64,000 nucleotides of DNA, from assembly GCA_036338695.1 (NCBI GenBank), contig JAYZBQ010000004.1, positions 1-64,000 of the forward strand, read 5' to 3'. The stretch is from Myxococcota bacterium (GTDB lineage Bacteria; Myxococcota; UBA4151). The notes beneath the pieces were generated by a model that searched no databases, was not told where the DNA came from, and worked only from the letters and a program-made list of their open reading frames with translations. How positions within the stretch are numbered: the first letter of the stretch is position 1; the number at the start of each line of letters is the position of its first letter. Shown one piece after another: positions 1-64,000 of this stretch. Both the position numbers and the translations under genes were made by a program.

Positions 1-807
1 GCCGCTGATCGGCCCCAGGAACACGCCCTCGCCGCTGATGGGACCGAGGAAGTGATTATCACCCACGATAATGCTGGAGATGGCGCCGGTGGCGTTGACC
101 GCCGACGCGCCGATTGCGCCTAGGGTGTTGTTGCGCAGCTCGATCGAGCTTGGACCGCTCGCGGCAAGGACTCTGTGCACCTGCGAGAAGACGCTCTGGT
201 GGACCGTCACCGAGGCGCCCGCTGCGGCGTTGATCGCAACCCCCGCCTCTCCGTCTGCGTCGTTGGTCACGGTCAGACCCCAGAGCCGCAGGCGCTGGCC
301 TGCGCCGCGGCTGAGCGGACCTCGGTTCGCGAGCGCCAGCGTTGTCTCGTCTGGGCAGGCGCCGATGATCGTCAGGTCATCGACCGCTGGGAGCTCGAGG
401 TCGTGCTCGCCCTTTGAGAGCACCACGATCGCGCCGGTCACGCCATCGCCGAGGACCTCGGCGGGTGAGCGCGTGGGCGTATCGACGGTGGCGCCATCGC
501 CCTGTCCGGTGGCGCTCACATACAGCACCGGTGTGGCGCCAGCCTCACGGATCCAGCGGTGTCCCTGGGCAAATGCGCCAGGGCGACATTGCGCCTGAGC
601 GCCCAACCCCTCGAGCAAGCACAGGTCGGAGACCGAATCCGTGATCTGGCAGTTCGGCAAGCCCGCATCACGCACACCGGCGTCGGCGCTCCCTGCGTCC
701 CTCGGGACGCCCGCGTCGGCGCGTTGATCGTTGACATCGCCTCCGCTGCACGCGGTCAGCGCGGTTGCAGCGAGTACCCACAAAGTAGTTCGTGTCATGC
801 CGTTCAT
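1..807 (-). CDS. Lipoprotein with probable right-handed beta-helix (pectin-lyase-like) region; truncated by the left window edge
   Basis: Not in ORF track. Manual translation: MNGMTRTTLWVLAATALTAC (lipobox LTAC), DAG repeats, YVSATGQGDG, LTIIGAC, LRLWGLTV, IELRNNTL; frame open to base 1. Start may be 798. Confidence 0.8.
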   Translation of the reverse strand, partial: MNGMTRTTLWVLAATALTACSGGDVNDQRADAGVPRDAGSADAGVRDAGLPNCQITDSVSDLCLLEGLGAQAQCRPGAFAQGHRWIREAGATPVLYVSATGQGDGATVDTPTRSPAEVLGDGVTGAIVVLSKGEHDLELPAVDDLTIIGACPDETTLALANRGPLSRGAGQRLRLWGLTVTNDADGEAGVAINAAAGASVTVHQSVFSQVHRVLAASGPSSIELRNNTLGAIGASAVNATGAISSIIVGDNHFLGPISGEGVFLGPISG

Positions 808-847
808 CCTCTTCGGCACCTAAGCACAGCCCCCGCTAAATGCAAAC

Positions 848-1230
848 TCAGGGCAGCGTACCCCACAGCCCGTTGGCGTCACGTCCGGTCGCGATGGCCG
901 CGCCGCGCACCGTGAGCAGGTAGCCCCAACACCGAACCTTCCGGTCCGCTCGTAACGTACAGGTGTGCTTTCGACCGACGGTGAGCTCGAGGATCGGCGA
1001 CGTGTCTGCCGCCTGAGATAAGTCGTTCTCGAGAGGGGGGATCGCTTGGAGGTCGTCGGCGACCGGCTGACCCGCTTGACCCGACCAGACGATGCTAGGC
1101 GCACCCCAGCACTTCAGGGCCGACGGGTCATCGCCCACCACGCAGCCGTGGTTGTCGCCCATCCCCAGATGCGTGACCGCCCCGACCCCTAAGATGGGAC
1201 CCGGTAAGACGCCGCCGCGGCTTGTCCCTC
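848..1230 (-). pseudogene. RCC1/BLIP-II-like repeat fragment, out of frame with the upstream lipoprotein
   Basis: GPILGVGAVTHLGMGDNHGC..CWG and LTVGRKHTCTLRADRKVRCWG are RCC1-type blades. Only about 2 repeats and no convincing start. Confidence 0.55.
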
Positions 1231-1740
1231 ACGAAGGTCCGACCCCTCAACGTGGATACCCCACAGCCGCAGGCTGTCGCCCTCTTGGCGCGTGATGGCG
1301 GCGGCCTCAGTCAGGCTCAGGGTCGACTCATCGGCGCAACGCCCGATCACGGTCAGGCTCGCCGGGAGCGTGGTGGGGACGTCGAAACGTCCGGCGCCCA
1401 AGACCACCGTCAGCGCCTCGTGTTCCGCTACCACGTCCGCGATTGAACCCGCTGGTTGCTCGGCTAAACGCCCCTCTCCGTTTGCGCCGCTCGCAACATA
1501 GCGCACGGTCGCCGCGTCATCGAGCCAGGCGTGATCGACGCTGAAGGTACCTTGGGGGCAAGCCACCTGCCGAGTCTCGACGTCGAGGCAGCGCTGCGTG
1601 AGCGGGTCGGTCTGTGTGCAGGGGGTAACGCCCGCATCAGCCCCTGAACTGCCGGCCTCGATGGGGTCATCGGCGCTGGGTAGGGCGGCGGAGCACCCCT
1701 GCACAGCCAGCACAAACAGGGCAGCGAACAAGGAGCGCAT
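1189..1740 (-). CDS. Lipoprotein paralogous to the gene at <1..807, apparently truncated
   Basis: GGAGG RBS then ATG at 1740; lipobox VQGC. Shares Cys pattern, YV..G.G.G, L.IIG.C and LRLWG.V with its neighbour, then stops about 17 aa later. Confidence 0.7.
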   Translation of the reverse strand: MRSLFAALFVLAVQGCSAALPSADDPIEAGSSGADAGVTPCTQTDPLTQRCLDVETRQVACPQGTFSVDHAWLDDAATVRYVASGANGEGRLAEQPAGSIADVVAEHEALTVVLGAGRFDVPTTLPASLTVIGRCADESTLSLTEAAAITRQEGDSLRLWGIHVEGSDLREGQAAAASYRVPS

Positions 1741-1849
1741 AGACACCTCCGGCGTGCGAGCGGAATAAAGTGTAGAGGATCTGGTCAAATCCGCACAGAG
1801 GGCTTGCGCCGCGCAAGCAGCCTGCGGCAACTGCGAGGAGGAGGTCCGT

Positions 1850-2626
1850 ATGTACGTTGTTTTGTCACCCGCAAAGAAGCTCAACGAAGGCCCGTGCCTG
1901 GATCACGTAGGGTATACCCAGCTCGACCTGTCGAGCGAGGTGCAGGAGCTGATGGGGGTCACCAAGCCCCTCAAGCCGGAGCAGCTTCGTCAGCTCATGG
2001 GGATCTCGGAGTCGCTCGCCGAGCTCAACGTCAAGCGCTTTGGCTCCATGCAGTGGCCGATGAACACCGACAACGCCCGCCAGGCGGCGCTGATGTTCGC
2101 CGGCGACACGTACACCGGCTTAGACGCCTCCAGCTTGAGCGCCGAGGACCTCGAGTGGGCGCAGCGTCATGTCGGCATTCTCTCGGGGCTGTATGGGTTG
2201 CTTCGTCCGCTCGATCTGATCCAGCCCTATCGCCTCGAGATGGGTACGAAGCTGAGCAACGGGCGCGGCAAGAACCTCTACGCCTTCTGGGGGGATCGGC
2301 TGGCGGCGTTGATCGATGAGCGCCTGGCAGGGCACGATGAGCCGGTGGTCGTGAACTGCGCGTCCAACGAGTACTTCAAGGCGGCGGGCACAAAGGCGCT
2401 CAAGGCGAAGGTGATCACGCCGGTCTTTCTCGAGCAGAAGGGCGAGGTGGCAAAAACGATCAGCTTTCTTGCCAAGCGGGCGCGCGGCGCGATGGCGCGC
2501 TACGTGATCACGAACCGGATCACGGCGCCCGAGCAGCTGCGAGGCTTTGACCTGCTCGACTACCGCTACGACGCCGAGCGAAGCACGGACAACAAGCCCA
2601 CTTTTGTGGCGGTACGAGCTGCCTAA
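1850..2626 (+). CDS. yaaA: Peroxide stress protein YaaA (UPF0246/DUF328)
   Basis: LSPAKK, ILSGLYGLLRP.D.IQPYRLEMG, NCASNEY, AKRARG motifs; GGAGGAGG RBS. Confidence 0.95.
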   Translation: MYVVLSPAKKLNEGPCLDHVGYTQLDLSSEVQELMGVTKPLKPEQLRQLMGISESLAELNVKRFGSMQWPMNTDNARQAALMFAGDTYTGLDASSLSAEDLEWAQRHVGILSGLYGLLRPLDLIQPYRLEMGTKLSNGRGKNLYAFWGDRLAALIDERLAGHDEPVVVNCASNEYFKAAGTKALKAKVITPVFLEQKGEVAKTISFLAKRARGAMARYVITNRITAPEQLRGFDLLDYRYDAERSTDNKPTFVAVRAA

Positions 2627-2627
2627 C

Positions 2628-4151
2628 TTAGGCCGAGGTAACCGCGCGTCGCCGGCGATCCGCCGTGCGCCAGTCTTCGACCACGTCCATCGGATGCATC
2701 GGGTCTGCGAACTCCAGCGTTTTGGCGGCGTCGAGGTCGGTGATCCCGCGGGTCTGGATGTTCACCGATTTGCGGTTGTAGAGCGCGCAGAACAGCCGCC
2801 ACGGGAACAGGTTTTTCACCACCACGATGTCCGCTTGAAGGACGCTCAGGCCGAGGTCGTGGTAGAAGGCGGGCTTCATGACCGCTGGGCTCCGCTCGGT
2901 GATGCAGACGAAGACGTTGCCGGCGCGCACCACCACGGCGCGCCCAAACCCGACGGTCTCATGGCTGCTGACCATGATGCCCTCAAGGTCTAAGGGTTGG
3001 GTAAACTGCGGGTCGATTTTGCCGCCGACGCTGAGCGCAACACCGCTTCCGGCAGGCCGCTCGTACAGCGCGCCGACTGCGGCCTCGTCGCGCAGCGCGG
3101 TCAGGCAGGTGAGGTCCGATGCGCCGCGGATTAATCCTCGAATGATCTCGGTGTTCTCACCGGTTGAGCCGGCGGTGACCGCGTCGGAGATGTCGGCGAA
3201 GAAGACGGCGCCGAGCCGGCGCGCAAGGGGCGCGGCGCGTGCAATGGCGATGCCTTCGTCGACCGACTTGAAGACCGGAGGCGGGACATCTTTGGTGGCC
3301 CACAGCAGCTCGGCGAGCTCGTCGGCGAGCGCCTCGGCGAGGTCCGGGTCATCGTCGGTGACGACATAGCTCGCCCAGCCGAGGTCTGGGTGATCGTGCC
3401 AGGGCTGGCTCATGAACAAAGAGACGTCGAGGACGCGCGGGTCCTGCTCCATCTCCTTCATGCGTTTAAAGACCGGTCGCATTGGCTGCAAAAAGTCCAG
3501 CGTCGCCCCGCCGCCGAGCAGCATCGGCAGAGAGCGCCAAGCCGCGCTGGGTTGGGTCTGCTTGAGGACGCAGTCGATCAGGAGCTCAGCGCAGCGTTTG
3601 CCCACCGCTTTGTGATCACGGTGCGGGTTGGTTTTGTAGGCGCAGAGTGCGTCGGCGTTGTGAAACTTCCTCGGGGTCATCACGGCATGCAGGTCAAAGC
3701 TAACGACCACGGGAACCTCTGGCCCGACGAGCGCCCGGACGCGCTCGATCAGTTCGCCGTCCGGGTCGGTGCTCTCTTCGGAGCGCATCGCGCCGTGAAG
3801 GCATAGATAGACACCATCTAACGGTCCGGCGGCGGACAAGAGCGCCTCGAGCCGCTCGGCGAGGGTGTTGAAGCAGTGGGTGGAGAGACGCGCCGCAGGG
3901 ATCGCCCAAGCGCTCATGAGCGGGATGGTCTCGACCGGGTGACGGTGGGTTCGGCAGCCCTGCGTAAACCCGCTGAGCTCCGCATTTTTCAAAAACCCTT
4001 CGGCCTCGGTGTTTCCGGGGACGCAGCGTTCGCCTAGGGCGTCGCCCTCAAGGTAATGGACGCGCTCAAAGTCCTCGAGTTCCGTACGCAAAGGGGAGAG
4101 CGCGTTGGTCTCTTGAGAGATGCGCGCATAGGCGAGGCGCAGCGGTCTCAT
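2628..4151 (-). CDS. MlrC-like M81 family metallopeptidase/amidohydrolase
   Basis: QETN, LHGAM, D.DG, DLHA, YKTNPH.D motifs; 4-bp overlap with the upstream lyase. Confidence 0.9.
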   Translation of the reverse strand: MRPLRLAYARISQETNALSPLRTELEDFERVHYLEGDALGERCVPGNTEAEGFLKNAELSGFTQGCRTHRHPVETIPLMSAWAIPAARLSTHCFNTLAERLEALLSAAGPLDGVYLCLHGAMRSEESTDPDGELIERVRALVGPEVPVVVSFDLHAVMTPRKFHNADALCAYKTNPHRDHKAVGKRCAELLIDCVLKQTQPSAAWRSLPMLLGGGATLDFLQPMRPVFKRMKEMEQDPRVLDVSLFMSQPWHDHPDLGWASYVVTDDDPDLAEALADELAELLWATKDVPPPVFKSVDEGIAIARAAPLARRLGAVFFADISDAVTAGSTGENTEIIRGLIRGASDLTCLTALRDEAAVGALYERPAGSGVALSVGGKIDPQFTQPLDLEGIMVSSHETVGFGRAVVVRAGNVFVCITERSPAVMKPAFYHDLGLSVLQADIVVVKNLFPWRLFCALYNRKSVNIQTRGITDLDAAKTLEFADPMHPMDVVEDWRTADRRRRAVTSA

Positions 4152-5629
4152 CCTGCGTTTCTCCCGACCAGCTTCTTGAGCCGGTTGCGCGCCGCGTCGA
4201 GCTTATCGAGCGCAGTCTGCGCTTGGTCTCCGTATTTGTTGATCAGCCCGAGCACGAAGCCGTCGTCATCGCCTTGACCTAAGTTCGCCATGTCGGGCGC
4301 GTTGCCGCCGGCGGCGTACATGCCCTCCATCACCTTGCGGACGCTGTGTTTGACCAGACCTCGCACCGGGACTTTCGCCATCATGCCGTACATCGCCGCC
4401 TCACCGCTGCGCTTGAGCTCAGGGTTCGCCTTGACCGCTGCGACCGCTTGAGAAAGGTCCTCAAGGTACTCGTCGATGACCGGCGCGTTGCGGGCGTTGA
4501 CCGTCAGGTGAACGCTGGCTGGATGCTGCTGACGCCCGACGTCCCAACCCTTGCTGGCGAGCTGGTCCGCCACGGCGTAGATGTCCACCTCATCGCTGGC
4601 GCTGGCGTAGGTCACGATCGTGGCGTGCGGCAGCCCCATGAGCTTGAGCTCCGGGATAAGGGCGATGCCCCCGCGTAGGCGCTCGCTCGCCTCCCAGGCG
4701 CTGCGCGCCAAGCGGCAGTAGCCGTCCTCGCCCATCGCCTGAAGCGCCGCCCAAGCCGCTGCGATCGGGCCGCCAGGGCGGGTACCTGCCATCGAAGGCC
4801 CTGCGTAGATTCCGCCAGGCCAGTCGGTCGTCACGAAGAACTGGTGGGTCAGGTAGGACATGTTGCGGTAGAGGATCGTCGATGCGCCTTTGGCGGCGAA
4901 GCCGTATTTGTGCAGGTCGGCTGAGATCGAGGTCACGCCAGGGACTCGGAAATCCCAGGCGGGTACCGGCACGCCGATTTTCTCGAGCCACGGCAGGATA
5001 AAGCCGCCGAAGCAGGCGTCGACGTGCAGCGGGACCTTACGGCGCAGCGCAAGCGCTCCGAGCTCTTGGATCGGATCGATCGTTCCGTGCGGGTACTGCG
5101 GCGCCGAGCCGACGATCATGATCGTCTTTCGGTTGATCAGTTTCGCCACCTGGCGGGTGTCGACCTGACCGCGCTCATCGACCGCTGCGCGCCGGATCTT
5201 GACGCCGAAGTAATGCGAGGCTTTGTCAAAGGCGACGTGCGCTGTGGTCGGCAGGATCATCTCGGGGTTGAGCAGCCAGGGCTTCTTTTTCTTGGCGCGG
5301 TCGCGGTAGGCTTTGACCGCCATGAGGATGCTCTCTGTGCCGCCCGAGGTCATGGTGCCGACGGTCTCGTCGTCGCCGTGCAGCATGGTGGCCGTCATCC
5401 GCACGACCTGGTCTTCGAGCGTCTTGAGGCTCTGGAAGGCCATGGGGTTGAGACCGTTTTCGCTGAAGTAGCTGTTGTGCGCCTTTTTCAGGAAGTCGTA
5501 GTAGGCGTCATTGACATAGTACACCAGACTCCAGGACTTGCCGGCGCGGTAGTCAAGGTCCTGAGAGCCTTTGGCGCCGAGGTCTTTGAGCACCTCGTCG
5601 AAGGGCCGGCCCGTCTTTGGAATTGTCAT
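4148..5629 (-). CDS. Sphingosine-1-phosphate lyase-like PLP-dependent enzyme (group II decarboxylase fold)
   Basis: TSGGTESI, AHVAFDKA, SAPQYPHG.IDPI, HVDAC.GGF, SISADLHKYG (PLP Lys), WPGGIYA.P..AGTRPG, AAMYGM. Confidence 0.88.
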   Translation of the reverse strand: MTIPKTGRPFDEVLKDLGAKGSQDLDYRAGKSWSLVYYVNDAYYDFLKKAHNSYFSENGLNPMAFQSLKTLEDQVVRMTATMLHGDDETVGTMTSGGTESILMAVKAYRDRAKKKKPWLLNPEMILPTTAHVAFDKASHYFGVKIRRAAVDERGQVDTRQVAKLINRKTIMIVGSAPQYPHGTIDPIQELGALALRRKVPLHVDACFGGFILPWLEKIGVPVPAWDFRVPGVTSISADLHKYGFAAKGASTILYRNMSYLTHQFFVTTDWPGGIYAGPSMAGTRPGGPIAAAWAALQAMGEDGYCRLARSAWEASERLRGGIALIPELKLMGLPHATIVTYASASDEVDIYAVADQLASKGWDVGRQQHPASVHLTVNARNAPVIDEYLEDLSQAVAAVKANPELKRSGEAAMYGMMAKVPVRGLVKHSVRKVMEGMYAAGGNAPDMANLGQGDDDGFVLGLINKYGDQAQTALDKLDAARNRLKKLVGRNAG

Positions 5630-5753
5630 GATTATCCTCTAGCATCGATGCCCGTCACTATCGCCTTGCGCAGTCCGTGACTAGCAAGGCCGGTGCTTTC
5701 TTGAGAGGACCGCTGAGTCGGGGCACACTGGGTTGGATCGAAAAGGGGTCGCG

Positions 5754-7061
5754 TTGCGTCGTTGGGTTCTCATCATGATCGGCGCCTGCTCGCTTGCGTG
5801 CGCCCAGGTGATCGAGGTCGAGAGCGTCGAGCGCTCAGGCGGCTACGGTGGCCCGTGCGTCGTCGGGTCGATCTGTGCCAACGGTCTGAGCTGCCAGTTT
5901 GGCTACTGCCCCCTGGTCGACGCGGGCACGGCTCCTGATGCCTCAAGCGGTGCAGCGGACGCAGCTCAGTTGCCCGAAGGGGTCTGCGGTGATGGGGTCT
6001 TGAACCGCGGTGAAGCCTGCGACGACGCAAACGACGCCCAAGACGATGCGTGCCTTTCTGACTGCACTCTGGCTCGCTGCGGTGATGGGGTGATTCGTCG
6101 TGATCTTGGTCCGCGTGATGAGGGGTACGAGATCTGCGACGATGGCAACGAGGTCGACGAGGATGCGTGTACCAGCGAGTGCGTCGTAGCCGTCTGCGGC
6201 GACGGCATCGTCCGAACCGATCTCGAGCCCGATGATCGAGCTTATGAAGCGTGCGATGACGGCAATTACGACTCGACCGACTCGTGCCTCGAGAGCTGCC
6301 GGTTCGCGCGTTGCGGCGACGGCTTTGTTCACGAGGGTGTGGAGGCCTGCGATCCGGGCGTGGAAGCTTTGGCTGCGTACTGCAGCGAGGACTGTGTCGT
6401 GCTTGGAGGCGTTCGCCTGGGCACAGGCGCTGAGGCTGAGGATCCGGCGTCGAACTGCCGCATCATCCAGTCGTTGGTGCCCGACGCGGCCGATGGTCTG
6501 TATTGGCTGGATACGGACGGCGATGGTGATGAGCCGGCGGCTCAGGTTCACTGCGACATGACGACGCAAGGAGGCGGCTGGACGCGCACGATGATGCTCC
6601 GCCGAGCTGATGCGCTCTGGGACGCGTGGATCACGCGCTCGGGTGACTCCGCTGCGGGTGTTTTGTACGGCTTACCCCTGCGAGACTTTGCCGCCGATGA
6701 GCGGGGGGAGTCGCTTGAGATCGTGTTCAAGGTCGATGGCGTCGCCCGACCCTTCGTTTATCGCGGTGTCCATTACAGTGCTTGGAACCCCGTGATGGGG
6801 CGTTCTCAGTACGACGACGCCTTTGAGTTGCGTCGCTTTGAAGACCAGGAATTTGCTCCTTGTACAGGGCGGTTTCGGCACGAAAACAGCAGCTGGAATT
6901 GGGCGATGGCGAGTGGCGGTGCGGGGTGTGGTGGTTACCGTACGACCGGATTTATTGTGCATGGATCGGGAAGCCAGCATGATCACGCTCATCAACTGTG
7001 GGGTCTCGGTGGATATGCTGCCACAACGACCTTTCAAACCATCGAGGTGCTGGTACGGTGA
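5754..7061 (+). CDS. Lipoprotein with 4 Myxococcus Cys-rich (DUF4215) repeats and a fibrinogen-like YCDxxxxGGGW domain
   Basis: Lipobox SLAC; CGDG..E.CDDGN repeats; ASNC..DGLYWL..HCDMTTQGGGW. Start uncertain (5733/5754/5775). Confidence 0.85.
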   Translation: MRRWVLIMIGACSLACAQVIEVESVERSGGYGGPCVVGSICANGLSCQFGYCPLVDAGTAPDASSGAADAAQLPEGVCGDGVLNRGEACDDANDAQDDACLSDCTLARCGDGVIRRDLGPRDEGYEICDDGNEVDEDACTSECVVAVCGDGIVRTDLEPDDRAYEACDDGNYDSTDSCLESCRFARCGDGFVHEGVEACDPGVEALAAYCSEDCVVLGGVRLGTGAEAEDPASNCRIIQSLVPDAADGLYWLDTDGDGDEPAAQVHCDMTTQGGGWTRTMMLRRADALWDAWITRSGDSAAGVLYGLPLRDFAADERGESLEIVFKVDGVARPFVYRGVHYSAWNPVMGRSQYDDAFELRRFEDQEFAPCTGRFRHENSSWNWAMASGGAGCGGYRTTGFIVHGSGSQHDHAHQLWGLGGYAATTTFQTIEVLVR

Positions 7062-9298
7062 AGCGACTTGTTCTGATCTTGGCTTTGCTCCCCTTCGCCG
7101 CCAGCGCGAGTGACGACGACATCTTCTTGCAAGGGATGGCGCCCGAGGTGGAAGAGAGTGAAAAAAAACCTGTCTTCGTTGTACCCCTGCAGCCTGTTTG
7201 GAACAGCGCAGACGCCAACCTGCTGCTCAAAGTGGGGAAGAACTTAGTCACCTTGATCGAAGAGGCTGGGCCCTGGAAGGTCGTCTTTTATGACGAGACC
7301 AAAGAGCTCAAAAAAGTGCAGGACCACGAAGCCCGGCTCCACAAAAAATGGCTTAAAGAGGTCGTCTACACCGAGGCGTTGCTCAAGCACCGGCGCGCCG
7401 GTCATGCCACGTCGGGCGCAGCGCGTGTGACCCGCCTGCAAAGTCAGAACGCAGGCTATCTGCGGACGCCGAATCTCTACTGCCGCAGCCTGATGATCGT
7501 CGCCGAGGGGCGCCTTTTTATGGGGCAAGTCGCCAAGGCGAAGAAGACGCTGCGCCGGCTCGCAGGGACCTGCGAGCGCGCGGACCTTGAGAAGAGCCGG
7601 TTGACGCCGACGAAGCGGTTCAAAGCCCTGCTTGAGGAGGCTCGGCAGGCGGCGGAGCGTGAAGCGAGCGGCGAGCTGACGGTGACAGTCGATGTGCCGG
7701 GGACGGACGTGTACCTAAACGGTCGGCGGCTTGGGCCGGCACCGCTGACGCTTAAAAAGATCCCAGCCGGCGAGCACCTCGTGGGCGTGTTTCGTGAGGG
7801 GTTTAAGCCTTGGGGTAAGAAGGTTCAGATCGATCCGGGCGAGACCGTGACGCTGCAAGCGACTGTGACCCGAGGCATGGGCGGACAGGATCAGCAGCGC
7901 ATGCTGTCGACGCTGCGTGACAACCGCGTCGACGCCAACGTGGCGCGGGTGGTCGGGCGCTTGTTCAAGCGCCACGGCAAGAAGGCCGTGATGGGGCTGT
8001 TTGGCGGCGTGGCGAAGCAGGGCAACCAGATCTGGGTGACGCTGTACGCTGTCGATAAGCGAGGCCGCGCCATTCGGCTCAAACAGATGAAGTTTGACCC
8101 AGACTTTTTGACGGCGCACCTGGCGCTGTCACCGGTCATGGAAGAGATCGGTGCGCTGGCAGAAGCCTTCCAAGGCTCCCTGCTGTCCCAAGCGATTTTG
8201 CTCGATGGCCTCGACGCCGTGGTGAGTAAGCCGCGTGTGCTGGGGTGGCGCGTGATGAAGGAGGAAGCGTCGGAGGCCGCGGGTGAGGTCGTCGCCCGAG
8301 GGCCGGTGCGGCGCGGTCCCGTGGGCCGAGGCGGTGCGCAAGCGGCGGTTGCGGCTGCGCCCGCAGCGCGCACTCGCCCCCCTGAGTCGGCGCCAGCATT
8401 TGCGAAGAAGTCGTCGAAGCAGGTGCCAACGACAAAGCCTGCAAAGCCAAAGGCGGCAGCCCCTAAAGCGCCCCCGACGCCGAGCCCTGAGGAGCTGGCT
8501 GCTGAGCTCGCCGCGCTCGACGCCGAGGAGGAGAGCCTCGCAGCGGAGATGGAGGCGCTCGCCGTCAAAGAGGCGTCGGAGGCGACCGGCCTCAGCGTTG
8601 AGCAGCTGCAACGGCGCGCCGAGCGCGACATGCGAATGCGTATTTGGGCTGCTATGGATCCGGATCACGTGCTCGAGTTCCAAGCCCTTGGGGCGCTCGG
8701 GTTGAGCAGCGCAAGCGGCGGCGCGCTTCAAGCGAGTTATCTTCGCCGGCAGCCGACGCCGATGCTCGGGGTTTGGGGTGCCTTTGGCGTGGAGGGCTTC
8801 GTCGGTCAGCTCGGAGCCGACTGGCAAGATCGTACCTATTTTGCGGCGATGGATAACCCGTTCAAGCAGAGCACACGCGACAACCCAGAGCTCAAAGAGC
8901 GGGTGCGCGTGATCCCGGGGAGCAGCCTCGGCCTGCGCGCCGTCGGGCGACTGGGTCTCGATTTAGGAGACGGTCGCCTGCGTCTTCTTGGGCAGGCGGG
9001 TCTCGGCTACGCCATGCACCGCTCCAGCCTGAAGCACGAGCAGTATACGATTGACTCCGAGGGCTTCGCCGTCGCCGGGAGCGGCGTCGCGATCCAAGAT
9101 TCGATCGTCTTCCCCTGGGCGGGGCCTGAGGTGAGCGGTTCAGTCGGGGCGGCTTACCGCCTTGTCGGGACCAGCTGGCGGTTGCTCGGCAAGGTGCAGT
9201 GGCAGCAGACGCTGCTGGGTAGTGTGCAGAGCTTTGTGACGGGTCAGGGCGCCCAGTCGACGCTCGGACTTGCGGTCGGGGTATCGGGAACTTTTTAG
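7058..9298 (+). CDS. Secreted PEGA-domain protein with Ala/Pro/Lys linker and probable C-terminal outer-membrane beta-barrel
   Basis: GTG overlaps the upstream TGA. Signal peptide; PEGA motif (GELTV..PGTDVYLNG..LG.APL..IPAGEH); alternating amphipathic strands ending GVSGTF. Confidence 0.8.
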   Translation: MKRLVLILALLPFAASASDDDIFLQGMAPEVEESEKKPVFVVPLQPVWNSADANLLLKVGKNLVTLIEEAGPWKVVFYDETKELKKVQDHEARLHKKWLKEVVYTEALLKHRRAGHATSGAARVTRLQSQNAGYLRTPNLYCRSLMIVAEGRLFMGQVAKAKKTLRRLAGTCERADLEKSRLTPTKRFKALLEEARQAAEREASGELTVTVDVPGTDVYLNGRRLGPAPLTLKKIPAGEHLVGVFREGFKPWGKKVQIDPGETVTLQATVTRGMGGQDQQRMLSTLRDNRVDANVARVVGRLFKRHGKKAVMGLFGGVAKQGNQIWVTLYAVDKRGRAIRLKQMKFDPDFLTAHLALSPVMEEIGALAEAFQGSLLSQAILLDGLDAVVSKPRVLGWRVMKEEASEAAGEVVARGPVRRGPVGRGGAQAAVAAAPAARTRPPESAPAFAKKSSKQVPTTKPAKPKAAAPKAPPTPSPEELAAELAALDAEEESLAAEMEALAVKEASEATGLSVEQLQRRAERDMRMRIWAAMDPDHVLEFQALGALGLSSASGGALQASYLRRQPTPMLGVWGAFGVEGFVGQLGADWQDRTYFAAMDNPFKQSTRDNPELKERVRVIPGSSLGLRAVGRLGLDLGDGRLRLLGQAGLGYAMHRSSLKHEQYTIDSEGFAVAGSGVAIQDSIVFPWAGPEVSGSVGAAYRLVGTSWRLLGKVQWQQTLLGSVQSFVTGQGAQSTLGLAVGVSGTF

Positions 9299-9372
9299 GC
9301 GGGTTGCTCCGAGTTTTGTCGGATGCGCTCAAGGAGGCGGTGTGGGCATGGTGTGCCCCCGAGGAGTCTCCG

Positions 9373-10755
9373 ATGAAAAACGCTGCGGTCGCGCTCGCGT
9401 CGTTGTTGGTCTTGTCGATGAGCTGTACCCCGACGCCTGAGGACTGGGGACAGGCTTCGAGCGCCTATGTGGAGCGTTGTGAGGGCGAGGCCTGCGCCCA
9501 AGGCAACGAGTGCGCAGGAGGATATTGCCTCAAGCCAGAAGACGCTGGCGACGACTACCGCCCTGGTCTTCGCTGCGGTGATGGGTTGGTACAGCGCTGG
9601 GAAGACTGCGATGATGGCAACGACATCAACACCGACAGCTGCCTGACCGGGTGCCGCGCTGCGCGCTGCGGCGACGGGTTTGTGCGCGCCCACCTCACGA
9701 GTCATGACCCGGAGTACGAAGCCTGCGATGATGGCAACCTCGATGACACCGATGGGTGCACCAGCGAGTGCCGTTTGGCGCGTTGCGGTGACGGTTTTGT
9801 GCGAGCGGATTTAGAGCCTGGCGAAGACGGCTATGAAGCCTGCGATGACGGCAATCGGTTCACGCGCGACGCGTGCGTTGACTGTGTCCCGGCGCGCTGC
9901 GGCGACGGGCTCGTTCACGACGGCGTCGAGACCTGCGATGACGGCAACGAGGAGCTCGACGATGGCTGCGTGGCGGACTGCCAGTCCGCGCGCTGCGGTG
10001 ACGGGCACGTACGCGCGGACGTCGAGCCCGGTGGTGTCGGTTACGAGCTCTGCGACGATGGCAACCAAGACCCCGAGGACGCGTGCGGAAACGACTGCTA
10101 CCCGAACGCTCTGCCGCAGGGGCTCGGGTCGGGACCAGACGATCTGGCGCACAGCTGCGGGCAGATCCTTGCGGCGAATCCTCAAGCGGGTGACGGGCTC
10201 TACTGGGTGGACGTAGACGGCGCTCGGCCGACCCCGCCTGCGCAGGTTCGTTGCGATATGCGGACGGATGGTGGCGGCTTTACGCGGATGATCTTGCTGC
10301 ACCAAGACCTGGCCCTTTGGAACGCTTGGACCGACGGACTGATCGGTCAACCCGAAGGCGATGACCCGTTCGGTATCCCGCTCAACTCGATGCAGAAGCC
10401 GTCTGCTGAGCTCGAGGTGTACTTCCGCCGTAACGGCGAGCGCGTGACCCCGATCCTAAGCGGGGTGTCGGCCTCGGTCTGGAACCCGATCGATCGGATT
10501 GAGGAAGCGGCAGGGGCGCTCATCTCGAGGGCGCCGGGCGCTGCGGCGAGCGAATGTTCAGAGCCGATCCTACGCGCAGCGGATCACTGGAACTGGAGCT
10601 TCGCCTCGGCCTCAGGCTGCGCAGCGCCAGGAGCTGGAGGCGTGGTGGTGTATGGCGATCCAGAGAATGACCTAGGCGACGCAGCGGTGCGGTTCCAAGG
10701 ACCGGCGATGGAGGCGGCGGAGCCGTTCGAGAGCCTGGAGGTTTGGGTTCGATGA
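9373..10755 (+). CDS. Lipoprotein with 5 DUF4215 repeats and a fibrinogen-like domain (paralog of 5754..7061)
   Basis: GAGGAG RBS; lipobox LSMSC; AHSC..DGLYWV..RCDMRTDGGGF; ends LEVWVR versus IEVLVR in the paralog. Confidence 0.85.
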   Translation: MKNAAVALASLLVLSMSCTPTPEDWGQASSAYVERCEGEACAQGNECAGGYCLKPEDAGDDYRPGLRCGDGLVQRWEDCDDGNDINTDSCLTGCRAARCGDGFVRAHLTSHDPEYEACDDGNLDDTDGCTSECRLARCGDGFVRADLEPGEDGYEACDDGNRFTRDACVDCVPARCGDGLVHDGVETCDDGNEELDDGCVADCQSARCGDGHVRADVEPGGVGYELCDDGNQDPEDACGNDCYPNALPQGLGSGPDDLAHSCGQILAANPQAGDGLYWVDVDGARPTPPAQVRCDMRTDGGGFTRMILLHQDLALWNAWTDGLIGQPEGDDPFGIPLNSMQKPSAELEVYFRRNGERVTPILSGVSASVWNPIDRIEEAAGALISRAPGAAASECSEPILRAADHWNWSFASASGCAAPGAGGVVVYGDPENDLGDAAVRFQGPAMEAAEPFESLEVWVR

Positions 10756-12533
10756 TGCTTCTGGCTGCAGCGTCGCTGCTTTTAGCAGATTTTCAGATGG
10801 GTCAATATGAGATGGCCGGAACCGCCAAGGACATCTCTTATCTGGGCTGGCATGGCGCGCCGACGAGCACCGAGCAGAGCACGGCGCTCACGAAGCTGCT
10901 CTCGCAGGCTGCGCGCACCGCAGGGCACAGGCTGCGCTCGGTGGCGCGTACGCAGCCAGCGGTTGATGACCTGGTTCAGCAGCAGGCGCTCGAGCTGGAG
11001 GTCTTGCTCGGGCTCGCAGGGCGTGCGGCTGAGCGAGCGCAGGGAGTCCTGCAGCTCCATCTTGGTCGACCCAGCCAGTTGTTGCGAAGCCATCAGCGCA
11101 GCTGTCGCTTATTTTACGCGGCGGCGGCCGCCTTTGAGCTCAACAGCCAAAAGCGTGCCGTCGACTTGATGCTCGGAGGGTTGGCGGGCTGCCGTGATGA
11201 CGGGCTCACCCACCTCGGCTGGTCGAGCGACTCGCTCGCAGCGCGCCTTAAAGGGATGCGGCAAGAGGGTGAGGCGACCCTGACGATTAAGGCGAGCGTT
11301 CCGGGTGCCCAGGCTTATCTCGACGGATTGTTTTTGGGCGCTCTGCCGGTCAAGGTGACCGGCATCCCAGCCGGTCGCCATCAGCTGCAGCTGGTGAGCG
11401 GGGCGGCGGGGCTGGCGATGGAGGTGGAGCTCAAGCCCGATCAGGTCGCACGCTTGGAGTTGACGGAGCCACAGCATGGACTCCCCGGTCTCTCCGATGG
11501 ACGACTCAGCGCCGCGGAGCTCAAAGCGCTCGCTAAAAACCTACCGCGCGGGGTTGGGCGCGGCTTGATCGTGCTCGGTAGCCGCTCGGGGTTATCGGCG
11601 CTGATCTTTAGCGCGAGCCAGGCGTTGGTCGTCCAAGGGCGCTCTGAGCAGGCGCTCGCCGCCGCCGTGCAGAACGGGTTGAAGTCGCTGCAGCCGCTGC
11701 CTCCAGGTGGGCTCGTCCTCAAAGGCGTTGCGGTCAGCGAGGGCGTCCCTGAGCGTAGCTTTGAGCGGATGCGACAGGCGGCCAGCCGCGATGAGCTCCC
11801 AGCGCCCACCGACGAGCTGGTGCGAGGGATGGTGAACTACGCAGCGCAAGCCACGGGGCGCTCAGCCTCGGAGCTGCGAGCGAAGGTTGAGCTGAGTCAA
11901 AAGCGCGGCGCGTGGCGAGCTCAGCGCGGGCATTGGTTGGTGCTTGGCGACCTCGAGCTGAGCAGCTCGAGCGCACTGGGTGTCGGCGGAGGTGTCTCGG
12001 CGCTGCGGCTGCAGCCGGCGACGACGTCGAGTCTGTGGTATGCGCTTGGCGTCCGCCTGCACGCAGGCGGCGCAGGGGCTTCCCCGAGCGGTGATGACTG
12101 GGACCCGATGCGCTATCCGATGGACCCGATCACTGCGACGGAGCCGACCTTAGAGGAGCGCATTCGTCTCGAGGGGGCAGGTCGCTTCGGCGTCGACGCG
12201 CTCGCAGGTGTCGGCTTCCAGCTCGGCAGCGATCTTCGGCTTCTGGCGCTGGCGGAGGGGGGCTGGCGCCAGGTCCAGGCCGACCTGGTCCATGAGCAGT
12301 ACGTCGTGGGTGAGGACGGCTCAACGAAAGAGCTGCGCCGAACGGGCGCGTTCCCATGGGGAGGGCGTCGTTTCGGCGCTCGGATGCTCGGCGTGTATGG
12401 TCTGGGTGCTTGGCAGGTCGGCGGCTCACTCGCCTGGTCGATGTCGCAGTTTCCAGCCGTTGAGCTCGACTTGGTGATCCCTGCCTCGAGCCAGAGCGTG
12501 CGGCTCGGTCTGGTTGTAGGCCGCCGCTTCTAG
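10752..12533 (+). CDS. PEGA-domain protein with probable C-terminal beta-barrel (paralog of 7058..9298)
   Basis: ATGA overlap; PEGA motif PGAQAYLDG..LG.LP..IPAGRH; shares L.ER.R, HEQY, FPW.G; ends GRRF. Confidence 0.8.
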   Translation: MMLLAAASLLLADFQMGQYEMAGTAKDISYLGWHGAPTSTEQSTALTKLLSQAARTAGHRLRSVARTQPAVDDLVQQQALELEVLLGLAGRAAERAQGVLQLHLGRPSQLLRSHQRSCRLFYAAAAAFELNSQKRAVDLMLGGLAGCRDDGLTHLGWSSDSLAARLKGMRQEGEATLTIKASVPGAQAYLDGLFLGALPVKVTGIPAGRHQLQLVSGAAGLAMEVELKPDQVARLELTEPQHGLPGLSDGRLSAAELKALAKNLPRGVGRGLIVLGSRSGLSALIFSASQALVVQGRSEQALAAAVQNGLKSLQPLPPGGLVLKGVAVSEGVPERSFERMRQAASRDELPAPTDELVRGMVNYAAQATGRSASELRAKVELSQKRGAWRAQRGHWLVLGDLELSSSSALGVGGGVSALRLQPATTSSLWYALGVRLHAGGAGASPSGDDWDPMRYPMDPITATEPTLEERIRLEGAGRFGVDALAGVGFQLGSDLRLLALAEGGWRQVQADLVHEQYVVGEDGSTKELRRTGAFPWGGRRFGARMLGVYGLGAWQVGGSLAWSMSQFPAVELDLVIPASSQSVRLGLVVGRRF

Positions 12534-12652
12534 GCGCAGGGATGGTGCCCCTGCCCTGGGTGCCGAAGCGAAACAGCAACACAACGTTTCGAAACCAACA
12601 TTTTTGAGGTGCCCGATTTGGGTTATGGTGCCTGCGAGCGCGCGGAGGCTTG

Positions 12653-13906
12653 ATGCGGAAATTGGGTCTGATCTTGGTGATGGTGGCATGCTCTGAGCCA
12701 ATCGCTGAACCGACGGGTTTTAGTGGCTTGGGCGCGCGCTGCGGTCCGACGCAGCCTTGCGCTGAAGGCCTGCGCTGCGCAGGCGGTTTGTGCTTAGCCG
12801 CCGTGCGCGATGGTGGCGCGGCTCTTGAGGACGTTGGCTCTTCGCCGATGGACGCCGGCGAGGCGACTGACACCGGGAGCAGCCCGGCACACGATGCAGG
12901 CGCCGAGCGGGTCGTTGGCGTGCAATGGGCGAGGCCTGATGGACGCGTGTCGATCGAGGAGGGGGAGCGACTCGACGCGGCGGTGGAGGTGTCGGGCGAT
13001 GATCTGAGCGGTTTGACGCTGCGCTGGAGCAGCTCGCTCGATGGGGTGATCGGCGACGATCAGATCCCGCCGACGGGGCGCGTCGTGCGCAGCATCTTGC
13101 TGCGTGAGCGGGGCGTGCATGAGCTGCGCGTTGAGGTGCTTGATGGGGAGCGCTCGCTCGCTGACGCCACGCGCCGGGTCGGCGTCTGTGGTTGGCAGGT
13201 GATCGGCGACTTCAACGCCGACCTTGAAGGCTGGCAACGCTTTGGCGACGCTCAGCGTGACCCGCGCGGTTGGCTCGAGCTGACGGGTAATGCGCGCGGC
13301 CGGAAGGGCGCAATTTACAAGGTCAGTGAGAGCATCGAGCCGGGCAATGTGCAGCTCGCGTTTCGCATCAGCACCGGGCAGTGTGATGAGCCCGGACCCT
13401 GTCAGTTTAACGCCAACAACGCGGCGGACGGTTTCGCGATGAACATTTGGGATGTGGAGTCGCCCGAGGCGCTCGCTGACTTGTTCGATGTGGCGTCGAC
13501 CGGCGGCGGCTTAGCCTATGGAGTAGGCGGCGCGTGGGGTGACTGGGTCGGCAACGCGTTCCATATCGAGTTTGACACCTGGTACAACCAGTTCAACGGT
13601 GGCAACGAGTTCCACACAGACCCTACGCGCCAGAACCACGTCGCCATCACCTTAGACGGTGACCCGGGTAACCACGTCGCGGTGGCGGAAACGCCGGCTA
13701 TTGAGGACAACGCGTGGCACGAGGTCGAACTCGTGATTCGTGGAGACCGGGTGCGCGTCGACCTGGACGGGCGCTCGGTGATCGATCAGCGCGTGGAGGG
13801 GCTCGACTTCAAAGGCGGCTATATCGGCTTTAGTGGCACGACCGGCTACTACACCAACTTTCACCGATTTGATGACCTGCGGACACGCCCGGCGTGTGAG
13901 CCTTAG
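12653..13906 (+). CDS. Lipoprotein with Ig-like segment and L-type (legume) lectin domain
   Basis: GGAGG RBS; lipobox MVAC; ADGFA, GGGLAY, IEFDTWYN, NHVAI, WHEV, GFSGTTG..H lectin motifs. Confidence 0.85.
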   Translation: MRKLGLILVMVACSEPIAEPTGFSGLGARCGPTQPCAEGLRCAGGLCLAAVRDGGAALEDVGSSPMDAGEATDTGSSPAHDAGAERVVGVQWARPDGRVSIEEGERLDAAVEVSGDDLSGLTLRWSSSLDGVIGDDQIPPTGRVVRSILLRERGVHELRVEVLDGERSLADATRRVGVCGWQVIGDFNADLEGWQRFGDAQRDPRGWLELTGNARGRKGAIYKVSESIEPGNVQLAFRISTGQCDEPGPCQFNANNAADGFAMNIWDVESPEALADLFDVASTGGGLAYGVGGAWGDWVGNAFHIEFDTWYNQFNGGNEFHTDPTRQNHVAITLDGDPGNHVAVAETPAIEDNAWHEVELVIRGDRVRVDLDGRSVIDQRVEGLDFKGGYIGFSGTTGYYTNFHRFDDLRTRPACEP

Positions 13907-14794
13907 CTAGGGCAGCACGCGCTCAAGCGCGGCGGCGTTCTTCACCCAGATCTCACCGTACGCCTTGGTGCGTCGGTCGCCGTTGTCACTCTGCCAGCGC
14001 CCGACCGCAAAGTTTCCGGTGATGACTTGGTCTCGATCGCTCCCGATCCCGATGAACGAGTCCGGCGTGTGGCAGTCGTTCTGCTCGTTGCCGAGGATCC
14101 CAAAGCGTAGACGGTGGCGAACGTTGATGCCCTCGGCGTTGCAGTTGGGTTGGAGCGAGGTCAGCGGGATCAGCGAGCGCCAGCGGTCGCGCCCGAGCTC
14201 CGTCAGGTGCTCGTCACCTCGTACCATCAGCTGGCGCATGCTCGACGCCTCATGACGGAGGGTGAGGTAGCGCGTGGTGCCATCGCCCTCCTCCGCGTCC
14301 TCGTCCACACGAAGACCGACGCGCAGGTCGGTGAAGGGGAGCTGCAGGTAGCCGGCATTTTTCATCTGACCGGGCCCTGGCGCGACCTCGTCTTCGTTCA
14401 AGAGCACGCTGTTGTACCAGATCGCCTCGTCGTATTTGAACGTCGTCTCATGACCGTCGACTTTCAGGATCAGCGTCCACGGTCCATCGTCCGCGTCGAG
14501 GTCGCAATAGGCGAGGAAGGCGTTGTCCGTTGAGCCGCCGACGGGGTTGAGCCAGTAGGCGTCGCTCGCAAGCTCGGGGTGTTCTTGAGCGAGGACCTCG
14601 CAGCTCAGCGCTGCGTCTTCCGGGCGCTCTCCGGCGCCTGGTAAGTGCACGACCGAGGCGTCGAGCGCAGCGGCTACGTCAGCCCCAACGCCTGTATCGA
14701 TCACGGAAGCCACAGGTCCGCTGGGGGGTTCGGCGGGCTCTTGGCAGGCGAGCGTCACGGCGGAGAGCAGTAAGCCGGTTGCGAAGCGTTTCAT
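13907..14794 (-). CDS. Fibrinogen-like (YCDxxxxG.W) lipoprotein
   Basis: Lipobox TLAC; ALSC..YWL..AYCDLDADDGPWTLILK; NCNAEGIN, RFGILGNEQNDCHTPDSFIGIG. Confidence 0.8.
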   Translation of the reverse strand: MKRFATGLLLSAVTLACQEPAEPPSGPVASVIDTGVGADVAAALDASVVHLPGAGERPEDAALSCEVLAQEHPELASDAYWLNPVGGSTDNAFLAYCDLDADDGPWTLILKVDGHETTFKYDEAIWYNSVLLNEDEVAPGPGQMKNAGYLQLPFTDLRVGLRVDEDAEEGDGTTRYLTLRHEASSMRQLMVRGDEHLTELGRDRWRSLIPLTSLQPNCNAEGINVRHRLRFGILGNEQNDCHTPDSFIGIGSDRDQVITGNFAVGRWQSDNGDRRTKAYGEIWVKNAAALERVLP

Positions 14795-14847
14795 GTTGGG
14801 AGATTTAGTCCAAAGCCGGAGTCGACGCTAGGTGGAGCCCGCAATTG

Positions 14848-15783
14848 ATGAACGTTGACAGCGTGTTCGTATCGTCCGCCCCGGGCGCTCGGCTTCACCT
14901 CAGGCATTTTGTGGGCGCGGGAGCGCCGGTCCTCCTCGTGCATGGCGCCATCGAAAATGGGCGTATTTTCTACTCTCGAGGGGGCAAAGGCTTAGCCCCG
15001 TTTCTTCAGTCCTTGGGGTATGACGTCTACGTCCTTGACCTGCGCGGGCGAGGGTCAAGCCAGCCGGCACCCCAGCGCGACGCACACCACGGTCAGCATG
15101 AGAGCATCTGCGTGGACCTTCCAGCCGCTTCCGATTTCATCCTGAGGCAACGACCCGACGCTCAGCAGATCTGGATGAGTCACTCGTGGGGGGGTGTTTT
15201 GCAGATGAGCGCGTTGGCTCGCTTTAAGCACCTGAGGGAACGGACCGCTGCGGTCGTTCACTTTGCCGTCAAGCGAGCGATCACGGTCAGGAGTTTTGAG
15301 CGGCTCGTGCGCGTGGAGCTCGGCTGGAAGCGGCTCTTGCCTTGGGTCACGCGTGCGCTCGGGTACCTCCCCGCCGACAAGCTCGGGATTGGTTCGGATA
15401 TCGAGACCCACGACAGCCTGATGGCGAGCATCCGCTGGGTGGGGACGGGCGCCTGGATCGACCCGCGTGACGGCTTTGATTACGGGAGCGCTGCCCAGCA
15501 ATGCGCGTTCCCGCCCTCGTTGTGGTTGACAGGGGCTGCGGACACGCTCTTAGGGCACCCTCAGGACGTGATCCGGTTTATGGGTGAGTGCGGCGTGAAT
15601 GAATCCTCATTCATTCTTTTGGGTCGTGGCTCGGGTGCGCTGCATGATTACGACCATATCGACCTGCTGACGCACGAGCACGCGCCGCAGGACCACTTTC
15701 CGCGGGTCTCGGCCTGGCTAAATGACGTCATGAACGCTAGCTTGAGTGAGGATTCATTCACAGCGGGCAGGGAGACGACGTGA
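14848..15783 (+). CDS. Alpha/beta hydrolase (lipase/esterase-like)
   Basis: LLVHG, DLRGRG, nucleophile elbow SHSWGG, D..L, YDHID. Confidence 0.88.
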   Translation: MNVDSVFVSSAPGARLHLRHFVGAGAPVLLVHGAIENGRIFYSRGGKGLAPFLQSLGYDVYVLDLRGRGSSQPAPQRDAHHGQHESICVDLPAASDFILRQRPDAQQIWMSHSWGGVLQMSALARFKHLRERTAAVVHFAVKRAITVRSFERLVRVELGWKRLLPWVTRALGYLPADKLGIGSDIETHDSLMASIRWVGTGAWIDPRDGFDYGSAAQQCAFPPSLWLTGAADTLLGHPQDVIRFMGECGVNESSFILLGRGSGALHDYDHIDLLTHEHAPQDHFPRVSAWLNDVMNASLSEDSFTAGRETT

Positions 15784-16763
15784 TCGATCGATTTATGGAG
15801 CACACAGGCGCGCAGGTGCCGCTGATCTGTGGCGCGATGTATCCCTGCTCGAACCCGGAGCTGATCGCAGCGGTCTCAGGCGCCGGCGGGATCGGCGTCA
15901 TTCAGCCGATCTCGATGAGCTACGTGCACGGGCACGATCTGCGTGAAGGGATCCGGTTGATCCAGTCGATGACCGACAACCCGGTTGGGTTCAACGCGCT
16001 GATCGAAAAGAGCGTGAGCGCCTATGAAGAGCGCATGAAGCGGTGGATCGACATCGCCCTCGAAGAGGGCGTTCGGTTCTTTATCACCGCGCTCGGCAAT
16101 CCGCGCTGGGTCGTCGACAAAGTCCACGCGGTCGGCGGCGTCGTCTACCACGACGTGACGGAGCGAAAGTGGGCGCTCAAGGCGCTCGACGGCGGCGTGG
16201 ATGGACTCATCTGCGTGAACGGACGAGCCGGTGGTCATGCGGGGACCCACTCACCGGCGGAGCTGTTCGAGAGCATGGCGGACCTCGGCGTGCCCTTAGT
16301 GTGCGCCGGCGGGGTCGGTGATGAGCGTCAGTTTGTGGACGCGCTGCAGCTCGGATACGGCGCGGTCCAGCTCGGGACCCGCTTTATCGCCACCCAAGAG
16401 TGTCGGGCGCATGCCGATTACAAGACGGCGATCGTCGATGCTGCGGCAGAGGACATCGTCCTGACGACCCGGATCTCAGGTGTCCCGGTCTCGGTGATCA
16501 AGACCCCGTACATTGAACGGGTCGGGACCGAGACCGGCTGGGTGGCGCGCAAGCTGCTCAAACACCGCAAAGCCAAGCATTGGATGCGCACCTACTATGC
16601 GGTCAAGAGCATGCTGCAGCTCAAGAAAGCGAGCCTTCGAGGGCTCGACTACAAAGACTACTTCCAGGCGGGCAAGAGCGTCGATGGGATCGAGCGTGTC
16701 GAGCCGGCAGGGGACGTCGTTGAGCGCTTCGCTCAGGCGGCGCGCGCTGGCGCTCTGTACTAG
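15780..16763 (+). CDS. Nitronate monooxygenase / FabK-like flavin oxidoreductase
   Basis: AVSGAGGIG, AGGHAG, AGGVGD, QLGTRFIAT.E, QAGKSV. Confidence 0.9.
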   Translation: MIDRFMEHTGAQVPLICGAMYPCSNPELIAAVSGAGGIGVIQPISMSYVHGHDLREGIRLIQSMTDNPVGFNALIEKSVSAYEERMKRWIDIALEEGVRFFITALGNPRWVVDKVHAVGGVVYHDVTERKWALKALDGGVDGLICVNGRAGGHAGTHSPAELFESMADLGVPLVCAGGVGDERQFVDALQLGYGAVQLGTRFIATQECRAHADYKTAIVDAAAEDIVLTTRISGVPVSVIKTPYIERVGTETGWVARKLLKHRKAKHWMRTYYAVKSMLQLKKASLRGLDYKDYFQAGKSVDGIERVEPAGDVVERFAQAARAGALY

Positions 16764-17473
16764 ATGACCTTGAGGGCGTAGCGGGCGACAGCCCACATGT
16801 GAACGGCTAGGTGGGCGATCACGGTGAGGTGAAAGATTTCGTGGTAGCCAAATCGCTTGGCGTTTCGGCCAGGCCACGCCAGCGCGTAGAACACCGCGCC
16901 GATGCTCAGCACGATCCCGGTCCCGAGCATGGCGAGGATGGTGTCTGTGCCGACGTGGGTCTCGAGCTCCTTATAGATCAACATCCCGGACCAACTCATC
17001 GCGATGTACAACACGACGCTGAGCATGCGCGGCGCCATCACCCAGACGAGCTTGAAGAACCCGCCTAAGACCGTGACCACCCAGAAGATGGCGATCAGTC
17101 TCTGTGAGAGCGGCGAGTTGAGCAACAAGAGGGCGTAGCCCGTGTACACGCCGGCGATCACGACAAAGATCATCGTGTGGTCAACTCGCCGCATCCAGAC
17201 GCGCACTTCCGGGTGCCAGTTGATGGTGTGGTAAGCGCCCGAGACGGTGAAGAGCGCCGTGATCGAGCCCAGGCTCATGAAGCCTGCGAGCCAGTTCAGA
17301 CCCGGCTCGGTGCGCCACAGCACCGCGACGGTAAAGAGGAGGCTCAGGTAGCCGGCGTAACGGTGGCTCAAGCCACGCCAAGCCGGTTTGGAGCCCGGGT
17401 CGCCCATCGCCGCAGCGAGCGCCGCATTTTGTTCGGCGATGGTCTTGCTGAGATCCGCAGGCTTGGCGTTCAT
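16760..17473 (-). CDS. Hemolysin III/PAQR family membrane protein
   Basis: About 7 TM segments; S..YH, RRVDH..IF..IAG.YT, GYHEIFH motifs. Confidence 0.9.
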   Translation of the reverse strand: MNAKPADLSKTIAEQNAALAAAMGDPGSKPAWRGLSHRYAGYLSLLFTVAVLWRTEPGLNWLAGFMSLGSITALFTVSGAYHTINWHPEVRVWMRRVDHTMIFVVIAGVYTGYALLLLNSPLSQRLIAIFWVVTVLGGFFKLVWVMAPRMLSVVLYIAMSWSGMLIYKELETHVGTDTILAMLGTGIVLSIGAVFYALAWPGRNAKRFGYHEIFHLTVIAHLAVHMWAVARYALKVI

Positions 17474-17546
17474 AGTAGACAGAGTACGCTGTCCTGCGCT
17501 CAGGTGCCACTTATTGGATGGGGCGCTGGTCAAGGGGGGTGAGCGG

Positions 17547-18038
17547 ATGAGACGTGCGATGATCCTTACGGTCGCTGTGGTCGGCTGCGGCGATGTGCCA
17601 GGAGGGGAGCCTTGCGCCGGCGCTGCGTGCGGCCCGGGCGCTCGGGTGGCGTTGACCGCCCAGGCTGGCTTTGGGGTTTTACGATGCCAGGGCGAGGCGA
17701 CCGACTGCGTCATCGACTTTGGGGTCGTCGCGCCCGGTGAGTCGGTGGAGAGCTGGACGGACCTGACCAATACGGGGGACCAAACGCTCCAGCTGCGCGC
17801 TTTTGAGCTGAGCGGACCGGTCTTTGAGGCGCAGCTTCCAGCGGTTGAGCTCGAGCCCGGCGAGGCGCTGAGCTTCCGAGTGCGCGCCCGTCTCGATCAA
17901 GCAAGCAGCAGCGAGGAGCGCTCACTGCGTCTTGAGAGCAACGCCGTGAACGGCGCGAGCGCCGAGGGGTGCGATGACCCTGCATCGCCTTGTCGAGCCG
18001 TATCGATCCTCCTGAAGGTGCGCACAGATTCCTCCTAG
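17547..18038 (+). CDS. Lipoprotein with Ig-like (ASH/choice-of-anchor-D-like) domain
   Basis: Lipobox VVGC; IDFGVV.PG..LTNTGDQTL..LEPGE..L.LESN. Confidence 0.7.
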   Translation: MRRAMILTVAVVGCGDVPGGEPCAGAACGPGARVALTAQAGFGVLRCQGEATDCVIDFGVVAPGESVESWTDLTNTGDQTLQLRAFELSGPVFEAQLPAVELEPGEALSFRVRARLDQASSSEERSLRLESNAVNGASAEGCDDPASPCRAVSILLKVRTDSS

Positions 18039-18057
18039 CGCGTGTTGAACGATCGAC

Positions 18058-18071
18058 TAGAACGTGTTTCA
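18058..18071. promoter_or_regulatory. Palindromic operator TAGAACGTGTTTCA matching TnnAACnnGTTnnA
   Basis: Intergenic, 26 bp upstream of the esterase start; same pattern as the actinobacterial KstR (TetR-family) box. Confidence 0.45.
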
Positions 18072-18097
18072 ACGTGCCGAGTTGATCGGGAGGCTGC

Positions 18098-19336
18098 GTG
18101 CGTACATCCATTTTCTTGTCTCTGACCTGCCTCGGGGCGATCGCCTGCGCACCCGCTGACGACGCCTCGCTCGACGCCGGACCGCCAGTTGATGCGGGCA
18201 AGCCGCTCAGCGCCATGCCGGCTATCGCCGACTTAGAGGGCGAGACCTGGCATGCCATCGAGCCGGGCGGGGATACGATCTGCTCGCGCGGTCAACCCTG
18301 GGCTTTCTTCTTCAGACCGGGCGTGGTCAACAAGCTCGTGGTCGAGTTTCAAGGCGGTGGGGCGTGCTGGAACTATCCGACCTGTTCGGTCGCCGACATG
18401 ATCTTCAAGGACAACATCGATGACATCCGCGGCACCGTGCTGGGCGACGCCTGCGCGAGCGACTCCGACTGCGCCGAGGACAGTGAGTGCCTGACGAGTG
18501 GTTATTGCCGCCGTCCGGACCCCGAGCGCGGTATCTACGACCACAGCAACGACGACAACCCGGTCAAAGGCTGGAACCACCTCTTCATCCCCTACTGCAC
18601 GGGCGACATCCACTGGGGTCGTTCGGTCGTCGAGTATGCGTCAGAAGGTGGCGCCGCGCCGTTCATGCTGAACCACCAAGGCGCCGTGAACGCTGAGGTG
18701 GCTTTGCGCTGGGTGCGCGAGAACGTCCCGCAGCCAGAGACCATCTTTATTGGTGGCTGCAGCGCAGGCGCCTATGGCGCGATCGGCTGGGCACCTCACG
18801 TGATGCGCGACTTCCCGGAGTCCAAGGTGGTGCAGCTTGGCGACTGCGGCGCCGGCATCATCACCGACAGCTTCTTGCGCGACTCGTTCCCGGTATGGTC
18901 GGCGCTTGAGACGTTGCCAGCCTGGATCGATGCGCTCGATCCGAACACCATCGACATCAACACCATGGAGCTCAAGGACCTCTACGCCGAGGTGGGCAAG
19001 TTCTACGGTGACCAGACGATCAGTCAGTACAACACGGTCTTCGACAACAACCAGGTGTTCTACTACGACACCATGGGCGGCTCGGGCGGCGCCGAGCAAT
19101 GGTCGGCGAAGATGCGCGACCAGATCTACCGTATCGGTCAGGAAGCGGACAACTTCCGCTCGTACATCGCCCCGGGCGATCAGCACTGCATCATTCACCG
19201 CAACGAGCTCTACTCGGTCGACACCAACGGGGACGGTTCAGGGGTTAAGCTCGTGGATTGGATCCGCGAGATGGTGGACTCCGATGCGCCCGACAGCGTA
19301 GCCTGCTCGGGGTGTGAGCCTGAGCCGCTGCCCTGA
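18098..19336 (+). CDS. Pectin acetylesterase/Notum-family hydrolase, lipoprotein
   Basis: Lipobox AIAC; FQGGGACW, PYCTGDIH.G, GCSAGAYG, G..HC. Confidence 0.88.
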   Translation: MRTSIFLSLTCLGAIACAPADDASLDAGPPVDAGKPLSAMPAIADLEGETWHAIEPGGDTICSRGQPWAFFFRPGVVNKLVVEFQGGGACWNYPTCSVADMIFKDNIDDIRGTVLGDACASDSDCAEDSECLTSGYCRRPDPERGIYDHSNDDNPVKGWNHLFIPYCTGDIHWGRSVVEYASEGGAAPFMLNHQGAVNAEVALRWVRENVPQPETIFIGGCSAGAYGAIGWAPHVMRDFPESKVVQLGDCGAGIITDSFLRDSFPVWSALETLPAWIDALDPNTIDINTMELKDLYAEVGKFYGDQTISQYNTVFDNNQVFYYDTMGGSGGAEQWSAKMRDQIYRIGQEADNFRSYIAPGDQHCIIHRNELYSVDTNGDGSGVKLVDWIREMVDSDAPDSVACSGCEPEPLP

Positions 19337-19344
19337 GCGTATGA

Positions 19345-20376
19345 GTGTTTGAGGTCAGTTACACCGCAGCCCGCGCCGCCTTCCGTCAAGAGGCGCTGGC
19401 GATCGGTGCAGAGCTGACCTCGATTCCGCTGGATGCGCAAGGCGAGCGCGCGGCCGATGGCTCGGCGCTGACCATCGACGTGGCAGCTTGGGGACGCGGC
19501 GACCGGACCATCGTGTTGAGCTCCGGGCTCCATGGCGTCGAGGGCTACGTCGGCTCGGCGACGCAGCGGCTCATGATGGTGACCCCTGAGCAAGCGGACT
19601 GTCGCTACGTCATGATTCACGCTCTAAACCCATGGGGCATGGAACATTTTCGCCGGGTCAATGAGCGCAACGTCGACCTCAACCGCAATTTTTTGCCAAG
19701 CGACGAGGCGTACAGCGGAAGCCCAGAGCAGTATGCGCGGCTCAACCCCTTGCTCAATCCGGCGCGCTCGTTCACCGCGCTCGAGTTCGCGCTGCGCAGC
19801 GGCTGGCAGATCCTTCGGTACGGGTTTGAACCGCTCAAGCAGGCGATCGCAGGGGGGCAGTACGACTTCCCGCAGGGCTTGTTTTGGGGCGGCGCAGAGC
19901 TTGAAGAGGGGCCTCATAAGCTGATGGAGCGCGTGCTCGAGCTGGTCGGAGCAGAGGGTGACATCGTGTGGGTGGATCTGCACTCAGGGCTCGGCGCCTT
20001 TGGTGAGCTAACGTATTTGCTCGAGGCGAGCTCGGGGTCGCGGCTGACCCAGCGCCTCAACGAGAAGCTCGGGGGGCGCGTCCAAGCCTGGGATGAAGAG
20101 GGCGGGGTCGCTTACGCGATCCGTGGCGGCTTCCCGGCGGCGCTGGATCGGGTGTTCGGTGATCGTCTGACGATGTTGACTTGCGAGTTTGGGACCTGCT
20201 CGGCGGTCACGGTGTTGCGGATGATGGTGCTCGAGAATCAGATCGTGCAGCATGGCGGTGATCGATCGTTGGCGCAGCAGGCGATGCGCCGCGCGTTCTA
20301 TCCGAGCGAGCGAGCGTGGCAGGACAAAGCGCTCGCAAGCGCCGCTGAGCTGGTCGGTCTTGTCGGGTCGCTCTAG
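19345..20376 (+). CDS. DUF2817 / M14-like zinc metallopeptidase
   Basis: SGLHGVEG..GS, NPWG..RR.NE.NVDLNRN, DLHSGLG, EFGT. Confidence 0.88.
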   Translation: MFEVSYTAARAAFRQEALAIGAELTSIPLDAQGERAADGSALTIDVAAWGRGDRTIVLSSGLHGVEGYVGSATQRLMMVTPEQADCRYVMIHALNPWGMEHFRRVNERNVDLNRNFLPSDEAYSGSPEQYARLNPLLNPARSFTALEFALRSGWQILRYGFEPLKQAIAGGQYDFPQGLFWGGAELEEGPHKLMERVLELVGAEGDIVWVDLHSGLGAFGELTYLLEASSGSRLTQRLNEKLGGRVQAWDEEGGVAYAIRGGFPAALDRVFGDRLTMLTCEFGTCSAVTVLRMMVLENQIVQHGGDRSLAQQAMRRAFYPSERAWQDKALASAAELVGLVGSL

Positions 20377-20389
20377 CTCCTTTGCGAAC

Positions 20390-20418
20390 TTGTGACTCGA
20401 GGCGTCATTCGCTAAAAT
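20390..20418 (+). promoter_or_regulatory. Sigma70-like promoter TTGTGA-N17-TAAAAT with overlapping palindrome TGACTCGAGGCGTCA
   Basis: Read directly, 20 bp upstream of the ATG at 20439. Confidence 0.5.
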
Positions 20419-20438
20419 AGAGCGCGCTGGAGCCTCTT

Positions 20439-23400
20439 ATGTTGCGATGTGTACCGTTGGTTTGCCTGCTTTTGGGGTGCTCACTGCGCGAGGCGCCGGC
20501 ACCAGCAACCCCTGTCTGCGGTAATGCGCTCGTTGAGCGCGGCGAGCGCTGTGATGACGGCAACACCAGCGACGACGACGGCTGCTCGAGCCGTTGCGCG
20601 CTGACCTATTGCGGCGACGGCCTCGTTCAGCCTTGGGAAGGTTGCGACGACGGGAACGCGGTGGATACGGACGGCTGCTCGAACGTCTGCCGTTCGGCTC
20701 AATGCGGTGACGGCATCGTCCAGAGCGACGAGGAGTGCGACCTCGGCGACGCCAACGGCGCCACCGCAGCCTGCTCGCCGCTCTGCCGCAACGCGGTCTG
20801 CGGGGACGGCTTTGTTCAAGAGGGTGAAGCCTGTGACGACGGAAACGCCGTCAACAACGACGCCTGCACGAACGCCTGCGCGCTGCCTCGCTGCGGTGAT
20901 GGGATCGTCCAGCCATGGGAAGCCTGCGATCCCGGTGAAGGCGCTGAGGATGCTGGCGCCGGGCAGTGCGTCAATTGTCGCGCAGCGCAGTGCGGCGATG
21001 GGGTCGTTCAAGGTGATGAAGAGTGTGATGACGGGAACGCAGCGAGCGACGACGAGTGCACCGTTTTGTGCCGTCGCCCGGTCTGCGGTGACGGCTTCGT
21101 ACAAGGCACTGAAGAGTGCGACGACGGCAACACCAACAATATGGACACCTGCACGAACGGCTGCACGGTCGCGGTCTGTGGTGACGGACACCGCTCGCCT
21201 TGGGAAGGCTGTGATGATGGCAACCGTGAGGGGGGCGACGGCTGCGACGCCAACTGCCGCAGCGAAGCGTGCGGTAACGGGCAGATCGACGGCGACGAAG
21301 CCTGCGATGACGGCAATGAGGTCGACACCGACGCCTGCACCAGCGCCTGCCAGATCGCTCGCTGCGGCGATAACTTTGTCTGGGAAGGGCGCGAGGAGTG
21401 TGACGACGGTAACGAGTCTGCGACGGACGCCTGCCTCAATACGTGCGTGATCGCGCGCTGTGGCGACGGCGTCCCGCGTGAGGACATCGCCGAAGGGCAG
21501 CCGGGTCATGAGGCCTGCGACGACGGCAATGGCTTTAACGGTGACGCCTGCACAGATCGGTGCGAGCGCGCGCGTTGCGGCGACGGTCACGTCGGTCCGG
21601 GCGAGTCATGCGATGACGGGGACAACGACGACGCCGACGCCTGCCGTAACGACTGCTCGGACGCCCGATGCGGTGATGGTCAGCGCCGCAACGACCTCGA
21701 GGCGGGTCAAGAGGGGTTCGAGGCGTGCGATGACGGCAATGAGGACGACGGCGACGCCTGCGTCGGTGCATGCCAGGTGGCGCGCTGCGGAGACAGTTTC
21801 GTTCAGCGTGGTGTCGAGGATTGCGATGACGGTAACCAGGTCCAGTCGGACGGCTGCCTCAACGACTGCACGGCGTCGCGTTGCGGCGACCAGATCGTCG
21901 GTCCCGGTGACGCGTGTGATGATGGTAACGAGCGCAACGACGACGGCTGTACCAACCGCTGCGCGTTGCCCGGTTGTGGAGACGGCTTCGTTCAAGACGG
22001 AGAAGAGTGTGACGACGGCAACGAGGTGAACACCGACGGCTGCCTGAACAGCTGCTTGAGCGCTGCCTGCGGTGATGGCGTGTTGCGCGGCGATTTGCAG
22101 GAGGGTGAGGGCGGCTTTGAAGCGTGCGATGACGGCAACCAAGTCGACACCGACGCCTGCACCAGCGGTTGTCTGGCGGCGCGCTGCGGTGACGGTTACG
22201 TGCGCGTCGGCGTGGAGGATTGTGATGACCGGAACCCCGCTGACGACGACGCCTGCACCAACGCGTGCCGCTTTGCGACCTGCGGTGACGGCGTGCGGCG
22301 TACGGACCTACCCGAGGACAACGAGGACTATGAAGCCTGCGACGATGGCAACCGCGATGAGCGCGACGCCTGCCGCTCCAACTGCATCGCCGCCGCTTGC
22401 GGTGACGGCATCCTGCGCAACGACCTGCAGGAGGGCGTGGATGGCTATGAAGCCTGTGATGACGGCAACATCATCCCCACGGACGGCTGCACGCACTTAT
22501 GCTTGGTCGCACGCTGCGGCGATGGGGTGATCCGTCAAGGGATCGAAGCCTGCGATGACGGCAACGAGGTCAACACTGACGGCTGCTTGAACACCTGCAG
22601 CGTTGCTCGCTGCGGTGACGGGGTGCTGCGAAACGACCTCGAGCTTGGTCAGCAGGGTCACGAAGCCTGCGATGATGGGAACCTCAACCAGCGAGACGCC
22701 TGCCTGAACCATTGTCAGGTGGCGATCTGCGGTGATGGCTACGTCCGGGGGGACGTCCCAGAGAATCACGAAGCGTACGAGGAGTGTGATGAGAACGACA
22801 ACTGCGTGGACTGCCGCCGCCCAGAGCCGAATGGAGGCGGTCAGGAGGATGCAGGGGTCATGGGGCTCGACAGCGGCATCAACGGGCGACCGGATGGGTT
22901 CTCTGAAGGGCCGCCCGAGGGGGGTCTCCCCGACCTCGGCTTCCCGGACCTGCCCGAGGCGGGCAATGACGCCGGACCGAGACCGGACATTGACAACCTG
23001 ATCCGAGACGCAGGTCCGCGGCCTGACCAGGGCCTGATCTTTGAGGCGGGCAATACGGACGTCTTTATCTTGATCGGCGATGCGCGCCCGCCGGGCTGGG
23101 ATGGTCCTGTCGGAGTCATCGACAGCGGTCCTCAGGACGTGCAGGGGAATCAGAGCCCGGATATTCCCGGTATACCCGACGCGAACATGCCTGAGGTTAA
23201 CCAGAATTTTGACATCGGGATGCAGCAGACCACGATCTGTGATCTGTGGAACTCGGGCATATTTCAGATCTGCACCAACTGTCACGGGAACTCAGGCGGT
23301 GTTCGAGTGGATCACACCTCGCCGCGTACGCTGCATGATAGCTTCGTTAACGTCGCTGGTAACTCAAACCTCGACCTCGTCTCGCCGCGTAACCCGCAAG

Positions 23401-23558
23401 GCTCTTATCTGTACGCCAAAATGCTGGGTGCGCAGAACTTCTATCCCGGTGGCGGGGGCGGGCGCATGCCTCAAGGTGGACCGTATTACAGCCAAGAAGA
23501 CCTTGCGCCTCTGCTGCGCTGGATTAACAGCGATAACCTCGCAGCGTGTCTGCCCTAG
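20439..23558 (+). CDS. Large lipoprotein: 23 DUF4215 Cys-rich repeats, Pro/Gly/Asp linker, C-terminal c-type cytochrome domain
   Basis: Lipobox LLGC; 23 CG[D/N]..C[D]xG units counted; CTNCH at 23271-23285 followed by SYLY and GGRMP. Confidence 0.88.
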   Translation: MLRCVPLVCLLLGCSLREAPAPATPVCGNALVERGERCDDGNTSDDDGCSSRCALTYCGDGLVQPWEGCDDGNAVDTDGCSNVCRSAQCGDGIVQSDEECDLGDANGATAACSPLCRNAVCGDGFVQEGEACDDGNAVNNDACTNACALPRCGDGIVQPWEACDPGEGAEDAGAGQCVNCRAAQCGDGVVQGDEECDDGNAASDDECTVLCRRPVCGDGFVQGTEECDDGNTNNMDTCTNGCTVAVCGDGHRSPWEGCDDGNREGGDGCDANCRSEACGNGQIDGDEACDDGNEVDTDACTSACQIARCGDNFVWEGREECDDGNESATDACLNTCVIARCGDGVPREDIAEGQPGHEACDDGNGFNGDACTDRCERARCGDGHVGPGESCDDGDNDDADACRNDCSDARCGDGQRRNDLEAGQEGFEACDDGNEDDGDACVGACQVARCGDSFVQRGVEDCDDGNQVQSDGCLNDCTASRCGDQIVGPGDACDDGNERNDDGCTNRCALPGCGDGFVQDGEECDDGNEVNTDGCLNSCLSAACGDGVLRGDLQEGEGGFEACDDGNQVDTDACTSGCLAARCGDGYVRVGVEDCDDRNPADDDACTNACRFATCGDGVRRTDLPEDNEDYEACDDGNRDERDACRSNCIAAACGDGILRNDLQEGVDGYEACDDGNIIPTDGCTHLCLVARCGDGVIRQGIEACDDGNEVNTDGCLNTCSVARCGDGVLRNDLELGQQGHEACDDGNLNQRDACLNHCQVAICGDGYVRGDVPENHEAYEECDENDNCVDCRRPEPNGGGQEDAGVMGLDSGINGRPDGFSEGPPEGGLPDLGFPDLPEAGNDAGPRPDIDNLIRDAGPRPDQGLIFEAGNTDVFILIGDARPPGWDGPVGVIDSGPQDVQGNQSPDIPGIPDANMPEVNQNFDIGMQQTTICDLWNSGIFQICTNCHGNSGGVRVDHTSPRTLHDSFVNVAGNSNLDLVSPRNPQGSYLYAKMLGAQNFYPGGGGGRMPQGGPYYSQEDLAPLLRWINSDNLAACLP
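20517..22815 (+). repeat. Intragenic tandem array of Myxococcus Cys-rich repeats (about 95-120 bp units)
   Basis: Recurring tgcgg[ct]ga[ct]gg and tgcga[ct]ga[ct]ggcaa motifs. Confidence 0.9.
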
Positions 23559-23770
23559 GCGTCTGAGGCGTCAACCTCGAAGCCGAGCTCGGCGCAGGTG
23601 CTCATGAGGCGCCCCAACCACGCCGTACCTTACCCGAAACCGCACGGTGATCGTCAGATGGTATGGGTTGACCCCTCGGTCAGGTTGATGGAGAGGCTCC
23701 CGTGCCCCTCAAAAACGAACAGAGCGCCCGAGGACGGACGCCCTGCTCGATGACCGCTGCGTGTGAGCGC

Positions 23771-26700
23771 CTACGGGTCGACCACGACCGAGCTTGCGCC
23801 TGTGGAGGCTTGGTCATCGGGGTTGTAGTAGCTGTACGCTCGGCTCGGCGGGTGCTGAGCCGAGACCGGGCGTGTTGCCTGAAGACCGAAGCGAAGCTGC
23901 CGGCGCTCGCGCGGCTGCAGCGCCATGAGGTAGAACGTGATGCGGCGATCCGTGCGCTCAAAGCGCTGAACCGCGCCTGACTCGACCAAGCGGTTCAAAT
24001 CATCGGCGAGCGCAACCATTCCCGGCGCCGTCGCCACGCTGACGATCACCTGGTCCATAGCGCCCTCATCAAGACGCGACGTCACCTCTGCGTCGACGCG
24101 CACGATCTCACCGACGCCTACCTGGCTGCGGTCATAGGTCACGCTCAGACCAAGCGATCCGACCTGCGCCGGCGGCCGGCTCCACGGCTCATAGCGGGTG
24201 CCGATCACCTGATACATGAGGGTCCCTTCACCTGCGAAGCGCAGTGCGATGTCGGCTGTGTCGCTGCTCAGCGTCTGCCCGCTCAGGTCCAAGGTGTGGT
24301 GAACGTCGGCGTTCTCCTCGCTCAGGGTGATCTCGCCGACCTGCTCGTCCCCTAAAAGCACCTCCACCGTGCCGTTGGCGTTCGCCGTCGCTCCGGCCGC
24401 TGCAAGCGTCAGCGCCCGCAGGGAGTTCATCGTCGCCTGGGTGGAGTACCAGTTGCCGAAGGCGTCCTTGGTCGCGGCAAGGAAGGTCAAACCGTCCGCC
24501 GCCACCGCCGCATGCTGACCGGCTTGCAGCATCGCTTGCACGACGAGTCCGGTCATCTCCACCTCACCAGGCGTCCCGCCGCCGCGCGCGCCTGTCCAGG
24601 AGTTGCCGGCAAAGGCCCACTTGATCTGACCGTCGGTCACCGTTTCTCCCGCCTCGACCAAGCGGTTGAGCATCACGGTCAGCAGCGGATCATCCGGTGC
24701 GGCGAGCGCAAACAGGTTGGCGACCAGGGCTACGGCGTAGAGGTCGTCGGTCTGCTCGACGCGGGCTCGCAGGTAGCGCAGCGCCAGCTGCACCGAGCTG
24801 CCTGCTTTGCCGTCGTAGTGGAGCCCCGTAGCGATGTAGGCGGTCGAGCGCAGCACGTCCTCGCCGAGTGACTCGTTGCCAGCGTGCAAGGCGTCCCCAG
24901 CGGGCCACGAGCCGTCCGTCGCTTGCTGTTCGATCAGCCAGGCGCGGTGGCGATCCGCAACGGCCTCATCGGTGGCGATGATGCCCTCGAGGTCTGCGAA
25001 CTGCCACAGCGCGATCGCGGTGAGGATGCGGTTGCCTGGGTCGTTGTTGCCCCACCAGTTGTACCCACCGGTCGGTGATTCAAAAGTCAGGATGCGCTGG
25101 TAGCCTGAGCGCAACAGGTCGATCGCTCGATTGAGCAGCTCGTCGTCGTCTTGCCCCGTGGCGAGCAGGTAGTTGTAGACCATGATGTTCGGCCAAGCCG
25201 TGGAGGTGGTCTGCTCGAAGCAGCCGCTCGGCATCTTGAGCATCGAGTCGATGCCCTCAACCGCCGACGTCGCGAGCCCTGGGTAGAGCTTCACCAAGAG
25301 CTCGTTGGCGCCCTCTACGCCCTCTGGCAGGTTCATCGAGACGTTCGCTGGAGCCGCGCCCAAGCGACCGCCTACGGTCTGGATCTCAGCGTCACCATCG
25401 GGTTGGATGCGGACGCTGCGCCGGACGGCGTCGGCCTCCTCGCCAGCGATCGCCTGCACCTCGATCTCAACGGTCCCGACGCGCTCTGCGCGCAGGATGT
25501 AGGTGGCGCGCTTGACCTCGCGCGGCCCGAGCTCAACGCTGAGCTCCGCACCGCCGATCAGCGTCATCCCCTCGACCGGCTGGAGCGTGAGCGCCACGCG
25601 TTGAGCGTCCTCAAGGTAGTTGTAGACGATCACCGGGACATGGACTTCATCGCCGCGCGTCATGCTCACCGGGAGGTCGAGGTCGACGAAGAAGGGCTGA
25701 AAGACGATCAGGTCGCCCTCGCCGCTGCCGATGTGTCCCGTCGCCGAGTTGGCTTGCGCTGCGATCTTCCACGTCGTGATCGAGTCGGCGACGCGCAGGC
25801 CTTGCTCGGCGCGGCCGTCTTCATCGGTGATGATCATCGGCGCTGCGATGAGTGTCTCGGGGAACCAGCTGCGCACGCGCGGTGCGCCAGGCGCTGCGCC
25901 CCCGCCGCCTTCGTTCTGCTCGACGTTCGCTTCGGGTGGCTCAGGTTGACCGGGGTCAGCCTGTTCTGGCGCGCCCGCCGCCATGTCATCCGCTTCGGCA
26001 AAGCCCGTCCCGCGCTGCTGAGCGATGGCGACGCTCAGGTCGGCGGCGACCCGCAGGTCATCGACGGTGCCAAAGACCTCGTCGGCGCCACTCGAGACCA
26101 AGGTCGCCTGCCAACCGCCGACCTCGAACTGGTAGATTTTACCGAACGGGTCGGCGCGGCCAGTGAGCATGCGCTCCATGACGCCCTCGTAGTTTTCAAA
26201 GTCGACGTCGCCCGCTTCCCATTGGTTTTTGAGCTCCTCGACCAGACCGTCGAGCTCCCGCTGGAGTCGAGCGGTGAGGTGGGTCTTCGCTGCAGCCTGG
26301 TCGATCACCTCAGAGTCTTGATTGACCGTTGCGCCGGCGCCGCTCAAGCGAGCGAAGGCTGCCTCGGCGACGGTCTCATCTCGGCTCGAGAGGGCGCGAT
26401 TGATGCTCACCGAGGGCGCAGGGCTCTGATCTTGCCCCGGGCGCAGCCCGAGGTCGAAGTAGCTCTCCGAGACCCCAGGTTTCGCCGGGGAGAGACCAAA
26501 GACGGATTCGTCGACCGCGGTCAAACCGACAGCGGCCTGCTGCGGGTTGCCCTCGGCGTCGCGCACCTGGATCGCCAGCCGCGCGTTCTCGCCGGGTCGG
26601 TAGCTTGGCTTCTCGGGCGTGATCGCCACGTTGATCACCTTACCGCCGTCAACGTGCACCAGGCTCAGGCCAGTGTAGAGCGCCCCCTCGGCGCTGCGTT

Positions 26701-28561
26701 GCAGCGCACGGATCTGGACCCCGCCGTGTAGATCGGTCGGGAGGTTGAGCTGCGCGGTGGCGCGTGCGTCGCTGATCTCGACGGAGCTGGACGCAAGCAC
26801 CTTGCCCTCGCGCAGCGCATCGACGATCACTCTGCCGTTGTGGCTCGAGGTGAGGTCGACGTTGAGCGCCTCGCCCGCTCGCACAAAGCGTTTCTCGGGC
26901 GCCACGAGGATCCCATCCACCAAGCCATCGATCATGACCTGAGCGCTGTGCGCCTGAGCGCCCAGCACGTCGACGCGCAGCTCGGTGGCGAGCTCCATGG
27001 CGGGCAGCTCGATGCGCGCAACGCCTGAGGCGTTGCTGGTGGCCTCGAGCGCTCCGCCGCCTGGAAGGGTCACGCGCAGCTCCGCTTGGATGGGCTGACC
27101 ACCCGGGTTGGTGACCAGGATGAGCGCAGGTTGAGCGACCTTCTTGAGCCAGCGGCCTGCGCTTGGCTGGATCAGGACGCGGCTCGGACCACCAGCCACG
27201 GGGAGCGTGCGCTGGCTCTGGAGCCGCTGCCCGGCGCTGTCCGTTGCGGTGAGGGTGAGCCGATAAGCCGCCTTGCCCTGCGCGACCAGCAGCGGGTCAA
27301 AGCGGCCGACGTCGAGCTGGAAGTCGAGCTGCCCGGCGGCGTTCGTGCGCCCCTCAAAGCGAGTGACCGTCGAGGCTGCGCCGTCGCGAACGGCGTCGCC
27401 GAGGAGCTCGATCGTGGCGTTGGGCACGGGCTGACCAAAGGGGTAACGCAGGCTGAGTGAGCCGCTGAGCTGACCGCCGGGGCTCAGCCAGCTGCGCTCG
27501 AGCTGGAAAGTCACCAGCATCCGAGGGAGCCGGTAGCGCTCGACGATCACCCGCTCTTCGACGGCGGTCTCACCGACCTGCGTGCGGATCAAGTAGGTGC
27601 CTTCGTTGACTCGATCGGCGAGCTTGAAGTCGATCGCCGCCACGCCATAGGCGTTGCTCGTCTCGGTGTGGCGATGCACGCGGTTCTCAGCGCCATCAAA
27701 GATCTCGAAGACGATCGGCTGGTTGGCGCTCGGGCTGCGGTCACCCGCCTCGACGGCGAGCACGCGCAGGTGCATCGTCTGACCGGGTTGATAGCGAGGC
27801 TTATCGGTCGTGACTTGGATGCGCTTGGTGCTCACAAAGTCGATCGGTACGCTCAAGAGCGCCTGACCCGAAGCACCGGCGCTGCTGAGGCGAAGGGTCG
27901 CTGCACCCGCCGTGAAATCGGTCAGGTCGGCTTCGAGCTCGGCGAGCCCGGAGGCGTCGCTGGTGGCTGAGCCGAGCGTTTTCAGCTCGCCCTCACCTTG
28001 TTGCAGACCAAAGTCGACCACGGCGCCTGCCACGACCTCGCCGGAGCTGGCGTCGCGCACGTAGCTGCGAAAGACCGTCGATGAGTTGACCGCAAGTTGG
28101 CGCGAGCCGATGGCGTGGAGCGCCAGGCGTGAGACTGCGCTGAACAGCGAGCGGCGCGCCCGGACGCGGTGATCACCCGCCGTCACGACCGCCTCGACGA
28201 CATACTTAGCGAGGTCGCCCAGCGCGTCGACCTGGACCCCGCTGAGCTCGGCTGAGACTCCGGCGCCTGGTGTGCTCAGGGTCACGCTTGCGGTCTCTTT
28301 TGCCACCGTCACGTCGCGCTCAGCGGCGAGGTTGATGAGCCGCATCTCGACCCTGGCGTCTTCGCTCCCCTCGCTAAGCGCCACAGGGACCGCCAGCGTG
28401 ACCGTGTTGCCGCTGAGTGAGGCTGTGATCAGGTTTTCATCCAACGAGAGCGGGCCGGAGACCAGCTTGTCCGGCAGGAGCCGATCGCCGCTGCTCGGCT
28501 GGGTACAGCCGATGGCGACGAGGGTGAGTCCGGCGAGAGCGGCGCGTGGCAGACCGAGCAT
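23771..28561 (-). CDS. Alpha-2-macroglobulin/thioester-containing (TEP) family lipoprotein, about 1596 aa
   Basis: GGAGG RBS then ATG at 28561; lipobox AIGC; TDKPRYQPGQ (MG2), RSWFPETL, DSITTW, PSGCFEQ thioester, STQAT, YSYYNP. Confidence 0.93.
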   Translation of the reverse strand: MLGLPRAALAGLTLVAIGCTQPSSGDRLLPDKLVSGPLSLDENLITASLSGNTVTLAVPVALSEGSEDARVEMRLINLAAERDVTVAKETASVTLSTPGAGVSAELSGVQVDALGDLAKYVVEAVVTAGDHRVRARRSLFSAVSRLALHAIGSRQLAVNSSTVFRSYVRDASSGEVVAGAVVDFGLQQGEGELKTLGSATSDASGLAELEADLTDFTAGAATLRLSSAGASGQALLSVPIDFVSTKRIQVTTDKPRYQPGQTMHLRVLAVEAGDRSPSANQPIVFEIFDGAENRVHRHTETSNAYGVAAIDFKLADRVNEGTYLIRTQVGETAVEERVIVERYRLPRMLVTFQLERSWLSPGGQLSGSLSLRYPFGQPVPNATIELLGDAVRDGAASTVTRFEGRTNAAGQLDFQLDVGRFDPLLVAQGKAAYRLTLTATDSAGQRLQSQRTLPVAGGPSRVLIQPSAGRWLKKVAQPALILVTNPGGQPIQAELRVTLPGGGALEATSNASGVARIELPAMELATELRVDVLGAQAHSAQVMIDGLVDGILVAPEKRFVRAGEALNVDLTSSHNGRVIVDALREGKVLASSSVEISDARATAQLNLPTDLHGGVQIRALQRSAEGALYTGLSLVHVDGGKVINVAITPEKPSYRPGENARLAIQVRDAEGNPQQAAVGLTAVDESVFGLSPAKPGVSESYFDLGLRPGQDQSPAPSVSINRALSSRDETVAEAAFARLSGAGATVNQDSEVIDQAAAKTHLTARLQRELDGLVEELKNQWEAGDVDFENYEGVMERMLTGRADPFGKIYQFEVGGWQATLVSSGADEVFGTVDDLRVAADLSVAIAQQRGTGFAEADDMAAGAPEQADPGQPEPPEANVEQNEGGGGAAPGAPRVRSWFPETLIAAPMIITDEDGRAEQGLRVADSITTWKIAAQANSATGHIGSGEGDLIVFQPFFVDLDLPVSMTRGDEVHVPVIVYNYLEDAQRVALTLQPVEGMTLIGGAELSVELGPREVKRATYILRAERVGTVEIEVQAIAGEEADAVRRSVRIQPDGDAEIQTVGGRLGAAPANVSMNLPEGVEGANELLVKLYPGLATSAVEGIDSMLKMPSGCFEQTTSTAWPNIMVYNYLLATGQDDDELLNRAIDLLRSGYQRILTFESPTGGYNWWGNNDPGNRILTAIALWQFADLEGIIATDEAVADRHRAWLIEQQATDGSWPAGDALHAGNESLGEDVLRSTAYIATGLHYDGKAGSSVQLALRYLRARVEQTDDLYAVALVANLFALAAPDDPLLTVMLNRLVEAGETVTDGQIKWAFAGNSWTGARGGGTPGEVEMTGLVVQAMLQAGQHAAVAADGLTFLAATKDAFGNWYSTQATMNSLRALTLAAAGATANANGTVEVLLGDEQVGEITLSEENADVHHTLDLSGQTLSSDTADIALRFAGEGTLMYQVIGTRYEPWSRPPAQVGSLGLSVTYDRSQVGVGEIVRVDAEVTSRLDEGAMDQVIVSVATAPGMVALADDLNRLVESGAVQRFERTDRRITFYLMALQPRERRQLRFGLQATRPVSAQHPPSRAYSYYNPDDQASTGASSVVVDP

Positions 28562-28819
28562 AGAGAGCCTCCTTGAGCGCGTCGGGTTAGCGACCCGAGC
28601 GTAAGCAGTCGGTAGACTAGCCGAATATTGAGTTGGCGCAAACACCTGCGGTGATCCAGCGAGGCCGAGGATGCCGGGGCGAGGGCGCTGCGCACGGGAC
28701 CTCCCGGACTCGACTTGGCGCTGCGGCCATGTTTTGGCAGTAGGTGCCCACGAGGGCGGCGCCTCGCGCGGCGCTTGTGACTTATCAAGCCCTTCCTTCG
28801 GGCGGACGCAGGACCTGTT

Positions 28820-30637
28820 ATGGTAAATCATGATTTCCCCACCACGTGGGTTCCGAGCCCGGACGCTGCTGCCGCGACCCATATAGGCCGGCTGATGCGC
28901 CAGCGAAATCAAAGTTTCGAGGCGCTCTGCGCCGACGCTGTCGACGACCCCGAGAGTTACTGGGCGCACGTGCTCGGCGCGCTTCAGGTTCGATTTGACC
29001 GCCAGCCCGACGCGGTGCGTTCGCCGGACGGGGCTTGGCTGCCCGGCGCCGAGTTGAACATCGCCGCCTCGGCGCTCGCGTGCGGGGATGAGGGGGACAT
29101 CGTCTTGGTTCGTGGGCTCGAGACTGGCTCGATCGAGCGCTGGACGCGTGCCGACCTCACAGCGAGGGTTCGGCGAGCCGCCGCAGCGCTTGAGGCCATG
29201 GGTGTGAAGCCGGGTGATGCGCTGGCGATCGCGATGCCGATGACCGCCGAGTCGGTGGTCTTGTACCTTGCGATCGTGTGGGTTGGGGCCGCCGTCGTCT
29301 CGATCGCCGACTCGTTCTCAGCGCAAGAGATGCGGACACGGCTTGAGATCAGCGGCGCACGCGTCGCGTTTACACAAGACCTGATCGCGAGAGGCAGCAA
29401 GCAGATCCCGCTGTATGAACGCCTCGTCGAGGCGGGCGCCGAGCGCGTGGTGGTGCTGCCCCTCGGCGAGACCGTGAGCGTGCCGCTCGCCGAGGGCCAT
29501 ACGGCTTACGACCAGTGGCTCGCAGCAGGGGAAGGGCTCAGCGTGGAGCCGCACAGCGCCTCGATCGAGCGGATCTCGAACATCCTCTTTTCGTCGGGGA
29601 CGACCGGTACCCCCAAGGCGATACCGTGGACCCAGTTAACCCCGATTAAGGCGGCGGCCGACGCGTGGGCTCATCACGACGTGCAGCCCGGCGAGGTGGT
29701 GGTCTGGCCGACCAACTTGGGTTGGATGATGGGGCCCTGGCTGATCTACGCCGCGCTGCACAACGGCGCGGCGATCGGGCTGTTCGAGGGCAGCCCGCTC
29801 GGGATCGGCTTCGCCCGGTTTGTCGAGACGGCGGGTGTGCAGATGCTCGGGGTCGTCCCAAGTTTAGTGAAGGCTTGGCGGCGCGGCGGCGTGCTCGATG
29901 ATGCAGACTGGCGCAAGGTACGGCGCTTCAGCTCGACCGGCGAAGCCTCCAATCCGGCCGATATGGCTTGGTTGATGGCGCAGGCTGACGGTGCGCCGGT
30001 GCTGGAGTACTGCGGCGGCACCGAGATCGGCGGCGGCTACCTGTGCGGTAGCATGGTTCAAGAGCAGCGAGTCGGGCAGTTCTCGACCGTTGTCCTGGGC
30101 TGTCGGCTGTACCTGCTCGACGATGAGGGGCAGCCGAGCGAAGCGGGTGAGGTCGCCTTGGTCTCGCCCCAGTTTGGCGCCAGCGAGCGCTTACTTAATG
30201 GCGATCACGAGCGCGTCTACTTTGCGGGGATGCCGGCTGGTCCCAACGGTGAGCGGCTCCGGCGTCACGGTGATTTTATGGAGCGCTCCGAGGACGGTTT
30301 TTACAAGGCGCACGGTCGCGTGGACGACACGATGAACCTAGGCGGTATCAAGGTCTCGTCTGCGGAGATCGAGCGGGTGATCAACCGCCTTGAGGGGGTG
30401 GTTGAGAGCGCTGCGGTGGCGGTGACGCCCTCATCCGGGGGACCGAGCGAGCTGGTGGTGGTGGTCGTTCCGAGCACCGACGACGTCGAGGCCCTGCACG
30501 CGCAGGTGGCTCAGGCTGTCCGAAGCGACTTGAACCCGCTGTTTCGGGTCACCAAGACGGTGGCGCGCCCATCGCTCCCCCGGACGGCGTCGAACAAGGT
30601 CATGCGGCGCGTGCTGCGCGCCGAGCTCGAGGGCTAG
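28820..30637 (+). CDS. AMP-binding acyl-CoA synthetase (acetyl-CoA-synthetase-like)
   Basis: FSSGTTGTPK, GWMMG, STGE, YCGGTE, HGD, GRVDD..N.GG, PRTASNK. Confidence 0.9.
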   Translation: MVNHDFPTTWVPSPDAAAATHIGRLMRQRNQSFEALCADAVDDPESYWAHVLGALQVRFDRQPDAVRSPDGAWLPGAELNIAASALACGDEGDIVLVRGLETGSIERWTRADLTARVRRAAAALEAMGVKPGDALAIAMPMTAESVVLYLAIVWVGAAVVSIADSFSAQEMRTRLEISGARVAFTQDLIARGSKQIPLYERLVEAGAERVVVLPLGETVSVPLAEGHTAYDQWLAAGEGLSVEPHSASIERISNILFSSGTTGTPKAIPWTQLTPIKAAADAWAHHDVQPGEVVVWPTNLGWMMGPWLIYAALHNGAAIGLFEGSPLGIGFARFVETAGVQMLGVVPSLVKAWRRGGVLDDADWRKVRRFSSTGEASNPADMAWLMAQADGAPVLEYCGGTEIGGGYLCGSMVQEQRVGQFSTVVLGCRLYLLDDEGQPSEAGEVALVSPQFGASERLLNGDHERVYFAGMPAGPNGERLRRHGDFMERSEDGFYKAHGRVDDTMNLGGIKVSSAEIERVINRLEGVVESAAVAVTPSSGGPSELVVVVVPSTDDVEALHAQVAQAVRSDLNPLFRVTKTVARPSLPRTASNKVMRRVLRAELEG

Positions 30638-31182
30638 GGCGTCGTCGGCGTCGGCGCCGCAGGTGCGTTGTCGACCGCCTGGATATCGATCAGCGCGCGC
30701 GCCTGACCGACGCGCCCTCTCATGTGCTCGATCAGATGAAAAAGGGTCCGCTTTTTGAGCTTGCCCTCAAAGGCGGGCGCCCCGCCATGTCCTTTCCAGA
30801 CGCGTTCGATCATGGGGTCGATGGCGTTGTTGATCAGCTGTGGCTGCTCGACGTAGTTCGGCGCACCTTGGATGACGCCCTCACCATTGGCGCCATGACA
30901 GATCTCGCAGTTGCGTTTGGACAGGCTCATGAGGTCGTTGCTGTTGGGGTCCGGCTGGACGCCCGGCGGCAGCGCCGGAGGGTGGAGCGGTGTGCCGTCA
31001 TCGAGCACAGGCGCCGGAGGACCCGTCGGGAGCCCCTCGACGAGCTGCGGCGGGAGCGAGGGCTGCGAGGAGACCGTCCCTGGGTCGAGCATCTCCACCT
31101 CGACAGGCTGATCAATGATCTCAGGCCCTGCTTGTTGGCAAGCTGCGACGAGTCCCAAGGTGACAAAAGCTGCAAAGCGCAT
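30634..31182 (-). CDS. Monoheme cytochrome c lipoprotein with Pro-rich linker
   Basis: Lipobox VAAC; NCEICHG.NGEG; G.GGAPAF.GKL. Confidence 0.8.
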   Translation of the reverse strand: MRFAAFVTLGLVAACQQAGPEIIDQPVEVEMLDPGTVSSQPSLPPQLVEGLPTGPPAPVLDDGTPLHPPALPPGVQPDPNSNDLMSLSKRNCEICHGANGEGVIQGAPNYVEQPQLINNAIDPMIERVWKGHGGAPAFEGKLKKRTLFHLIEHMRGRVGQARALIDIQAVDNAPAAPTPTTP

Positions 31183-31201
31183 CACACTAAGCTCCAGAGC
31201 G

Positions 31202-31957
31202 ATGACGAGCACCGAATACGACCCAGAACTCTATCATTTGTTGCATCGTGGCAACCCCGGCGATCTGCGCTGGTATCGTCAGCGCTGCGCAGGCGCGCAG
31301 CGCATCTTGGAGCTAGGGTGCGGCGATGGTCGGCTCCTCGTGCCGCTCGCACAAGACGGCGCACAGGTCGTCGGAGTCGATGCCTCCAAGGCGATGCTGG
31401 CTCGCTGTGCAGAGCGCTTCCACCGCGCAGGACTGCGCGCCGAGTTGGTCTGCGGCGATATGTCTGCCTTCGCACTGCCTTGGCGCTTTGATCGGGTCTT
31501 GATCCCGTACAACAGCTTGTACTGTTTGACGACGCATTCGGCTCAGCTCGCCTGCCTCAAAGCGGTCGCCAATCACCTCGAGCCCGGCGGTCAGCTCCTG
31601 CTCGACGCCTATGCCGCCGACCCCGTAGCGGCCGGCGAAGCCGCCGCCGAGCCTGTGGCCGAGCATGTGGTCGCGCTGTTCCATGACGGCGATCGACAGG
31701 TTGAGGTGCGCGAGCGCAGCGAGGAGCAGCCGGATCAGCAGCTGATCAACGCGACCTACGACTATCACCTCATCAGTGGGGATGGGACGTATTCACTGCA
31801 GAGCTGGTCCATCCTGCAGCGCTACGTGTTCCCGCATCAAATGCGGCAGCTCGTCGATCAGGCGGGGCTTGTCCTTGAGGCCGTTTACGGTGATTTTGAC
31901 CAGACGCCATTTACAGACGTCAGCGCGCAGATGGTGCTGGTGGCGTCGAAGTTGTGA
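31202..31957 (+). CDS. Class I SAM-dependent methyltransferase
   Basis: ILELGCGDGR, GVD.S..ML, GDM, HLEPGG. Confidence 0.9.
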   Translation: MTSTEYDPELYHLLHRGNPGDLRWYRQRCAGAQRILELGCGDGRLLVPLAQDGAQVVGVDASKAMLARCAERFHRAGLRAELVCGDMSAFALPWRFDRVLIPYNSLYCLTTHSAQLACLKAVANHLEPGGQLLLDAYAADPVAAGEAAAEPVAEHVVALFHDGDRQVEVRERSEEQPDQQLINATYDYHLISGDGTYSLQSWSILQRYVFPHQMRQLVDQAGLVLEAVYGDFDQTPFTDVSAQMVLVASKL

Positions 31958-32826
31958 GGAGCGGGTACATGGGATGTCGATCCGGCTTGGTGTGGTTGGC
32001 GGTGATCGGTGGGGCAGGGTGTGTTCACGCCGTGCCGGTGGTGGACGCACGTGAGCACTTTGCGCAGGTGCACCAAGAGGCCAAATCGCGCGCCGCTGCA
32101 GCGCTTAAAGAAGCCAAAGAGGCGGACCGGCTCGTTCGTCGATTGTCGGATTTGATCGAGGACCGGACGCAGAAGCCGCTGCCTGAGCTCAAGCGGCTAG
32201 CCTCTGCCATGTCGGCGGCGGCGCAGAGCCTTCGAGCCCGAGCCCGAGCGATTCAGAAGGCGCGCACGCGCCTCGCCAAGCTGGGCCGCGGACGCACCGA
32301 GCTGCGGCGCAATGAGCCTGGCTGGAAGCTCTATGAGACCCTCCAGCGCGACCTCGCTCGGCTCGACGCCGACAGCCGCACAGCGTATCGGAACTTTCAA
32401 TTGCAACCGGATGCGATCAAGCGCCTCTGCGCCGAGCATGGTGTGGGCCCGATGGATACCAGCGGCTTTGGTGACCGAATGGGTGCCAAGATCAAGGCGA
32501 TGGATGCGCAGGTGCGAGAGGCGAGCGCGCACCTGGAGCGGGTCGAGTATCTGCTGGAGGAGGAGTCGGTGGATCCCGAGTCGATGCGTGCGGTGCAGGC
32601 TGCTCGCGTTCAGCTGCAAGCGATCACAGAGACCCGCGCCGAGGTCCGGCGAACGGCGCTGCGTTTTCGCCTTGAGACGAAAGCCGGTCCCGACGCCGTC
32701 ATCGCGCCCGGTATGGTCACCTCCGACCTGTTTGAGCGGCTGGACAACCTGGCCGCAGACATCAAGGCCTCGGCTCGGCGCATCCAGAAGCTGACCCAGT
32801 CCCTGCCCTCGAGAGACAGCGAATGA
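31954..32826 (+). CDS. Hypothetical helical/coiled-coil lipoprotein
   Basis: Lipobox GAGC; amphipathic helices; 4-bp overlaps on both sides. Confidence 0.7.
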   Translation: MRSGYMGCRSGLVWLAVIGGAGCVHAVPVVDAREHFAQVHQEAKSRAAAALKEAKEADRLVRRLSDLIEDRTQKPLPELKRLASAMSAAAQSLRARARAIQKARTRLAKLGRGRTELRRNEPGWKLYETLQRDLARLDADSRTAYRNFQLQPDAIKRLCAEHGVGPMDTSGFGDRMGAKIKAMDAQVREASAHLERVEYLLEEESVDPESMRAVQAARVQLQAITETRAEVRRTALRFRLETKAGPDAVIAPGMVTSDLFERLDNLAADIKASARRIQKLTQSLPSRDSE

Positions 32827-33290
32827 ATCAACCAACGAACGAACCAAACTACACGACGGTCATGATCATCTGGGGGGCGATGGTCTTCGCCGTGGTGCCG
32901 AACGTGATCGTGGCGGTCATGATTGCTGAGCCGAAAGAGGAGCCTTTCGAACAGACCATCATTGCCGTGATGTGCTTGATGGCCGTGTTCAATCTGGCGC
33001 TCAGCGTCGGGATCAGGCGCTGGGCGAGTCAGCCGGCGCGGCTGCTCAGCGGCGGCCTGTCGCCTCAAGAGCTGAGCGAGCGTCAGTTCCCGATCCCGAT
33101 GCAGCAGCAGATCTTGACCTGGGCGCTCGCCGAGTCAGCGACGATTTTCGGGTTGGTGCTCAGCGTTCTGTCGGGCGATGCGCAATACGCGATCGCTTTG
33201 GGCGTTCTGACGATAGCGACGATGTTCGTGTTCCACCGCCCCCGGCGTCTCATCCCCGAAGATTTCTTTGATGGGAGCCACGGGCTGTAG
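32823..33290 (+). CDS. Hypothetical membrane protein (about 4 TM)
   Basis: Four hydrophobic segments; WALAES..IFG; ATGA overlap. Confidence 0.75.
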   Translation: MNQPTNEPNYTTVMIIWGAMVFAVVPNVIVAVMIAEPKEEPFEQTIIAVMCLMAVFNLALSVGIRRWASQPARLLSGGLSPQELSERQFPIPMQQQILTWALAESATIFGLVLSVLSGDAQYAIALGVLTIATMFVFHRPRRLIPEDFFDGSHGL

Positions 33291-33312
33291 GGCGAACAGA
33301 AGGGGAGAAGGC

Positions 33313-33975
33313 ATGGACGCACCGATCGAGAGTATCCCAGACGACGCGCTGACACAGCTGCCCCTGTTTCCCTTACCCAACGTCGTCTTCTTCCCCGGGA
33401 TGTTGCTGCCCCTCAACGTGTTTGAGCCGCGCTATCTTGAGCTGATGACGCACTGCCTTGACGGGCATCGCGTCGTCGCCATCCCGCTGCTCAAACCCGG
33501 CTATCAAGAGGATTACGACGGCCGCCCCCCGATTCATTCGGTCGTCGGCGCCGGGGTGATCAGCGGTCACAGGCGCCTCGATGACGGTCGCATGATGGTG
33601 GTCTTGCAAGGGCTTGAGCGCCTGCGCATCACGGGCGAGCTGCCGCCTGATCAGGCCTTTCGGCTGGCGCGCGCCGAGCGGGTAGTCGAGGTGGGGCGCG
33701 ACGCAGACCTAAGCGAGGAGTGGGTCGTCCTGAGCAATCTGTTGAGCCAGCTCGGTCAGGCGCGCCCGCAGGCTGCGTTGGTGCTTGCGCAGATCGAAGA
33801 GGTGGCCGATACGATCCCCGAGCTGGTCGACTTGCTCGCGGCGTACATCGTCGGTGACGTGGCGCTGCGCCAAGAGCTGCTCTCAGAGCTCAACGTCGAG
33901 CAGCGGTTTGCTCGCTTGACTCAGATCATCGCCGACATCGTCCTCCAGGTCAGCGCTGATGAGGTGCTCCACTAA
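33313..33975 (+). CDS. LON peptidase substrate-binding (Lon N-terminal) domain protein
   Basis: LPLFPL..V.FPG..LPL.VFEPRY, DGR, G..R; no ATPase domain. Confidence 0.92.
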   Translation: MDAPIESIPDDALTQLPLFPLPNVVFFPGMLLPLNVFEPRYLELMTHCLDGHRVVAIPLLKPGYQEDYDGRPPIHSVVGAGVISGHRRLDDGRMMVVLQGLERLRITGELPPDQAFRLARAERVVEVGRDADLSEEWVVLSNLLSQLGQARPQAALVLAQIEEVADTIPELVDLLAAYIVGDVALRQELLSELNVEQRFARLTQIIADIVLQVSADEVLH

Positions 33976-34163
33976 GCTCCGGAGCACGCCCCTTGGACGA
34001 TGAGGTAGGGGATGAGGATGTACAAGATGGTGTCCCGAACGAGGTAAAACAGGATGAAGCCGACAACGAGTCGCCAGCCATAGCGGTCGAACAGACCGCG
34101 CCAGCCGGACTCCTTGCGGACCCGCTTCATGGTCTTAAACCAATTTGACTTCTCCTCAGTCAT
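33972..34163 (-). CDS. Small membrane protein (63 aa)
   Basis: GAGGAG RBS; basic N-terminus then GW...GFILFYLVRDTILYILIPY. Confidence 0.7.
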   Translation of the reverse strand: MTEEKSNWFKTMKRVRKESGWRGLFDRYGWRLVVGFILFYLVRDTILYILIPYLIVQGACSGA

Positions 34164-35982
34164 GGCTGGGCTCCTCGGCGTTGGGTCGCCCTGCCTGATC
34201 CCCTCGACGTTGACAAGCGGCTGTGGGGCTAGCCTCGATCCGCCTGGCATAGCGGAGCAGCACCACGACATAGGCGACACCCCCTGCCGCCAGCAGGAAA
34301 GAGCCCCCTTGCGCGCCGCTCAGCGCGCGCTGTGCGCCGACGGCGCTGAGCAAGAGGGCGACGAGCGCCGCCAGCGCAAACAACCACCAAGTCGAAGGAA
34401 CGACCTGTGTGCGCGCCATAAATCGATCGACCTGCTGGGTATCACTGGGGGTGCGCCCGGCGGTGACAAGGCATGCCACCAAGCCGGTCGCGCCGACGCT
34501 CGTCATCTGCCAGGCAAAGGACAGCGGCTCCCATGGCCCCCATAGCACCAGCGCCGACACCAAGGTGCTTGCGCCAAAGGCGTTGAGCTCGGCTTGCGCG
34601 TTGATGCGGGGCAGAAACCAGCGCAGCAGAGTCGGTGCGCCGAGCCCCGCTCCCAGGACCAGAAGGACCTTCCAGGCTGCTGCGATCGACTCGAGGTGCA
34701 CCGCCAAGACGGCGGCGGTCAGCGCCATGACCGGCTGAGCCCAGCGGCTGACACTCAGCCTGCGTGCGTCGGTTGTGCGTGCCGGCAGCAGGTCGTTGGC
34801 TAGGTAGCTGGCGCCCCAGTGAAGGTGTGTGTCTGCGGTCGAGACCAGCGCTGCGACCATGCCCCCGAGCGCCAAGCCGAGCACGCCAGAAGGGAGCCAC
34901 GACAGCATCGCGTCGGGATAGCTTTGCTCAAAACCGCTGCCCGGAGGGACGCTCAACAAGAGCCCGACCACCAAGCCGGTCGCTACCCATGCCCATGGGC
35001 GGAGCATATAGTGCGCTGCGGTGAACCAGCCCATGGCGAGGGTTGCGTCGCGCGGGCTCTTGCACGCCAGCATACGCTGAACCAAGATGCCGCCTCCGTC
35101 TGCGTTCTTGTTCGCCCACCAGCTCAGCAGCAGCGCGATGATGACGAGGTCGGCGTGATCGCCGACGAGATCGAGCGAGGTGGGGGTGCTGCGGGTGAGC
35201 TCGAGCCAGCTGGCGTCGAGGGGGTCGAGCGCGGCGAGGACGCTGAGGTCCGGCGTGAGCAACCCGTTGCGCTGTTGCTCGATCAGCTGCGCCACGCCCT
35301 CGACGCTGCCGACCGACTGATAGGCGATCCAGGCGAGCGCGACGGCGCCGAACATCGCGAGGCTGAATTGCAACAGGTCCGTCCAGACCACACCGCGCAA
35401 GCCGGCGACCGTGCCATAGGCGAGCGCGATGATCAGCGCACAGCCCAGCCCGAGCACCGAGGCGCCATCCAGGCTGCCGAGCGCAAGCTGCGCCAGCGTG
35501 TCGTGACCGACCCATTCGGCGAAAGGGATGAGGCTGCCTAAGACCTTGGCGCCTGCGTGCAGCACCCACCCAAGAACAAAGAGGTTGATGGGCACCATAA
35601 AGTACACAGCCCGCAGACGGCGCAGCGTGCGCGCAGCGACGCCGTCGCCGTAGCGCAGGGTCACTACCTCGGCATCTGTCGTGCATTCGGTCGCTCTCCA
35701 CCGAGCCGCCAGACCAAAGGTGACCAAAAGGTGGGAGCCGAGCAAGCCCCACCAGAACCAGTTGGCGGCGAGGCCCTTTTGGGCGGTCAGCCCGGCGACG
35801 ACCAGCGGCGTATCGACGGCGAAGGTGGTGGCGACCATAGAGGTCCCCGCAGCCCACCACGGCAGGCTGCGTCCTGCGAGCAAGAAGTCGTCGGTGTCGG
35901 CGTCTTGGCGCGCACCCGCCAGCCCGAGCCCGAGGGTGCCGAGTACGACGAGACATAAAAGGGTAAGATCAAGCGCAGTCAC
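34156..35982 (-). CDS. Sodium:solute symporter family transporter
   Basis: AGRSLPWW..G.SMVATTF..DTPL, GV.WTD..QF, QRM, ST.DT.L.WGASY; many TM segments. Confidence 0.9.
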   Translation of the reverse strand: MTALDLTLLCLVVLGTLGLGLAGARQDADTDDFLLAGRSLPWWAAGTSMVATTFAVDTPLVVAGLTAQKGLAANWFWWGLLGSHLLVTFGLAARWRATECTTDAEVVTLRYGDGVAARTLRRLRAVYFMVPINLFVLGWVLHAGAKVLGSLIPFAEWVGHDTLAQLALGSLDGASVLGLGCALIIALAYGTVAGLRGVVWTDLLQFSLAMFGAVALAWIAYQSVGSVEGVAQLIEQQRNGLLTPDLSVLAALDPLDASWLELTRSTPTSLDLVGDHADLVIIALLLSWWANKNADGGGILVQRMLACKSPRDATLAMGWFTAAHYMLRPWAWVATGLVVGLLLSVPPGSGFEQSYPDAMLSWLPSGVLGLALGGMVAALVSTADTHLHWGASYLANDLLPARTTDARRLSVSRWAQPVMALTAAVLAVHLESIAAAWKVLLVLGAGLGAPTLLRWFLPRINAQAELNAFGASTLVSALVLWGPWEPLSFAWQMTSVGATGLVACLVTAGRTPSDTQQVDRFMARTQVVPSTWWLFALAALVALLLSAVGAQRALSGAQGGSFLLAAGGVAYVVVLLRYARRIEASPTAACQRRGDQAGRPNAEEPSHD

Positions 35983-35996
35983 CGCTACGGGGTGAC

Positions 35997-36030
35997 AAAA
36001 AAGAGAACGGACGACCAGAGGGGTCGTCCG
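35997..36030 (-). terminator. Rho-independent terminator
   Basis: 9-bp stem CGGACGACC/GGTCGTCCG followed on the minus strand by TTCTCTTTTTT, downstream of 36062..36577. Confidence 0.75.
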
Positions 36031-36061
36031 CGCTCACGCCAAGTCGTCTTTGACGTATGAC

Positions 36062-36577
36062 TTATGCTTGCTCGATCAGGGCGATCAGGTCCGCCTTGCG
36101 GATGCGGTTCGGGACCGCGATCGCGCGCTCGGCTGCCAGGGCGCGTAAGGCCTTGACGGTCAGCGCTTCAAGTCCAGGCTCGGCTTCGACCTCATCCGCC
36201 ACGACGGGTGCAGGCGCCGGAGCAGCTACTGGCTCATCGTTCGCCGGCGTCGACGTGACCTTGTTGCGGAGCTCAGCGACTCGGTTGGTCAGGTCGGTGA
36301 CGCGTGCGCTCAGGTCACCGAGCAGACCCTCGATGTCCGACTCGAGCGCGTCGAGGCGACTCTTGACCCCGTCGAGATCGACGGCGTTCTTGAGGTTGAG
36401 CCGGTCGATGACGACTTTGACGTTGCCTTCGACCTCATCTTTGACGGCCAAGCCGCTTTTGACGACGGTCTCGAGCTTGCCTTGCAGCGCTTTGTTCTTG
36501 GACAGCGCTTCGGCTGCTTGGCTGACGGTTTGTTCGCCCAGTTTGGTGAGGCGATTGATGACGGCTTGTGGTGCCAT
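36062..36577 (-). CDS. Phasin-like coiled-coil protein with C-terminal Rho-N/HeH-like domain
   Basis: GGAGG RBS; RLNL....DLD....RLDALE; LEALTVKALRALA...RKADLI. Confidence 0.7.
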   Translation of the reverse strand: MAPQAVINRLTKLGEQTVSQAAEALSKNKALQGKLETVVKSGLAVKDEVEGNVKVVIDRLNLKNAVDLDGVKSRLDALESDIEGLLGDLSARVTDLTNRVAELRNKVTSTPANDEPVAAPAPAPVVADEVEAEPGLEALTVKALRALAAERAIAVPNRIRKADLIALIEQA

Positions 36578-36631
36578 GGTGTGATCCTCCGGTGAGCTAC
36601 GGGATGTCGTGCTCTCACCGGGTAGATAGCT

Positions 36632-36672
36632 TTTTGACGCGCCGTGTCAAAAGGTTTTGACGCAGTGCGTCA
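36632..36672. promoter_or_regulatory. Two tandem palindromic operators (TGACGC-N3-G[T/C]GTCA)
   Basis: TTTTGACGCGCCGTGTCAAAA and TTTTGACGCAGTGCGTCA, 23-bp period, upstream of 36577. Confidence 0.7.
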
Positions 36673-36688
36673 TCCGGCAACTGTCCGA

Positions 36689-37813
36689 TCAGCGCGCCGT
36701 CTTGAGCGGTGGCGGCGGCTTGATGCCCTGAGCCTGCAGTTCGACGTTAATCAGGGCTTGGAGCGCGTCGGCGTTGACGAGGTTGTAGAGCGGCTGACCG
36801 TTGATGAAGAGGGCAGGCGTCCCCTCGACGAGGCCTCGCTCGGCGGCCGCTATGTCCTTGTCGATCACCTGTTTCTTCTTGGGGTCGTCGAGGCAGCGTT
36901 CGAAGGCCTTCAGGTCGCCGACGCCGACGGCCTTGGCGTGCCCTTTGAGCCCTTCGCGCTCGAAGTTCGTGCGCTGCGCAAAGATCCGGTCATGGAAGCC
37001 CCAGAACTTCCCTTGGTCGTGGGCACAGACGCTCGCTACGGCGATCTCGGCGGCGAATTTGTGGAAGTCGAGCGGGAAGTGTCGGTACACCCAGCGGACC
37101 CGTTCTCCATAGTGCTCCGCAAGTGCCTCGTTGATCTGAGCTTGGCGACCGCAGTAGGGGCACTCGAAATCCGAGAAGATGACGACCGAGACCTTGGCGT
37201 CCTTACCGCCAAGGCTTGGCGCGCTCGCTCGGTCGACGTCCATGCGCGGCAGCTTTGGCGGCGCCAGCGTCGGCGTAAACGGGAAGCGCTCGAGCAGGCG
37301 GTCCCGGATCTCCTGCGCCTGGTTGGCTTTGAACTCCTGGGCAAGCTGCTGCGAGATGACATCCTGAACCTGCTCGAGCGTCTGCCCTTTGAAGTGCTGT
37401 TGGTTGCCCATAAACACCGCCTGGACGATCTCGGGCGTCACGGGATTGAGCGGGACCTCTTGCTCCATCTTCTTTCGGAACGCGTCGACGCTGACCCCGG
37501 CCGCCTTCGCCCCGACCTCAAGCGCGCGGTTGCCGGCGGCTTCGAGAGCTAGGTTGCGCAGGATGCTCCAGCGGTCGAGCGCCGCTTTTGCGTCGTGTCG
37601 CACGAGGGCGGCGCGCTGGCTCTCGGTGAGGTCTTTGAGCGTGACGGGTTGACCGCCGAGCGTTCCGAGCGCCGCCGTCGCAGGCGCTGAGGGCGCCGTC
37701 GCCTGCTGCGCAGCTTTAACCGCTTGGGTCGCTGGTTTGGCATCAGCGGTGGTGGTCGCCGGGGTGCAGCCGAGGCTGACGGCGAGAAGAACGAAGGGGG
37801 TTCGGGCGCTCAT
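36689..37813 (-). CDS. DsbA/thioredoxin-fold lipoprotein
   Basis: Lipobox SLGC; FSDFECPYC, RHFPL..H, QGKFW, GTPALFING. The true start is the ATG at 37813. Confidence 0.9.
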   Translation of the reverse strand: MSARTPFVLLAVSLGCTPATTTADAKPATQAVKAAQQATAPSAPATAALGTLGGQPVTLKDLTESQRAALVRHDAKAALDRWSILRNLALEAAGNRALEVGAKAAGVSVDAFRKKMEQEVPLNPVTPEIVQAVFMGNQQHFKGQTLEQVQDVISQQLAQEFKANQAQEIRDRLLERFPFTPTLAPPKLPRMDVDRASAPSLGGKDAKVSVVIFSDFECPYCGRQAQINEALAEHYGERVRWVYRHFPLDFHKFAAEIAVASVCAHDQGKFWGFHDRIFAQRTNFEREGLKGHAKAVGVGDLKAFERCLDDPKKKQVIDKDIAAAERGLVEGTPALFINGQPLYNLVNADALQALINVELQAQGIKPPPPLKTAR

Positions 37814-38901
37814 GAGGGCCTCCGAGTTTGAAATTGTTCGTCGATCTGCGCCACCGGCGCGCCGCCCATGGCGTCGAGCGTATCGGTGACCTCGCGCAGC
37901 AGCGCCTTCTTCTGACGGTACGGGAGGAAGGCAGACTTGAAACCCTGCACGGTGATGCGCTTGAGGGCGGTAAAATCGAAGTGAAAGGTGTTCGCCGCGA
38001 GCAGGTACTCGTCGGTCACCGTGGTGTCGGTGATCAGGCGGTTGTCGGTGCTGATCGCGAGCCGCAGGCCCGCGTCGTAATAGAGCCTGAGCGGGTGTTG
38101 CTCGATGTCGCTGACGGCGCGCGTCTGCAGGTTGGACTTCAGGCAGATCTCGATCGGGATCCGGCGGTCGTTCACGTAGTTCAGCAGGCTCCCGTCTTCG
38201 ACCAAGCGGACCCCGTGACCGATCCGGTGTGCGCCGCAGTAGTGGATCGCTTCGTGCACGCTCTCGGCACCCGCCGCTTCCCCTGCGTGCAAGGTGCACG
38301 CGATGTTGTTGTTGCGGATCAGATAGAAGGCTTCGACGTGGTCCTTCGCTGGGTGGTCGTACTCGGCTCCAGCGAGGTCAAAACCGACGACCCCGCGGTC
38401 CTTGAAGCTGACGGCGAGGCGCGCAAGACGCAGCGAGGTGGGTGGGTCAATGTTGCGTAAGCCACAAATGATCAGACCGGAGTCCACCCCAAAGTCTCGC
38501 CGGCCGCGCTCCATGCCGGCGAGCACCGCCTCCACCACCTGAGTATCTCGAAGCCCTTTGTTGAGGTGGAGCACAGGGCAGTAGCGAATCTCGATGTATC
38601 GGACCCCGTCGGCGTGCGCATCGGCGATGAGTTCGTAGGCGACGCGCTCGAGCGCCCAGTCCTCTTGGAGCACGCTGAGGGTGACGTCGAAGGCTTTGAG
38701 GTAGTCGACGAGGTCCTCGCAGAGCTCGCCCATATGGATCGCCCGAGCCAGGCCGTCTTCGTCATGCGCTGGCAGCGGGACGCCTTGCTCGCGTGCCAGG
38801 TCGATGATGGTACTCAGCCGTAGGCTGCCGTCGAGGTGGCAGTGCAGATCGGTTTTCGGCATCGCTCGAACGAGGTCTGCGGTTATCTCGGGGTTGTTCA
38901 T
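37810..38901 (-). CDS. add: Adenosine deaminase
   Basis: PK.DLHCHLDGS, YIEIRY.P, GFDLAG.E, HAGE, RIGHG, STDN. Confidence 0.93.
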   Translation of the reverse strand: MNNPEITADLVRAMPKTDLHCHLDGSLRLSTIIDLAREQGVPLPAHDEDGLARAIHMGELCEDLVDYLKAFDVTLSVLQEDWALERVAYELIADAHADGVRYIEIRYCPVLHLNKGLRDTQVVEAVLAGMERGRRDFGVDSGLIICGLRNIDPPTSLRLARLAVSFKDRGVVGFDLAGAEYDHPAKDHVEAFYLIRNNNIACTLHAGEAAGAESVHEAIHYCGAHRIGHGVRLVEDGSLLNYVNDRRIPIEICLKSNLQTRAVSDIEQHPLRLYYDAGLRLAISTDNRLITDTTVTDEYLLAANTFHFDFTALKRITVQGFKSAFLPYRQKKALLREVTDTLDAMGGAPVAQIDEQFQTRRPS

Positions 38902-40214
38902 GGTTTCTCCGGGGGCTTGTCTTTGAACTCGCGCGTGGGCTCGTCAAGGAAGAGCGTCTCGGCATCCGCCAGATCACCGAACCACGAGGGCGCTAAATGG
39001 CTCTCACGAAAGCTCGAGGGCCGCAGGTCAAAGGGGAGTGCTTTCGCGACAGCGGGTAGGAGCAGCGAGCCGCCGGGCATGGCGAAGAGCGCGAGGGCTG
39101 GAATGGTCCGCCCCAGATCGCGGAAGGTGGCTCTGAGGGTGCCCCACTCTTCATCGTTGAGGGATTCTCCCATCGCTGACTTGCGGATCAGGTTCAGGCT
39201 GTCCGAGGTCTCCTTGAGCTCATTGACGATGCGCTCTGAGTTGATGCGGAGTTGGGCGGCGAGCTCGGAGCGGTCGAGTACCTGTCGGCGCTTACTGACC
39301 CAAAGCCGCTCGATGAAATCGTCTTGCATGAAGAGCCGCTGAGCGATGTCGGCGCCGAGCTGGTCGAGCACCTCTTCGCTGACGCCGCCAGCCTTAGCGA
39401 GGGCGGACAGCGTGCGCAGCTCGGCTTCGGACTGATAGCCGTCGATCGCGGCGGCGACTAAACCGGAGCGAAGCAGCTCAAGCGCCGGTAGACCGCCGGG
39501 TAACTCGATCATCTCTCGCGCCGATGGGCTGCGTCTCAACCACGCCTCGATGCGCTCGTGACCCGATCGGTCGAGCCGCAAATTCTGGAGCTGCCCGCGG
39601 ATCGTACGCTCGACCTCGTCCGGGAGTTCGGCGTCGCCAGCGTTCATCATGATGAGCACGCCGGCGAGCTGGAGGCGGCGCTGGCGCGCTTGGTGCGCCA
39701 GGCTCGCTTGGGTCGCATCGTCAAGCTGGCCGAGCGCGCAGCTCATGATCCAGGTCATCGCGTTGTGCGCCTCGACGCTCGCCAGCCCGGCGAGCAACGG
39801 AAGACCGGAGATCGGCAAGCCTTGCGTCAGCCCAAGCGTCTCCAGCGCATCGCCCATACGCTCTACCTGCGCCGAGGACTCGGTCAGCGACGCGATGAGC
39901 TCGCAATGTCGCTGCTTGAGGTGGTCCTCATCGACGAGGTGCCCGTTCTCGAGGCGGAGCGCTTGGTCGAGCACCTCGAGCGTCCAGCGCGTAAAGGCGA
40001 AGAGGATCACGCGCGTGCCGTCTCGCTGGGCGTCGAGCCGCTGGATCAGCTGGGCGGGGAGGTGGGGGAGTCCCAGGTCAAACCCGCTCTGCTCAAGCTG
40101 GCGCGTCGCAAAATCGTTGAGCGACGGGCGGGGCGCTTCGGAGAACAGGCGTTGGCGCCGCGCCATGTGGCGTGAAACCAACCGCTGATACCATGAGATC
40201 ACCTGACTCGCCAT
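38898..40214 (-). CDS. TerB-like plus LETM1-like domain protein
   Basis: AAIDG..SEAE...L (TerB-like); C-terminal TIPALALFAMPGGSLLLP..LRPSSF (LETM1-like). Start uncertain. Confidence 0.7.
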   Translation of the reverse strand: MASQVISWYQRLVSRHMARRQRLFSEAPRPSLNDFATRQLEQSGFDLGLPHLPAQLIQRLDAQRDGTRVILFAFTRWTLEVLDQALRLENGHLVDEDHLKQRHCELIASLTESSAQVERMGDALETLGLTQGLPISGLPLLAGLASVEAHNAMTWIMSCALGQLDDATQASLAHQARQRRLQLAGVLIMMNAGDAELPDEVERTIRGQLQNLRLDRSGHERIEAWLRRSPSAREMIELPGGLPALELLRSGLVAAAIDGYQSEAELRTLSALAKAGGVSEEVLDQLGADIAQRLFMQDDFIERLWVSKRRQVLDRSELAAQLRINSERIVNELKETSDSLNLIRKSAMGESLNDEEWGTLRATFRDLGRTIPALALFAMPGGSLLLPAVAKALPFDLRPSSFRESHLAPSWFGDLADAETLFLDEPTREFKDKPPEKP

Positions 40215-40378
40215 GGCGATGAGTGTGCCATGGAGGGCGCGACCTGTCTCGCAAAAGCGGCGCTCGTTGCTCAAAAATTTCGGTCATTTTTTTGACCGGC
40301 TCAACGCGTGCCCTCAAATGGAGGTGCTTGGAGGTGCAAACACACCCACGCACCTCAAGCCACCGAAGGGACCTCGTC

Positions 40379-41488
40379 ATGCGCACACTCGCCGTCACCA
40401 CCGCCTCATTGCTTGGGATTCTTTGGGTTGCGCTCGGCGTTCAGGACGTCGACGTCCTCTGGGGGCTCTCGAAGGCGGCGACCGCGCCGAAGAAGGTCGA
40501 AGTGGCGAAAGAGCAGAAGCCGAAGGTAAGCCTCGATGCGCTCGATCCCAAGCTCGAGAAGCAGCTCGAGCAGATGCTGAGCAACTACGGTGTCGAGTAT
40601 GGCGCTGTGACGATCATCGACGTGCCGTCGGGTGGCGTCCTCGCCGCCGCAGGGTCGTCTCGGCGCGAGCCTGAGCAAGGTCGGGCGCTGGCGTTTGCGC
40701 CACGCTACCCGAGCGCCTCGGTGTTCAAGGTCGTCGCAGGCGCAGGCTTGCTTGAGCAGCCCAGCTTTGACTCCGGTGCATGCGTCGCCTACCGCGGCGG
40801 GCGACGCCGAGTGAACGCCAAGCTGCTGATCCCGCGGCGCGGCGAGGGGCGCTGCGCAAATCTCGAGGGGATGTTGGCGCGCTCGGTCAACGTGGCGATC
40901 GCACGCTCAGTCAAGAGCCACGTGAGCCGGGACGACCTGGTCGATGTATCTCGCCGCATGGGCTTCGGCGCCGTGTTCCCCGGAGCGGACGCATTCGGTG
41001 TCTCGACCGCTGATCTGCCCCTGGACGACGACGCCCGTGCGATCTCGGCTGCTGGCTTCGGTAACCACCGAATCAGCCCGTATCACGCCGCCTCGATGAT
41101 GGCGATGATCGCACGCGGTGGTCGCTGGGGTGCTCAGCGCCCGGCCGGCGTTCCGGACCAAGCCTTGTCGCCGAAGCTGGCGCGTAAGCTGGGACAGATG
41201 ATGATCGCGACCACCAAGAAGGGCACGGCCCGCAAGACCCTTGGGCGCATCCGCGGTGTGGACATCGCCGGCAAAACCGGCAGCCTGATCGTCGACGGCT
41301 TGGACTACAGCTGGTTCGCTGGCTACGCGCCAGCCGACGACCCGCGCATCGCCTTCGCCGCTGTCGTGGTCAACGACCCGCAGAAGCTCTGGCACATCCG
41401 CGGGACCCACCTGGCGAAAGCAGCTGCTAAAGGCGCCCTGTTCGGCGACACCCCACCGCGTGCTCAGTCGCTCGTGGCGATGCGCTAG
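40379..41488 (+). CDS. Penicillin-binding transpeptidase-domain protein (no pedestal domain)
   Basis: SxxK (SVFK), SxN (SVN), KTG, SWF.GYAP..P; N-terminal TM. Confidence 0.88.
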   Translation: MRTLAVTTASLLGILWVALGVQDVDVLWGLSKAATAPKKVEVAKEQKPKVSLDALDPKLEKQLEQMLSNYGVEYGAVTIIDVPSGGVLAAAGSSRREPEQGRALAFAPRYPSASVFKVVAGAGLLEQPSFDSGACVAYRGGRRRVNAKLLIPRRGEGRCANLEGMLARSVNVAIARSVKSHVSRDDLVDVSRRMGFGAVFPGADAFGVSTADLPLDDDARAISAAGFGNHRISPYHAASMMAMIARGGRWGAQRPAGVPDQALSPKLARKLGQMMIATTKKGTARKTLGRIRGVDIAGKTGSLIVDGLDYSWFAGYAPADDPRIAFAAVVVNDPQKLWHIRGTHLAKAAAKGALFGDTPPRAQSLVAMR

Positions 41489-41557
41489 GCCTGATCGTTT
41501 CGGTTGACGCTGGCGCTCGGGCCCTTTAGACGCCGGGCGCATGTTTTCGGAGTTGTT

Positions 41558-41818
41558 ATGGCACGCGTTACTGTTGAGGATTGTCTGGATAGGGTCCCGA
41601 ACCGATTTGCGCTGGTGCACTTAGCCGCCCGTCGGGCTCGCGACCTGATCAAAGGGGACACCCCGACGGTCGAGCACGCCAAGAACAAAGAGACGGTCCT
41701 GGCGCTGCGCGAAGTCGCCGCCGAGCACGTCCGCTTCGTCGGCGACATCAGGGAGTCCCTCCTGCGCCCGGTCGACGACCTGCGCGCAGACCACGAGGCG
41801 CGCACGGGCGACTTCTAA
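41558..41818 (+). CDS. rpoZ: RNA polymerase omega subunit
   Basis: [29 protein letters not shown]. Confidence 0.96.
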
Positions 41819-41830
41819 ACCGGCTCGTTC

Positions 41831-42694
41831 ATGGAACGTCTGACGCCCGCACAGCGGCTGCGGCTGGCTGGTCTCCGAGCGAAGAAAGCTTGGGGGCAAA
41901 ACTTCCTCCACGACGCAACGATCTCGCAAGCGATCGCTGAGGCGGCCGTGGCGGGGACACCTGAGTCGATGCCTATCCTTGAGATCGGCGCAGGGCTCGG
42001 TGATCTCACGGAGCGCCTGCTGGCGACCGGACGTCGGGTCGTGGCGATTGAGCGCGACCGCGACTTGGTCCCCATCCTGCGTGCGCGGTTCCTCGGCGAG
42101 GCGCTCGAGGTGATCGAGGGCAACGCGCTCACGCACACGCTCGATGAGCAGGACTGGGTGGTCGTGGGCAACTTGCCTTACCACATCTCCTCGCGGCTGA
42201 TCTTCCAGTACCTACCGCAGCGGGCTCGCTGGCGACAGATGACCATCATGCTCCAGAAAGAGCTGGCCGAGCGCGCCGCAGCGCCTGAGCCGGGCGCGCC
42301 CGGGTGGTCGAGCTTCTCGGCGCAGATCGCGCGCGTCTGCGAGGTCTCGTGGGTGCTCGATGTGCCCCCCGGCGCCTTTACACCGCCACCAAAGGTGCGC
42401 TCAGCGGTGATCCAGCTGCAGCCGAAAACGGAGGTGATGGAGGTCGATGAGGGGGCGTACGAGCGCTGCCTGCGCGCAGTCTTTGGGACGCGCCGAAAAA
42501 CGCTGAGAAACAACCTTAAGACCTGGTTTCGGGAGGACCCGGAGGAGTTGGATCGGTGCCTTGAGCGCCTGGCGATCGACCCTATGCGGCGCGGTGAGAC
42601 CTTGACCCTCCACGAGTTGGTCCGGTTAGCCGAGGCGCTCAGCGATCGGCGCCCTGTGACGAAACGCCGTGAGCGAGGACGTCCCGGCCAGTAA
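41831..42694 (+). CDS. rsmA: 16S rRNA adenine dimethyltransferase
   Basis: GQNFL, EIG.G.G.LT, GNLPYHIS, MLQKE, F.PPPKV.S, RRKTLRN, R.E.L. Confidence 0.95.
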   Translation: MERLTPAQRLRLAGLRAKKAWGQNFLHDATISQAIAEAAVAGTPESMPILEIGAGLGDLTERLLATGRRVVAIERDRDLVPILRARFLGEALEVIEGNALTHTLDEQDWVVVGNLPYHISSRLIFQYLPQRARWRQMTIMLQKELAERAAAPEPGAPGWSSFSAQIARVCEVSWVLDVPPGAFTPPPKVRSAVIQLQPKTEVMEVDEGAYERCLRAVFGTRRKTLRNNLKTWFREDPEELDRCLERLAIDPMRRGETLTLHELVRLAEALSDRRPVTKRRERGRPGQ

Positions 42695-42898
42695 GCGAGG
42701 CGTCCTTACGCTGCCGTGAGAAGGCCTACAGAGGCAGGGCAGTTGAGCAGCGCATCGAGTGGTCGAGGGGCCAGGTTGGTCGCGCTTGAGGCGAGGGAAT
42801 ACCCTTGCCGGCCGTTGCGCCGCGTGATGAACATTCGGCGTCGTCCGGTCGTCTGAGATGTGCGCCGCGCGTTGGCGGCTCGTAACTAGGAGAACAGG

Positions 42899-43456
42899 AT
42901 GAGACAGAGCGTAGGGACGATGCTGGCGCTGTTGCTGACGGCAGGGTGTGCGGTGATCGGTACGGATGAGGGCAACCGCGACGGGACCTGCGGCGAGCAC
43001 AGCAGCTGCCCGAGCGATCAAGCGTGCGGCGCCGGGCAGTGCGTTGACCTGCTCAACCGCACCTACCTCGTGACCCAGGTTGACGTTGAGCTGTGTTCAG
43101 AGGATCTCGACGGCGTACCATTTGATTCCGGAGACGGCTCGGCGCCGGATCCCCAGGTCGAGCTGCGCTTTGGTGGTCAGACCGTCTACACCAGCGGGGT
43201 CCAGTCTAACGCGCTCGAGGCGACCTTCTCGGTGACCGACACCGAGGTCGTGATTCAGGACTTCTCGGACACCTTTGTGGTGGAGGTGCGCGACGACGAC
43301 GGCGACACGTCGCAGCTGATGGACACGCTGTCGGTGGACGTCAGCTACCCGGGGCTGCGCGTCGGTGAGGTCGTGGTCGTCAACGAGGCGGACTGCTCGG
43401 AGAGCCCCGTGACCCGCGTCGGCGTCTTACTTCAGGCGCAGGATGGAGCCTGGTAG
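42899..43456 (+). CDS. Lipoprotein with 4-Cys motif and C2-like domain
   Basis: AGGAG RBS; lipobox TAGC; PDPQV..T....N.L...F..V.V.DDD. Confidence 0.7.
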   Translation: MRQSVGTMLALLLTAGCAVIGTDEGNRDGTCGEHSSCPSDQACGAGQCVDLLNRTYLVTQVDVELCSEDLDGVPFDSGDGSAPDPQVELRFGGQTVYTSGVQSNALEATFSVTDTEVVIQDFSDTFVVEVRDDDGDTSQLMDTLSVDVSYPGLRVGEVVVVNEADCSESPVTRVGVLLQAQDGAW

Positions 43457-43458
43457 GG

Positions 43459-44115
43459 ATGCGTTACATCGGCTTTGAGGGCCCCATCGGGGCGGGTAAG
43501 ACCACCCTTGTGCGGGCGCTGGAGCAGCGCCTCAACGGCAAAGTGATCCTCGAGCAAGCCGACGAGAACCCCTTCCTTGAACGGTTCTATCAAGACAAAG
43601 AGCGCTACGCCTTTCAAGCGCAGATCTTCTTCCTGCTGTCGCGTTATCAGCAGCAGCGACAGATTCTCCAAGGGGACCTCTTTCACGAGTACTTCTTGGG
43701 CGATTATGTGTTCTCGCGCGACACGATCTTCGCACGCATGACGCTGAGCGAGGATGAGCTCGGGTTGTACTCGACGATCTACAACGCCCTCGTCGAGCAG
43801 ATCCCTCAACCGGATCTGGTGGTTTACTTGCGCGCCAAGCCCGAGACGCTGATGGAGCGGGTGCGGATGCGCGGTAAGGACTACGAGGCGGCGATGACGC
43901 TCGATTACTTGCGCGAGTTGTGTGGCATTTACGAAGAGTTCTTTCGCCATTACGATGACACACCGCTGCTCATCCTCGACACCGATGAGTTCAATTACCG
44001 AAGCGACCCGGACGAGCTGAGCCGGGTCTGTGATTTAGTTATGGAGACGCTCAATCGTCACATCAGCGCCCGAGAGATGGCGAGCATGACCCCAAGCGAA
44101 GTCCCGACGTCGTAG
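43459..44115 (+). CDS. Deoxynucleoside kinase
   Basis: EGPIGAGKTT, ENPFL..FY, Q..FL..R, PDLVVYL, R...RG. Confidence 0.92.
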   Translation: MRYIGFEGPIGAGKTTLVRALEQRLNGKVILEQADENPFLERFYQDKERYAFQAQIFFLLSRYQQQRQILQGDLFHEYFLGDYVFSRDTIFARMTLSEDELGLYSTIYNALVEQIPQPDLVVYLRAKPETLMERVRMRGKDYEAAMTLDYLRELCGIYEEFFRHYDDTPLLILDTDEFNYRSDPDELSRVCDLVMETLNRHISAREMASMTPSEVPTS

Positions 44116-44118
44116 TCG

Positions 44119-44151
44119 CAAGCTTTGACCTCATCGTGAGGCGGAGACTTG
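44119..44151 (+). promoter_or_regulatory. 5'-leader hairpin with two bulged A residues upstream of panB (candidate pan RNA motif)
   Basis: CAAG-CTTTG-A-CCTCA-tcg-TGAGG-CGGAG-A-CTTG. Confidence 0.4.
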
Positions 44152-44208
44152 AACAAGCGATCGGTGACGACGGTGGTTGCTCGAGCTGAACAGAGGAGGA
44201 GGTGAACC

Positions 44209-45063
44209 GTGAAGAAGGTCACCATCGTCAACCTCGCCGAAGCGAAGGTTCACCAACAACCCATCACCATGGTCACGGCGTATGACGCCACCATGGCGAG
44301 AATTATTGAAGACGCTGGCGTCGAGACGATCCTCGTGGGCGACTCGCTCGGGATGGTCATCGGCGGCTTAGAGAACACCCTCGAGGTCACGCTTGAGGAG
44401 GTCGCTTACCACTGTCGCGCAGTCCGCCGGGGCGCGCCCAACCCCTTCTTGGTCGCTGATATGCCCTTTATGAGCTATCAGGCGAGCCCCGAAGAGGCGG
44501 TCCGAAACGCGGGCTATCTGGTGCGCCAAGGACGAGCCGAGGCGGTTAAACTTGAGGGCGGGCGGAGCATCGTTGCGCAGGTGCGGGCGATCGTCGACGC
44601 GGGCATCCCGGTCGTCGGGCATGTCGGTCTCACGCCGCAGAGTGTTCACGCGATGGGTGGCTTTAAGGTTCAGGGGCGTCACCAGGCCGCGGCGCAGCGC
44701 GTGCTCGAGGATGCACGCGCCGTCGTTGAAGCCGGGGCTTGCATGGTCGTTCTGGAGGGGATCCCCAAAGAACTGGCGGAGCAGATCACCAGCAGCTTGC
44801 CGGTCCCGACCATCGGGATCGGCGCGGGCGTCGGCTGCGACGGGCAAGTCTTGGTCTGCACCGACCTGCTGGGCATGAACCCATCGTTTCGACCCAAATT
44901 CGTGCGCCCCTTTATGGACGGTTACGCGCAGATGCGCGGCGCTTTTGAGGGGTACGTTCGAGCGGTCAAAGAGCGCAGCTTTCCAAGCGCAGAGGAGAGC
45001 TTCTCATCGCCTGCCGCGGGAGGGCGTCAAGCCGTGGGTGACAAGGTCACGCGGCTCTATTGA
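44209..45063 (+). CDS. panB: 3-methyl-2-oxobutanoate hydroxymethyltransferase
   Basis: TAYD, LVGDSLG, DMPF.SY, KLEGG, GH.GLTPQ, TIGIGAG..CDGQVLV. Confidence 0.97.
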   Translation: MKKVTIVNLAEAKVHQQPITMVTAYDATMARIIEDAGVETILVGDSLGMVIGGLENTLEVTLEEVAYHCRAVRRGAPNPFLVADMPFMSYQASPEEAVRNAGYLVRQGRAEAVKLEGGRSIVAQVRAIVDAGIPVVGHVGLTPQSVHAMGGFKVQGRHQAAAQRVLEDARAVVEAGACMVVLEGIPKELAEQITSSLPVPTIGIGAGVGCDGQVLVCTDLLGMNPSFRPKFVRPFMDGYAQMRGAFEGYVRAVKERSFPSAEESFSSPAAGGRQAVGDKVTRLY

Positions 45064-45087
45064 GCGGCGCACAAGGACTAGAGGCTC

Positions 45088-45567
45088 ATGGGCAAGGGTA
45101 AAGGGCAGCCGGATCGCACGTCATCGCCGAGCATCGTCAACCGGCGGGCGCGCCGCGACTACGAGGTCTTGGAGGAGCTAGAGGCAGGCTTGGTGCTGAT
45201 GGGCTCAGAGGTGAAGAGCATCCGCGCCGGGCGCTGCTCGATCGCCGAGGCCTACTGCGCCCTCGTGAGCAACGAGGTCTTCTTGATCGGGTGCCGGATC
45301 GAGCCCTGGCCTGGCGCCTCTCACTTTGGCCACGAGCCTGATCGCAGCCGCAAGCTGCTGCTGAGCAAGCGTGAGATCGATCGCTTGAGTAAAGCGGTTC
45401 ACGCCAAGGGGCGCACCATCGTGCCGCTGCGCATGTACTTCAACGCACGCGGGCTGGTGAAGCTCAAGATGGGCGTGGGGCGCGGTAAGTCCGACTATGA
45501 CAAGAGGCAGGACATCAAAAAGCGGGACATGGATCGGGACATCGCCCGGGTCATGCGTCGCGGCTAG
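45088..45567 (+). CDS. smpB: SsrA-binding protein
   Basis: NRRA..DY, EAGL.L.GSEVKSIR, R.RKLLL..EI, GK..YDKR. Confidence 0.97.
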   Translation: MGKGKGQPDRTSSPSIVNRRARRDYEVLEELEAGLVLMGSEVKSIRAGRCSIAEAYCALVSNEVFLIGCRIEPWPGASHFGHEPDRSRKLLLSKREIDRLSKAVHAKGRTIVPLRMYFNARGLVKLKMGVGRGKSDYDKRQDIKKRDMDRDIARVMRRG

Positions 45568-45648
45568 GCACCCCTTCCAAAAAGTCGACATTCTGCTGGC
45601 GCCGGCGGGCTCCGAGCGCGTAAAGCCCGCCCTGTGAGGGAGAGCGTG

Positions 45649-47448
45649 ATGAGCACATTGCTGGAGCAGGGTCGGAGTCACACCTGCGGTGAGCTGCGGT
45701 CCGAACATCTCGGTGCTGAGGTCGTGTTGATGGGCTGGGTTGGTGCCTGGCGAGACCTCGGTGGGCGCCGCTTTATTGACCTGCGCGATCGCTACGGTTT
45801 GACGCAGGTCACCTTCGGCGAAGAGCTCGATGCCGAGCTCTCAGCGCGCGGTAAAGCGCTGCGCAGCGAGTGGGTGATCGCCGTTCGAGGCGTGGTCGAG
45901 GACCGGGTGGCGAACGGCGGCTCGGTGAACGCGCAGCTCGAGACGGGCGCTGTCGAGGTGCGAGTCACCGAGTTAGAGGTCTTGAGTGAGTCGGAGACGC
46001 CCCCTTTCTTGATCGCTGACGAGGTCGACGCGCGTGAAGAGCTCCGGCTCAAGTATCGCTACCTCGACCTTCGGCGGAAGCCCTTGCAAGAGCACTTGGT
46101 CGCTCGCCATCGCTTTAATCAGGCGGTTCGGACCTACCTCGACAGCCACGGTTTTTTGGAGCTTGAGACCCCTTTCCTTGTGCGCTCGACCCCCGAAGGA
46201 GCGCGTGACTACGTGGTCCCGAGTCGCGTCCACGCGGGGACCTTCTTTGCGCTCCCGCAGAGCCCACAGATCTTCAAGCAGCTCTTCATGGTCGGAGGGT
46301 ACGATAAGTACTTTCAGATCACGCGCTGCTTTCGCGACGAGGACCTCCGGGCGGACCGTCAGCCCGAGTTCACTCAGGTCGACATGGAGATGAGCTTCCC
46401 GACCGAAGATCGGATCATGAACTTTGTCGAGGGGTTGATTCGGCACGTGTTTCGCGCCGTGATTGACGTCGAGCTCGACGAGACGCTGGAGCGGTTGACC
46501 TACGCCGAGGCGATGCGGCGCTTTGGGAAAGACGCGCCGGATCTTCGCTTTGGGATGGAGCTCGCTGAGCTCAACGACTTGGTGGCTGAGTCGGGCTTTA
46601 GTGTGTTTCGCTCGACGGTGGAGTCGGGTGGTCTGGTCAAGGCGCTGGCGCTGCCGGGCGGCGCCGAGCGTTCACGAAAGCAGATCGAGTCGCTGCAAGA
46701 CGTCACCAAGCCTTACGGCGCTAAGGGGTTGGCGTGGGCGAAGGTCAACGCGCAGGGCTGGCAAGGTGGGATCTCCAAGTTTTTCGACCCGTCCGAGCAG
46801 GCGGCGATCACCGAGCGCGCCGGCGCTCAAGAGGGCGACCTGCTCTTGTTCGTGGCGGACCGAGAGCAGGTCACCAACGCGGCGCTCGGGAATCTGCGGT
46901 TGCACTTGGGCGATGAGCTCGGCTTACGCCCCAAAGGGACGTTCAAGGCGCTCTGGATCACGGATTTTCCGATGTTTGATGAGGTGGAACTCGACGACGG
47001 CACGACGCGCTGGGTGGCGTGTCATCACCCGTTCACAGCGCCTCAAGCTGACTACGCGGTCAGCATGGAGACGGACCCCGGTCAGGCGCTCGCCCAAGCG
47101 TATGACCTGGTCATCAACGGTCATGAGATGGGCGGCGGGTCGATCCGTATCCATCAGCGCGAGGTCCAAGAGCGGATGTTCCGGGTCCTCGGGATGCCCG
47201 AGGAAGAGCAGCGTGAAAAGTTCGGCTTCTTACTCGACGCCTTCCGCTTTGGTCCTCCGCCACACGGCGGCCTCGCCCTTGGGGTGGATCGCTTGGTGAT
47301 GGAAATGGTCGGCGCCTCGAGCTTACGCGACGTGATCGCGTTCCCGAAGACCAACCGCGCCCAAGACGTGATGCTCGATGCCCCCGGCCGGATCGACGCA
47401 GAGCAGTTTGAGGAGCTCCACATCCGCCCGGTCGTCAAGGACGGCTAA
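45649..47448 (+). CDS. aspS: Aspartate--tRNA ligase
   Basis: RSH.CG, FIDLRD, RLKYRYLDLR, STPEGARD, ALPQSPQ, FRDED.R.DRQPEF, GGGSIRIH, PPHGG, IAFPK. Start 45634-45649. Confidence 0.98.
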   Translation: MSTLLEQGRSHTCGELRSEHLGAEVVLMGWVGAWRDLGGRRFIDLRDRYGLTQVTFGEELDAELSARGKALRSEWVIAVRGVVEDRVANGGSVNAQLETGAVEVRVTELEVLSESETPPFLIADEVDAREELRLKYRYLDLRRKPLQEHLVARHRFNQAVRTYLDSHGFLELETPFLVRSTPEGARDYVVPSRVHAGTFFALPQSPQIFKQLFMVGGYDKYFQITRCFRDEDLRADRQPEFTQVDMEMSFPTEDRIMNFVEGLIRHVFRAVIDVELDETLERLTYAEAMRRFGKDAPDLRFGMELAELNDLVAESGFSVFRSTVESGGLVKALALPGGAERSRKQIESLQDVTKPYGAKGLAWAKVNAQGWQGGISKFFDPSEQAAITERAGAQEGDLLLFVADREQVTNAALGNLRLHLGDELGLRPKGTFKALWITDFPMFDEVELDDGTTRWVACHHPFTAPQADYAVSMETDPGQALAQAYDLVINGHEMGGGSIRIHQREVQERMFRVLGMPEEEQREKFGFLLDAFRFGPPPHGGLALGVDRLVMEMVGASSLRDVIAFPKTNRAQDVMLDAPGRIDAEQFEELHIRPVVKDG

Positions 47449-48170
47449 GGCTGCTCGAGCGCCTTGAGCGCCTCAGAGCTGAGCGGTAACAGCTTGCCGG
47501 TGACCTTGCCGTCGATCAGCACCGCCATCCGGTGATCGCCTCCTTGGTGCAGGTAGATCCACTTCTCGACAGGCGGGGTGGCGCGCACGTCTCGAAAGAC
47601 CCGGTCAGGCGGGCACAGCGCCAGCTTAGCGGCGCCTGCGTCCATCTCGCTGACGAGTCGTCCTTGGGTGACCGCCGAGCGCGTCGCAGGGTTCAAGCCC
47701 GCAAGCCCCTTCGGCGGCTCATGTCCAAAGCGCTGATCCAGCCAGCTCAAAACCGCCTCGGCGTCGCCCAAGTGCTCAGGGATGACGAGGACTGCGCGGC
47801 TGCTGCCGCTGAGCAGGTGAAGCCAGGCGAGGTGTCGAGGGCTGCGCAGCGGGCGCATAACCCGCTCAAAGCGTGTCGGGAAGCTGATGCGGTCGATACG
47901 CCAGATCGAGCCTGGGTGGACGCGGTTGAGCTTGGCCTCCAAGGGCAGCGGCTCGCCCCGAGCGTTGAGCGCGAGGAAGCGGGCGCCCACGCGATGCGCG
48001 CTCACCAAATCGCGGGTCGGGTCGTCGAAAAAGGCGGATCGGTGCAGCGCGCACTGCGCATAGACCTTATGCCCGAGCAATTTGCCCTCGAGCTGGACCT
48101 GGAGGTCGGGCTTTGTCCCTTCGAGGGTAGCGCAGGAGGCGAAGACGAGGGATAAGGCGAGGGCTCTCAT
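47445..48170 (-). CDS. Hypothetical lipoprotein
   Basis: MRALALSLVFASC lipobox; C-terminal G.PD...EKWIY-type segment. Confidence 0.7.
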   Translation of the reverse strand: MRALALSLVFASCATLEGTKPDLQVQLEGKLLGHKVYAQCALHRSAFFDDPTRDLVSAHRVGARFLALNARGEPLPLEAKLNRVHPGSIWRIDRISFPTRFERVMRPLRSPRHLAWLHLLSGSSRAVLVIPEHLGDAEAVLSWLDQRFGHEPPKGLAGLNPATRSAVTQGRLVSEMDAGAAKLALCPPDRVFRDVRATPPVEKWIYLHQGGDHRMAVLIDGKVTGKLLPLSSEALKALEQP

Positions 48171-48222
48171 AGCGCACTGGTAGGCCGGAGCCGTGAGGAC
48201 AGCAAGCCCTGAAAGGACGTTG

Positions 48223-48951
48223 ATGAGCGTGTTCTTTGAGAAGTGGGAGGGCTTGGGCAATCACTTTGTCGTGCTCGAGTCGTTGCCTGAGGACACCACC
48301 GTTCAAGAGCTTTGCGACGCACGGCGAGGGGTCGGCGCCGACGGCGTCCTGCTCTTGGATCGCTCGCCGCCGAGCATGACGATTTTCAACGCAGACGGTT
48401 CGCGTGCCGCCATGTGCGGGAACGGGCTACGCTGCGCGGCGCGCTGGTTCGCCGCGCGAGGCGTGGGGTTAGATGGTGGGATCGCCACCGACAGCGGGAC
48501 CTTGCGCGTGGGCGAGGTCGGCGAAGGCGTGGCGGTGGAGGTCGGCCGGGCGAAGCGGGTAGGAGCAGGTCAGTTTATGGGGTTTCGCTATGTCTCGGTC
48601 GACATCGGCAACCCGCATGCCGTCTTTCTCGACCCCGCTGCGTCTTTTGATCTCGAGTCGGTTGGAGCGGCGATGCAAACGCACCCAGACTTCCCCGATG
48701 GAGTGAATGTCCACGAGGTGCGTTCGGGCGCTTCGGCGCTGATCGTCGTACCGTTTGAGCGCGGGGTGGGCTTGACCCAAGCGTGCGGGACCGGGGCAGC
48801 AGCGAGCGCTTATGCCGCGCATCAGGAGCTCGGGCGCCCCTGGCCGATGATGACCGAGCTGCCCGGTGGTTTGCTCTCGTTCGACCCTGGCGACGACGGC
48901 GTGCTGTGGATGCGCGGCCCCGCTCGAAAGGTCTTTACGGGGACGTGGTGA
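48223..48951 (+). CDS. dapF: Diaminopimelate epimerase
   Basis: GLGN.F, G.GADG, NADGS.A.MCGNG.RC, GNPH, ERG.G.T.ACGTG, PGG.L. Confidence 0.95.
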   Translation: MSVFFEKWEGLGNHFVVLESLPEDTTVQELCDARRGVGADGVLLLDRSPPSMTIFNADGSRAAMCGNGLRCAARWFAARGVGLDGGIATDSGTLRVGEVGEGVAVEVGRAKRVGAGQFMGFRYVSVDIGNPHAVFLDPAASFDLESVGAAMQTHPDFPDGVNVHEVRSGASALIVVPFERGVGLTQACGTGAAASAYAAHQELGRPWPMMTELPGGLLSFDPGDDGVLWMRGPARKVFTGTW

Positions 48952-49642
48952 CGCTCGGCGCTGCTTTCAAGCCGAGCTTCTCGAGTAGCTTCTTGTTGTA
49001 GGCGCGCGCCCACCGCTTCCGCTCCTTCTTTGCCATGGCTCGGGCTTTGCCGAGCGGGCGCGCCGCAGCCCCTGTTTGGTTGACCCCATAGACCGCCAGC
49101 CCTCCACCTGCGAGCGCGCCCACAAGCAAGCCGTAGATCGGCCGCATCATGTTGGAGCTGTTGCAGCTGTCGTATGCGGCGCGCGCATCGTCGCTGATGC
49201 TCGGCCGCCGGCCGCAGTCGGTGTCCGGTAGGATATAGGCTGTCAGGGGTCCAGCGAGCAGCGCCGCCCCGGCGTAGCGGAACCAGCGAGACGCCTGCTG
49301 CACGGCTTGGTAGTGTTTGGTCGGGTTCTCAACATCCTCAGCGATCCCAGCGCGCTGAAGCTCGGGGAGGTAATCCCTCAATGCGTAGTAGCTCCCGTCT
49401 TGAGCAAGCAGCGAGTGGTCACTGTATCGTCTGGTGCTCGAGGACAAACGTCCGCGCATCACGACGGTGGTGGTTTTGGATGCGAGGCTAAAGGCGTGCT
49501 GCTCGAACTGCTCTCGACGCGCCTCAAGGTCACCGGCGGGCTTGAGCTCCGCCATGGAGCGCGGCGGGTTCGGTGTGTGTTTGATAGGTACGCCTGCGCA
49601 CGCGGTGGTGAGCAATGTGAGTCCAAAGATGGCGTATCTCAT
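48935..49642 (-). CDS. Hypothetical lipoprotein with two further hydrophobic segments
   Basis: Lipobox TTAC; two Gly/Ala-rich hydrophobic helices flanking a Cys-bounded loop. Confidence 0.7.
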   Translation of the reverse strand: MRYAIFGLTLLTTACAGVPIKHTPNPPRSMAELKPAGDLEARREQFEQHAFSLASKTTTVVMRGRLSSSTRRYSDHSLLAQDGSYYALRDYLPELQRAGIAEDVENPTKHYQAVQQASRWFRYAGAALLAGPLTAYILPDTDCGRRPSISDDARAAYDSCNSSNMMRPIYGLLVGALAGGGLAVYGVNQTGAAARPLGKARAMAKKERKRWARAYNKKLLEKLGLKAAPSVTTSP

Positions 49643-49670
49643 GGGCACCCCCCCAGCGATTTAGCGCTGG

Positions 49671-51533
49671 TCATCTGGATGATTTGGGATCCGTTGGCAA
49701 GATGGCGCAGCAGCGCGTGCCGCCCTCAGGCCGCCGCGTCACCTCCAGCCGTCCGCCTTGATCCGCCAGCACCTCCATCGCAAGAGCCAAACCCAAACCG
49801 GTTCCGGTCGGCCTGCCGTCGATGAACGCTTGCCCTAAGCGCTCAAGCACGGTCTCGGAGATCCCTGGTCCGTTGTCGTCGATCAAGAGGGTGACGGCGT
49901 CTTGCGCGACCTCAGCGTGAAGGTGGACCGAGCCGCTGCGCTCATCGACCGCCTGCAAGGCATTCTGGACCAGGTTGATGAGGACGCCACGCAGCCCGTC
50001 TGGGTCGATCCAAGCCGACAGGTCGTCATCGACCGCAAAGCTGAGGCGGTCATCGTTCAAGAAGCGAATCAGATCCCCGACGAGCGGAGCGAGCAGCGTG
50101 TCTTGGGGCTTGGGGTCAGGCAGGCGCGCCATCTGCAGATAGGCTTGCGTCACACGCTCAAGGCGCGCCGCCTCGGAGCGGATCTGATCGAGCCAGCCTT
50201 CCGGGTCGGATTGCTCAGGGAGATCGTCGCTGAGCATGCGCGCCGCCAAACCGATCGTGGACAACGGGTTGCGGACTTCGTGGACGACCTGGGCGGCGAG
50301 ACGACCGGTCGCCGCAAGCCGCTCGTGGCGACGCAGCGCCAGCTCCGCATCAAAGCGTCGTGTCACCTCTTCGATCACGAGGATGGCGCCTCGGATCGGG
50401 GGAGCCAGCCGGCTGCTGTCGCGGTCTTGCAAGCTGCTCAGGTGCACCGCCACGCGGCGCGCCTCGCCAAAACTGAGCTCGTTGGCATAGGTCCTGTCGG
50501 CGATCGAGAGCACCTCACCGAGCGCCCCTGGGTCGTCGATGAGCGGCGCCGCCGGGGTTTGGCTGAGCGCTTTGCCAAGGAAGGCGTCCGGGTTGGCGGC
50601 GAAGAGTCGGCGGCAGCTTTGGTTGATGCGCGTGACGCGCCCTTGGGGGTCGAGCACGACGAGCGCCTGTGGCACGCTCTCGATCAAGTTGACGATCTCG
50701 CTCTGCGCCTGCCGGAGGCGGCTGCGCTCGTCTTTGAGCGACTGCTCTCTGCCTTGGACCGTCTCCGCCATACGCTGGACGGCGCGCAGCGTGGCGCCGA
50801 CCTCGTCGTTACCCGCTTGAAGCTGGGGAACGGGCTGTCCCGCCTCGACACGCGCCACCGCTGATCGGAGGTGTTCGAGGCTGCGCAGCGGCGCAATTAA
50901 GGTCAGCGTTAAGATGAGCACGCCGATGGCGCCTAAGGCAGCTAAACCGATGAGCCACTGGACCTCGCGAGCGCCCGAGAGCGCCGCCTCGCGTGAGCGG
51001 GTTTTGATCTCGGCGCGCGCCAGCACGAGCACCAGCCGGAGCTCACGGTCGATGTCGACGAGCGCTTCGACAAAGTTTGAGCGTTCCGTCAGCGTGCTCA
51101 GGTCGTTCAGACGTTTGAGCGACAGGTCGAGGTGCCGGCGAGGGACAGATTGCCGGATATCGGGGCGGTTTTTGGCGAGGTCGCTCAGCGCGATCAGGGC
51201 GCGCCGTCTCGCCTCAAAGCTGCCGCGAAAGGTCTCGATCTCGTCGCTGAGGTCGCGCTCGGGATCGACCTGGTCGATGTAGGTGCGTGTCCCCGCAATG
51301 AGCGAGCGCAATTCACCGATCTCAGCCACCAGCGGGAGCAGCACGGCGCCGTTGACCTCGAGCGCTGTGGTCGTGTTGTGGATGCGAAACGCGGCGATAC
51401 CCGTTACAGTACCGGTGACCAAAATGAGGAGCGCGTAGGCGAGGACGAGTCGTCGAAGGATGCTGAACGATCGGCTGTTTGTCGGTCTATGTGCCAATTG
51501 ACCTGCCCTAGACTGCGTGATAGCGGCTCGCAC
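49671..51533 (-). CDS. Membrane sensor histidine kinase (HAMP-PAS-HisKA-HATPase)
   Basis: 2 TM; NDEVG; H-box VHEVRNPL; N-box NLVQNA; DNGPG; GTGLGL. Start uncertain. Confidence 0.9.
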   Translation of the reverse strand: MRAAITQSRAGQLAHRPTNSRSFSILRRLVLAYALLILVTGTVTGIAAFRIHNTTTALEVNGAVLLPLVAEIGELRSLIAGTRTYIDQVDPERDLSDEIETFRGSFEARRRALIALSDLAKNRPDIRQSVPRRHLDLSLKRLNDLSTLTERSNFVEALVDIDRELRLVLVLARAEIKTRSREAALSGAREVQWLIGLAALGAIGVLILTLTLIAPLRSLEHLRSAVARVEAGQPVPQLQAGNDEVGATLRAVQRMAETVQGREQSLKDERSRLRQAQSEIVNLIESVPQALVVLDPQGRVTRINQSCRRLFAANPDAFLGKALSQTPAAPLIDDPGALGEVLSIADRTYANELSFGEARRVAVHLSSLQDRDSSRLAPPIRGAILVIEEVTRRFDAELALRRHERLAATGRLAAQVVHEVRNPLSTIGLAARMLSDDLPEQSDPEGWLDQIRSEAARLERVTQAYLQMARLPDPKPQDTLLAPLVGDLIRFLNDDRLSFAVDDDLSAWIDPDGLRGVLINLVQNALQAVDERSGSVHLHAEVAQDAVTLLIDDNGPGISETVLERLGQAFIDGRPTGTGLGLALAMEVLADQGGRLEVTRRPEGGTRCCAILPTDPKSSR

Positions 51534-51591
51534 CCTTGAGCCGTATACCCATTCCCCACCCTCGGGGAAAGGTCACTTGAACGGAGCTTTT

Positions 51592-53352
51592 GTGATTCGT
51601 AAATGTCTGATTTTTGCTCTGGTCGCAGGGCTGATCCCGAGCGCAGCGAGCGCCGAGGATGACGACTTTTTGTCGGACGCCGTGGTGGAGTCAGAAGAGG
51701 AAAAGAAGCCGAAAAAGCCACTCTTTTTGATCCCACTGCAGCCGGTCTGGAAGACGATTGAGCCTGCAAAAATTGATGATGCGGTCAAGAACATCGCGTC
51801 GGAGCTAGGCGACTCGGCGGGCTTTGCGGTCGAGCAGTACAACCCGCGCCTAGGGAGCGCGCGGTTCGATGACCCTGAGCCGCGGCTCAAGAAGCGCTGG
51901 GAGAAAGAGATCCGGGTCGCTGAGAACAACACGCGCAAGCGTCGCTTCTCGCAGGCGATCAAGAGCGCAGGGCGGGTCGTGCGGCAGGTCATGCAGAACC
52001 CTGAGCATCTCCGCGATGCGCGGCTCTACTGCCGCTCGATGATCCTCGTCGCCGAAGGCGAGCTGCGCCGGGGGCGGCGCAACAAAACCATGAGCATCCT
52101 CGACATCGTCGCCTCGTCCTGCGCCGAGCTGTTTGATGGCAAGGGCGCAGCTGAGCTCTCGGACGCCTTTAGCGATCTGCTCGCCGACGCGGTCGCCGAG
52201 GTGCGCCGTCGCAGCGCCGGCTCCTTGGTGGTGCAAGCGGATGAGCCCGGCGCCACCGTTTTTCTCAACGGGGTCTCTCTGGGGCCGGCGCCGCTGATCA
52301 TCCGGAACCTACCGCCCGCCAAGCACCTGCTGGCGGTCGTCAAGGCGGGCCATAAGCCGTTTGGCAAGGTGGTCAAGGTGGGTAGCGATGAGGTCCGCGT
52401 TCAGGCTCGTTTGACCAAGCCCTTAGGGGGAGGAAAGACCGGGCGTATCTTTACGGAGATGCGCGACAACCGAGTCAGCCCCGACGCCATTTCGCTGGCG
52501 GCTGAGCTGCTCCGAAAGCACGGCGGGAAATCCACTGTGGCGCTGCTCGGTGGCATCGCCAAGGTGGACGCGGTGATCAAGGTGAGCATGATCGCCGTGG
52601 ATCGCAAAGGTCAGGCGGTTCGCCTTAAGTCGATGAGCATCGACGAAGACTTTCTGGGGCTTGCGCCGGAGATGCTCGGCTTCAACGAGAAGCTGATCAA
52701 GCTTGCGGCGTCGTTTGTCGGTGGAAAATTCAAGGGTGGTACGCTGATCGAGGGGCTCAAGGCGCCGCAGCAAGAGGCTCAACCGGTCAAGTGGGCAAGC
52801 CTGGCGCTCGGTGGGAAGCGCAAGAGCCTGGCGCAACAGGGTAACGCGCGCGGACCGCTCAAGCGCGGCGAGCGGGCGAAGCCTCGGCGCCGCGCCGAGA
52901 AGCCCAAAATGAACCTCGAGGGTGCTTCGGAGCGCTCGAACCGGCGCGACCGAGAGGACGCCACCGAGCGGCGCGAGGAGCGCGTGGACAGGCGCCGGGC
53001 GGAGCGCGCCAGCCGGCGCGCCGATCGGGGCGCTAAGGATCCTGCGCCGCGCCCGCGGCGGCGAGCCTCGAGCGCGCGTAGCGACGATGAGAAGCCTCGG
53101 ACCCGCAAACGCCGTGATCGGTCCCGCTCGAGGGGGCGCACTCAGGCGAGGGCGCAGATTGATGAATGGGGTGTGAGCAGCAAGCCACGCCGCTTGCGCA
53201 AGCGCACGCGCAGTCAGGTCAACTGGCCGCTGATTACCGGCGCTTCGCTGGTGGGCGCGGGGGTGATCGGTGGCGGTGTTGCCCTCTGGTACAGCCTGGC
53301 TGCCACCCCGTCTGCGGTCAACGCCTCGGTGACATGGAGTACCCCCGAATGA
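51592..53352 (+). CDS. Secreted PEGA-domain protein with Arg-rich linker and C-terminal hydrophobic helix
   Basis: GGAG then GTG; signal peptide; PLQPVW, LYCRS, PEGA and RDNRV shared with 7058..9298. Confidence 0.82.
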   Translation: MIRKCLIFALVAGLIPSAASAEDDDFLSDAVVESEEEKKPKKPLFLIPLQPVWKTIEPAKIDDAVKNIASELGDSAGFAVEQYNPRLGSARFDDPEPRLKKRWEKEIRVAENNTRKRRFSQAIKSAGRVVRQVMQNPEHLRDARLYCRSMILVAEGELRRGRRNKTMSILDIVASSCAELFDGKGAAELSDAFSDLLADAVAEVRRRSAGSLVVQADEPGATVFLNGVSLGPAPLIIRNLPPAKHLLAVVKAGHKPFGKVVKVGSDEVRVQARLTKPLGGGKTGRIFTEMRDNRVSPDAISLAAELLRKHGGKSTVALLGGIAKVDAVIKVSMIAVDRKGQAVRLKSMSIDEDFLGLAPEMLGFNEKLIKLAASFVGGKFKGGTLIEGLKAPQQEAQPVKWASLALGGKRKSLAQQGNARGPLKRGERAKPRRRAEKPKMNLEGASERSNRRDREDATERREERVDRRRAERASRRADRGAKDPAPRPRRRASSARSDDEKPRTRKRRDRSRSRGRTQARAQIDEWGVSSKPRRLRKRTRSQVNWPLITGASLVGAGVIGGGVALWYSLAATPSAVNASVTWSTPE

Positions 53353-55310
53353 AACGCATCTGGTCAATGATGGCTCTCGCCGGCGGGGTCGCTTCGTGCA
53401 GCCCCACGGTGGATCTCAAGGTCGAAGGCGCCTTTATGTGCGTCAACCGTGACTACCACCGCTCGGTGAGCACCGTGAAAGTGCAGATTGTGGACCCGAC
53501 AGGGCGCAACCCCGACCTCGCCGATGGACAACGCAGCGTCGCCGGTACGTTCGTCGAGGGCGGGCTGAGTCTTCCAGCGATTCCGGTCTACACCGACGAG
53601 GCGGGTAATCTCGATTCGGCGATGCAGGTGCGCTGGTACGGGTCGCGCTCGAGCAATGTCGACTTCGCCCCTGAGGACCTGGTGGGTTACGGCTCGACCG
53701 CCCACATCTGGCACACCAACGATCTCCAGCCGGACGGTACGGTCTATGTGCCGCTGCTCGAGACAGGGCGCTTTAGCCCGACGACGGATCTGGCGCAGAG
53801 CGCAGCGGGTGGAAGCGGTCAAGATATCTGCACGCAGATGATCACCGGGCGCTTCGGTCACACGGCGACCTACATCCCAGCCATTGGGAAGGTGTTGATC
53901 GTCGGTGGACGCGGTGTCTGTCAAAGCGGCGAGCGCTGCGTGACGCCCTCAGGCGAGAGCCGCGGCATTCGAGACATCGCCGACGCGGAGCTCTTCGACC
54001 CAGCGACGGGGACCTACATCCCGCTCCCGGCGCCGCCGGCTGGCGGTCGAGCCTTCCACAGCGCCACCTTGATCGGGGACGACACGGTGCTGATCGCGGG
54101 GGGGCGAGTCTTTACGGATGCTAACGGCGCAGAAGACGTTCTCGGGACCGCCTTTTTGTTCAGCACGCAGGGGTACACTCGCTGGCTGAGCGATACGTCT
54201 CAGCGGCCTTGGTCTGACGTGATGAATATGGGGCCGGGCAACGCCTACCGACGGGCAGACCACGCCGCGGTCAGCGTGGACAGCCGCCGCGCCGTCTTGG
54301 TGGGCGGTGTGAGCGATGTGCGGACTGACGCAGGCGGCTACCCGAACCTTCGCCTTGAGATCGTTCAGCTCACCAACACCTTGCCTGGCGTGATCGTCTT
54401 CGACCTCGACAGCGACCGACAGACAGGCGCCTTCAAGGCGGTGGGGACGCCGCTCCAAAAGCCGCGCGCCGGCGCTCGCCTCGCGCTGCGAAACAGCGGT
54501 AATGGTCCGGAGATTATGGTCGTAGGCGGTTATGACGCAGGCAACGCCGTTGGCGCCATCGAGATCATCAAAAACCTCAACGGGGCGACCGACCAGATTC
54601 AGGTCGACAGCTTCGGTAACCTTCAGCCGGCTGTCTTTGGGCACACCGCCACCGTGGTGGCGGATAAGCTGGTCGTCTACGGCGGACTGACCCGCTTTCC
54701 GGACCTGAGCTCCGACCCGAGCGTCAACTGCACCCAGCCGGGCACCAACGCCTTTTGCTACCTTGAGCATCTGCGCCTCCGCTTCCCCTCGGCGGCGGAT
54801 GGCGACTCCTTCACGAACCTCGACGCAGCGTTCGCTGAGGAGGTGCAGGTCATGACGCTAGCGCTCGACCAAGCGAACGTGGTCAACGCCACCCGCGGGG
54901 ATGAGCAGAACGAGTTTTACGACAAGAACATGCTGCGCGGCCGCCTCTGGCATGAAGCGGCCGCCGTCCGTGGTAACGCGCTGGTGGTCGTCGGTGGTCT
55001 CGCCAAGGCTGTCCTTGGGGATCGACCGTCGACGATCACGCTCGACCGGGGTGGCGCCGCCGAGCTGTGCTTGGTGGGACAGAACACGGTGTGCAATGTG
55101 CCGACTCGGCTGGTTGGCGGAAGCCAGCGCAAGCGCTTTAGTTTGCAAGGAAGCGACTCGGGGCGCGCCGAGTTTCAGCTGACCTCGCTGCCCGGCGACG
55201 TCTTGCTCGTAACGGGCGGTCGGATCGGAGACAGCGGCGCACAGCAAGGTGAATCGATGCAGGCTGCTACGAGCACCTCGCAGCTGGGGGTCGCTCCCTT
55301 CGTACGCTAG
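53349..55310 (+). CDS. Kelch-repeat beta-propeller lipoprotein
   Basis: ATGA overlap; lipobox VASC; R.GHTAT..KVLIVGG, RAFHSATL..VLIAGG, AELFDP, LLVTGG. Confidence 0.85.
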   Translation: MKRIWSMMALAGGVASCSPTVDLKVEGAFMCVNRDYHRSVSTVKVQIVDPTGRNPDLADGQRSVAGTFVEGGLSLPAIPVYTDEAGNLDSAMQVRWYGSRSSNVDFAPEDLVGYGSTAHIWHTNDLQPDGTVYVPLLETGRFSPTTDLAQSAAGGSGQDICTQMITGRFGHTATYIPAIGKVLIVGGRGVCQSGERCVTPSGESRGIRDIADAELFDPATGTYIPLPAPPAGGRAFHSATLIGDDTVLIAGGRVFTDANGAEDVLGTAFLFSTQGYTRWLSDTSQRPWSDVMNMGPGNAYRRADHAAVSVDSRRAVLVGGVSDVRTDAGGYPNLRLEIVQLTNTLPGVIVFDLDSDRQTGAFKAVGTPLQKPRAGARLALRNSGNGPEIMVVGGYDAGNAVGAIEIIKNLNGATDQIQVDSFGNLQPAVFGHTATVVADKLVVYGGLTRFPDLSSDPSVNCTQPGTNAFCYLEHLRLRFPSAADGDSFTNLDAAFAEEVQVMTLALDQANVVNATRGDEQNEFYDKNMLRGRLWHEAAAVRGNALVVVGGLAKAVLGDRPSTITLDRGGAAELCLVGQNTVCNVPTRLVGGSQRKRFSLQGSDSGRAEFQLTSLPGDVLLVTGGRIGDSGAQQGESMQAATSTSQLGVAPFVR

Positions 55311-55405
55311 GCTCTGCCTTTGCTGCGCGAAAGTTGGCAGCGGGGGCCTTCCTCAGCTAGGGTACAGCGCAAGAAGGCCCGGTTGATTGGGGCCTTGGAG
55401 ACCCT

Positions 55406-58400
55406 GTGCGCCTAGCTGTTGCCCTTTTGGCTCTGCTCACGGTCCCGAGCGTCGCTCAGGCCACCGTCCTTGGACAGTATCCCACTTTTGAGCGCAGTTT
55501 CGAGGTTTTCGGAGACCGCGAGGTCACCGGAAACACGCTCATGGTGTACAACCAAAACGTCAACAAGGCGCTGATCCAAGGCGGGTCGGTCGGCACCGTC
55601 GTCGACGTGCCCCAAGGCGCTACCGTCGAGGCGGCGTACCTGTTTTGGACCGGCACCTACGACCAGACGCCCGACCGCAACGTCGACTTCACGCTGCCGA
55701 ACGGGGCGGTGCTCAACGACCTCAGCGTCAACCAAGCCTTACCGGGCGAGGACCCTGCGGTGGTGCAGGGGCAAGATTGCATCACGCGGCGGCGCAACTT
55801 TCGCTTCGGCCGATTCGTCAACTTCGACGTCGACTTCTTCTATTGCCGGCGAGACATCACACACTCCATGAGGGGCTTGGGCGCCAACATCAACGGCGAC
55901 TACCGAGTCAGCGATGTCCAAGCCTTTCCGGGCTGGCCGCAAGACGGTCAAAGCTACGGGACCAACGACAACCGCTGCGCCGACTCGAACCAGCTCGAGC
56001 AGCGTCTGCGGTTTGGCTGCCAGACGATGTACGCCGGGTGGTCGATGGTGGTCATCTGGAGTCATCCGGACGAGCGCGTGCGCAGAAACATCACGGTCAA
56101 CGACGGCTTCTTGCTGATGGATGATGACCAGACCTCGGCAGGGATCACCGAGGTCACGATGGAGAACTTCCAGGTGCCTGAAGGGGCGTCGGGTGAGTTT
56201 AGCTTCTTTGGCCTCGAGGGGGACCCGGACTACGGCTCCATCCAAGCGCTGCTGCCGCCGGGACCGACGCGCTGTGTCAACTGTCCCGACTTCGTGGCAA
56301 TGAGGACGTCGGGCAACCCGAACGAGACGCAGCTGTTCTCTGAGCCCGGCAACAGCGTGGGCAATTTGTGGAACGGCTCGATCATGACGGTCGGCGGCGG
56401 CGTCTCACCGGGTGTGGACATCGACGTTTACGATGTCGGCACAGGAGGGCTCGGGATCCTGCGCGAAGGGGATCGCTCAGCGACCTTCCGGATGGGGACT
56501 GGCGACGGCGTGGCGGGACAACAGTCGGATGGCAACGGCGGCTTCATCGGCAACGGCGAGATGGTGCTGCTCGGCTGGACGGCTTTGAGCTTAGACGTGG
56601 TCTCGCCCAACCTGAACAACGCCTCGACGCGTAAGGCGGTGTCGCGAACGGACGCCGGCCCTGGAGATCTGATCCAGTATCAACTCACGATCACCAACGA
56701 CGGCTCGGCGCCAGCGAGCGATGTGACCATCGTCGACGTGATCCCGACGGGGACGACCTACGACCCTGGGAGCACGGTGACCACCTGTGATGCGGACCCG
56801 AGCGACGTCAACGGCACCTCGCCGCTGGTAGGAGGCTTCAACATCGGCGCGCTGCCGCACCAGCCGGTGAGTCGCGCCTCGTGCGTGATCACGTTTCGAG
56901 TGCGGGTGAACGACGACGCTGAACCTGGCTCCATTATCCGCAACACGGCTCAGGTGACCTCGACGGAGCAAGCCGAGTTTTCGACCAATCAGGTCCAGAC
57001 GCAGATCGTCGGCCCTTCGCTCGGGACGCCCCTGCTTCGGGTCACCGATCTGAACGGTGGGGTCTTTGAGATCGGTGACACGGTGCTCTACGAGCTCGAG
57101 GTCCGTAACATCGGCGCATCGGGCGCCGCCGGGCTGACGCTCACATCTACCTGGCCGGCGCAGCTGAGCAACCCGTCCATCTTCGGTGGTGGCTTCCCGT
57201 CGAGCTACGATCCGCAGACGCGCACCATCACCATCTCGGACGTGGCCGTCTCGGCGAACGACGAGGAGAGCGTGTTTATCCAAGGGCAGATCCAGGGCGC
57301 CGAGCCGGCGTTGGTCAGCCATCAGTTCTCGATGAACGCCGACTATCTTGATCAGCCCGTACTCAGTGATGACCCGAGCGTTCCCGGCCCCTTCGACCCG
57401 ACTGTTTTTGGGGTGGTCGATGGTCCGAACCTGACGAGCTCGAGCAAGTTTGGCGAGGACGTCAACGGCGCGCCGCTCGTGCCGGGCGATCAAGTGCGCT
57501 ACACCATCACGTTGCGTAATTCCGGGAACCGTGAGGCAAACTTCAGCGTGGAGGACGTGCTCCAGGCTCCGCTTACCGGCTGCTCGGTTCAAAGCTTCGA
57601 CCAAGTGTTGATGAACGCCGAGTGCAACGGTCAGACCTTGACGGTCTCGGGGCGGCTCCCGGCGGGTGAGAACCGCAGCATCGTGCTCCTCTCGACGGTG
57701 GCGAATGTTCAGGACGGGACCCTCGTGACGAACGAGGCGACGCTGACGGTGCAGGGTGAAGGCGAGACGGCGCTGACGTCGCCCAACCTTGTCGTGGCGC
57801 AGGGCGGTATCCTGGTGACGTCGAGCATCGACTTTACGGACGAGCAGGCGCCGCTGACACCGGGTGATGTGATCGTGCTTGAGTTCACTGCGCGCAACAC
57901 CGGGGGAGCCCCGGTGCGAGACCTCGTCGTCTCGACGGTCCTCGATCCGCGGCTCAGCGTTGAAGAGGTCAACGACGGTGGCGCAGTGCAGGGCGCCAAC
58001 GTGCTCTGGGAGAACCTCGGTGATTTAGCGGCGGGTGCGACCCGCACGGTGACGGTGCGGGTCCGTATTCAGGCGGGGCTCGCCAGCGGGACGACGATCG
58101 CCGTCGGCGGGCGCTTTGATGGTCAAACCCTCGAGCCCTTTGACGCCGAGCCGATCAGCTTGGTGATCGATGCGGTGCCGACGCTCACCTTGAGCAAGGC
58201 CGTCGCCCCGGCAGACGATGGGCAGTACAACCCCGGTGATCTGGTGCGCTACACGCTCGTCGTGACGAACACATCGCAGGTTTTAGCTCAGGACCTCGAG
58301 CTGCGCGATCCGTTCCCCGATGGCTTGGTTCAGGTCGCCGCGAACAACGGGGGCACGATCGCAGACGGTGTGGCGCTCTGGAGCGCCCAGACGACGCCGG

Positions 58401-61400
58401 CCCTCGCCAGCCTTGCGGCGGGTGGTTCGATTGAGTTGGAGCTGACCGGGCGGATCGCGAACCCTATGGAGGACCGCCGTGAGCTCATCAATCAGGCGCG
58501 CTTGAGCGCCAGCGACGCCCTCGCCGTTGACAGCGACGACCCGGACACTCCGCTTGCGGGTGACCCGACCAGCATCACCGTGCGCTCGGAGACGACGCTG
58601 GTGGTCGAAAAGACCGACGAATCGGTTGGCGACGCAGACTACGTCCCTGGCTCCCAGGTGCGTTACCGGATTCGGATCGGCGCAGGTGGCACGCAGCGGG
58701 CGCGCGGATTAGTGGTCACAGACCAGCTCCCAGACGGCGTCAGCTTCGTGAGCTCGGAGCCGGCTGCGGAGGTGACCGGACGGACCTTGAGGTGGTCGTC
58801 GACTCAGGCGCCGGGGCTCGGCAACCTGACGCCCGGGAACGAAGAGACGCTCACGGTCACGGTACAGATCGACGCACGCGCCCAGGCGGGGACACGGATC
58901 GCCAACCAGGTCCAAGTCGCTGGAGAGACGCACAACGGCGACATCCTTAGCAACGACCCAGACACCCTTGAGGTCGATGACCCGACCGCCTTCTTGGTGG
59001 GCGGCAATCCGGACATCTCTGTGGTCAAAACCGTCGAGGAGTCGGTCGCGGATAATGTCTGGCGGATCGGCGAGACGGTGCGTTACCGCGTGGTGGTTCG
59101 AAACCAAGGGACCGTCGACGCGCTCGACCTCGCGATCCTCGACATCATCGATCCCAACCTCGAGCAGGTCCAACTCGACGGTGACTGGGGCACGTTCGCA
59201 GACGGGCGGATCACCGGGAGCATCGAGCGGTTGGACGCAGGCCGCGACGTGACGCTCAGCTTTACCGCTGTCCTCGGCGCTGCCCCGGACGGGACCCTCG
59301 TGGTGAACCAGGCGAGCATCCAGCCGGCCGGGAGCAACCAACCGATCTTAAGCGACGACCCGGCGCTTCCGGGCGAGGCGGACACCACCAACTTGACGCT
59401 CACCGCCGAGGAAGGCGTCACCCTGCTCAAAACGGTCGAAGACCTCAACGGCGGCGCCGTGTTGCCGGGTGATCGGGTGCGTTACACGATCACGATGACC
59501 AACACCGGTCAAAACGGCACGGGCGTGCTCGAGGTGCGCGACACCCTCGATGAGCGCTTGGAGTTGATCGGTGTCGAGCCAGGTGTGCCAAGCGTGACGC
59601 AAGACGCGACGATCGTCTGGTCCCAAGGGGGCTTGGGTGCGGGTGAGTCGGTCGAGCTCTCGTTCATCGCTCAGGTCGCTCAAGGTCTGGTCGAAGGCAC
59701 CGCGATTCCGAACCAGGCGCAGACGTCCTTTGGCGGTGAAGACGTCCTGAGTGACGACGGCGTCGTCGGCGAGAACGACCCTTCACCGACTTTGATTACC
59801 ATCGGCGTGATCCCGACGCCTGATCTGACGATCACCAAGGCTGTCGAGCCGGTCACGGCTGCACGCGGCGACGTCGTCGAATGGACGATCACCGTCGTGA
59901 ATGACGGCGAGGGTGCGCTTGAGGGCGGCATTTTGACCGACGTACTCGACGAGGCGCTCGAGCTGATCGACGTCACCGGCGCCGCTAGCCAAGGCAACCA
60001 GATCGAGGCGAGCCTGAACATCGAGCCCGGTGCGCGCGCCGAGGTCGTGGTGCGCACCCGCGTGGCGCAGAGCGCACAAGAGGCGGTCAGTAACCAGGCG
60101 GAGCTCGCCTTTGGCGACGTGGTCGTCCGCAGCGATGACCCTGCGACGGACGAGGCCGATGACGCCACGGTTCTGACGATCGAGGCGGCGCCGCTGGACC
60201 CTGTCCTTGAGAAGGTCGCGGTGGATCTGAACGGTGAGCCGCTCGAGCCGGGCGATGAGGTGGAGTATCAGCTGACCCTGATCAACCGCGGCACCGAGGC
60301 GCTGCCCTCGTTGCAGGTCACCGACGTGCTCGACAGCGGCTTGGTTTATCTCGACGATTCGCTCCTTGTCGACGGCGCGCCCGTACCTGGGCCGTTTCCG
60401 CTCGAGGCGGGCGTGACGGTGCCGGAAGGTCTGGCTCCTGGCGCGCGCGTTCAGATGGTCTTCCGTGCGCGCATCGTCGAGGAGGCGGAACAAGGTCAGG
60501 TGATCACCAACCAGGCGACGCTCGCGAATGACGACGGCGCTACGTGGCGCAGCGACGACCCGAACCTGCCCGGCTCACCGCAGCCGACGGTGCTGCAGGT
60601 CGGCAGCGCAGGCGCAGTCGCTGCGTTCAAGCGTGTCCTCCCCGCTGAGATTCAGCGCGGCGATGAGGCGACCTGGACGATTGAGCTGCTCAGCACGGCG
60701 AACGGGACGCGCACCGTGCGCCTGAGCGACGCGTTGCCCCAAGGGTTGGCCTATGTCGCCAACAGCGTGACCTTAGACGGGGCACCGCTGTCGGACGCCG
60801 TCGATGATGACGAGGTCAGCGTCGACGCAGGCGCTGGGCGCCTTGAGCTCGTGATCGACCTTGGACCGCGCCGAAGCCGCGCCGTGCTCACCTTTAGGAG
60901 CCGCGCTGCCGTCTCAAACCGCACGGTGATCAATCAGGCCGTGCTCGACATCAACGGCGAGGCGGGCCTCTCAGACGGCGACCCGCAGACCCCAGGGCAG
61001 CAGGGTACCCCGCTGGTCATTATCCCAGATGGTGCGGGCCTCGAAGGCGAGAAGTCGGCGACCGATGTCAACGGCGGTACGGTGCAACCGGGCGATGAGA
61101 TCGTCTACGAGATCCGACTACGCAACGAGGGGGATCAGGACCTGATCATCCCTGCCGGTGCGCTCGAAGACCCGCTTAATCGGATGACCTACAAGGCGGA
61201 CAGCGCCGAGCCGGCGGTCCTCGCGCTCGGCGGGAACACCCTGCGCAACACCGAGCCCTTGACGGTCTCGGCGGGGGGGAACCTGACCCTGCGGTTGACG
61301 GCGATCCTCGACGCCGATTTGGAAGAGGGCGACGCAGTCCCGAATACCGTGTTCGTGCGCGAGCCGGTCGAGTTCTCGGCGGAGTCACGCCTGGTCGTCG

Positions 61401-64000
61401 GCGCCGAGCCGCCGGGAGCCACCCTCAGCGGGGTGGTGTACCTCAACGGCTCCAGCGAGCGCAAACTGCAGAACTGGCTCGTGCGCGTCGCGAACAGCCG
61501 AGACAAGGAGCAGACCCTCGAGACGCAGACCGACGAGCAAGGGCGCTTCTCCTTCTCCGGGCTGACCTGGGAGACGGTCGAGCTCATGGCGCTTAACAGC
61601 CAAGGGACGCGCTTCTTCGCCAAGCAGGTGGGCGGCTTGAATGATGGCGCCCAGGTGACTCAAGACTGCGCCATTGATCCCTCGGGCATCATCTACGATC
61701 AGGTCTCCGGCGCGCCGATTGCCGGCGCCACGGTGCAGATCCTTTACGACGTCTCAGGGGACCCTGTCCTCGACGCAGATCTACCTGAGGGTCAGCAAGG
61801 GCAGGTGACGGGCGCAGATGGTTTCTACCGCTTCGACGTCAAGCCGCCTCATATTTATCGCCTTTCGGTCGTGCCGCCTGGTGCGTTTCATAGCTTCCCG
61901 AGCGATGAGCTTCGACCGATCGGCGCGACGCTGTCTCGCCGCTTTGGGCGCCCGTCCAGGATGAGTCAGGATCCAGACCGCAGCGACTTCTTTGAGCCGG
62001 TCGATGGTGACGGCAACCCGATGGAAGGGCGCGCCGTCGTTCGAGAGCCGGTGCCCGACGCCGCTGCGCGGATGCCCTACTTCCTGCGTTTCGACATCCA
62101 GAGCGGTGAAGACGCCGTCTTCAACAACCACGTGCCGCTCGACCCCTTGCGCAAGAGCATCCGCGTGACGCGCCGGGCGAGTAAAAGCCAGGCGAGCGCC
62201 GGTGACGTCGTGACCTTCACCGTGGAGGTCGAAAACCGAAGCAGCCAGACCTTGGACAGCCGCCTCGACGGAGGGGTCGACTTACTCGATATGCTGCCGC
62301 CAGGCCTTTTGGTCCTACGCGAGGACGGCAACCGCGCCGTGGAAGCCTTTGAGCGGGTCGACGCCGAAGGCCGGCGCGCTGTGGTGACCGATCTACGCAG
62401 CGACGGCGACGGGTTTTTGCGCTCGCTGCGGGGGATCGTCCTGCAACCCGGTAGCCGCCTCTTGTGGCATTATCGTGTGCAGGTCTCGAGCTCGATGGCA
62501 GCGGGCGAATTATTGTCATCCAACAACCTCGTGACGCGCATCGGCCGGATGCCGGTCTCCGAGCTTGCCGAGCATCGCCTGATCTTGATCGAAGACCCGG
62601 TGCTGCGAGAGGCGACCTTGATCGGGCGCGTGTACTGCGACACGAACGGTGACGGTCATCCGGGACCGAACGAGTTCGGTGTCCCTGGCGTGCGCATCTA
62701 TGCAGATCACGGGGTCCGGGTCGACACGGACGGCTACGGCCGGTTCCACTTTAGCCGGCTCAACCCGGGCTTGCGGCGCTTTAAGATCGACGTGCGGACG
62801 CTGCCGCCGGGGCTCAAGCTCACGGGTACGCCTGGACGCAACCGCCTGGTAACGGCCGGCGTGCCGCTCACGCTGGATTACACGCTCAATTGTCCCAAGG
62901 ACCTGACCCCCGCTGAAGAGATCGCAGCGAACCCCCATGCGGAAGGGCTCGAGGCGCCGCCTCCACCCGATCCGCCGCCGGCTATTCGGGTCCGAGCTGA
63001 CCTCGTCGAGCAGAAGGTCTCGGCGGACGGAGTGCCGCTCAACGGGCCGGTGGTCGAGGCGACCGCCACCGTCGTGGACGGTGACCCAAGCTTTGATCTG
63101 CCCCAAGGACCGAACCTCGACCCCATGGACACAACGCTTGAGCTGCACGCTCGGGTCGCTGGTCCGCTGCCGCTCACCAACTGGGAGTGGCGTGTGGTCA
63201 ACGCCGACGGGCGCGCGGTGTTCTCGAAGAAGGGGCAGGGCGCCGCGCCGGAGCTGCTGCGCTGGATCATCCCGGACAATGTGCCGCGTGATGCGCGCTA
63301 CGAGGCGATGTTGCTGGTCACCGACGCCGGTGGCGACAGCGCAGCGAGCCGAGTCATCCCGGTGGGCTTAGGTTTGGGTCTCGCTGGGGCTGACAAGCGC
63401 CGCAAGCTGGCTCGTATCAACGAGATCAACGGCGGTTTGTTTGTGGATCAAGGGTCGACGCCAGCGCCTCGACTGCGGGGTTGGTTCAACGACCGCATCG
63501 CACGACTGCGCGGCGAGGATGAGCTGATGGCGCAGGTGTTCGTGTATGGCGCGCCCAAGAAGGGCGCCAAGGACTCGGCGATGGCTTACACTCAGCGGCG
63601 AGCGCGTACCCTTGAGGGCATGTTGCTGGCAGCGGGCTTGCCGCGCGACCGATTCCGTGTCCAAGCGATGGGCAACGTACGCAAGCTCGCGCCCGAGAAC
63701 GACCCGCGCCTGTCGCGGCTCAACCGCCGCATCGAGGTGCGCTACCGCCCGGTCGCGAAACAGCACCCCCCGCTCGAGCCTGAGGCGCAACCGGTCGCTC
63801 ATCTGCTGGTTAATGGAAGCCCCGCTGAGCTGAGCAAAGAGGGGACCGCTGAGGTCAAAGCGAAGGTCCCGGTCGGGCACTTCTTGCGCGTCGATATCGT
63901 CTTCGCGAGCGGCGCTCGGACCGTCCTTCGTCGGTTGCGTCACCCGGACGGGCTGAGCCCCCGTGCGGTCGTCCTGCGCGGTCAGGGGGTCCCGGTGAAG
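55406..64000 (+). CDS. Giant secreted adhesin-like protein (at least 2865 aa; truncated by the right edge): N-terminal head, about 13 DUF11 repeats, SdrD-B-like and OmpA-like domains
   Basis: Not in ORF track because no stop is reached. GGAG then GTG; MRLAVALLALLTVPSVAQA signal peptide; AYLFW.G head; repeated K...PGD...Y.....N.G...D...NQA...SDDP; GRVYCDTNGDG; QRRA..NRRIEV. Confidence 0.9.
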   Translation, partial: MRLAVALLALLTVPSVAQATVLGQYPTFERSFEVFGDREVTGNTLMVYNQNVNKALIQGGSVGTVVDVPQGATVEAAYLFWTGTYDQTPDRNVDFTLPNGAVLNDLSVNQALPGEDPAVVQGQDCITRRRNFRFGRFVNFDVDFFYCRRDITHSMRGLGANINGDYRVSDVQAFPGWPQDGQSYGTNDNRCADSNQLEQRLRFGCQTMYAGWSMVVIWSHPDERVRRNITVNDGFLLMDDDQTSAGITEVTMENFQVPEGASGEFSFFGLEGDPDYGSIQALLPPGPTRCVNCPDFVAMRTSGNPNETQLFSEPGNSVGNLWNGSIMTVGGGVSPGVDIDVYDVGTGGLGILREGDRSATFRMGTGDGVAGQQSDGNGGFIGNGEMVLLGWTALSLDVVSPNLNNASTRKAVSRTDAGPGDLIQYQLTITNDGSAPASDVTIVDVIPTGTTYDPGSTVTTCDADPSDVNGTSPLVGGFNIGALPHQPVSRASCVITFRVRVNDDAEPGSIIRNTAQVTSTEQAEFSTNQVQTQIVGPSLGTPLLRVTDLNGGVFEIGDTVLYELEVRNIGASGAAGLTLTSTWPAQLSNPSIFGGGFPSSYDPQTRTITISDVAVSANDEESVFIQGQIQGAEPALVSHQFSMNADYLDQPVLSDDPSVPGPFDPTVFGVVDGPNLTSSSKFGEDVNGAPLVPGDQVRYTITLRNSGNREANFSVEDVLQAPLTGCSVQSFDQVLMNAECNGQTLTVSGRLPAGENRSIVLLSTVANVQDGTLVTNEATLTVQGEGETALTSPNLVVAQGGILVTSSIDFTDEQAPLTPGDVIVLEFTARNTGGAPVRDLVVSTVLDPRLSVEEVNDGGAVQGANVLWENLGDLAAGATRTVTVRVRIQAGLASGTTIAVGGRFDGQTLEPFDAEPISLVIDAVPTLTLSKAVAPADDGQYNPGDLVRYTLVVTNTSQVLAQDLELRDPFPDGLVQVAANNGGTIADGVALWSAQTTPALASLAAGGSIELELTGRIANPMEDRRELINQARLSASDALAVDSDDPDTPLAGDPTSITVRSETTLVVEKTDESVGDADYVPGSQVRYRIRIGAGGTQRARGLVVTDQLPDGVSFVSSEPAAEVTGRTLRWSSTQAPGLGNLTPGNEETLTVTVQIDARAQAGTRIANQVQVAGETHNGDILSNDPDTLEVDDPTAFLVGGNPDISVVKTVEESVADNVWRIGETVRYRVVVRNQGTVDALDLAILDIIDPNLEQVQLDGDWGTFADGRITGSIERLDAGRDVTLSFTAVLGAAPDGTLVVNQASIQPAGSNQPILSDDPALPGEADTTNLTLTAEEGVTLLKTVEDLNGGAVLPGDRVRYTITMTNTGQNGTGVLEVRDTLDERLELIGVEPGVPSVTQDATIVWSQGGLGAGESVELSFIAQVAQGLVEGTAIPNQAQTSFGGEDVLSDDGVVGENDPSPTLITIGVIPTPDLTITKAVEPVTAARGDVVEWTITVVNDGEGALEGGILTDVLDEALELIDVTGAASQGNQIEASLNIEPGARAEVVVRTRVAQSAQEAVSNQAELAFGDVVVRSDDPATDEADDATVLTIEAAPLDPVLEKVAVDLNGEPLEPGDEVEYQLTLINRGTEALPSLQVTDVLDSGLVYLDDSLLVDGAPVPGPFPLEAGVTVPEGLAPGARVQMVFRARIVEEAEQGQVITNQATLANDDGATWRSDDPNLPGSPQPTVLQVGSAGAVAAFKRVLPAEIQRGDEATWTIELLSTANGTRTVRLSDALPQGLAYVANSVTLDGAPLSDAVDDDEVSVDAGAGRLELVIDLGPRRSRAVLTFRSRAAVSNRTVINQAVLDINGEAGLSDGDPQTPGQQGTPLVIIPDGAGLEGEKSATDVNGGTVQPGDEIVYEIRLRNEGDQDLIIPAGALEDPLNRMTYKADSAEPAVLALGGNTLRNTEPLTVSAGGNLTLRLTAILDADLEEGDAVPNTVFVREPVEFSAESRLVVGAEPPGATLSGVVYLNGSSERKLQNWLVRVANSRDKEQTLETQTDEQGRFSFSGLTWETVELMALNSQGTRFFAKQVGGLNDGAQVTQDCAIDPSGIIYDQVSGAPIAGATVQILYDVSGDPVLDADLPEGQQGQVTGADGFYRFDVKPPHIYRLSVVPPGAFHSFPSDELRPIGATLSRRFGRPSRMSQDPDRSDFFEPVDGDGNPMEGRAVVREPVPDAAARMPYFLRFDIQSGEDAVFNNHVPLDPLRKSIRVTRRASKSQASAGDVVTFTVEVENRSSQTLDSRLDGGVDLLDMLPPGLLVLREDGNRAVEAFERVDAEGRRAVVTDLRSDGDGFLRSLRGIVLQPGSRLLWHYRVQVSSSMAAGELLSSNNLVTRIGRMPVSELAEHRLILIEDPVLREATLIGRVYCDTNGDGHPGPNEFGVPGVRIYADHGVRVDTDGYGRFHFSRLNPGLRRFKIDVRTLPPGLKLTGTPGRNRLVTAGVPLTLDYTLNCPKDLTPAEEIAANPHAEGLEAPPPPDPPPAIRVRADLVEQKVSADGVPLNGPVVEATATVVDGDPSFDLPQGPNLDPMDTTLELHARVAGPLPLTNWEWRVVNADGRAVFSKKGQGAAPELLRWIIPDNVPRDARYEAMLLVTDAGGDSAASRVIPVGLGLGLAGADKRRKLARINEINGGLFVDQGSTPAPRLRGWFNDRIARLRGEDELMAQVFVYGAPKKGAKDSAMAYTQRRARTLEGMLLAAGLPRDRFRVQAMGNVRKLAPENDPRLSRLNRRIEVRYRPVAKQHPPLEPEAQPVAHLLVNGSPAELSKEGTAEVKAKVPVGHFLRVDIVFASGARTVLRRLRHPDGLSPRAVVLRGQGVPVK

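Follow-up and report, generated by a model that had tools for sequence, protein, structure and literature searches.

A duplicated gene pair for a Cys-stalk lipoprotein and a predicted barrel adaptor: a candidate outer-membrane display unit in Myxococcota

How myxobacteria-like cells keep lipoproteins at their surface is a question that stands even for CglB. It is raised again by a locus at which a two-gene module occurs twice: is each lipoprotein, with its Cys-rich stalk and fibrinogen-like tip, held at the surface by the product of the gene that it overlaps? The locus lies in the window, the 64,000-nucleotide stretch of Myxococcota DNA analysed here. A preliminary description called the module an undescribed receptor-plus-barrel system, and no published account of it was found in the openly accessible main-text literature searched. 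The paper 10.64898/2026.06.07.730663 deals with another repeat. No study of the ligands of bacterial fibrinogen-like domains was found in the literature searched.

Gene pairs and their predicted products

Four open reading frames, A1, B1, A2 and B2, lie in this order and in one direction, and a third co-directional lipoprotein gene, C, follows them:

5754-7061, + strand: A1, lipoprotein of 435 aa, with Cys16 at 5799 (lipobox read by eye), tether, four-Cys knot, TIGR02232 stalk and fibrinogen-like tip
5799-5909, + strand: A1 tether, with Tyr31 four residues ahead of the knot, and four-Cys knot; candidate docking segment
5982-6398, + strand: A1 Cys-rich acidic stalk of four repeats (TIGR02232, DUF4215)
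6426-7058, + strand: A1 tip, with the NF040941 motif at 6453-6584
6720-7031, + strand: A1 distal tip segment (residues 323-426), exchanged for a different sequence in another allele of this species
7058-9298, + strand: B1, predicted exported adaptor-barrel protein of 746 aa; GTGA overlap with A1
7166-8245, + strand: B1 predicted periplasmic module, a split alpha/beta domain into which TPR-like helices (7325-7660) and PEGA (7670-7867) are inserted
8282-8653, + strand: B1 disordered Pro/Ala/Lys linker (pLDDT below 50 at model residues 392-453), then two helices ahead of the barrel (residues 460-515)
8663-9295, + strand: B1 predicted eight-stranded barrel of OmpA/NspA type, with two long conserved loops and a terminal Phe
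9373-10755, + strand: A2, paralogous lipoprotein of 460 aa, with Cys18 at 9424 and Tyr32
9478-9528, 9574-10107 and 10108-10752, + strand: A2 knot, five-repeat stalk and tip
10752-12533, + strand: B2, paralogous adaptor-barrel protein of 593 aa; ATGA overlap with A2
11274-11465 and ~11907-12530, + strand: B2 PEGA and barrel, the barrel by homology to B1 only
12653-13906, + strand: C, third lipoprotein, with a four-Cys knot and an L-type lectin-like domain, and without the Tyr tether

The repeated pair and its stop/start overlaps, reported in the preliminary description, are present in the DNA (GTGA at 7058-7061, ATGA at 10752-10755). B1 and A2 are separated by 74 bases and B2 and C by 119 bases, whereas the A and B genes overlap instead. 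Taken alone, a 4-bp overlap is weak evidence, because 571 of 1669 (34%) close co-directional gene pairs genome-wide, as delimited by our own gene caller, allow one. C, whose lectin-like domain matches PF18483 below the cut-off (E 1.3e-10), is found at the same position in G001, G003 and L111 and is possibly a member of the operon; a scan for promoters and terminators yielded nothing above chance level. A1 and A2 share 38% identity overall, 58% in the stalk and 34% in the tip, and B1 and B2 share 32% in the barrel and 30% in PEGA. The tips are homologous yet diverged, as originally proposed, and the motif pairs cited for them (WDAW/WNAW, SAWNP/SVWNP, WNWA/WNWS) all occur in the translations, as does the terminal Phe of both partners. 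Profile matches above cut-off are the TIGR02232/DUF4215 repeats and the NF040941 fibrinogen-like motif in the A proteins and PEGA in the B proteins. The lipoboxes (Cys16 of A1, Cys18 of A2) and signal peptides are by-eye readings, and the signal peptide of B2 is short and without a basic start.

The fibrinogen-like part of the tip is its N-terminal subdomain (YCDM...GGGW), which scores 63 and 59 bits against NF040941 (cut-off 30) and matches intelectin-1 (E 1.8e-5), with Atlas features in agreement. The fibrinogen tip of the preliminary description holds for this subdomain, but the match spans only the first ~65 of 211 tip residues, and no sequence match was found past tip residue 74, in the putative ligand-binding part. 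The Tyr and Cys of a Tyr-x3-Cys tether are invariant in all eight barrel-adjacent lipoproteins; none of 13 other knot-bearing tip lipoproteins has the Tyr, different residues standing at that place, and genome-wide it occurs in only two of 40 knot lipoproteins, A1 and A2 themselves. The motif may reflect shared descent, since its eight bearers fall in three clades only; the tree asks for two changes in barrel-adjacent tips and is compatible with a single origin. Nearly all of the ~102 Cys-stalk genes in the genome are without a neighbouring barrel gene. Genes with a fibrinogen-like tip adjoin a barrel in 2/4 cases in this genome (G000) and at 6/25 loci in relatives, and a further 8/25 of the relatives' loci come after a different, helical-hairpin adaptor. 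The tip therefore needs no barrel, which weakens the receptor-plus-barrel reading.

For the C-terminus of B1, an outer-membrane barrel is predicted. An AlphaFold2 model (46 alignment rows, mean pLDDT 84.8) has eight long strands; the barrel matches OmpA (E 5.9e-6), NspA and Ail in Foldseek, aligns with NspA in VIA (Z 16.9, rmsd 2.9 over 147) and has a TM of 0.73 to OMP_b-brl in an Atlas model. For B1, the barrel claimed earlier thus survives the structure-prediction check. PF13505 of Pfam matches neither B1 nor B2, an absence that leaves the fold possible, and a barrel profile had no significant match among PDB sequences. A single-sequence fold of the B1 C-terminus (pLDDT 34) was left out of the conclusions. 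The barrel loops hold residues invariant in both B paralogues.

PEGA and barrel were both recognised in the preliminary description, but the TPR and alpha/beta domains, about half of B, were missed. The TPR-like helices of B1 have structural TPR matches at Z 10-11.6. In strand-helix order the split alpha/beta domain fits FlgO/CsgG/TolB_N-like domains, and 1 of 46 members matches TolB_N (E 0.043); hhalign comparison to the genome's FlgO/DUF3280-like adaptors was not significant, and FlgO/CsgG-like kinship is at most tentative. A linker of ~60 residues between module and barrel is disordered in the AlphaFold2 model. Within the genus the N-half of B1 is better kept than the barrel (79-93% vs 54-82%), and the N-half of B2 is reduced and diverged.

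Distribution, ancestry and tip variation

The barrel family occurs in 6/6 genomes of this bacterial family, with one marginal match (E 4.8e-4) in 395 other genomes, for each of which at most seven candidates were scored. Among 1.84 billion representatives it has 17 matches, of which P0017 (3635 aa, 24 short stretches) was discounted as a presumed repeat artefact; genomic context was sought for the divergent barrel protein P0022 and none was found. The one bacterial family in which the barrel turned up is uncultured and marine. Of nine assessable B genes across the six genomes, eight have their start overlapped by an A gene. A second genus has a minimal single A-B pair at a different chromosomal site, with a glycosyltransferase gene on one side and a convergent gene on the other; in G004, A stands before B and a convergent gene after it. 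G002 keeps B1 (71% identity, N-half) without A1, in the order B1-A2-B2, with a divergent lyase gene ~200 bases upstream. This speaks against the pair being obligate. Conservation of the pairing across Myxococcota, which the preliminary description had looked to, extends to two genera but is confined to one family.

The N-half of B has a far wider distribution. Its family is present in 110/201 genomes of the phylum, and a paralogue at 51517-53352 is flanked by genes for a sensor kinase and for a Kelch lipoprotein. A lipoprotein gene follows 11/14 helix-anchored relatives of B and follows 11/21 hairpin-adaptor matches in this genome; phylum-wide, relatives of the N-half stand before their lipoprotein, not after. 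At 24 loci of N-half relatives from other families the barrel was found in none (0/24). B derives from this phylum-wide PEGA adaptor through gain of a barrel.

Within one species, two markedly different forms of the A1 tip occur. The allele P0031 differs at 39/104 residues in the distal tip and at 7/324 elsewhere, residues 323-426 being 62% identical and residues 216-322 fully identical (100%); the scan gives z 10.0, where 60 permutations reach at most 5.7. The P0031 contig departs by just 3-10 residues in each of A2, B2, C and D, and the assembly of run X3 forks near 6734. The two types are carried by 9 and 3 of 13 cluster members, one member being too short to tell, in clusters formed at 90%, where more divergent alleles would escape notice. 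In runs X13 and X5, contig cover has gaps at the swapped segment, which were not counted as proof. Such polymorphism would fit a recognition receptor.

Among the members listed, A1 has these two alleles only, and none of 14 other members has a replaced-tip allele of A2. Variable sites of A2 are concentrated in the distal tip (8/17, expected 4.0; in G001 7/12, expected 2.8), in a distal segment that was picked from the A1 swap; three control proteins have no such enrichment (2/20, 2/14, 2/18), nor does A1 of G001 (11/43, expected 10.6). Between species, tip and stalk identities are 66 vs 69% for A1, 77 vs 70% in the second genus and 50-63 vs 62-80% for A2. Faster evolution of the tip than of the stalk between species is absent for A1 and the second genus and modest for A2. 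The comparison of tip with stalk suggested earlier accordingly bears out a distal tip that is polymorphic within species, but not an A1 tip more divergent than its stalk between species.

A display model and its rivals

We give an even chance to the reading that each pair is an outer-membrane display unit, in which the barrel of B holds A on the surface and the stalk lifts a glycan-binding tip. B would sit in the outer membrane by its narrow, predicted eight-stranded barrel and likely holds A, which is probably lipidated, at the cell surface. The tether and knot of A may dock on the two long conserved loops of the barrel, as modelled for CglB on GltAB, and the disulfide stalk would raise the fibrinogen-like tip, whose probable ligands are glycans exposed on prey, particles or other cells. 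The barrel is read as a probable platform rather than an export pore because eight-stranded barrels are too narrow for the latter. The Slam (type XI secretion) translocon, through which a lipoprotein can pass, is a barrel of 14 strands, and the eight strands in the model argue against this identity for B. The TPR/PEGA module would face the periplasm and link the unit to some inner partner, and tips may have diversified by recombination, with a change of specificity. The A-B pair is real and would be a lineage-specific variant of barrel-plus-lipoprotein display. A stronger version, a programmable receptor whose barrel-adaptor reads the tether, displays A and couples its bound state to the periplasm while lineages swap the binding half of the tip by recombination, is doubtful; if true, marine predators of this family would carry allele-variable receptors of innate-immune type for prey or self.

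The genes might instead be envelope genes that are transcribed together but whose products form no dedicated one-to-one complex, A following a general route, B acting independently, and the neighbourhood being inherited and duplicated. B1 without A1 in G002, tip genes that mostly lack a barrel, the commonness of overlaps and a pairing seen in only six related genomes all speak for this. We nevertheless hold it unlikely, given that the minimal two-gene unit is kept at a different chromosomal site in a second genus, that the genes were duplicated as a pair and that the tether is limited to barrel-adjacent lipoproteins. B might also serve as a trans-outer-membrane relay, from ligand at the A tip through barrel and linker to TPR/PEGA and on to a kinase or sensor of the inner membrane whose gene lies elsewhere. 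Such a relay is improbable: it would suit the broad N-half family, the paralogue beside a sensor kinase and the better-kept N-half of B1, but no kinase or regulator lies at the locus in this genome, G001, G003, G004 or L111, a 60-residue disordered linker parts barrel from module, and B2 has a reduced, diverged N-half.

Gene order could alternatively mean that each B serves the lipoprotein downstream (B1 with A2, B2 with C), A1 being an accessory, replaceable passenger. The adaptor relatives that precede lipoproteins, the order in G002 and the synteny of C agree with this, yet B of G004 is preceded by A and followed by a convergent gene, gaps rather than overlaps separate B1 from A2 and B2 from C, and C has no tether Tyr; we judge it quite improbable. 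Highly improbable is a functional equivalent of TraAB, in which tips would bind identical tips on siblings and the barrel partner would drive outer-membrane exchange. It shares the Cys-rich stalk, distal variable domain and barrel partner, along with two A1 tip alleles within a species; against it stand the lack of MYXO-CTERM, TraA-type repeat and OmpA cell-wall domain, the last needed for exchange as reported in PMC12045341, the small number of alleles, and a separate TraB-like gene on contig C78.

For the display reading, the candidate docking motif and the two natural paralogous pairs make cognate versus non-cognate display testable in a laboratory host, and the ligands of bacterial fibrinogen-like domains can be compared cleanly between the two natural tip alleles. 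The reach of these findings is limited to the one family in which the barrel was found.

Comparison with known systems

B resembles the OmpA, NspA, Ail and OmpW barrels in its predicted eight-stranded fold and terminal Phe, and differs from them by its large N-terminal periplasmic module, two long family-specific loops and lack of a Pfam sequence match. With the phylum-wide TPR-PEGA adaptor and lipoprotein pairs it shares the N-half (split alpha/beta, TPR, PEGA) and an adjacent lipoprotein; those adaptors have a hydrophobic helix or acidic tail where B has a barrel, and their lipoprotein is encoded downstream, not upstream as for B. The A tip is like intelectin and ficolin lectins in its N-terminal subdomain, whereas its other 140 residues have no sequence match, and glycan binding is putative.

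The kin-recognition system TraA/TraB, as described in PMC12045341 for the OmpA cell-wall domain that exchange requires, is likewise a two-gene unit with a Cys-rich stalk, a polymorphic distal domain and a barrel partner. In the available accounts of TraA the variable domain is N-terminal and the stalk C-terminal, ending in MYXO-CTERM, whereas A has an N-terminal anchor, then stalk, then C-terminal tip, and the two have different Cys repeat families. TraB is there given an N-terminal barrel, TSP3 repeats and a C-terminal OmpA cell-wall domain; B has a C-terminal barrel and neither TSP3 nor OmpA domain. Profile searches found no VWA, TIGR03901 (MYXO-CTERM) or TraA-type repeat match in A1 or A2, the four TIGR03901 matches in the genome all lying away from them, and none of eight genome matches to PF00691 (OmpA cell-wall domain) falls in B1 or B2. 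With these domains lacking and the domain order reversed, the earlier view that TraAB is no homologue of the module is upheld.

In Myxococcus xanthus, the lipoprotein CglB is recruited to the GltABH barrels and kept there but not exported by them, as reported in PMC9946355, and the N-terminal strand of CglB is modelled in PMC11761067 as inserting between barrel hairpins. CglB on GltA/GltB/GltH, together with GltK and GltC, a TPR protein, is described as an adhesive-tip outer-membrane lipoprotein with small retention barrels and a periplasmic TPR part, features that recur here. CglB carries a VWA tip on a propeller in these accounts, whereas the tip of A is fibrinogen-like and its stalk of the TIGR02232 type; CglB/Glt serves the gliding motor, whereas the A-B pairs have no such link, and a separate glt-like cluster is seen by eye on C85. 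TPR/PEGA is fused here to a single barrel, and the comparison, drawn between predicted parts, is an analogy only. By that analogy, the A-B unit appears closer in its working to CglB on GltAB than to TraAB.

Paired genes and their neighbourhoods

The four open reading frames, two overlaps, quoted tip motifs and terminal Phe residues of the preliminary description are all present in the sequence, and a fifth gene follows them:

A1, 5754-7061, plus strand, Cys-stalk lipoprotein with fibrinogen-like tip
B1, 7058-9298, plus strand, adaptor-barrel partner
A2, 9373-10755, plus strand, Cys-stalk lipoprotein with fibrinogen-like tip
B2, 10752-12533, plus strand, adaptor-barrel partner
C, 12653-13906, plus strand, lectin-like lipoprotein

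A1 and A2 are paralogues (38% identity), as are B1 and B2 (32% in the barrel, 30% in PEGA). By profile matching, the A proteins contain the NF040941 fibrinogen-like motif together with TIGR02232 repeats, and PEGA is the sole domain match of the B proteins. A convergent lipoprotein gene (13907-14794, minus strand) carries the same fibrinogen-like motif with a different distal part, and is syntenic in the related genomes G001 and G003 and at locus L111.

The complete A1-B1-A2-B2-C array, with flanks identical in kind, occurs in G001 and L111; G003 retains B1-A2-B2-C on a contig cut within B1, and the second genus carries just one A-B pair, whose genes overlap by a single base. Eight of nine assessable B genes are preceded by an A gene. 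The exception is G002, where B1 starts ~200 bases from a divergent lyase gene and A1 is missing. That genome (85% complete) yielded no A1 orthologue, and the exception is genuine. The tip family itself is not bound to barrels: two of four tip-family genes in the window's genome (G000) adjoin one, and among 25 tip loci in relatives, six adjoin a barrel, eight come after a small adaptor whose C-terminus forms a hydrophobic hairpin, and the remaining 11 show neither neighbour or are truncated. In G001 a lipoprotein of 1052 residues carrying three fibrinogen-like domains (L018, G001:C135:17778-21386) is encoded a few kb ahead of the array; it is absent from the corresponding place in the window.

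The small exported adaptors of G000 match FlgO/DUF3280 weakly and share a conserved pair of Cys residues and the C-terminal hydrophobic hairpin (contigs C6, C9, C10, C17, C18, C25, C28, C58, C66, C89 and C98; loci L096-L105 in part). A lipoprotein lies immediately downstream of 11 of 21 matches, and these adaptors are possibly a second display or sorting system.

Predicted fold and origin of B

An AlphaFold2 model of B1 (46-row alignment, mean pLDDT 84.8) predicts an N-terminal half comprising a split alpha/beta domain interrupted by inserted TPR-like helices and PEGA; after it come a disordered linker, a pair of helices and eight long strands. In structure comparison these strands resemble OmpA, NspA, PagL, OprF and OmpW, and the Atlas's own model is concordant (TM 0.73), in support of the earlier suggestion of a C-terminal barrel. 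B2 aligns with B1 strand for strand by sequence only, the model being of B1. Two long barrel loops carry residues kept in nearly all of 18-19 barrel rows; judging from OmpA topology, these loops presumably face outward and the N-half is periplasmic.

The N-half profile matches 110 of 201 genomes of the phylum, a tally that takes in the unpublished genome G195, which supports no other result. No barrel was found among 24 N-half loci read from other families: 14 have a hydrophobic helical C-terminus (terminal strand visible in 13) and ten end in an acidic tail. G000 holds one relative of each kind, at 51517-53352 of the window and on C98. The former, with its C-terminal hydrophobic helix, belongs to the helix-anchored class of the whole phylum; it is divergent from a minus-strand sensor histidine kinase gene and followed by a Kelch lipoprotein gene (together 49671-55310). 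The barrel profile matches each of the family's six genomes; among 395 others it has a single marginal match, and among 1.84 billion representatives 17 matches. On this distribution, the simplest reading of B is a fusion, specific to this family, between a common adaptor and a barrel.

Tip variation and host repertoire

The A1 allele survey covered 13 members of its 90% cluster. One, P0031 (3 contigs, longest 3.73 Mb), differs from the window's A1 at 39 of 104 residues in the distal tip segment (residues 323-426, window 6720-7031), at none in residues 185-322 and at 7 of 324 outside the segment. The two segments are 62% identical, as distant as the window allele is from other species (58-68%), and the P0031 changes frequently agree with G001; P0031 therefore carries a homologous allele, and the same two observations rule out a frameshift. 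P0036 and P0040 share the N-terminal haplotype of P0031 and have frames broken where the segment begins, which are probably assembly errors. On a contig equal in length to that of P0031, other genes lie only 3-10 residues from the window, so both alleles come from one species. Sequencing run X3 has a contig at depth 12.3 that stops at 6734, where the window allele goes on at depth 6.2, a weak hint compatible with two alleles. No comparable allele appeared in ten other clusters examined, but alleles of greater divergence escape clustering at 90%.

In A2, two species show an excess of ordinary variable sites in the distal tip (p 0.03 and 0.01), with no such enrichment in G001 A1 (p 0.5) or three control proteins; in the pooled data, with the swapped allele left out, 29 of 79 sites are distal (19.2 expected, p 0.009). 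We take the distal part, by fibrinogen-domain anatomy, to be the binding-site part.

G000 (3.36 Mb, 99 contigs) contains MYXO-CTERM matches, 20 NF040941 matches and about 102 TIGR02232-type stalk genes, with up to 62 repeats per protein; many share an N-terminus and vary in their C-terminal tips, and one lies at 20439-23558 of the window. TIGR02232 repeats, the MYXO-CTERM matches, Atlas neighbours and a glt-like cluster recognised by eye point to Myxococcota as the host phylum. At least half of the locus occurs in six sequencing runs, which belong to three studies; five of the runs bear a marine or seawater label and the sixth has none. An exported protein of 4314 residues, encoded from 55406 of the window to past 64000, combines numerous repeats with two OmpA-like matches and ends in a barrel-like C-terminus. 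Elsewhere, a TraB-like gene (G000:C78:20448-24433; barrel-like N-terminus, OmpA domain) lies downstream of a gene that encodes Asp-rich repeats and has a MYXO-CTERM match, and at G000:C85:45831-52659 TPR genes come after two barrel genes, an arrangement that by eye resembles the glt outer-membrane cluster.

A putative display platform

All eight barrel-adjacent lipoproteins have an 18-19-residue tether with a Tyr four residues ahead of a 4-Cys knot. The Tyr occurs in none of 13 other tip lipoproteins with a detected knot (eight more, cut or with no knot detected, stood outside the comparison), and in two of 40 knot lipoproteins of G000, namely A1 and A2. The eight fall into three clades in a tree and are thus not independent cases; the tether and knot form a candidate docking signal.

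The likeliest reading, at about even odds, is that B serves as a surface platform for its lipoprotein A, in the manner of CglB on GltABH. According to PMC9946355 the GltABH barrels keep CglB in place and do not export it, and PMC11761067 places the first CglB strand, in a model, between barrel hairpins. That A and B share an operon and form no complex is unlikely; overlap is permitted in 571 of 1669 close co-directional gene pairs of G000, and the A-B overlap is not special by this comparison. A signal relay formed by A and B is less probable still. It is slightly more doubtful again that B pairs with the lipoprotein downstream of it; a lipoprotein follows 11 of the 14 hydrophobic-helix relatives in other families, and the gene after B is convergent in G004, of the second genus. 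Equivalence to TraAB, the least probable reading, sits poorly with the failure of the module in TraAB membership tests: it has no MYXO-CTERM, TraA-type repeat or OmpA cell-wall domain, the last of these a requirement for exchange according to PMC12045341.

The platform reading would concern a module for which no description was found in the literature searched. The stalk repeat of A also occurs, according to 10.1101/2023.03.06.531300, in a diatom adhesive-trail protein without known function. The taxonomic range is narrow; the candidate docking motif is testable and natural tip alleles exist. The A-B module is neither CglB nor a Slam; by analogy, it would act like a barrel-plus-surface-lipoprotein system assembled from different parts.

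Follow-up and report, generated by a model that had tools for sequence, protein, structure and literature searches.

The minus strand of a 64,000-nucleotide stretch of DNA from a Myxococcota bacterium (GCA_036338695.1 JAYZBQ010000004.1:1-64000), referred to here as the window, encodes a large protein with a GCFEQ thioester motif and, downstream of it, a His placed as in complement C3. A preliminary description had identified an α2-macroglobulin (A2M)-like thioester protein, had set it apart from Escherichia coli-type bacterial A2M partly by the absence of a neighboring pbpC gene, and had proposed that it may covalently tag glycans or surfaces rather than only trap proteases. To which type of thioester protein does the window protein belong, and what does its His say about its function? 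The family assignment stands: this is an A2M-family thioester protein, with the CxEQ motif of the A2M/TEP superfamily, which we take to be MEROPS I39.

The gene (23771..28561, minus strand, stop codon included) is an open frame with Pfam matches to MG2, A2M_BRD, A2M, TED_complement, and A2M_recep. It likely starts at the ATG at 28561, giving a protein of 1,596 amino acids (aa) (P0002), and a catalogued protein of equal length is recorded as a product of the window. A Shine-Dalgarno-like AGGAGG (28568..28573, minus strand) lies 6 nt upstream of the ATG, and the frame opens with a signal peptide (28505..28561, minus strand) that ends in a lipobox-like AIGC (Cys19). By this motif, a lipid anchor is likely; a loose lipobox pattern, run without a control, matches 81 of 114 full-length homologues. 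Directly past the stop codon there is an intrinsic-terminator-like hairpin with a T run (23716..23749, minus strand; 1 found versus 0.2 ± 0.4 in shuffles), and the upstream gene, encoding an acyl-CoA synthetase, is divergent. The thioester protein gene therefore stands alone. Contigs from four RNA runs (four studies) closely match parts of the gene, the share being small in three of the four; such contigs show neither transcription nor its level. NCBIfam assigns no family to the protein, and no longer fused forms (2,794-5,000 aa) were found in 2,770 candidates, which is weak evidence. An orthologue is present in four of five genomes of the same taxonomic family (TED identity 64-85%) and was not found in the fifth, which is 59% complete. 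Among the matches listed, the nearest named homologues are from Myxococcota.

Elsewhere in the window, 5733-14794 and 20439-23558 hold a probable surface-protein cluster with DUF4215 cysteine-rich repeats, PEGA domains, a lectin-like domain, and partial fibrillar-collagen C-terminal matches. Strong DUF4215 paralogues number at least seven in the source genome. The convergent DUF4215 gene was considered as a partner of the thioester protein and rejected, being on the homologue's contig in one of five relatives.

Both motif residues of the preliminary description read as it had them. The thioester Cys codon is TGC at 25222-25220 (minus strand) within GCFEQ, and the His codon is CAC at 24886-24884 (minus strand), in the same frame and 112 codons away, within QQATDGSWPAGDALH. 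As identified from the sequence and the homologue alignment, the CFEQ motif (25211..25222, minus strand) corresponds to Cys1114-Gln1117. It is followed by a QQATDGSW hairpin motif (24905..24928, minus strand), which animal TEPs share and which the aligned classical bacterial A2Ms either lack or have in degenerate form, and then by His1226 (24884..24886, minus strand). In phmmer alignments, His1226 falls on His1084 of A2ML1, the His of CD109, and Asn1088 of A2M (A2ML1 and A2M residue numbers counted by hand from the printed alignments). This upholds the proposed equivalence to the C3/C4B site, which runs via A2ML1 (PMC7864068, in part). Comparison of the window protein with its 119 closest homologues shows an invariant thioester Cys and Gln (120/120) and, at the His column, 92 sequences of 120 with His, the spacing being 112 in 84 of these; the motif match therefore exceeds chance. 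His1226 sits 7 residues past the hairpin aromatic versus 8 in 48 of 51 eukaryote-type sequences, which makes its loop one residue short, and residues 1224-1227 have a pLDDT below 50 in an AlphaFold model that is otherwise native-like.

Across 361 distinct family sequences, a set biased to close relatives, the site is His in 158, Asp in 54, Ala in 40, Asn in 36, Phe in 33, another residue in 26, and unscorable in 14, i.e. His is replaced in 189 of the 347 scored members. The 158 His-bearing sequences divide into 98, including the window protein, at aromatic+7 and 60 at +8, the animal spacing. In the short-loop subgroup of 98, the His is consistently kept, mostly as L-H-A/S-G. Complement C4A has Asp at the equivalent site. 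As judged from sequence, the variation in the family (His, Asp, Asn, Ala) parallels the animal series, in which C3, C4B, and A2ML1 have His and A2M has Asn (PMC7864068, in part).

What the His does is best documented for A2ML1, in which His1084 is required for glycerol adducts and for trapping a lysine-blocked protease, according to the available text of PMC7864068; that of PMC9156758 likewise treats the A2ML1 His in hydroxyl reactivity. An A2M N1088H mutant gained little hydroxyl reactivity (PMC7864068, in part), which means that the residue is not by itself decisive. Moreover, A2ML1 has the His and is a protease inhibitor; the residue therefore predicts hydroxyl reactivity, not opsonin function. 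By analogy, hydroxyl reactivity of the window thioester is a reasonable and probable prediction, and opsonin function is not predicted. A His at this site is thus no support for tagging of glycans or surfaces, since A2ML1 carries the His yet conjugates proteases (PMC7864068, in part).

MG domains, bait region, CUB, TED, and a C-terminal MG8 are all present in order, as assessed by Pfam, the model, and fold searches. The thioester domain, TED (about aa 1095-1390; 24392..25279, minus strand), is matched by Pfam PF07678 (E 3e-37), and its model superposes on C4Adg at 2.9 Å over 280 residues. The C-terminal MG8/receptor-binding-type domain (23774..24154, minus strand) is identified by Pfam A2M_recep (E 1e-7) and by the model. 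A predicted bait region at aa 848-890 (25892..26020, minus strand) is disordered (pLDDT <50), Ala/Gly/Pro/Glu-rich, and poorly conserved, with 23% identity to the closest named homologue (L024) and 61-81% in the other regions. Such disorder and low identity are as expected for a bait region.

In bacterial A2Ms, the pocket that shields the thioester consists of two TED tyrosines and a Met-Tyr of the last domain; in animals, it is the last domain that provides three tyrosines and a Met (PMC4498604, in part). Sequence comparison finds the three tyrosines of the animal-type pocket in the MG8 of the window protein as YSYY (23825..23836, minus strand). The pocket position that is Met in A2M is Gln1504 (24050..24052, minus strand); of 55 aligned family members, 48 have Met there. 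All 21 of the classical bacterial A2Ms compared have YPY before the thioester and none of 349 GCFEQ-clade sequences does; the window protein has MPS. In the last domain of the clade (n=350), YxYY is found in 293 sequences, an aromatic variant in 42, MY in 7, and other residues in 8; MY is found in 16 of the 21 classical bacterial A2Ms.

These features separate the window protein from classical bacterial A2M, as do database searches. With a threshold of E 0.001, a PDB search with the whole protein returned 52 animal-type sequences and no bacterial A2M. By phmmer, the best solved sequence matches are A2ML1, A2M, and CD109 (E 1e-47 to 1e-50), with TEP1 and C3/C4 behind them, and a profile of 19 family TEDs scores 170 bits on CD109, 95 on C3d, and 31.5 on Salmonella A2M. 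The pairing of YPY in the TED with MY in the last domain, typical of type I bacterial A2M, is absent from the window protein, which does not group with YfhM in the tree: the classical group (100/100) and the GCFEQ clade (99/98) are separate. It does not fit type II bacterial A2M (MagD/YfaS) either, having CFEQ and no six-gene operon arrangement. The reported absence of pbpC is real, with none beside the gene and no PbpC match in the window or in any homologous locus examined (54 of the 79 named loci have at least 2.5 kb of flank per given side). As an argument, it does not discriminate. The pbpC homologue of the source genome is on contig C95 and its classical A2M is on C60, also without pbpC on the contig; a missing pbpC therefore says little about type. 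That the window protein is not of the pbpC-linked E. coli type nonetheless holds, by its separate clade and its other pocket. The classical gene, the second A2M of the genome (L002; G000:C60:13967-20191, minus strand), encodes YPYGCMEQ and has no His loop. An Anaerolineales genome (G127:C9:125158-159174) carries six classical-type A2M genes in tandem, with YPYEC-type motifs in the two examined.

The AlphaFold model covers aa 400-1594 with a mean pLDDT of 82.8 and a pTM of 0.62. Foldseek aligned it with native forms at TM 0.53 (A2ML1), 0.52 (CD109), and 0.49 (TEP1r), and with cleaved forms at 0.29-0.37. Salmonella and E. coli A2M reach TM 0.45, the preference for A2ML1/CD109 being modest and the rmsd values large. 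With VIA-align, the best match is TEP1r (Z 38.4), followed by A2ML1 (36.6) and native C3 (35.1), the last superposing at 4.7 Å over 606 residues; classical bacterial A2Ms are absent among the best 50 rows, which we do not take as evidence. Because the opsonin TEP1r, A2ML1, and C3 are all close, the fold does not separate a trap from a tag. The nearest ESM Atlas clusters (0.93-0.96) mix TED/A2M_recep and bMG10 families and therefore do not discriminate.

Ahead of the bait region there is a folded insert (aa 750-841; 26039..26314, minus strand) made of a long helix and a three-stranded sheet, with pLDDT mostly above 90. It carries a GspG pseudopilin-like motif, DPFG..Y..S.G.D...T.DD, which is visible in the window protein and at profile level corresponds to the GspG C-terminal motif (DPWG..Y..S.GPD...DD); it presumably includes the calcium-binding aspartates of GspG. 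A profile built from 31 hand-chosen insert sequences matches five GspG structures (E 8e-6 to 9e-4, ∼37 residues), with no other matches below E 1. Pfam T2SSG is matched by 11 of the 31 insert-bearing members, and not by the window's own segment. Foldseek ranks GspG/EpsG 1-3 for the insert (E 0.19-0.27, none at E 0.001 or better), and VIA-align places pilins at Z 4.9-6.2 amid unrelated matches, none with Z ≥8. The insert lacks a prepilin cleavage site and a hydrophobic N-terminal helix; it is an internal domain whose helix is amphipathic by inspection. Across the family, the pre-bait slot is occupied by GspG-like, carboxypeptidase-regulatory-like, or FliF-like domains, or by hydrophobic helices. 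In five homologues (L055, L056, L063, L072, and L103), long hydrophobic helices mid-macroglobulin replace the GspG-like insert, and the pre-bait region of L063 has a type IV pilin-like N-terminal motif.

The family is widespread. A scan of one genome per species yielded at least 600 matches, and the 79 loci parsed from the best 80 of these are from Myxococcota (27), Acidobacteriota (24), Armatimonadota (6), Planctomycetota (3), Verrucomicrobiota (3), Chloroflexota (3), and four more phyla with one each, 9 being without phylum. A profile search cut off at E 1e-30 gives 2,870 representatives, animal and other groups included. By its sequence features, the GCFEQ family is a bacterial clade spanning several phyla, in which the His loop and the tyrosine pocket are of animal type and a pseudopilin-like insert precedes the bait region. 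No ORF flanking the gene in the window clusters with ORFs of the 79 homologous loci. In 8 of 24 Acidobacteriota loci (L064, L077, L084, L089, L091, L093, L095, and L099), an ECF sigma/anti-sigma (zf-HC2) pair lies upstream of the TEP gene, in keeping with a role in envelope stress. A zf-HC2 anti-sigma domain is fused N-terminally in 3 of 20 hand-picked long homologues (P0077, P0228, and P0266), which may be protease sensors; an anti-sigma pattern matched 1 of 223 proteins and missed two Pfam-positive cases. In P0266, a FliF/YscJ-like domain also occupies the pre-bait slot. Two homologues, L223 (G075:C449) and one at G084:C438, have one in-frame TGA within the TED match.

A second prokaryotic group lies closer still to the animal proteins. 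Scanning metagenome contigs for the animal motif returned at least 118 loci, many of them intron-free and flanked by prokaryote-like genes, one of the loci scoring 194 bits versus human A2M. This GCGEQ group (L104-L221, L251-L268; P0348 and P0337) consists mostly of Chloroflexota proteins, ∼1,380-aa lipoprotein-like TEPs with GCGEQNM and a CD109-like layout, and its named members are from Dehalococcoidia and Actinomycetota; 108 of 110 of its sequences have the His. In the phylum of an Anaerolineae genome, 18 of 301 genomes score 241-319 bits on the Pfam TED model. These comparisons place the GCGEQ group nearer to animal proteins than is the window's clade. On a Terriglobales contig, a second, convergent GCGEQ TEP with a weak T2SSG match lies beside a GCFEQ member (L083:9545-15433, minus strand); its branch is long and its placement unsure.

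A quick tree was made from an MG7 to MG8 alignment of 67 representatives, and a careful one from 35 rows and 641 columns, 32 rows having been dropped. In the latter, a single branch sets off each of three groups from all other rows: classical A2Ms (100/100), the GCFEQ clade (99/98), and the eukaryote-type rows (99/99). The phylogeny suggested against eukaryotic TEP/CD109 thus shows a window clade distinct from both eukaryote-type and classical bacterial rows and, by path length, intermediate between animals and classical A2Ms. GCGEQ prokaryotes form a group with eukaryotes (100/99), the eukaryotes joining four of eight GCGEQ rows at 100/99, and GCGEQ monophyly is found in 0 of 200 bootstrap trees. 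An AU test on the 35 rows does not reject monophyly of GCGEQ prokaryotes (p 0.15), so nesting of eukaryotes inside the group is not forced. The root was assumed, not inferred: placed on the classical branch, it would mean that animal TEPs originated in bacteria, and placed on the eukaryote stem, that there was a single early transfer into bacteria. Under either root, no prokaryotic row falls within the sampled eukaryotic diversity. Branches in these trees are long, composition is uneven, and eukaryotes are thinly sampled (two CD109-like proteins of vertebrates, insect proteins, and loci labelled eukaryotic by inference), with vertebrate C3, C4, and A2M left out. L163 is 92-93% identical to aphid proteins. 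One intron-free TEP, encoded on ocean metagenome scaffold L150, splits off at the base of the eukaryote-type rows. It has the His and a hydrophobic tail at its C terminus, and it may come from a non-animal eukaryote.

One reading of these trees is that the His-tuned complement thioester is a prokaryotic invention, the GCFEQ clade and its mostly Chloroflexota sister being the source of the eukaryotic C3/A2M/CD109/TEP ancestor. This would reverse the usual account of animal-to-bacteria transfer, with bacteria varying the His site as animals do and swapping accessory domains, e.g. the pseudopilin-like module, in the pre-bait slot. We put it forward tentatively, as possible but somewhat doubtful. 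Its strongest form, in which the window protein tags foreign cell surfaces covalently, we consider improbable.

Two types of bacterial A2M are recognised, E. coli-like and MagD-like (PMC12939704, PMC13069473, and PMC5764988, in part), which are regarded as structurally distinct from the animal proteins and as probable acquisitions from animals (PMC5764988, PMC9156758, and PMC13069473, in part). The full texts, as far as available, contain no description of the GCFEQ clade, its His, or the Chloroflexota group; supplementary trees or tables may already hold members. The closest known protein is human A2ML1 (PDB 7q1y), a monomeric protease inhibitor and the best sequence and Foldseek match, which shares the aligned His, the MG7-CUB-TED-MG8 order, and YxYY in MG8. 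Unlike A2ML1, the window protein is bacterial, with a lipobox-like N terminus, an extra N-terminal Ig-like sequence, CFEQ instead of CGEQ, a His loop one residue shorter, a GspG-like insert, and about 18-24% identity over structural alignments. Human CD109 (8s3o, 9fx2), top-scoring in the family TED profile, has an aligned His, and insect TEP1 (2pn5) is represented by the top VIA-align match; the window protein differs from both in having no C-terminal anchor and a likely N-terminal lipid anchor, and we found no evidence of TEP1-type partners. It shares with C3/C4B a homologous TED and the native domain arrangement, whereas their sequence scores are lower than those of A2ML1, A2M, and CD109, and it has no anaphylatoxin or C345C matches and no convertase genes were seen. 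C3 has Glu two residues after the His; the window protein has Gly there. With type I bacterial A2M (YfhM/ECAM, Salmonella), it shares its bacterial and probable lipoprotein nature, CxEQ, a bait region, and the A2M fold. In contrast to YfhM, it gives no bMG1/2/5/6 or CUB_A2MG matches, and it differs from type I in its His loop, in YxYY instead of MY, and in lacking both YPY before the thioester and a pbpC neighbor. Archaeal CxEQ A2M homologues likewise are TED proteins of prokaryotes in which the motif is intact, and a role in defence/conflict has been proposed for them; they are described with other domain layouts and without mention of the His, and are set apart here by that description only (PMC8416519, in part). 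The window protein can thus be classed as a bacterial thioester macroglobulin of animal type, from a clade that is apparently undescribed.

By analogy with A2ML1, we predict, at slightly better than even confidence, that it is a stand-alone, monomeric covalent protease trap, likely lipid-anchored in the envelope, with probable hydroxyl reactivity. The thioester would form and be shielded by MG8 until a foreign protease cut the bait linker; the TED would then swing out and His1226 would attack the thioester to form an acyl-imidazole, opening the reaction to Ser/Thr/Tyr hydroxyls and sugars in addition to lysines. The nearest nucleophile, usually on the cutting protease, would be captured, and the GspG-like insert would assist in placing or partnering the trap. 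A monomeric trap depends on covalent capture (PMC7864068, in part), and both known bacterial A2M types trap proteases (PMC5764988, in part). The match of the model to native forms, the best matches to A2ML1, A2M, and CD109, and the variable, disordered linker at the bait position argue for such a trap; the Gln1504 in place of the pocket Met, the short His loop with its pLDDT below 50, and a pilin-like insert without counterpart in known traps argue against it. The classical A2M of the genome may also leave the window protein room for another job. Complement-like tagging would have a host or contact-induced protease cleave the protein, whose thioester would then bind glycans on a neighbor, prey, a particle, or the cell's own envelope, with the insert helping to aim. 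This would suit the His at the C3/C4B site, the VIA-align results for TEP1r and native C3, the varied accessory domains of the pre-bait slot, and nearest named relatives in Myxococcota, a phylum with many predators. We nevertheless regard it as unlikely: the protein ends at MG8 with no Pfam match to an anaphylatoxin or C345C domain, no protease or receptor gene recurs beside its homologues in the 79 loci, the His is replaced in more than half of the scored members (189/347), a lipid anchor would limit reach, and in A2ML1 the His serves protease capture (PMC7864068, in part).

It is less likely again that the short loop keeps His1226 off the thioester, making the protein an amine-preferring trap that behaves like A2M or ECAM. 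The aromatic+7 position, the low pLDDT of the loop, the small gain of A2M N1088H (PMC7864068, in part), and the thioester motif retained by members with Ala, Phe, Asn, or Asp are all in line with this idea, but the consistent His in the 98 short-loop sequences and in 60 others at the animal spacing makes the residue look selected. Least probable, in our view, is a protease sensor, in which bait cleavage and the ensuing conformational change would alert a signalling system to attack on the envelope, capture being incidental. The zf-HC2 fusions and the ECF sigma/anti-sigma pairs of Acidobacteriota point that way; the window protein, however, carries no cytoplasmic domain but a signal peptide and lipobox-like motif, it lacks an ECF neighbor, and the anti-sigma pattern, which missed two cases, matched a single protein of the 223. 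The absence of complement domains and of recurring neighbors, together with the bait-like linker, thus favors a covalent protease trap over tagging, an amine-only trap, and a sensor.

Taken together, these findings give no sign that the His alone confers a new function. They point to a third, widespread bacterial A2M type that shares its His loop and tyrosine pocket with animal proteins. Because His, Asn, Asp, and Ala variants occur naturally in single intron-free genes, the rules of thioester specificity become directly testable, and with the GCFEQ clade and the Chloroflexota group, the origin of complement and A2M becomes a testable phylogenetic question.
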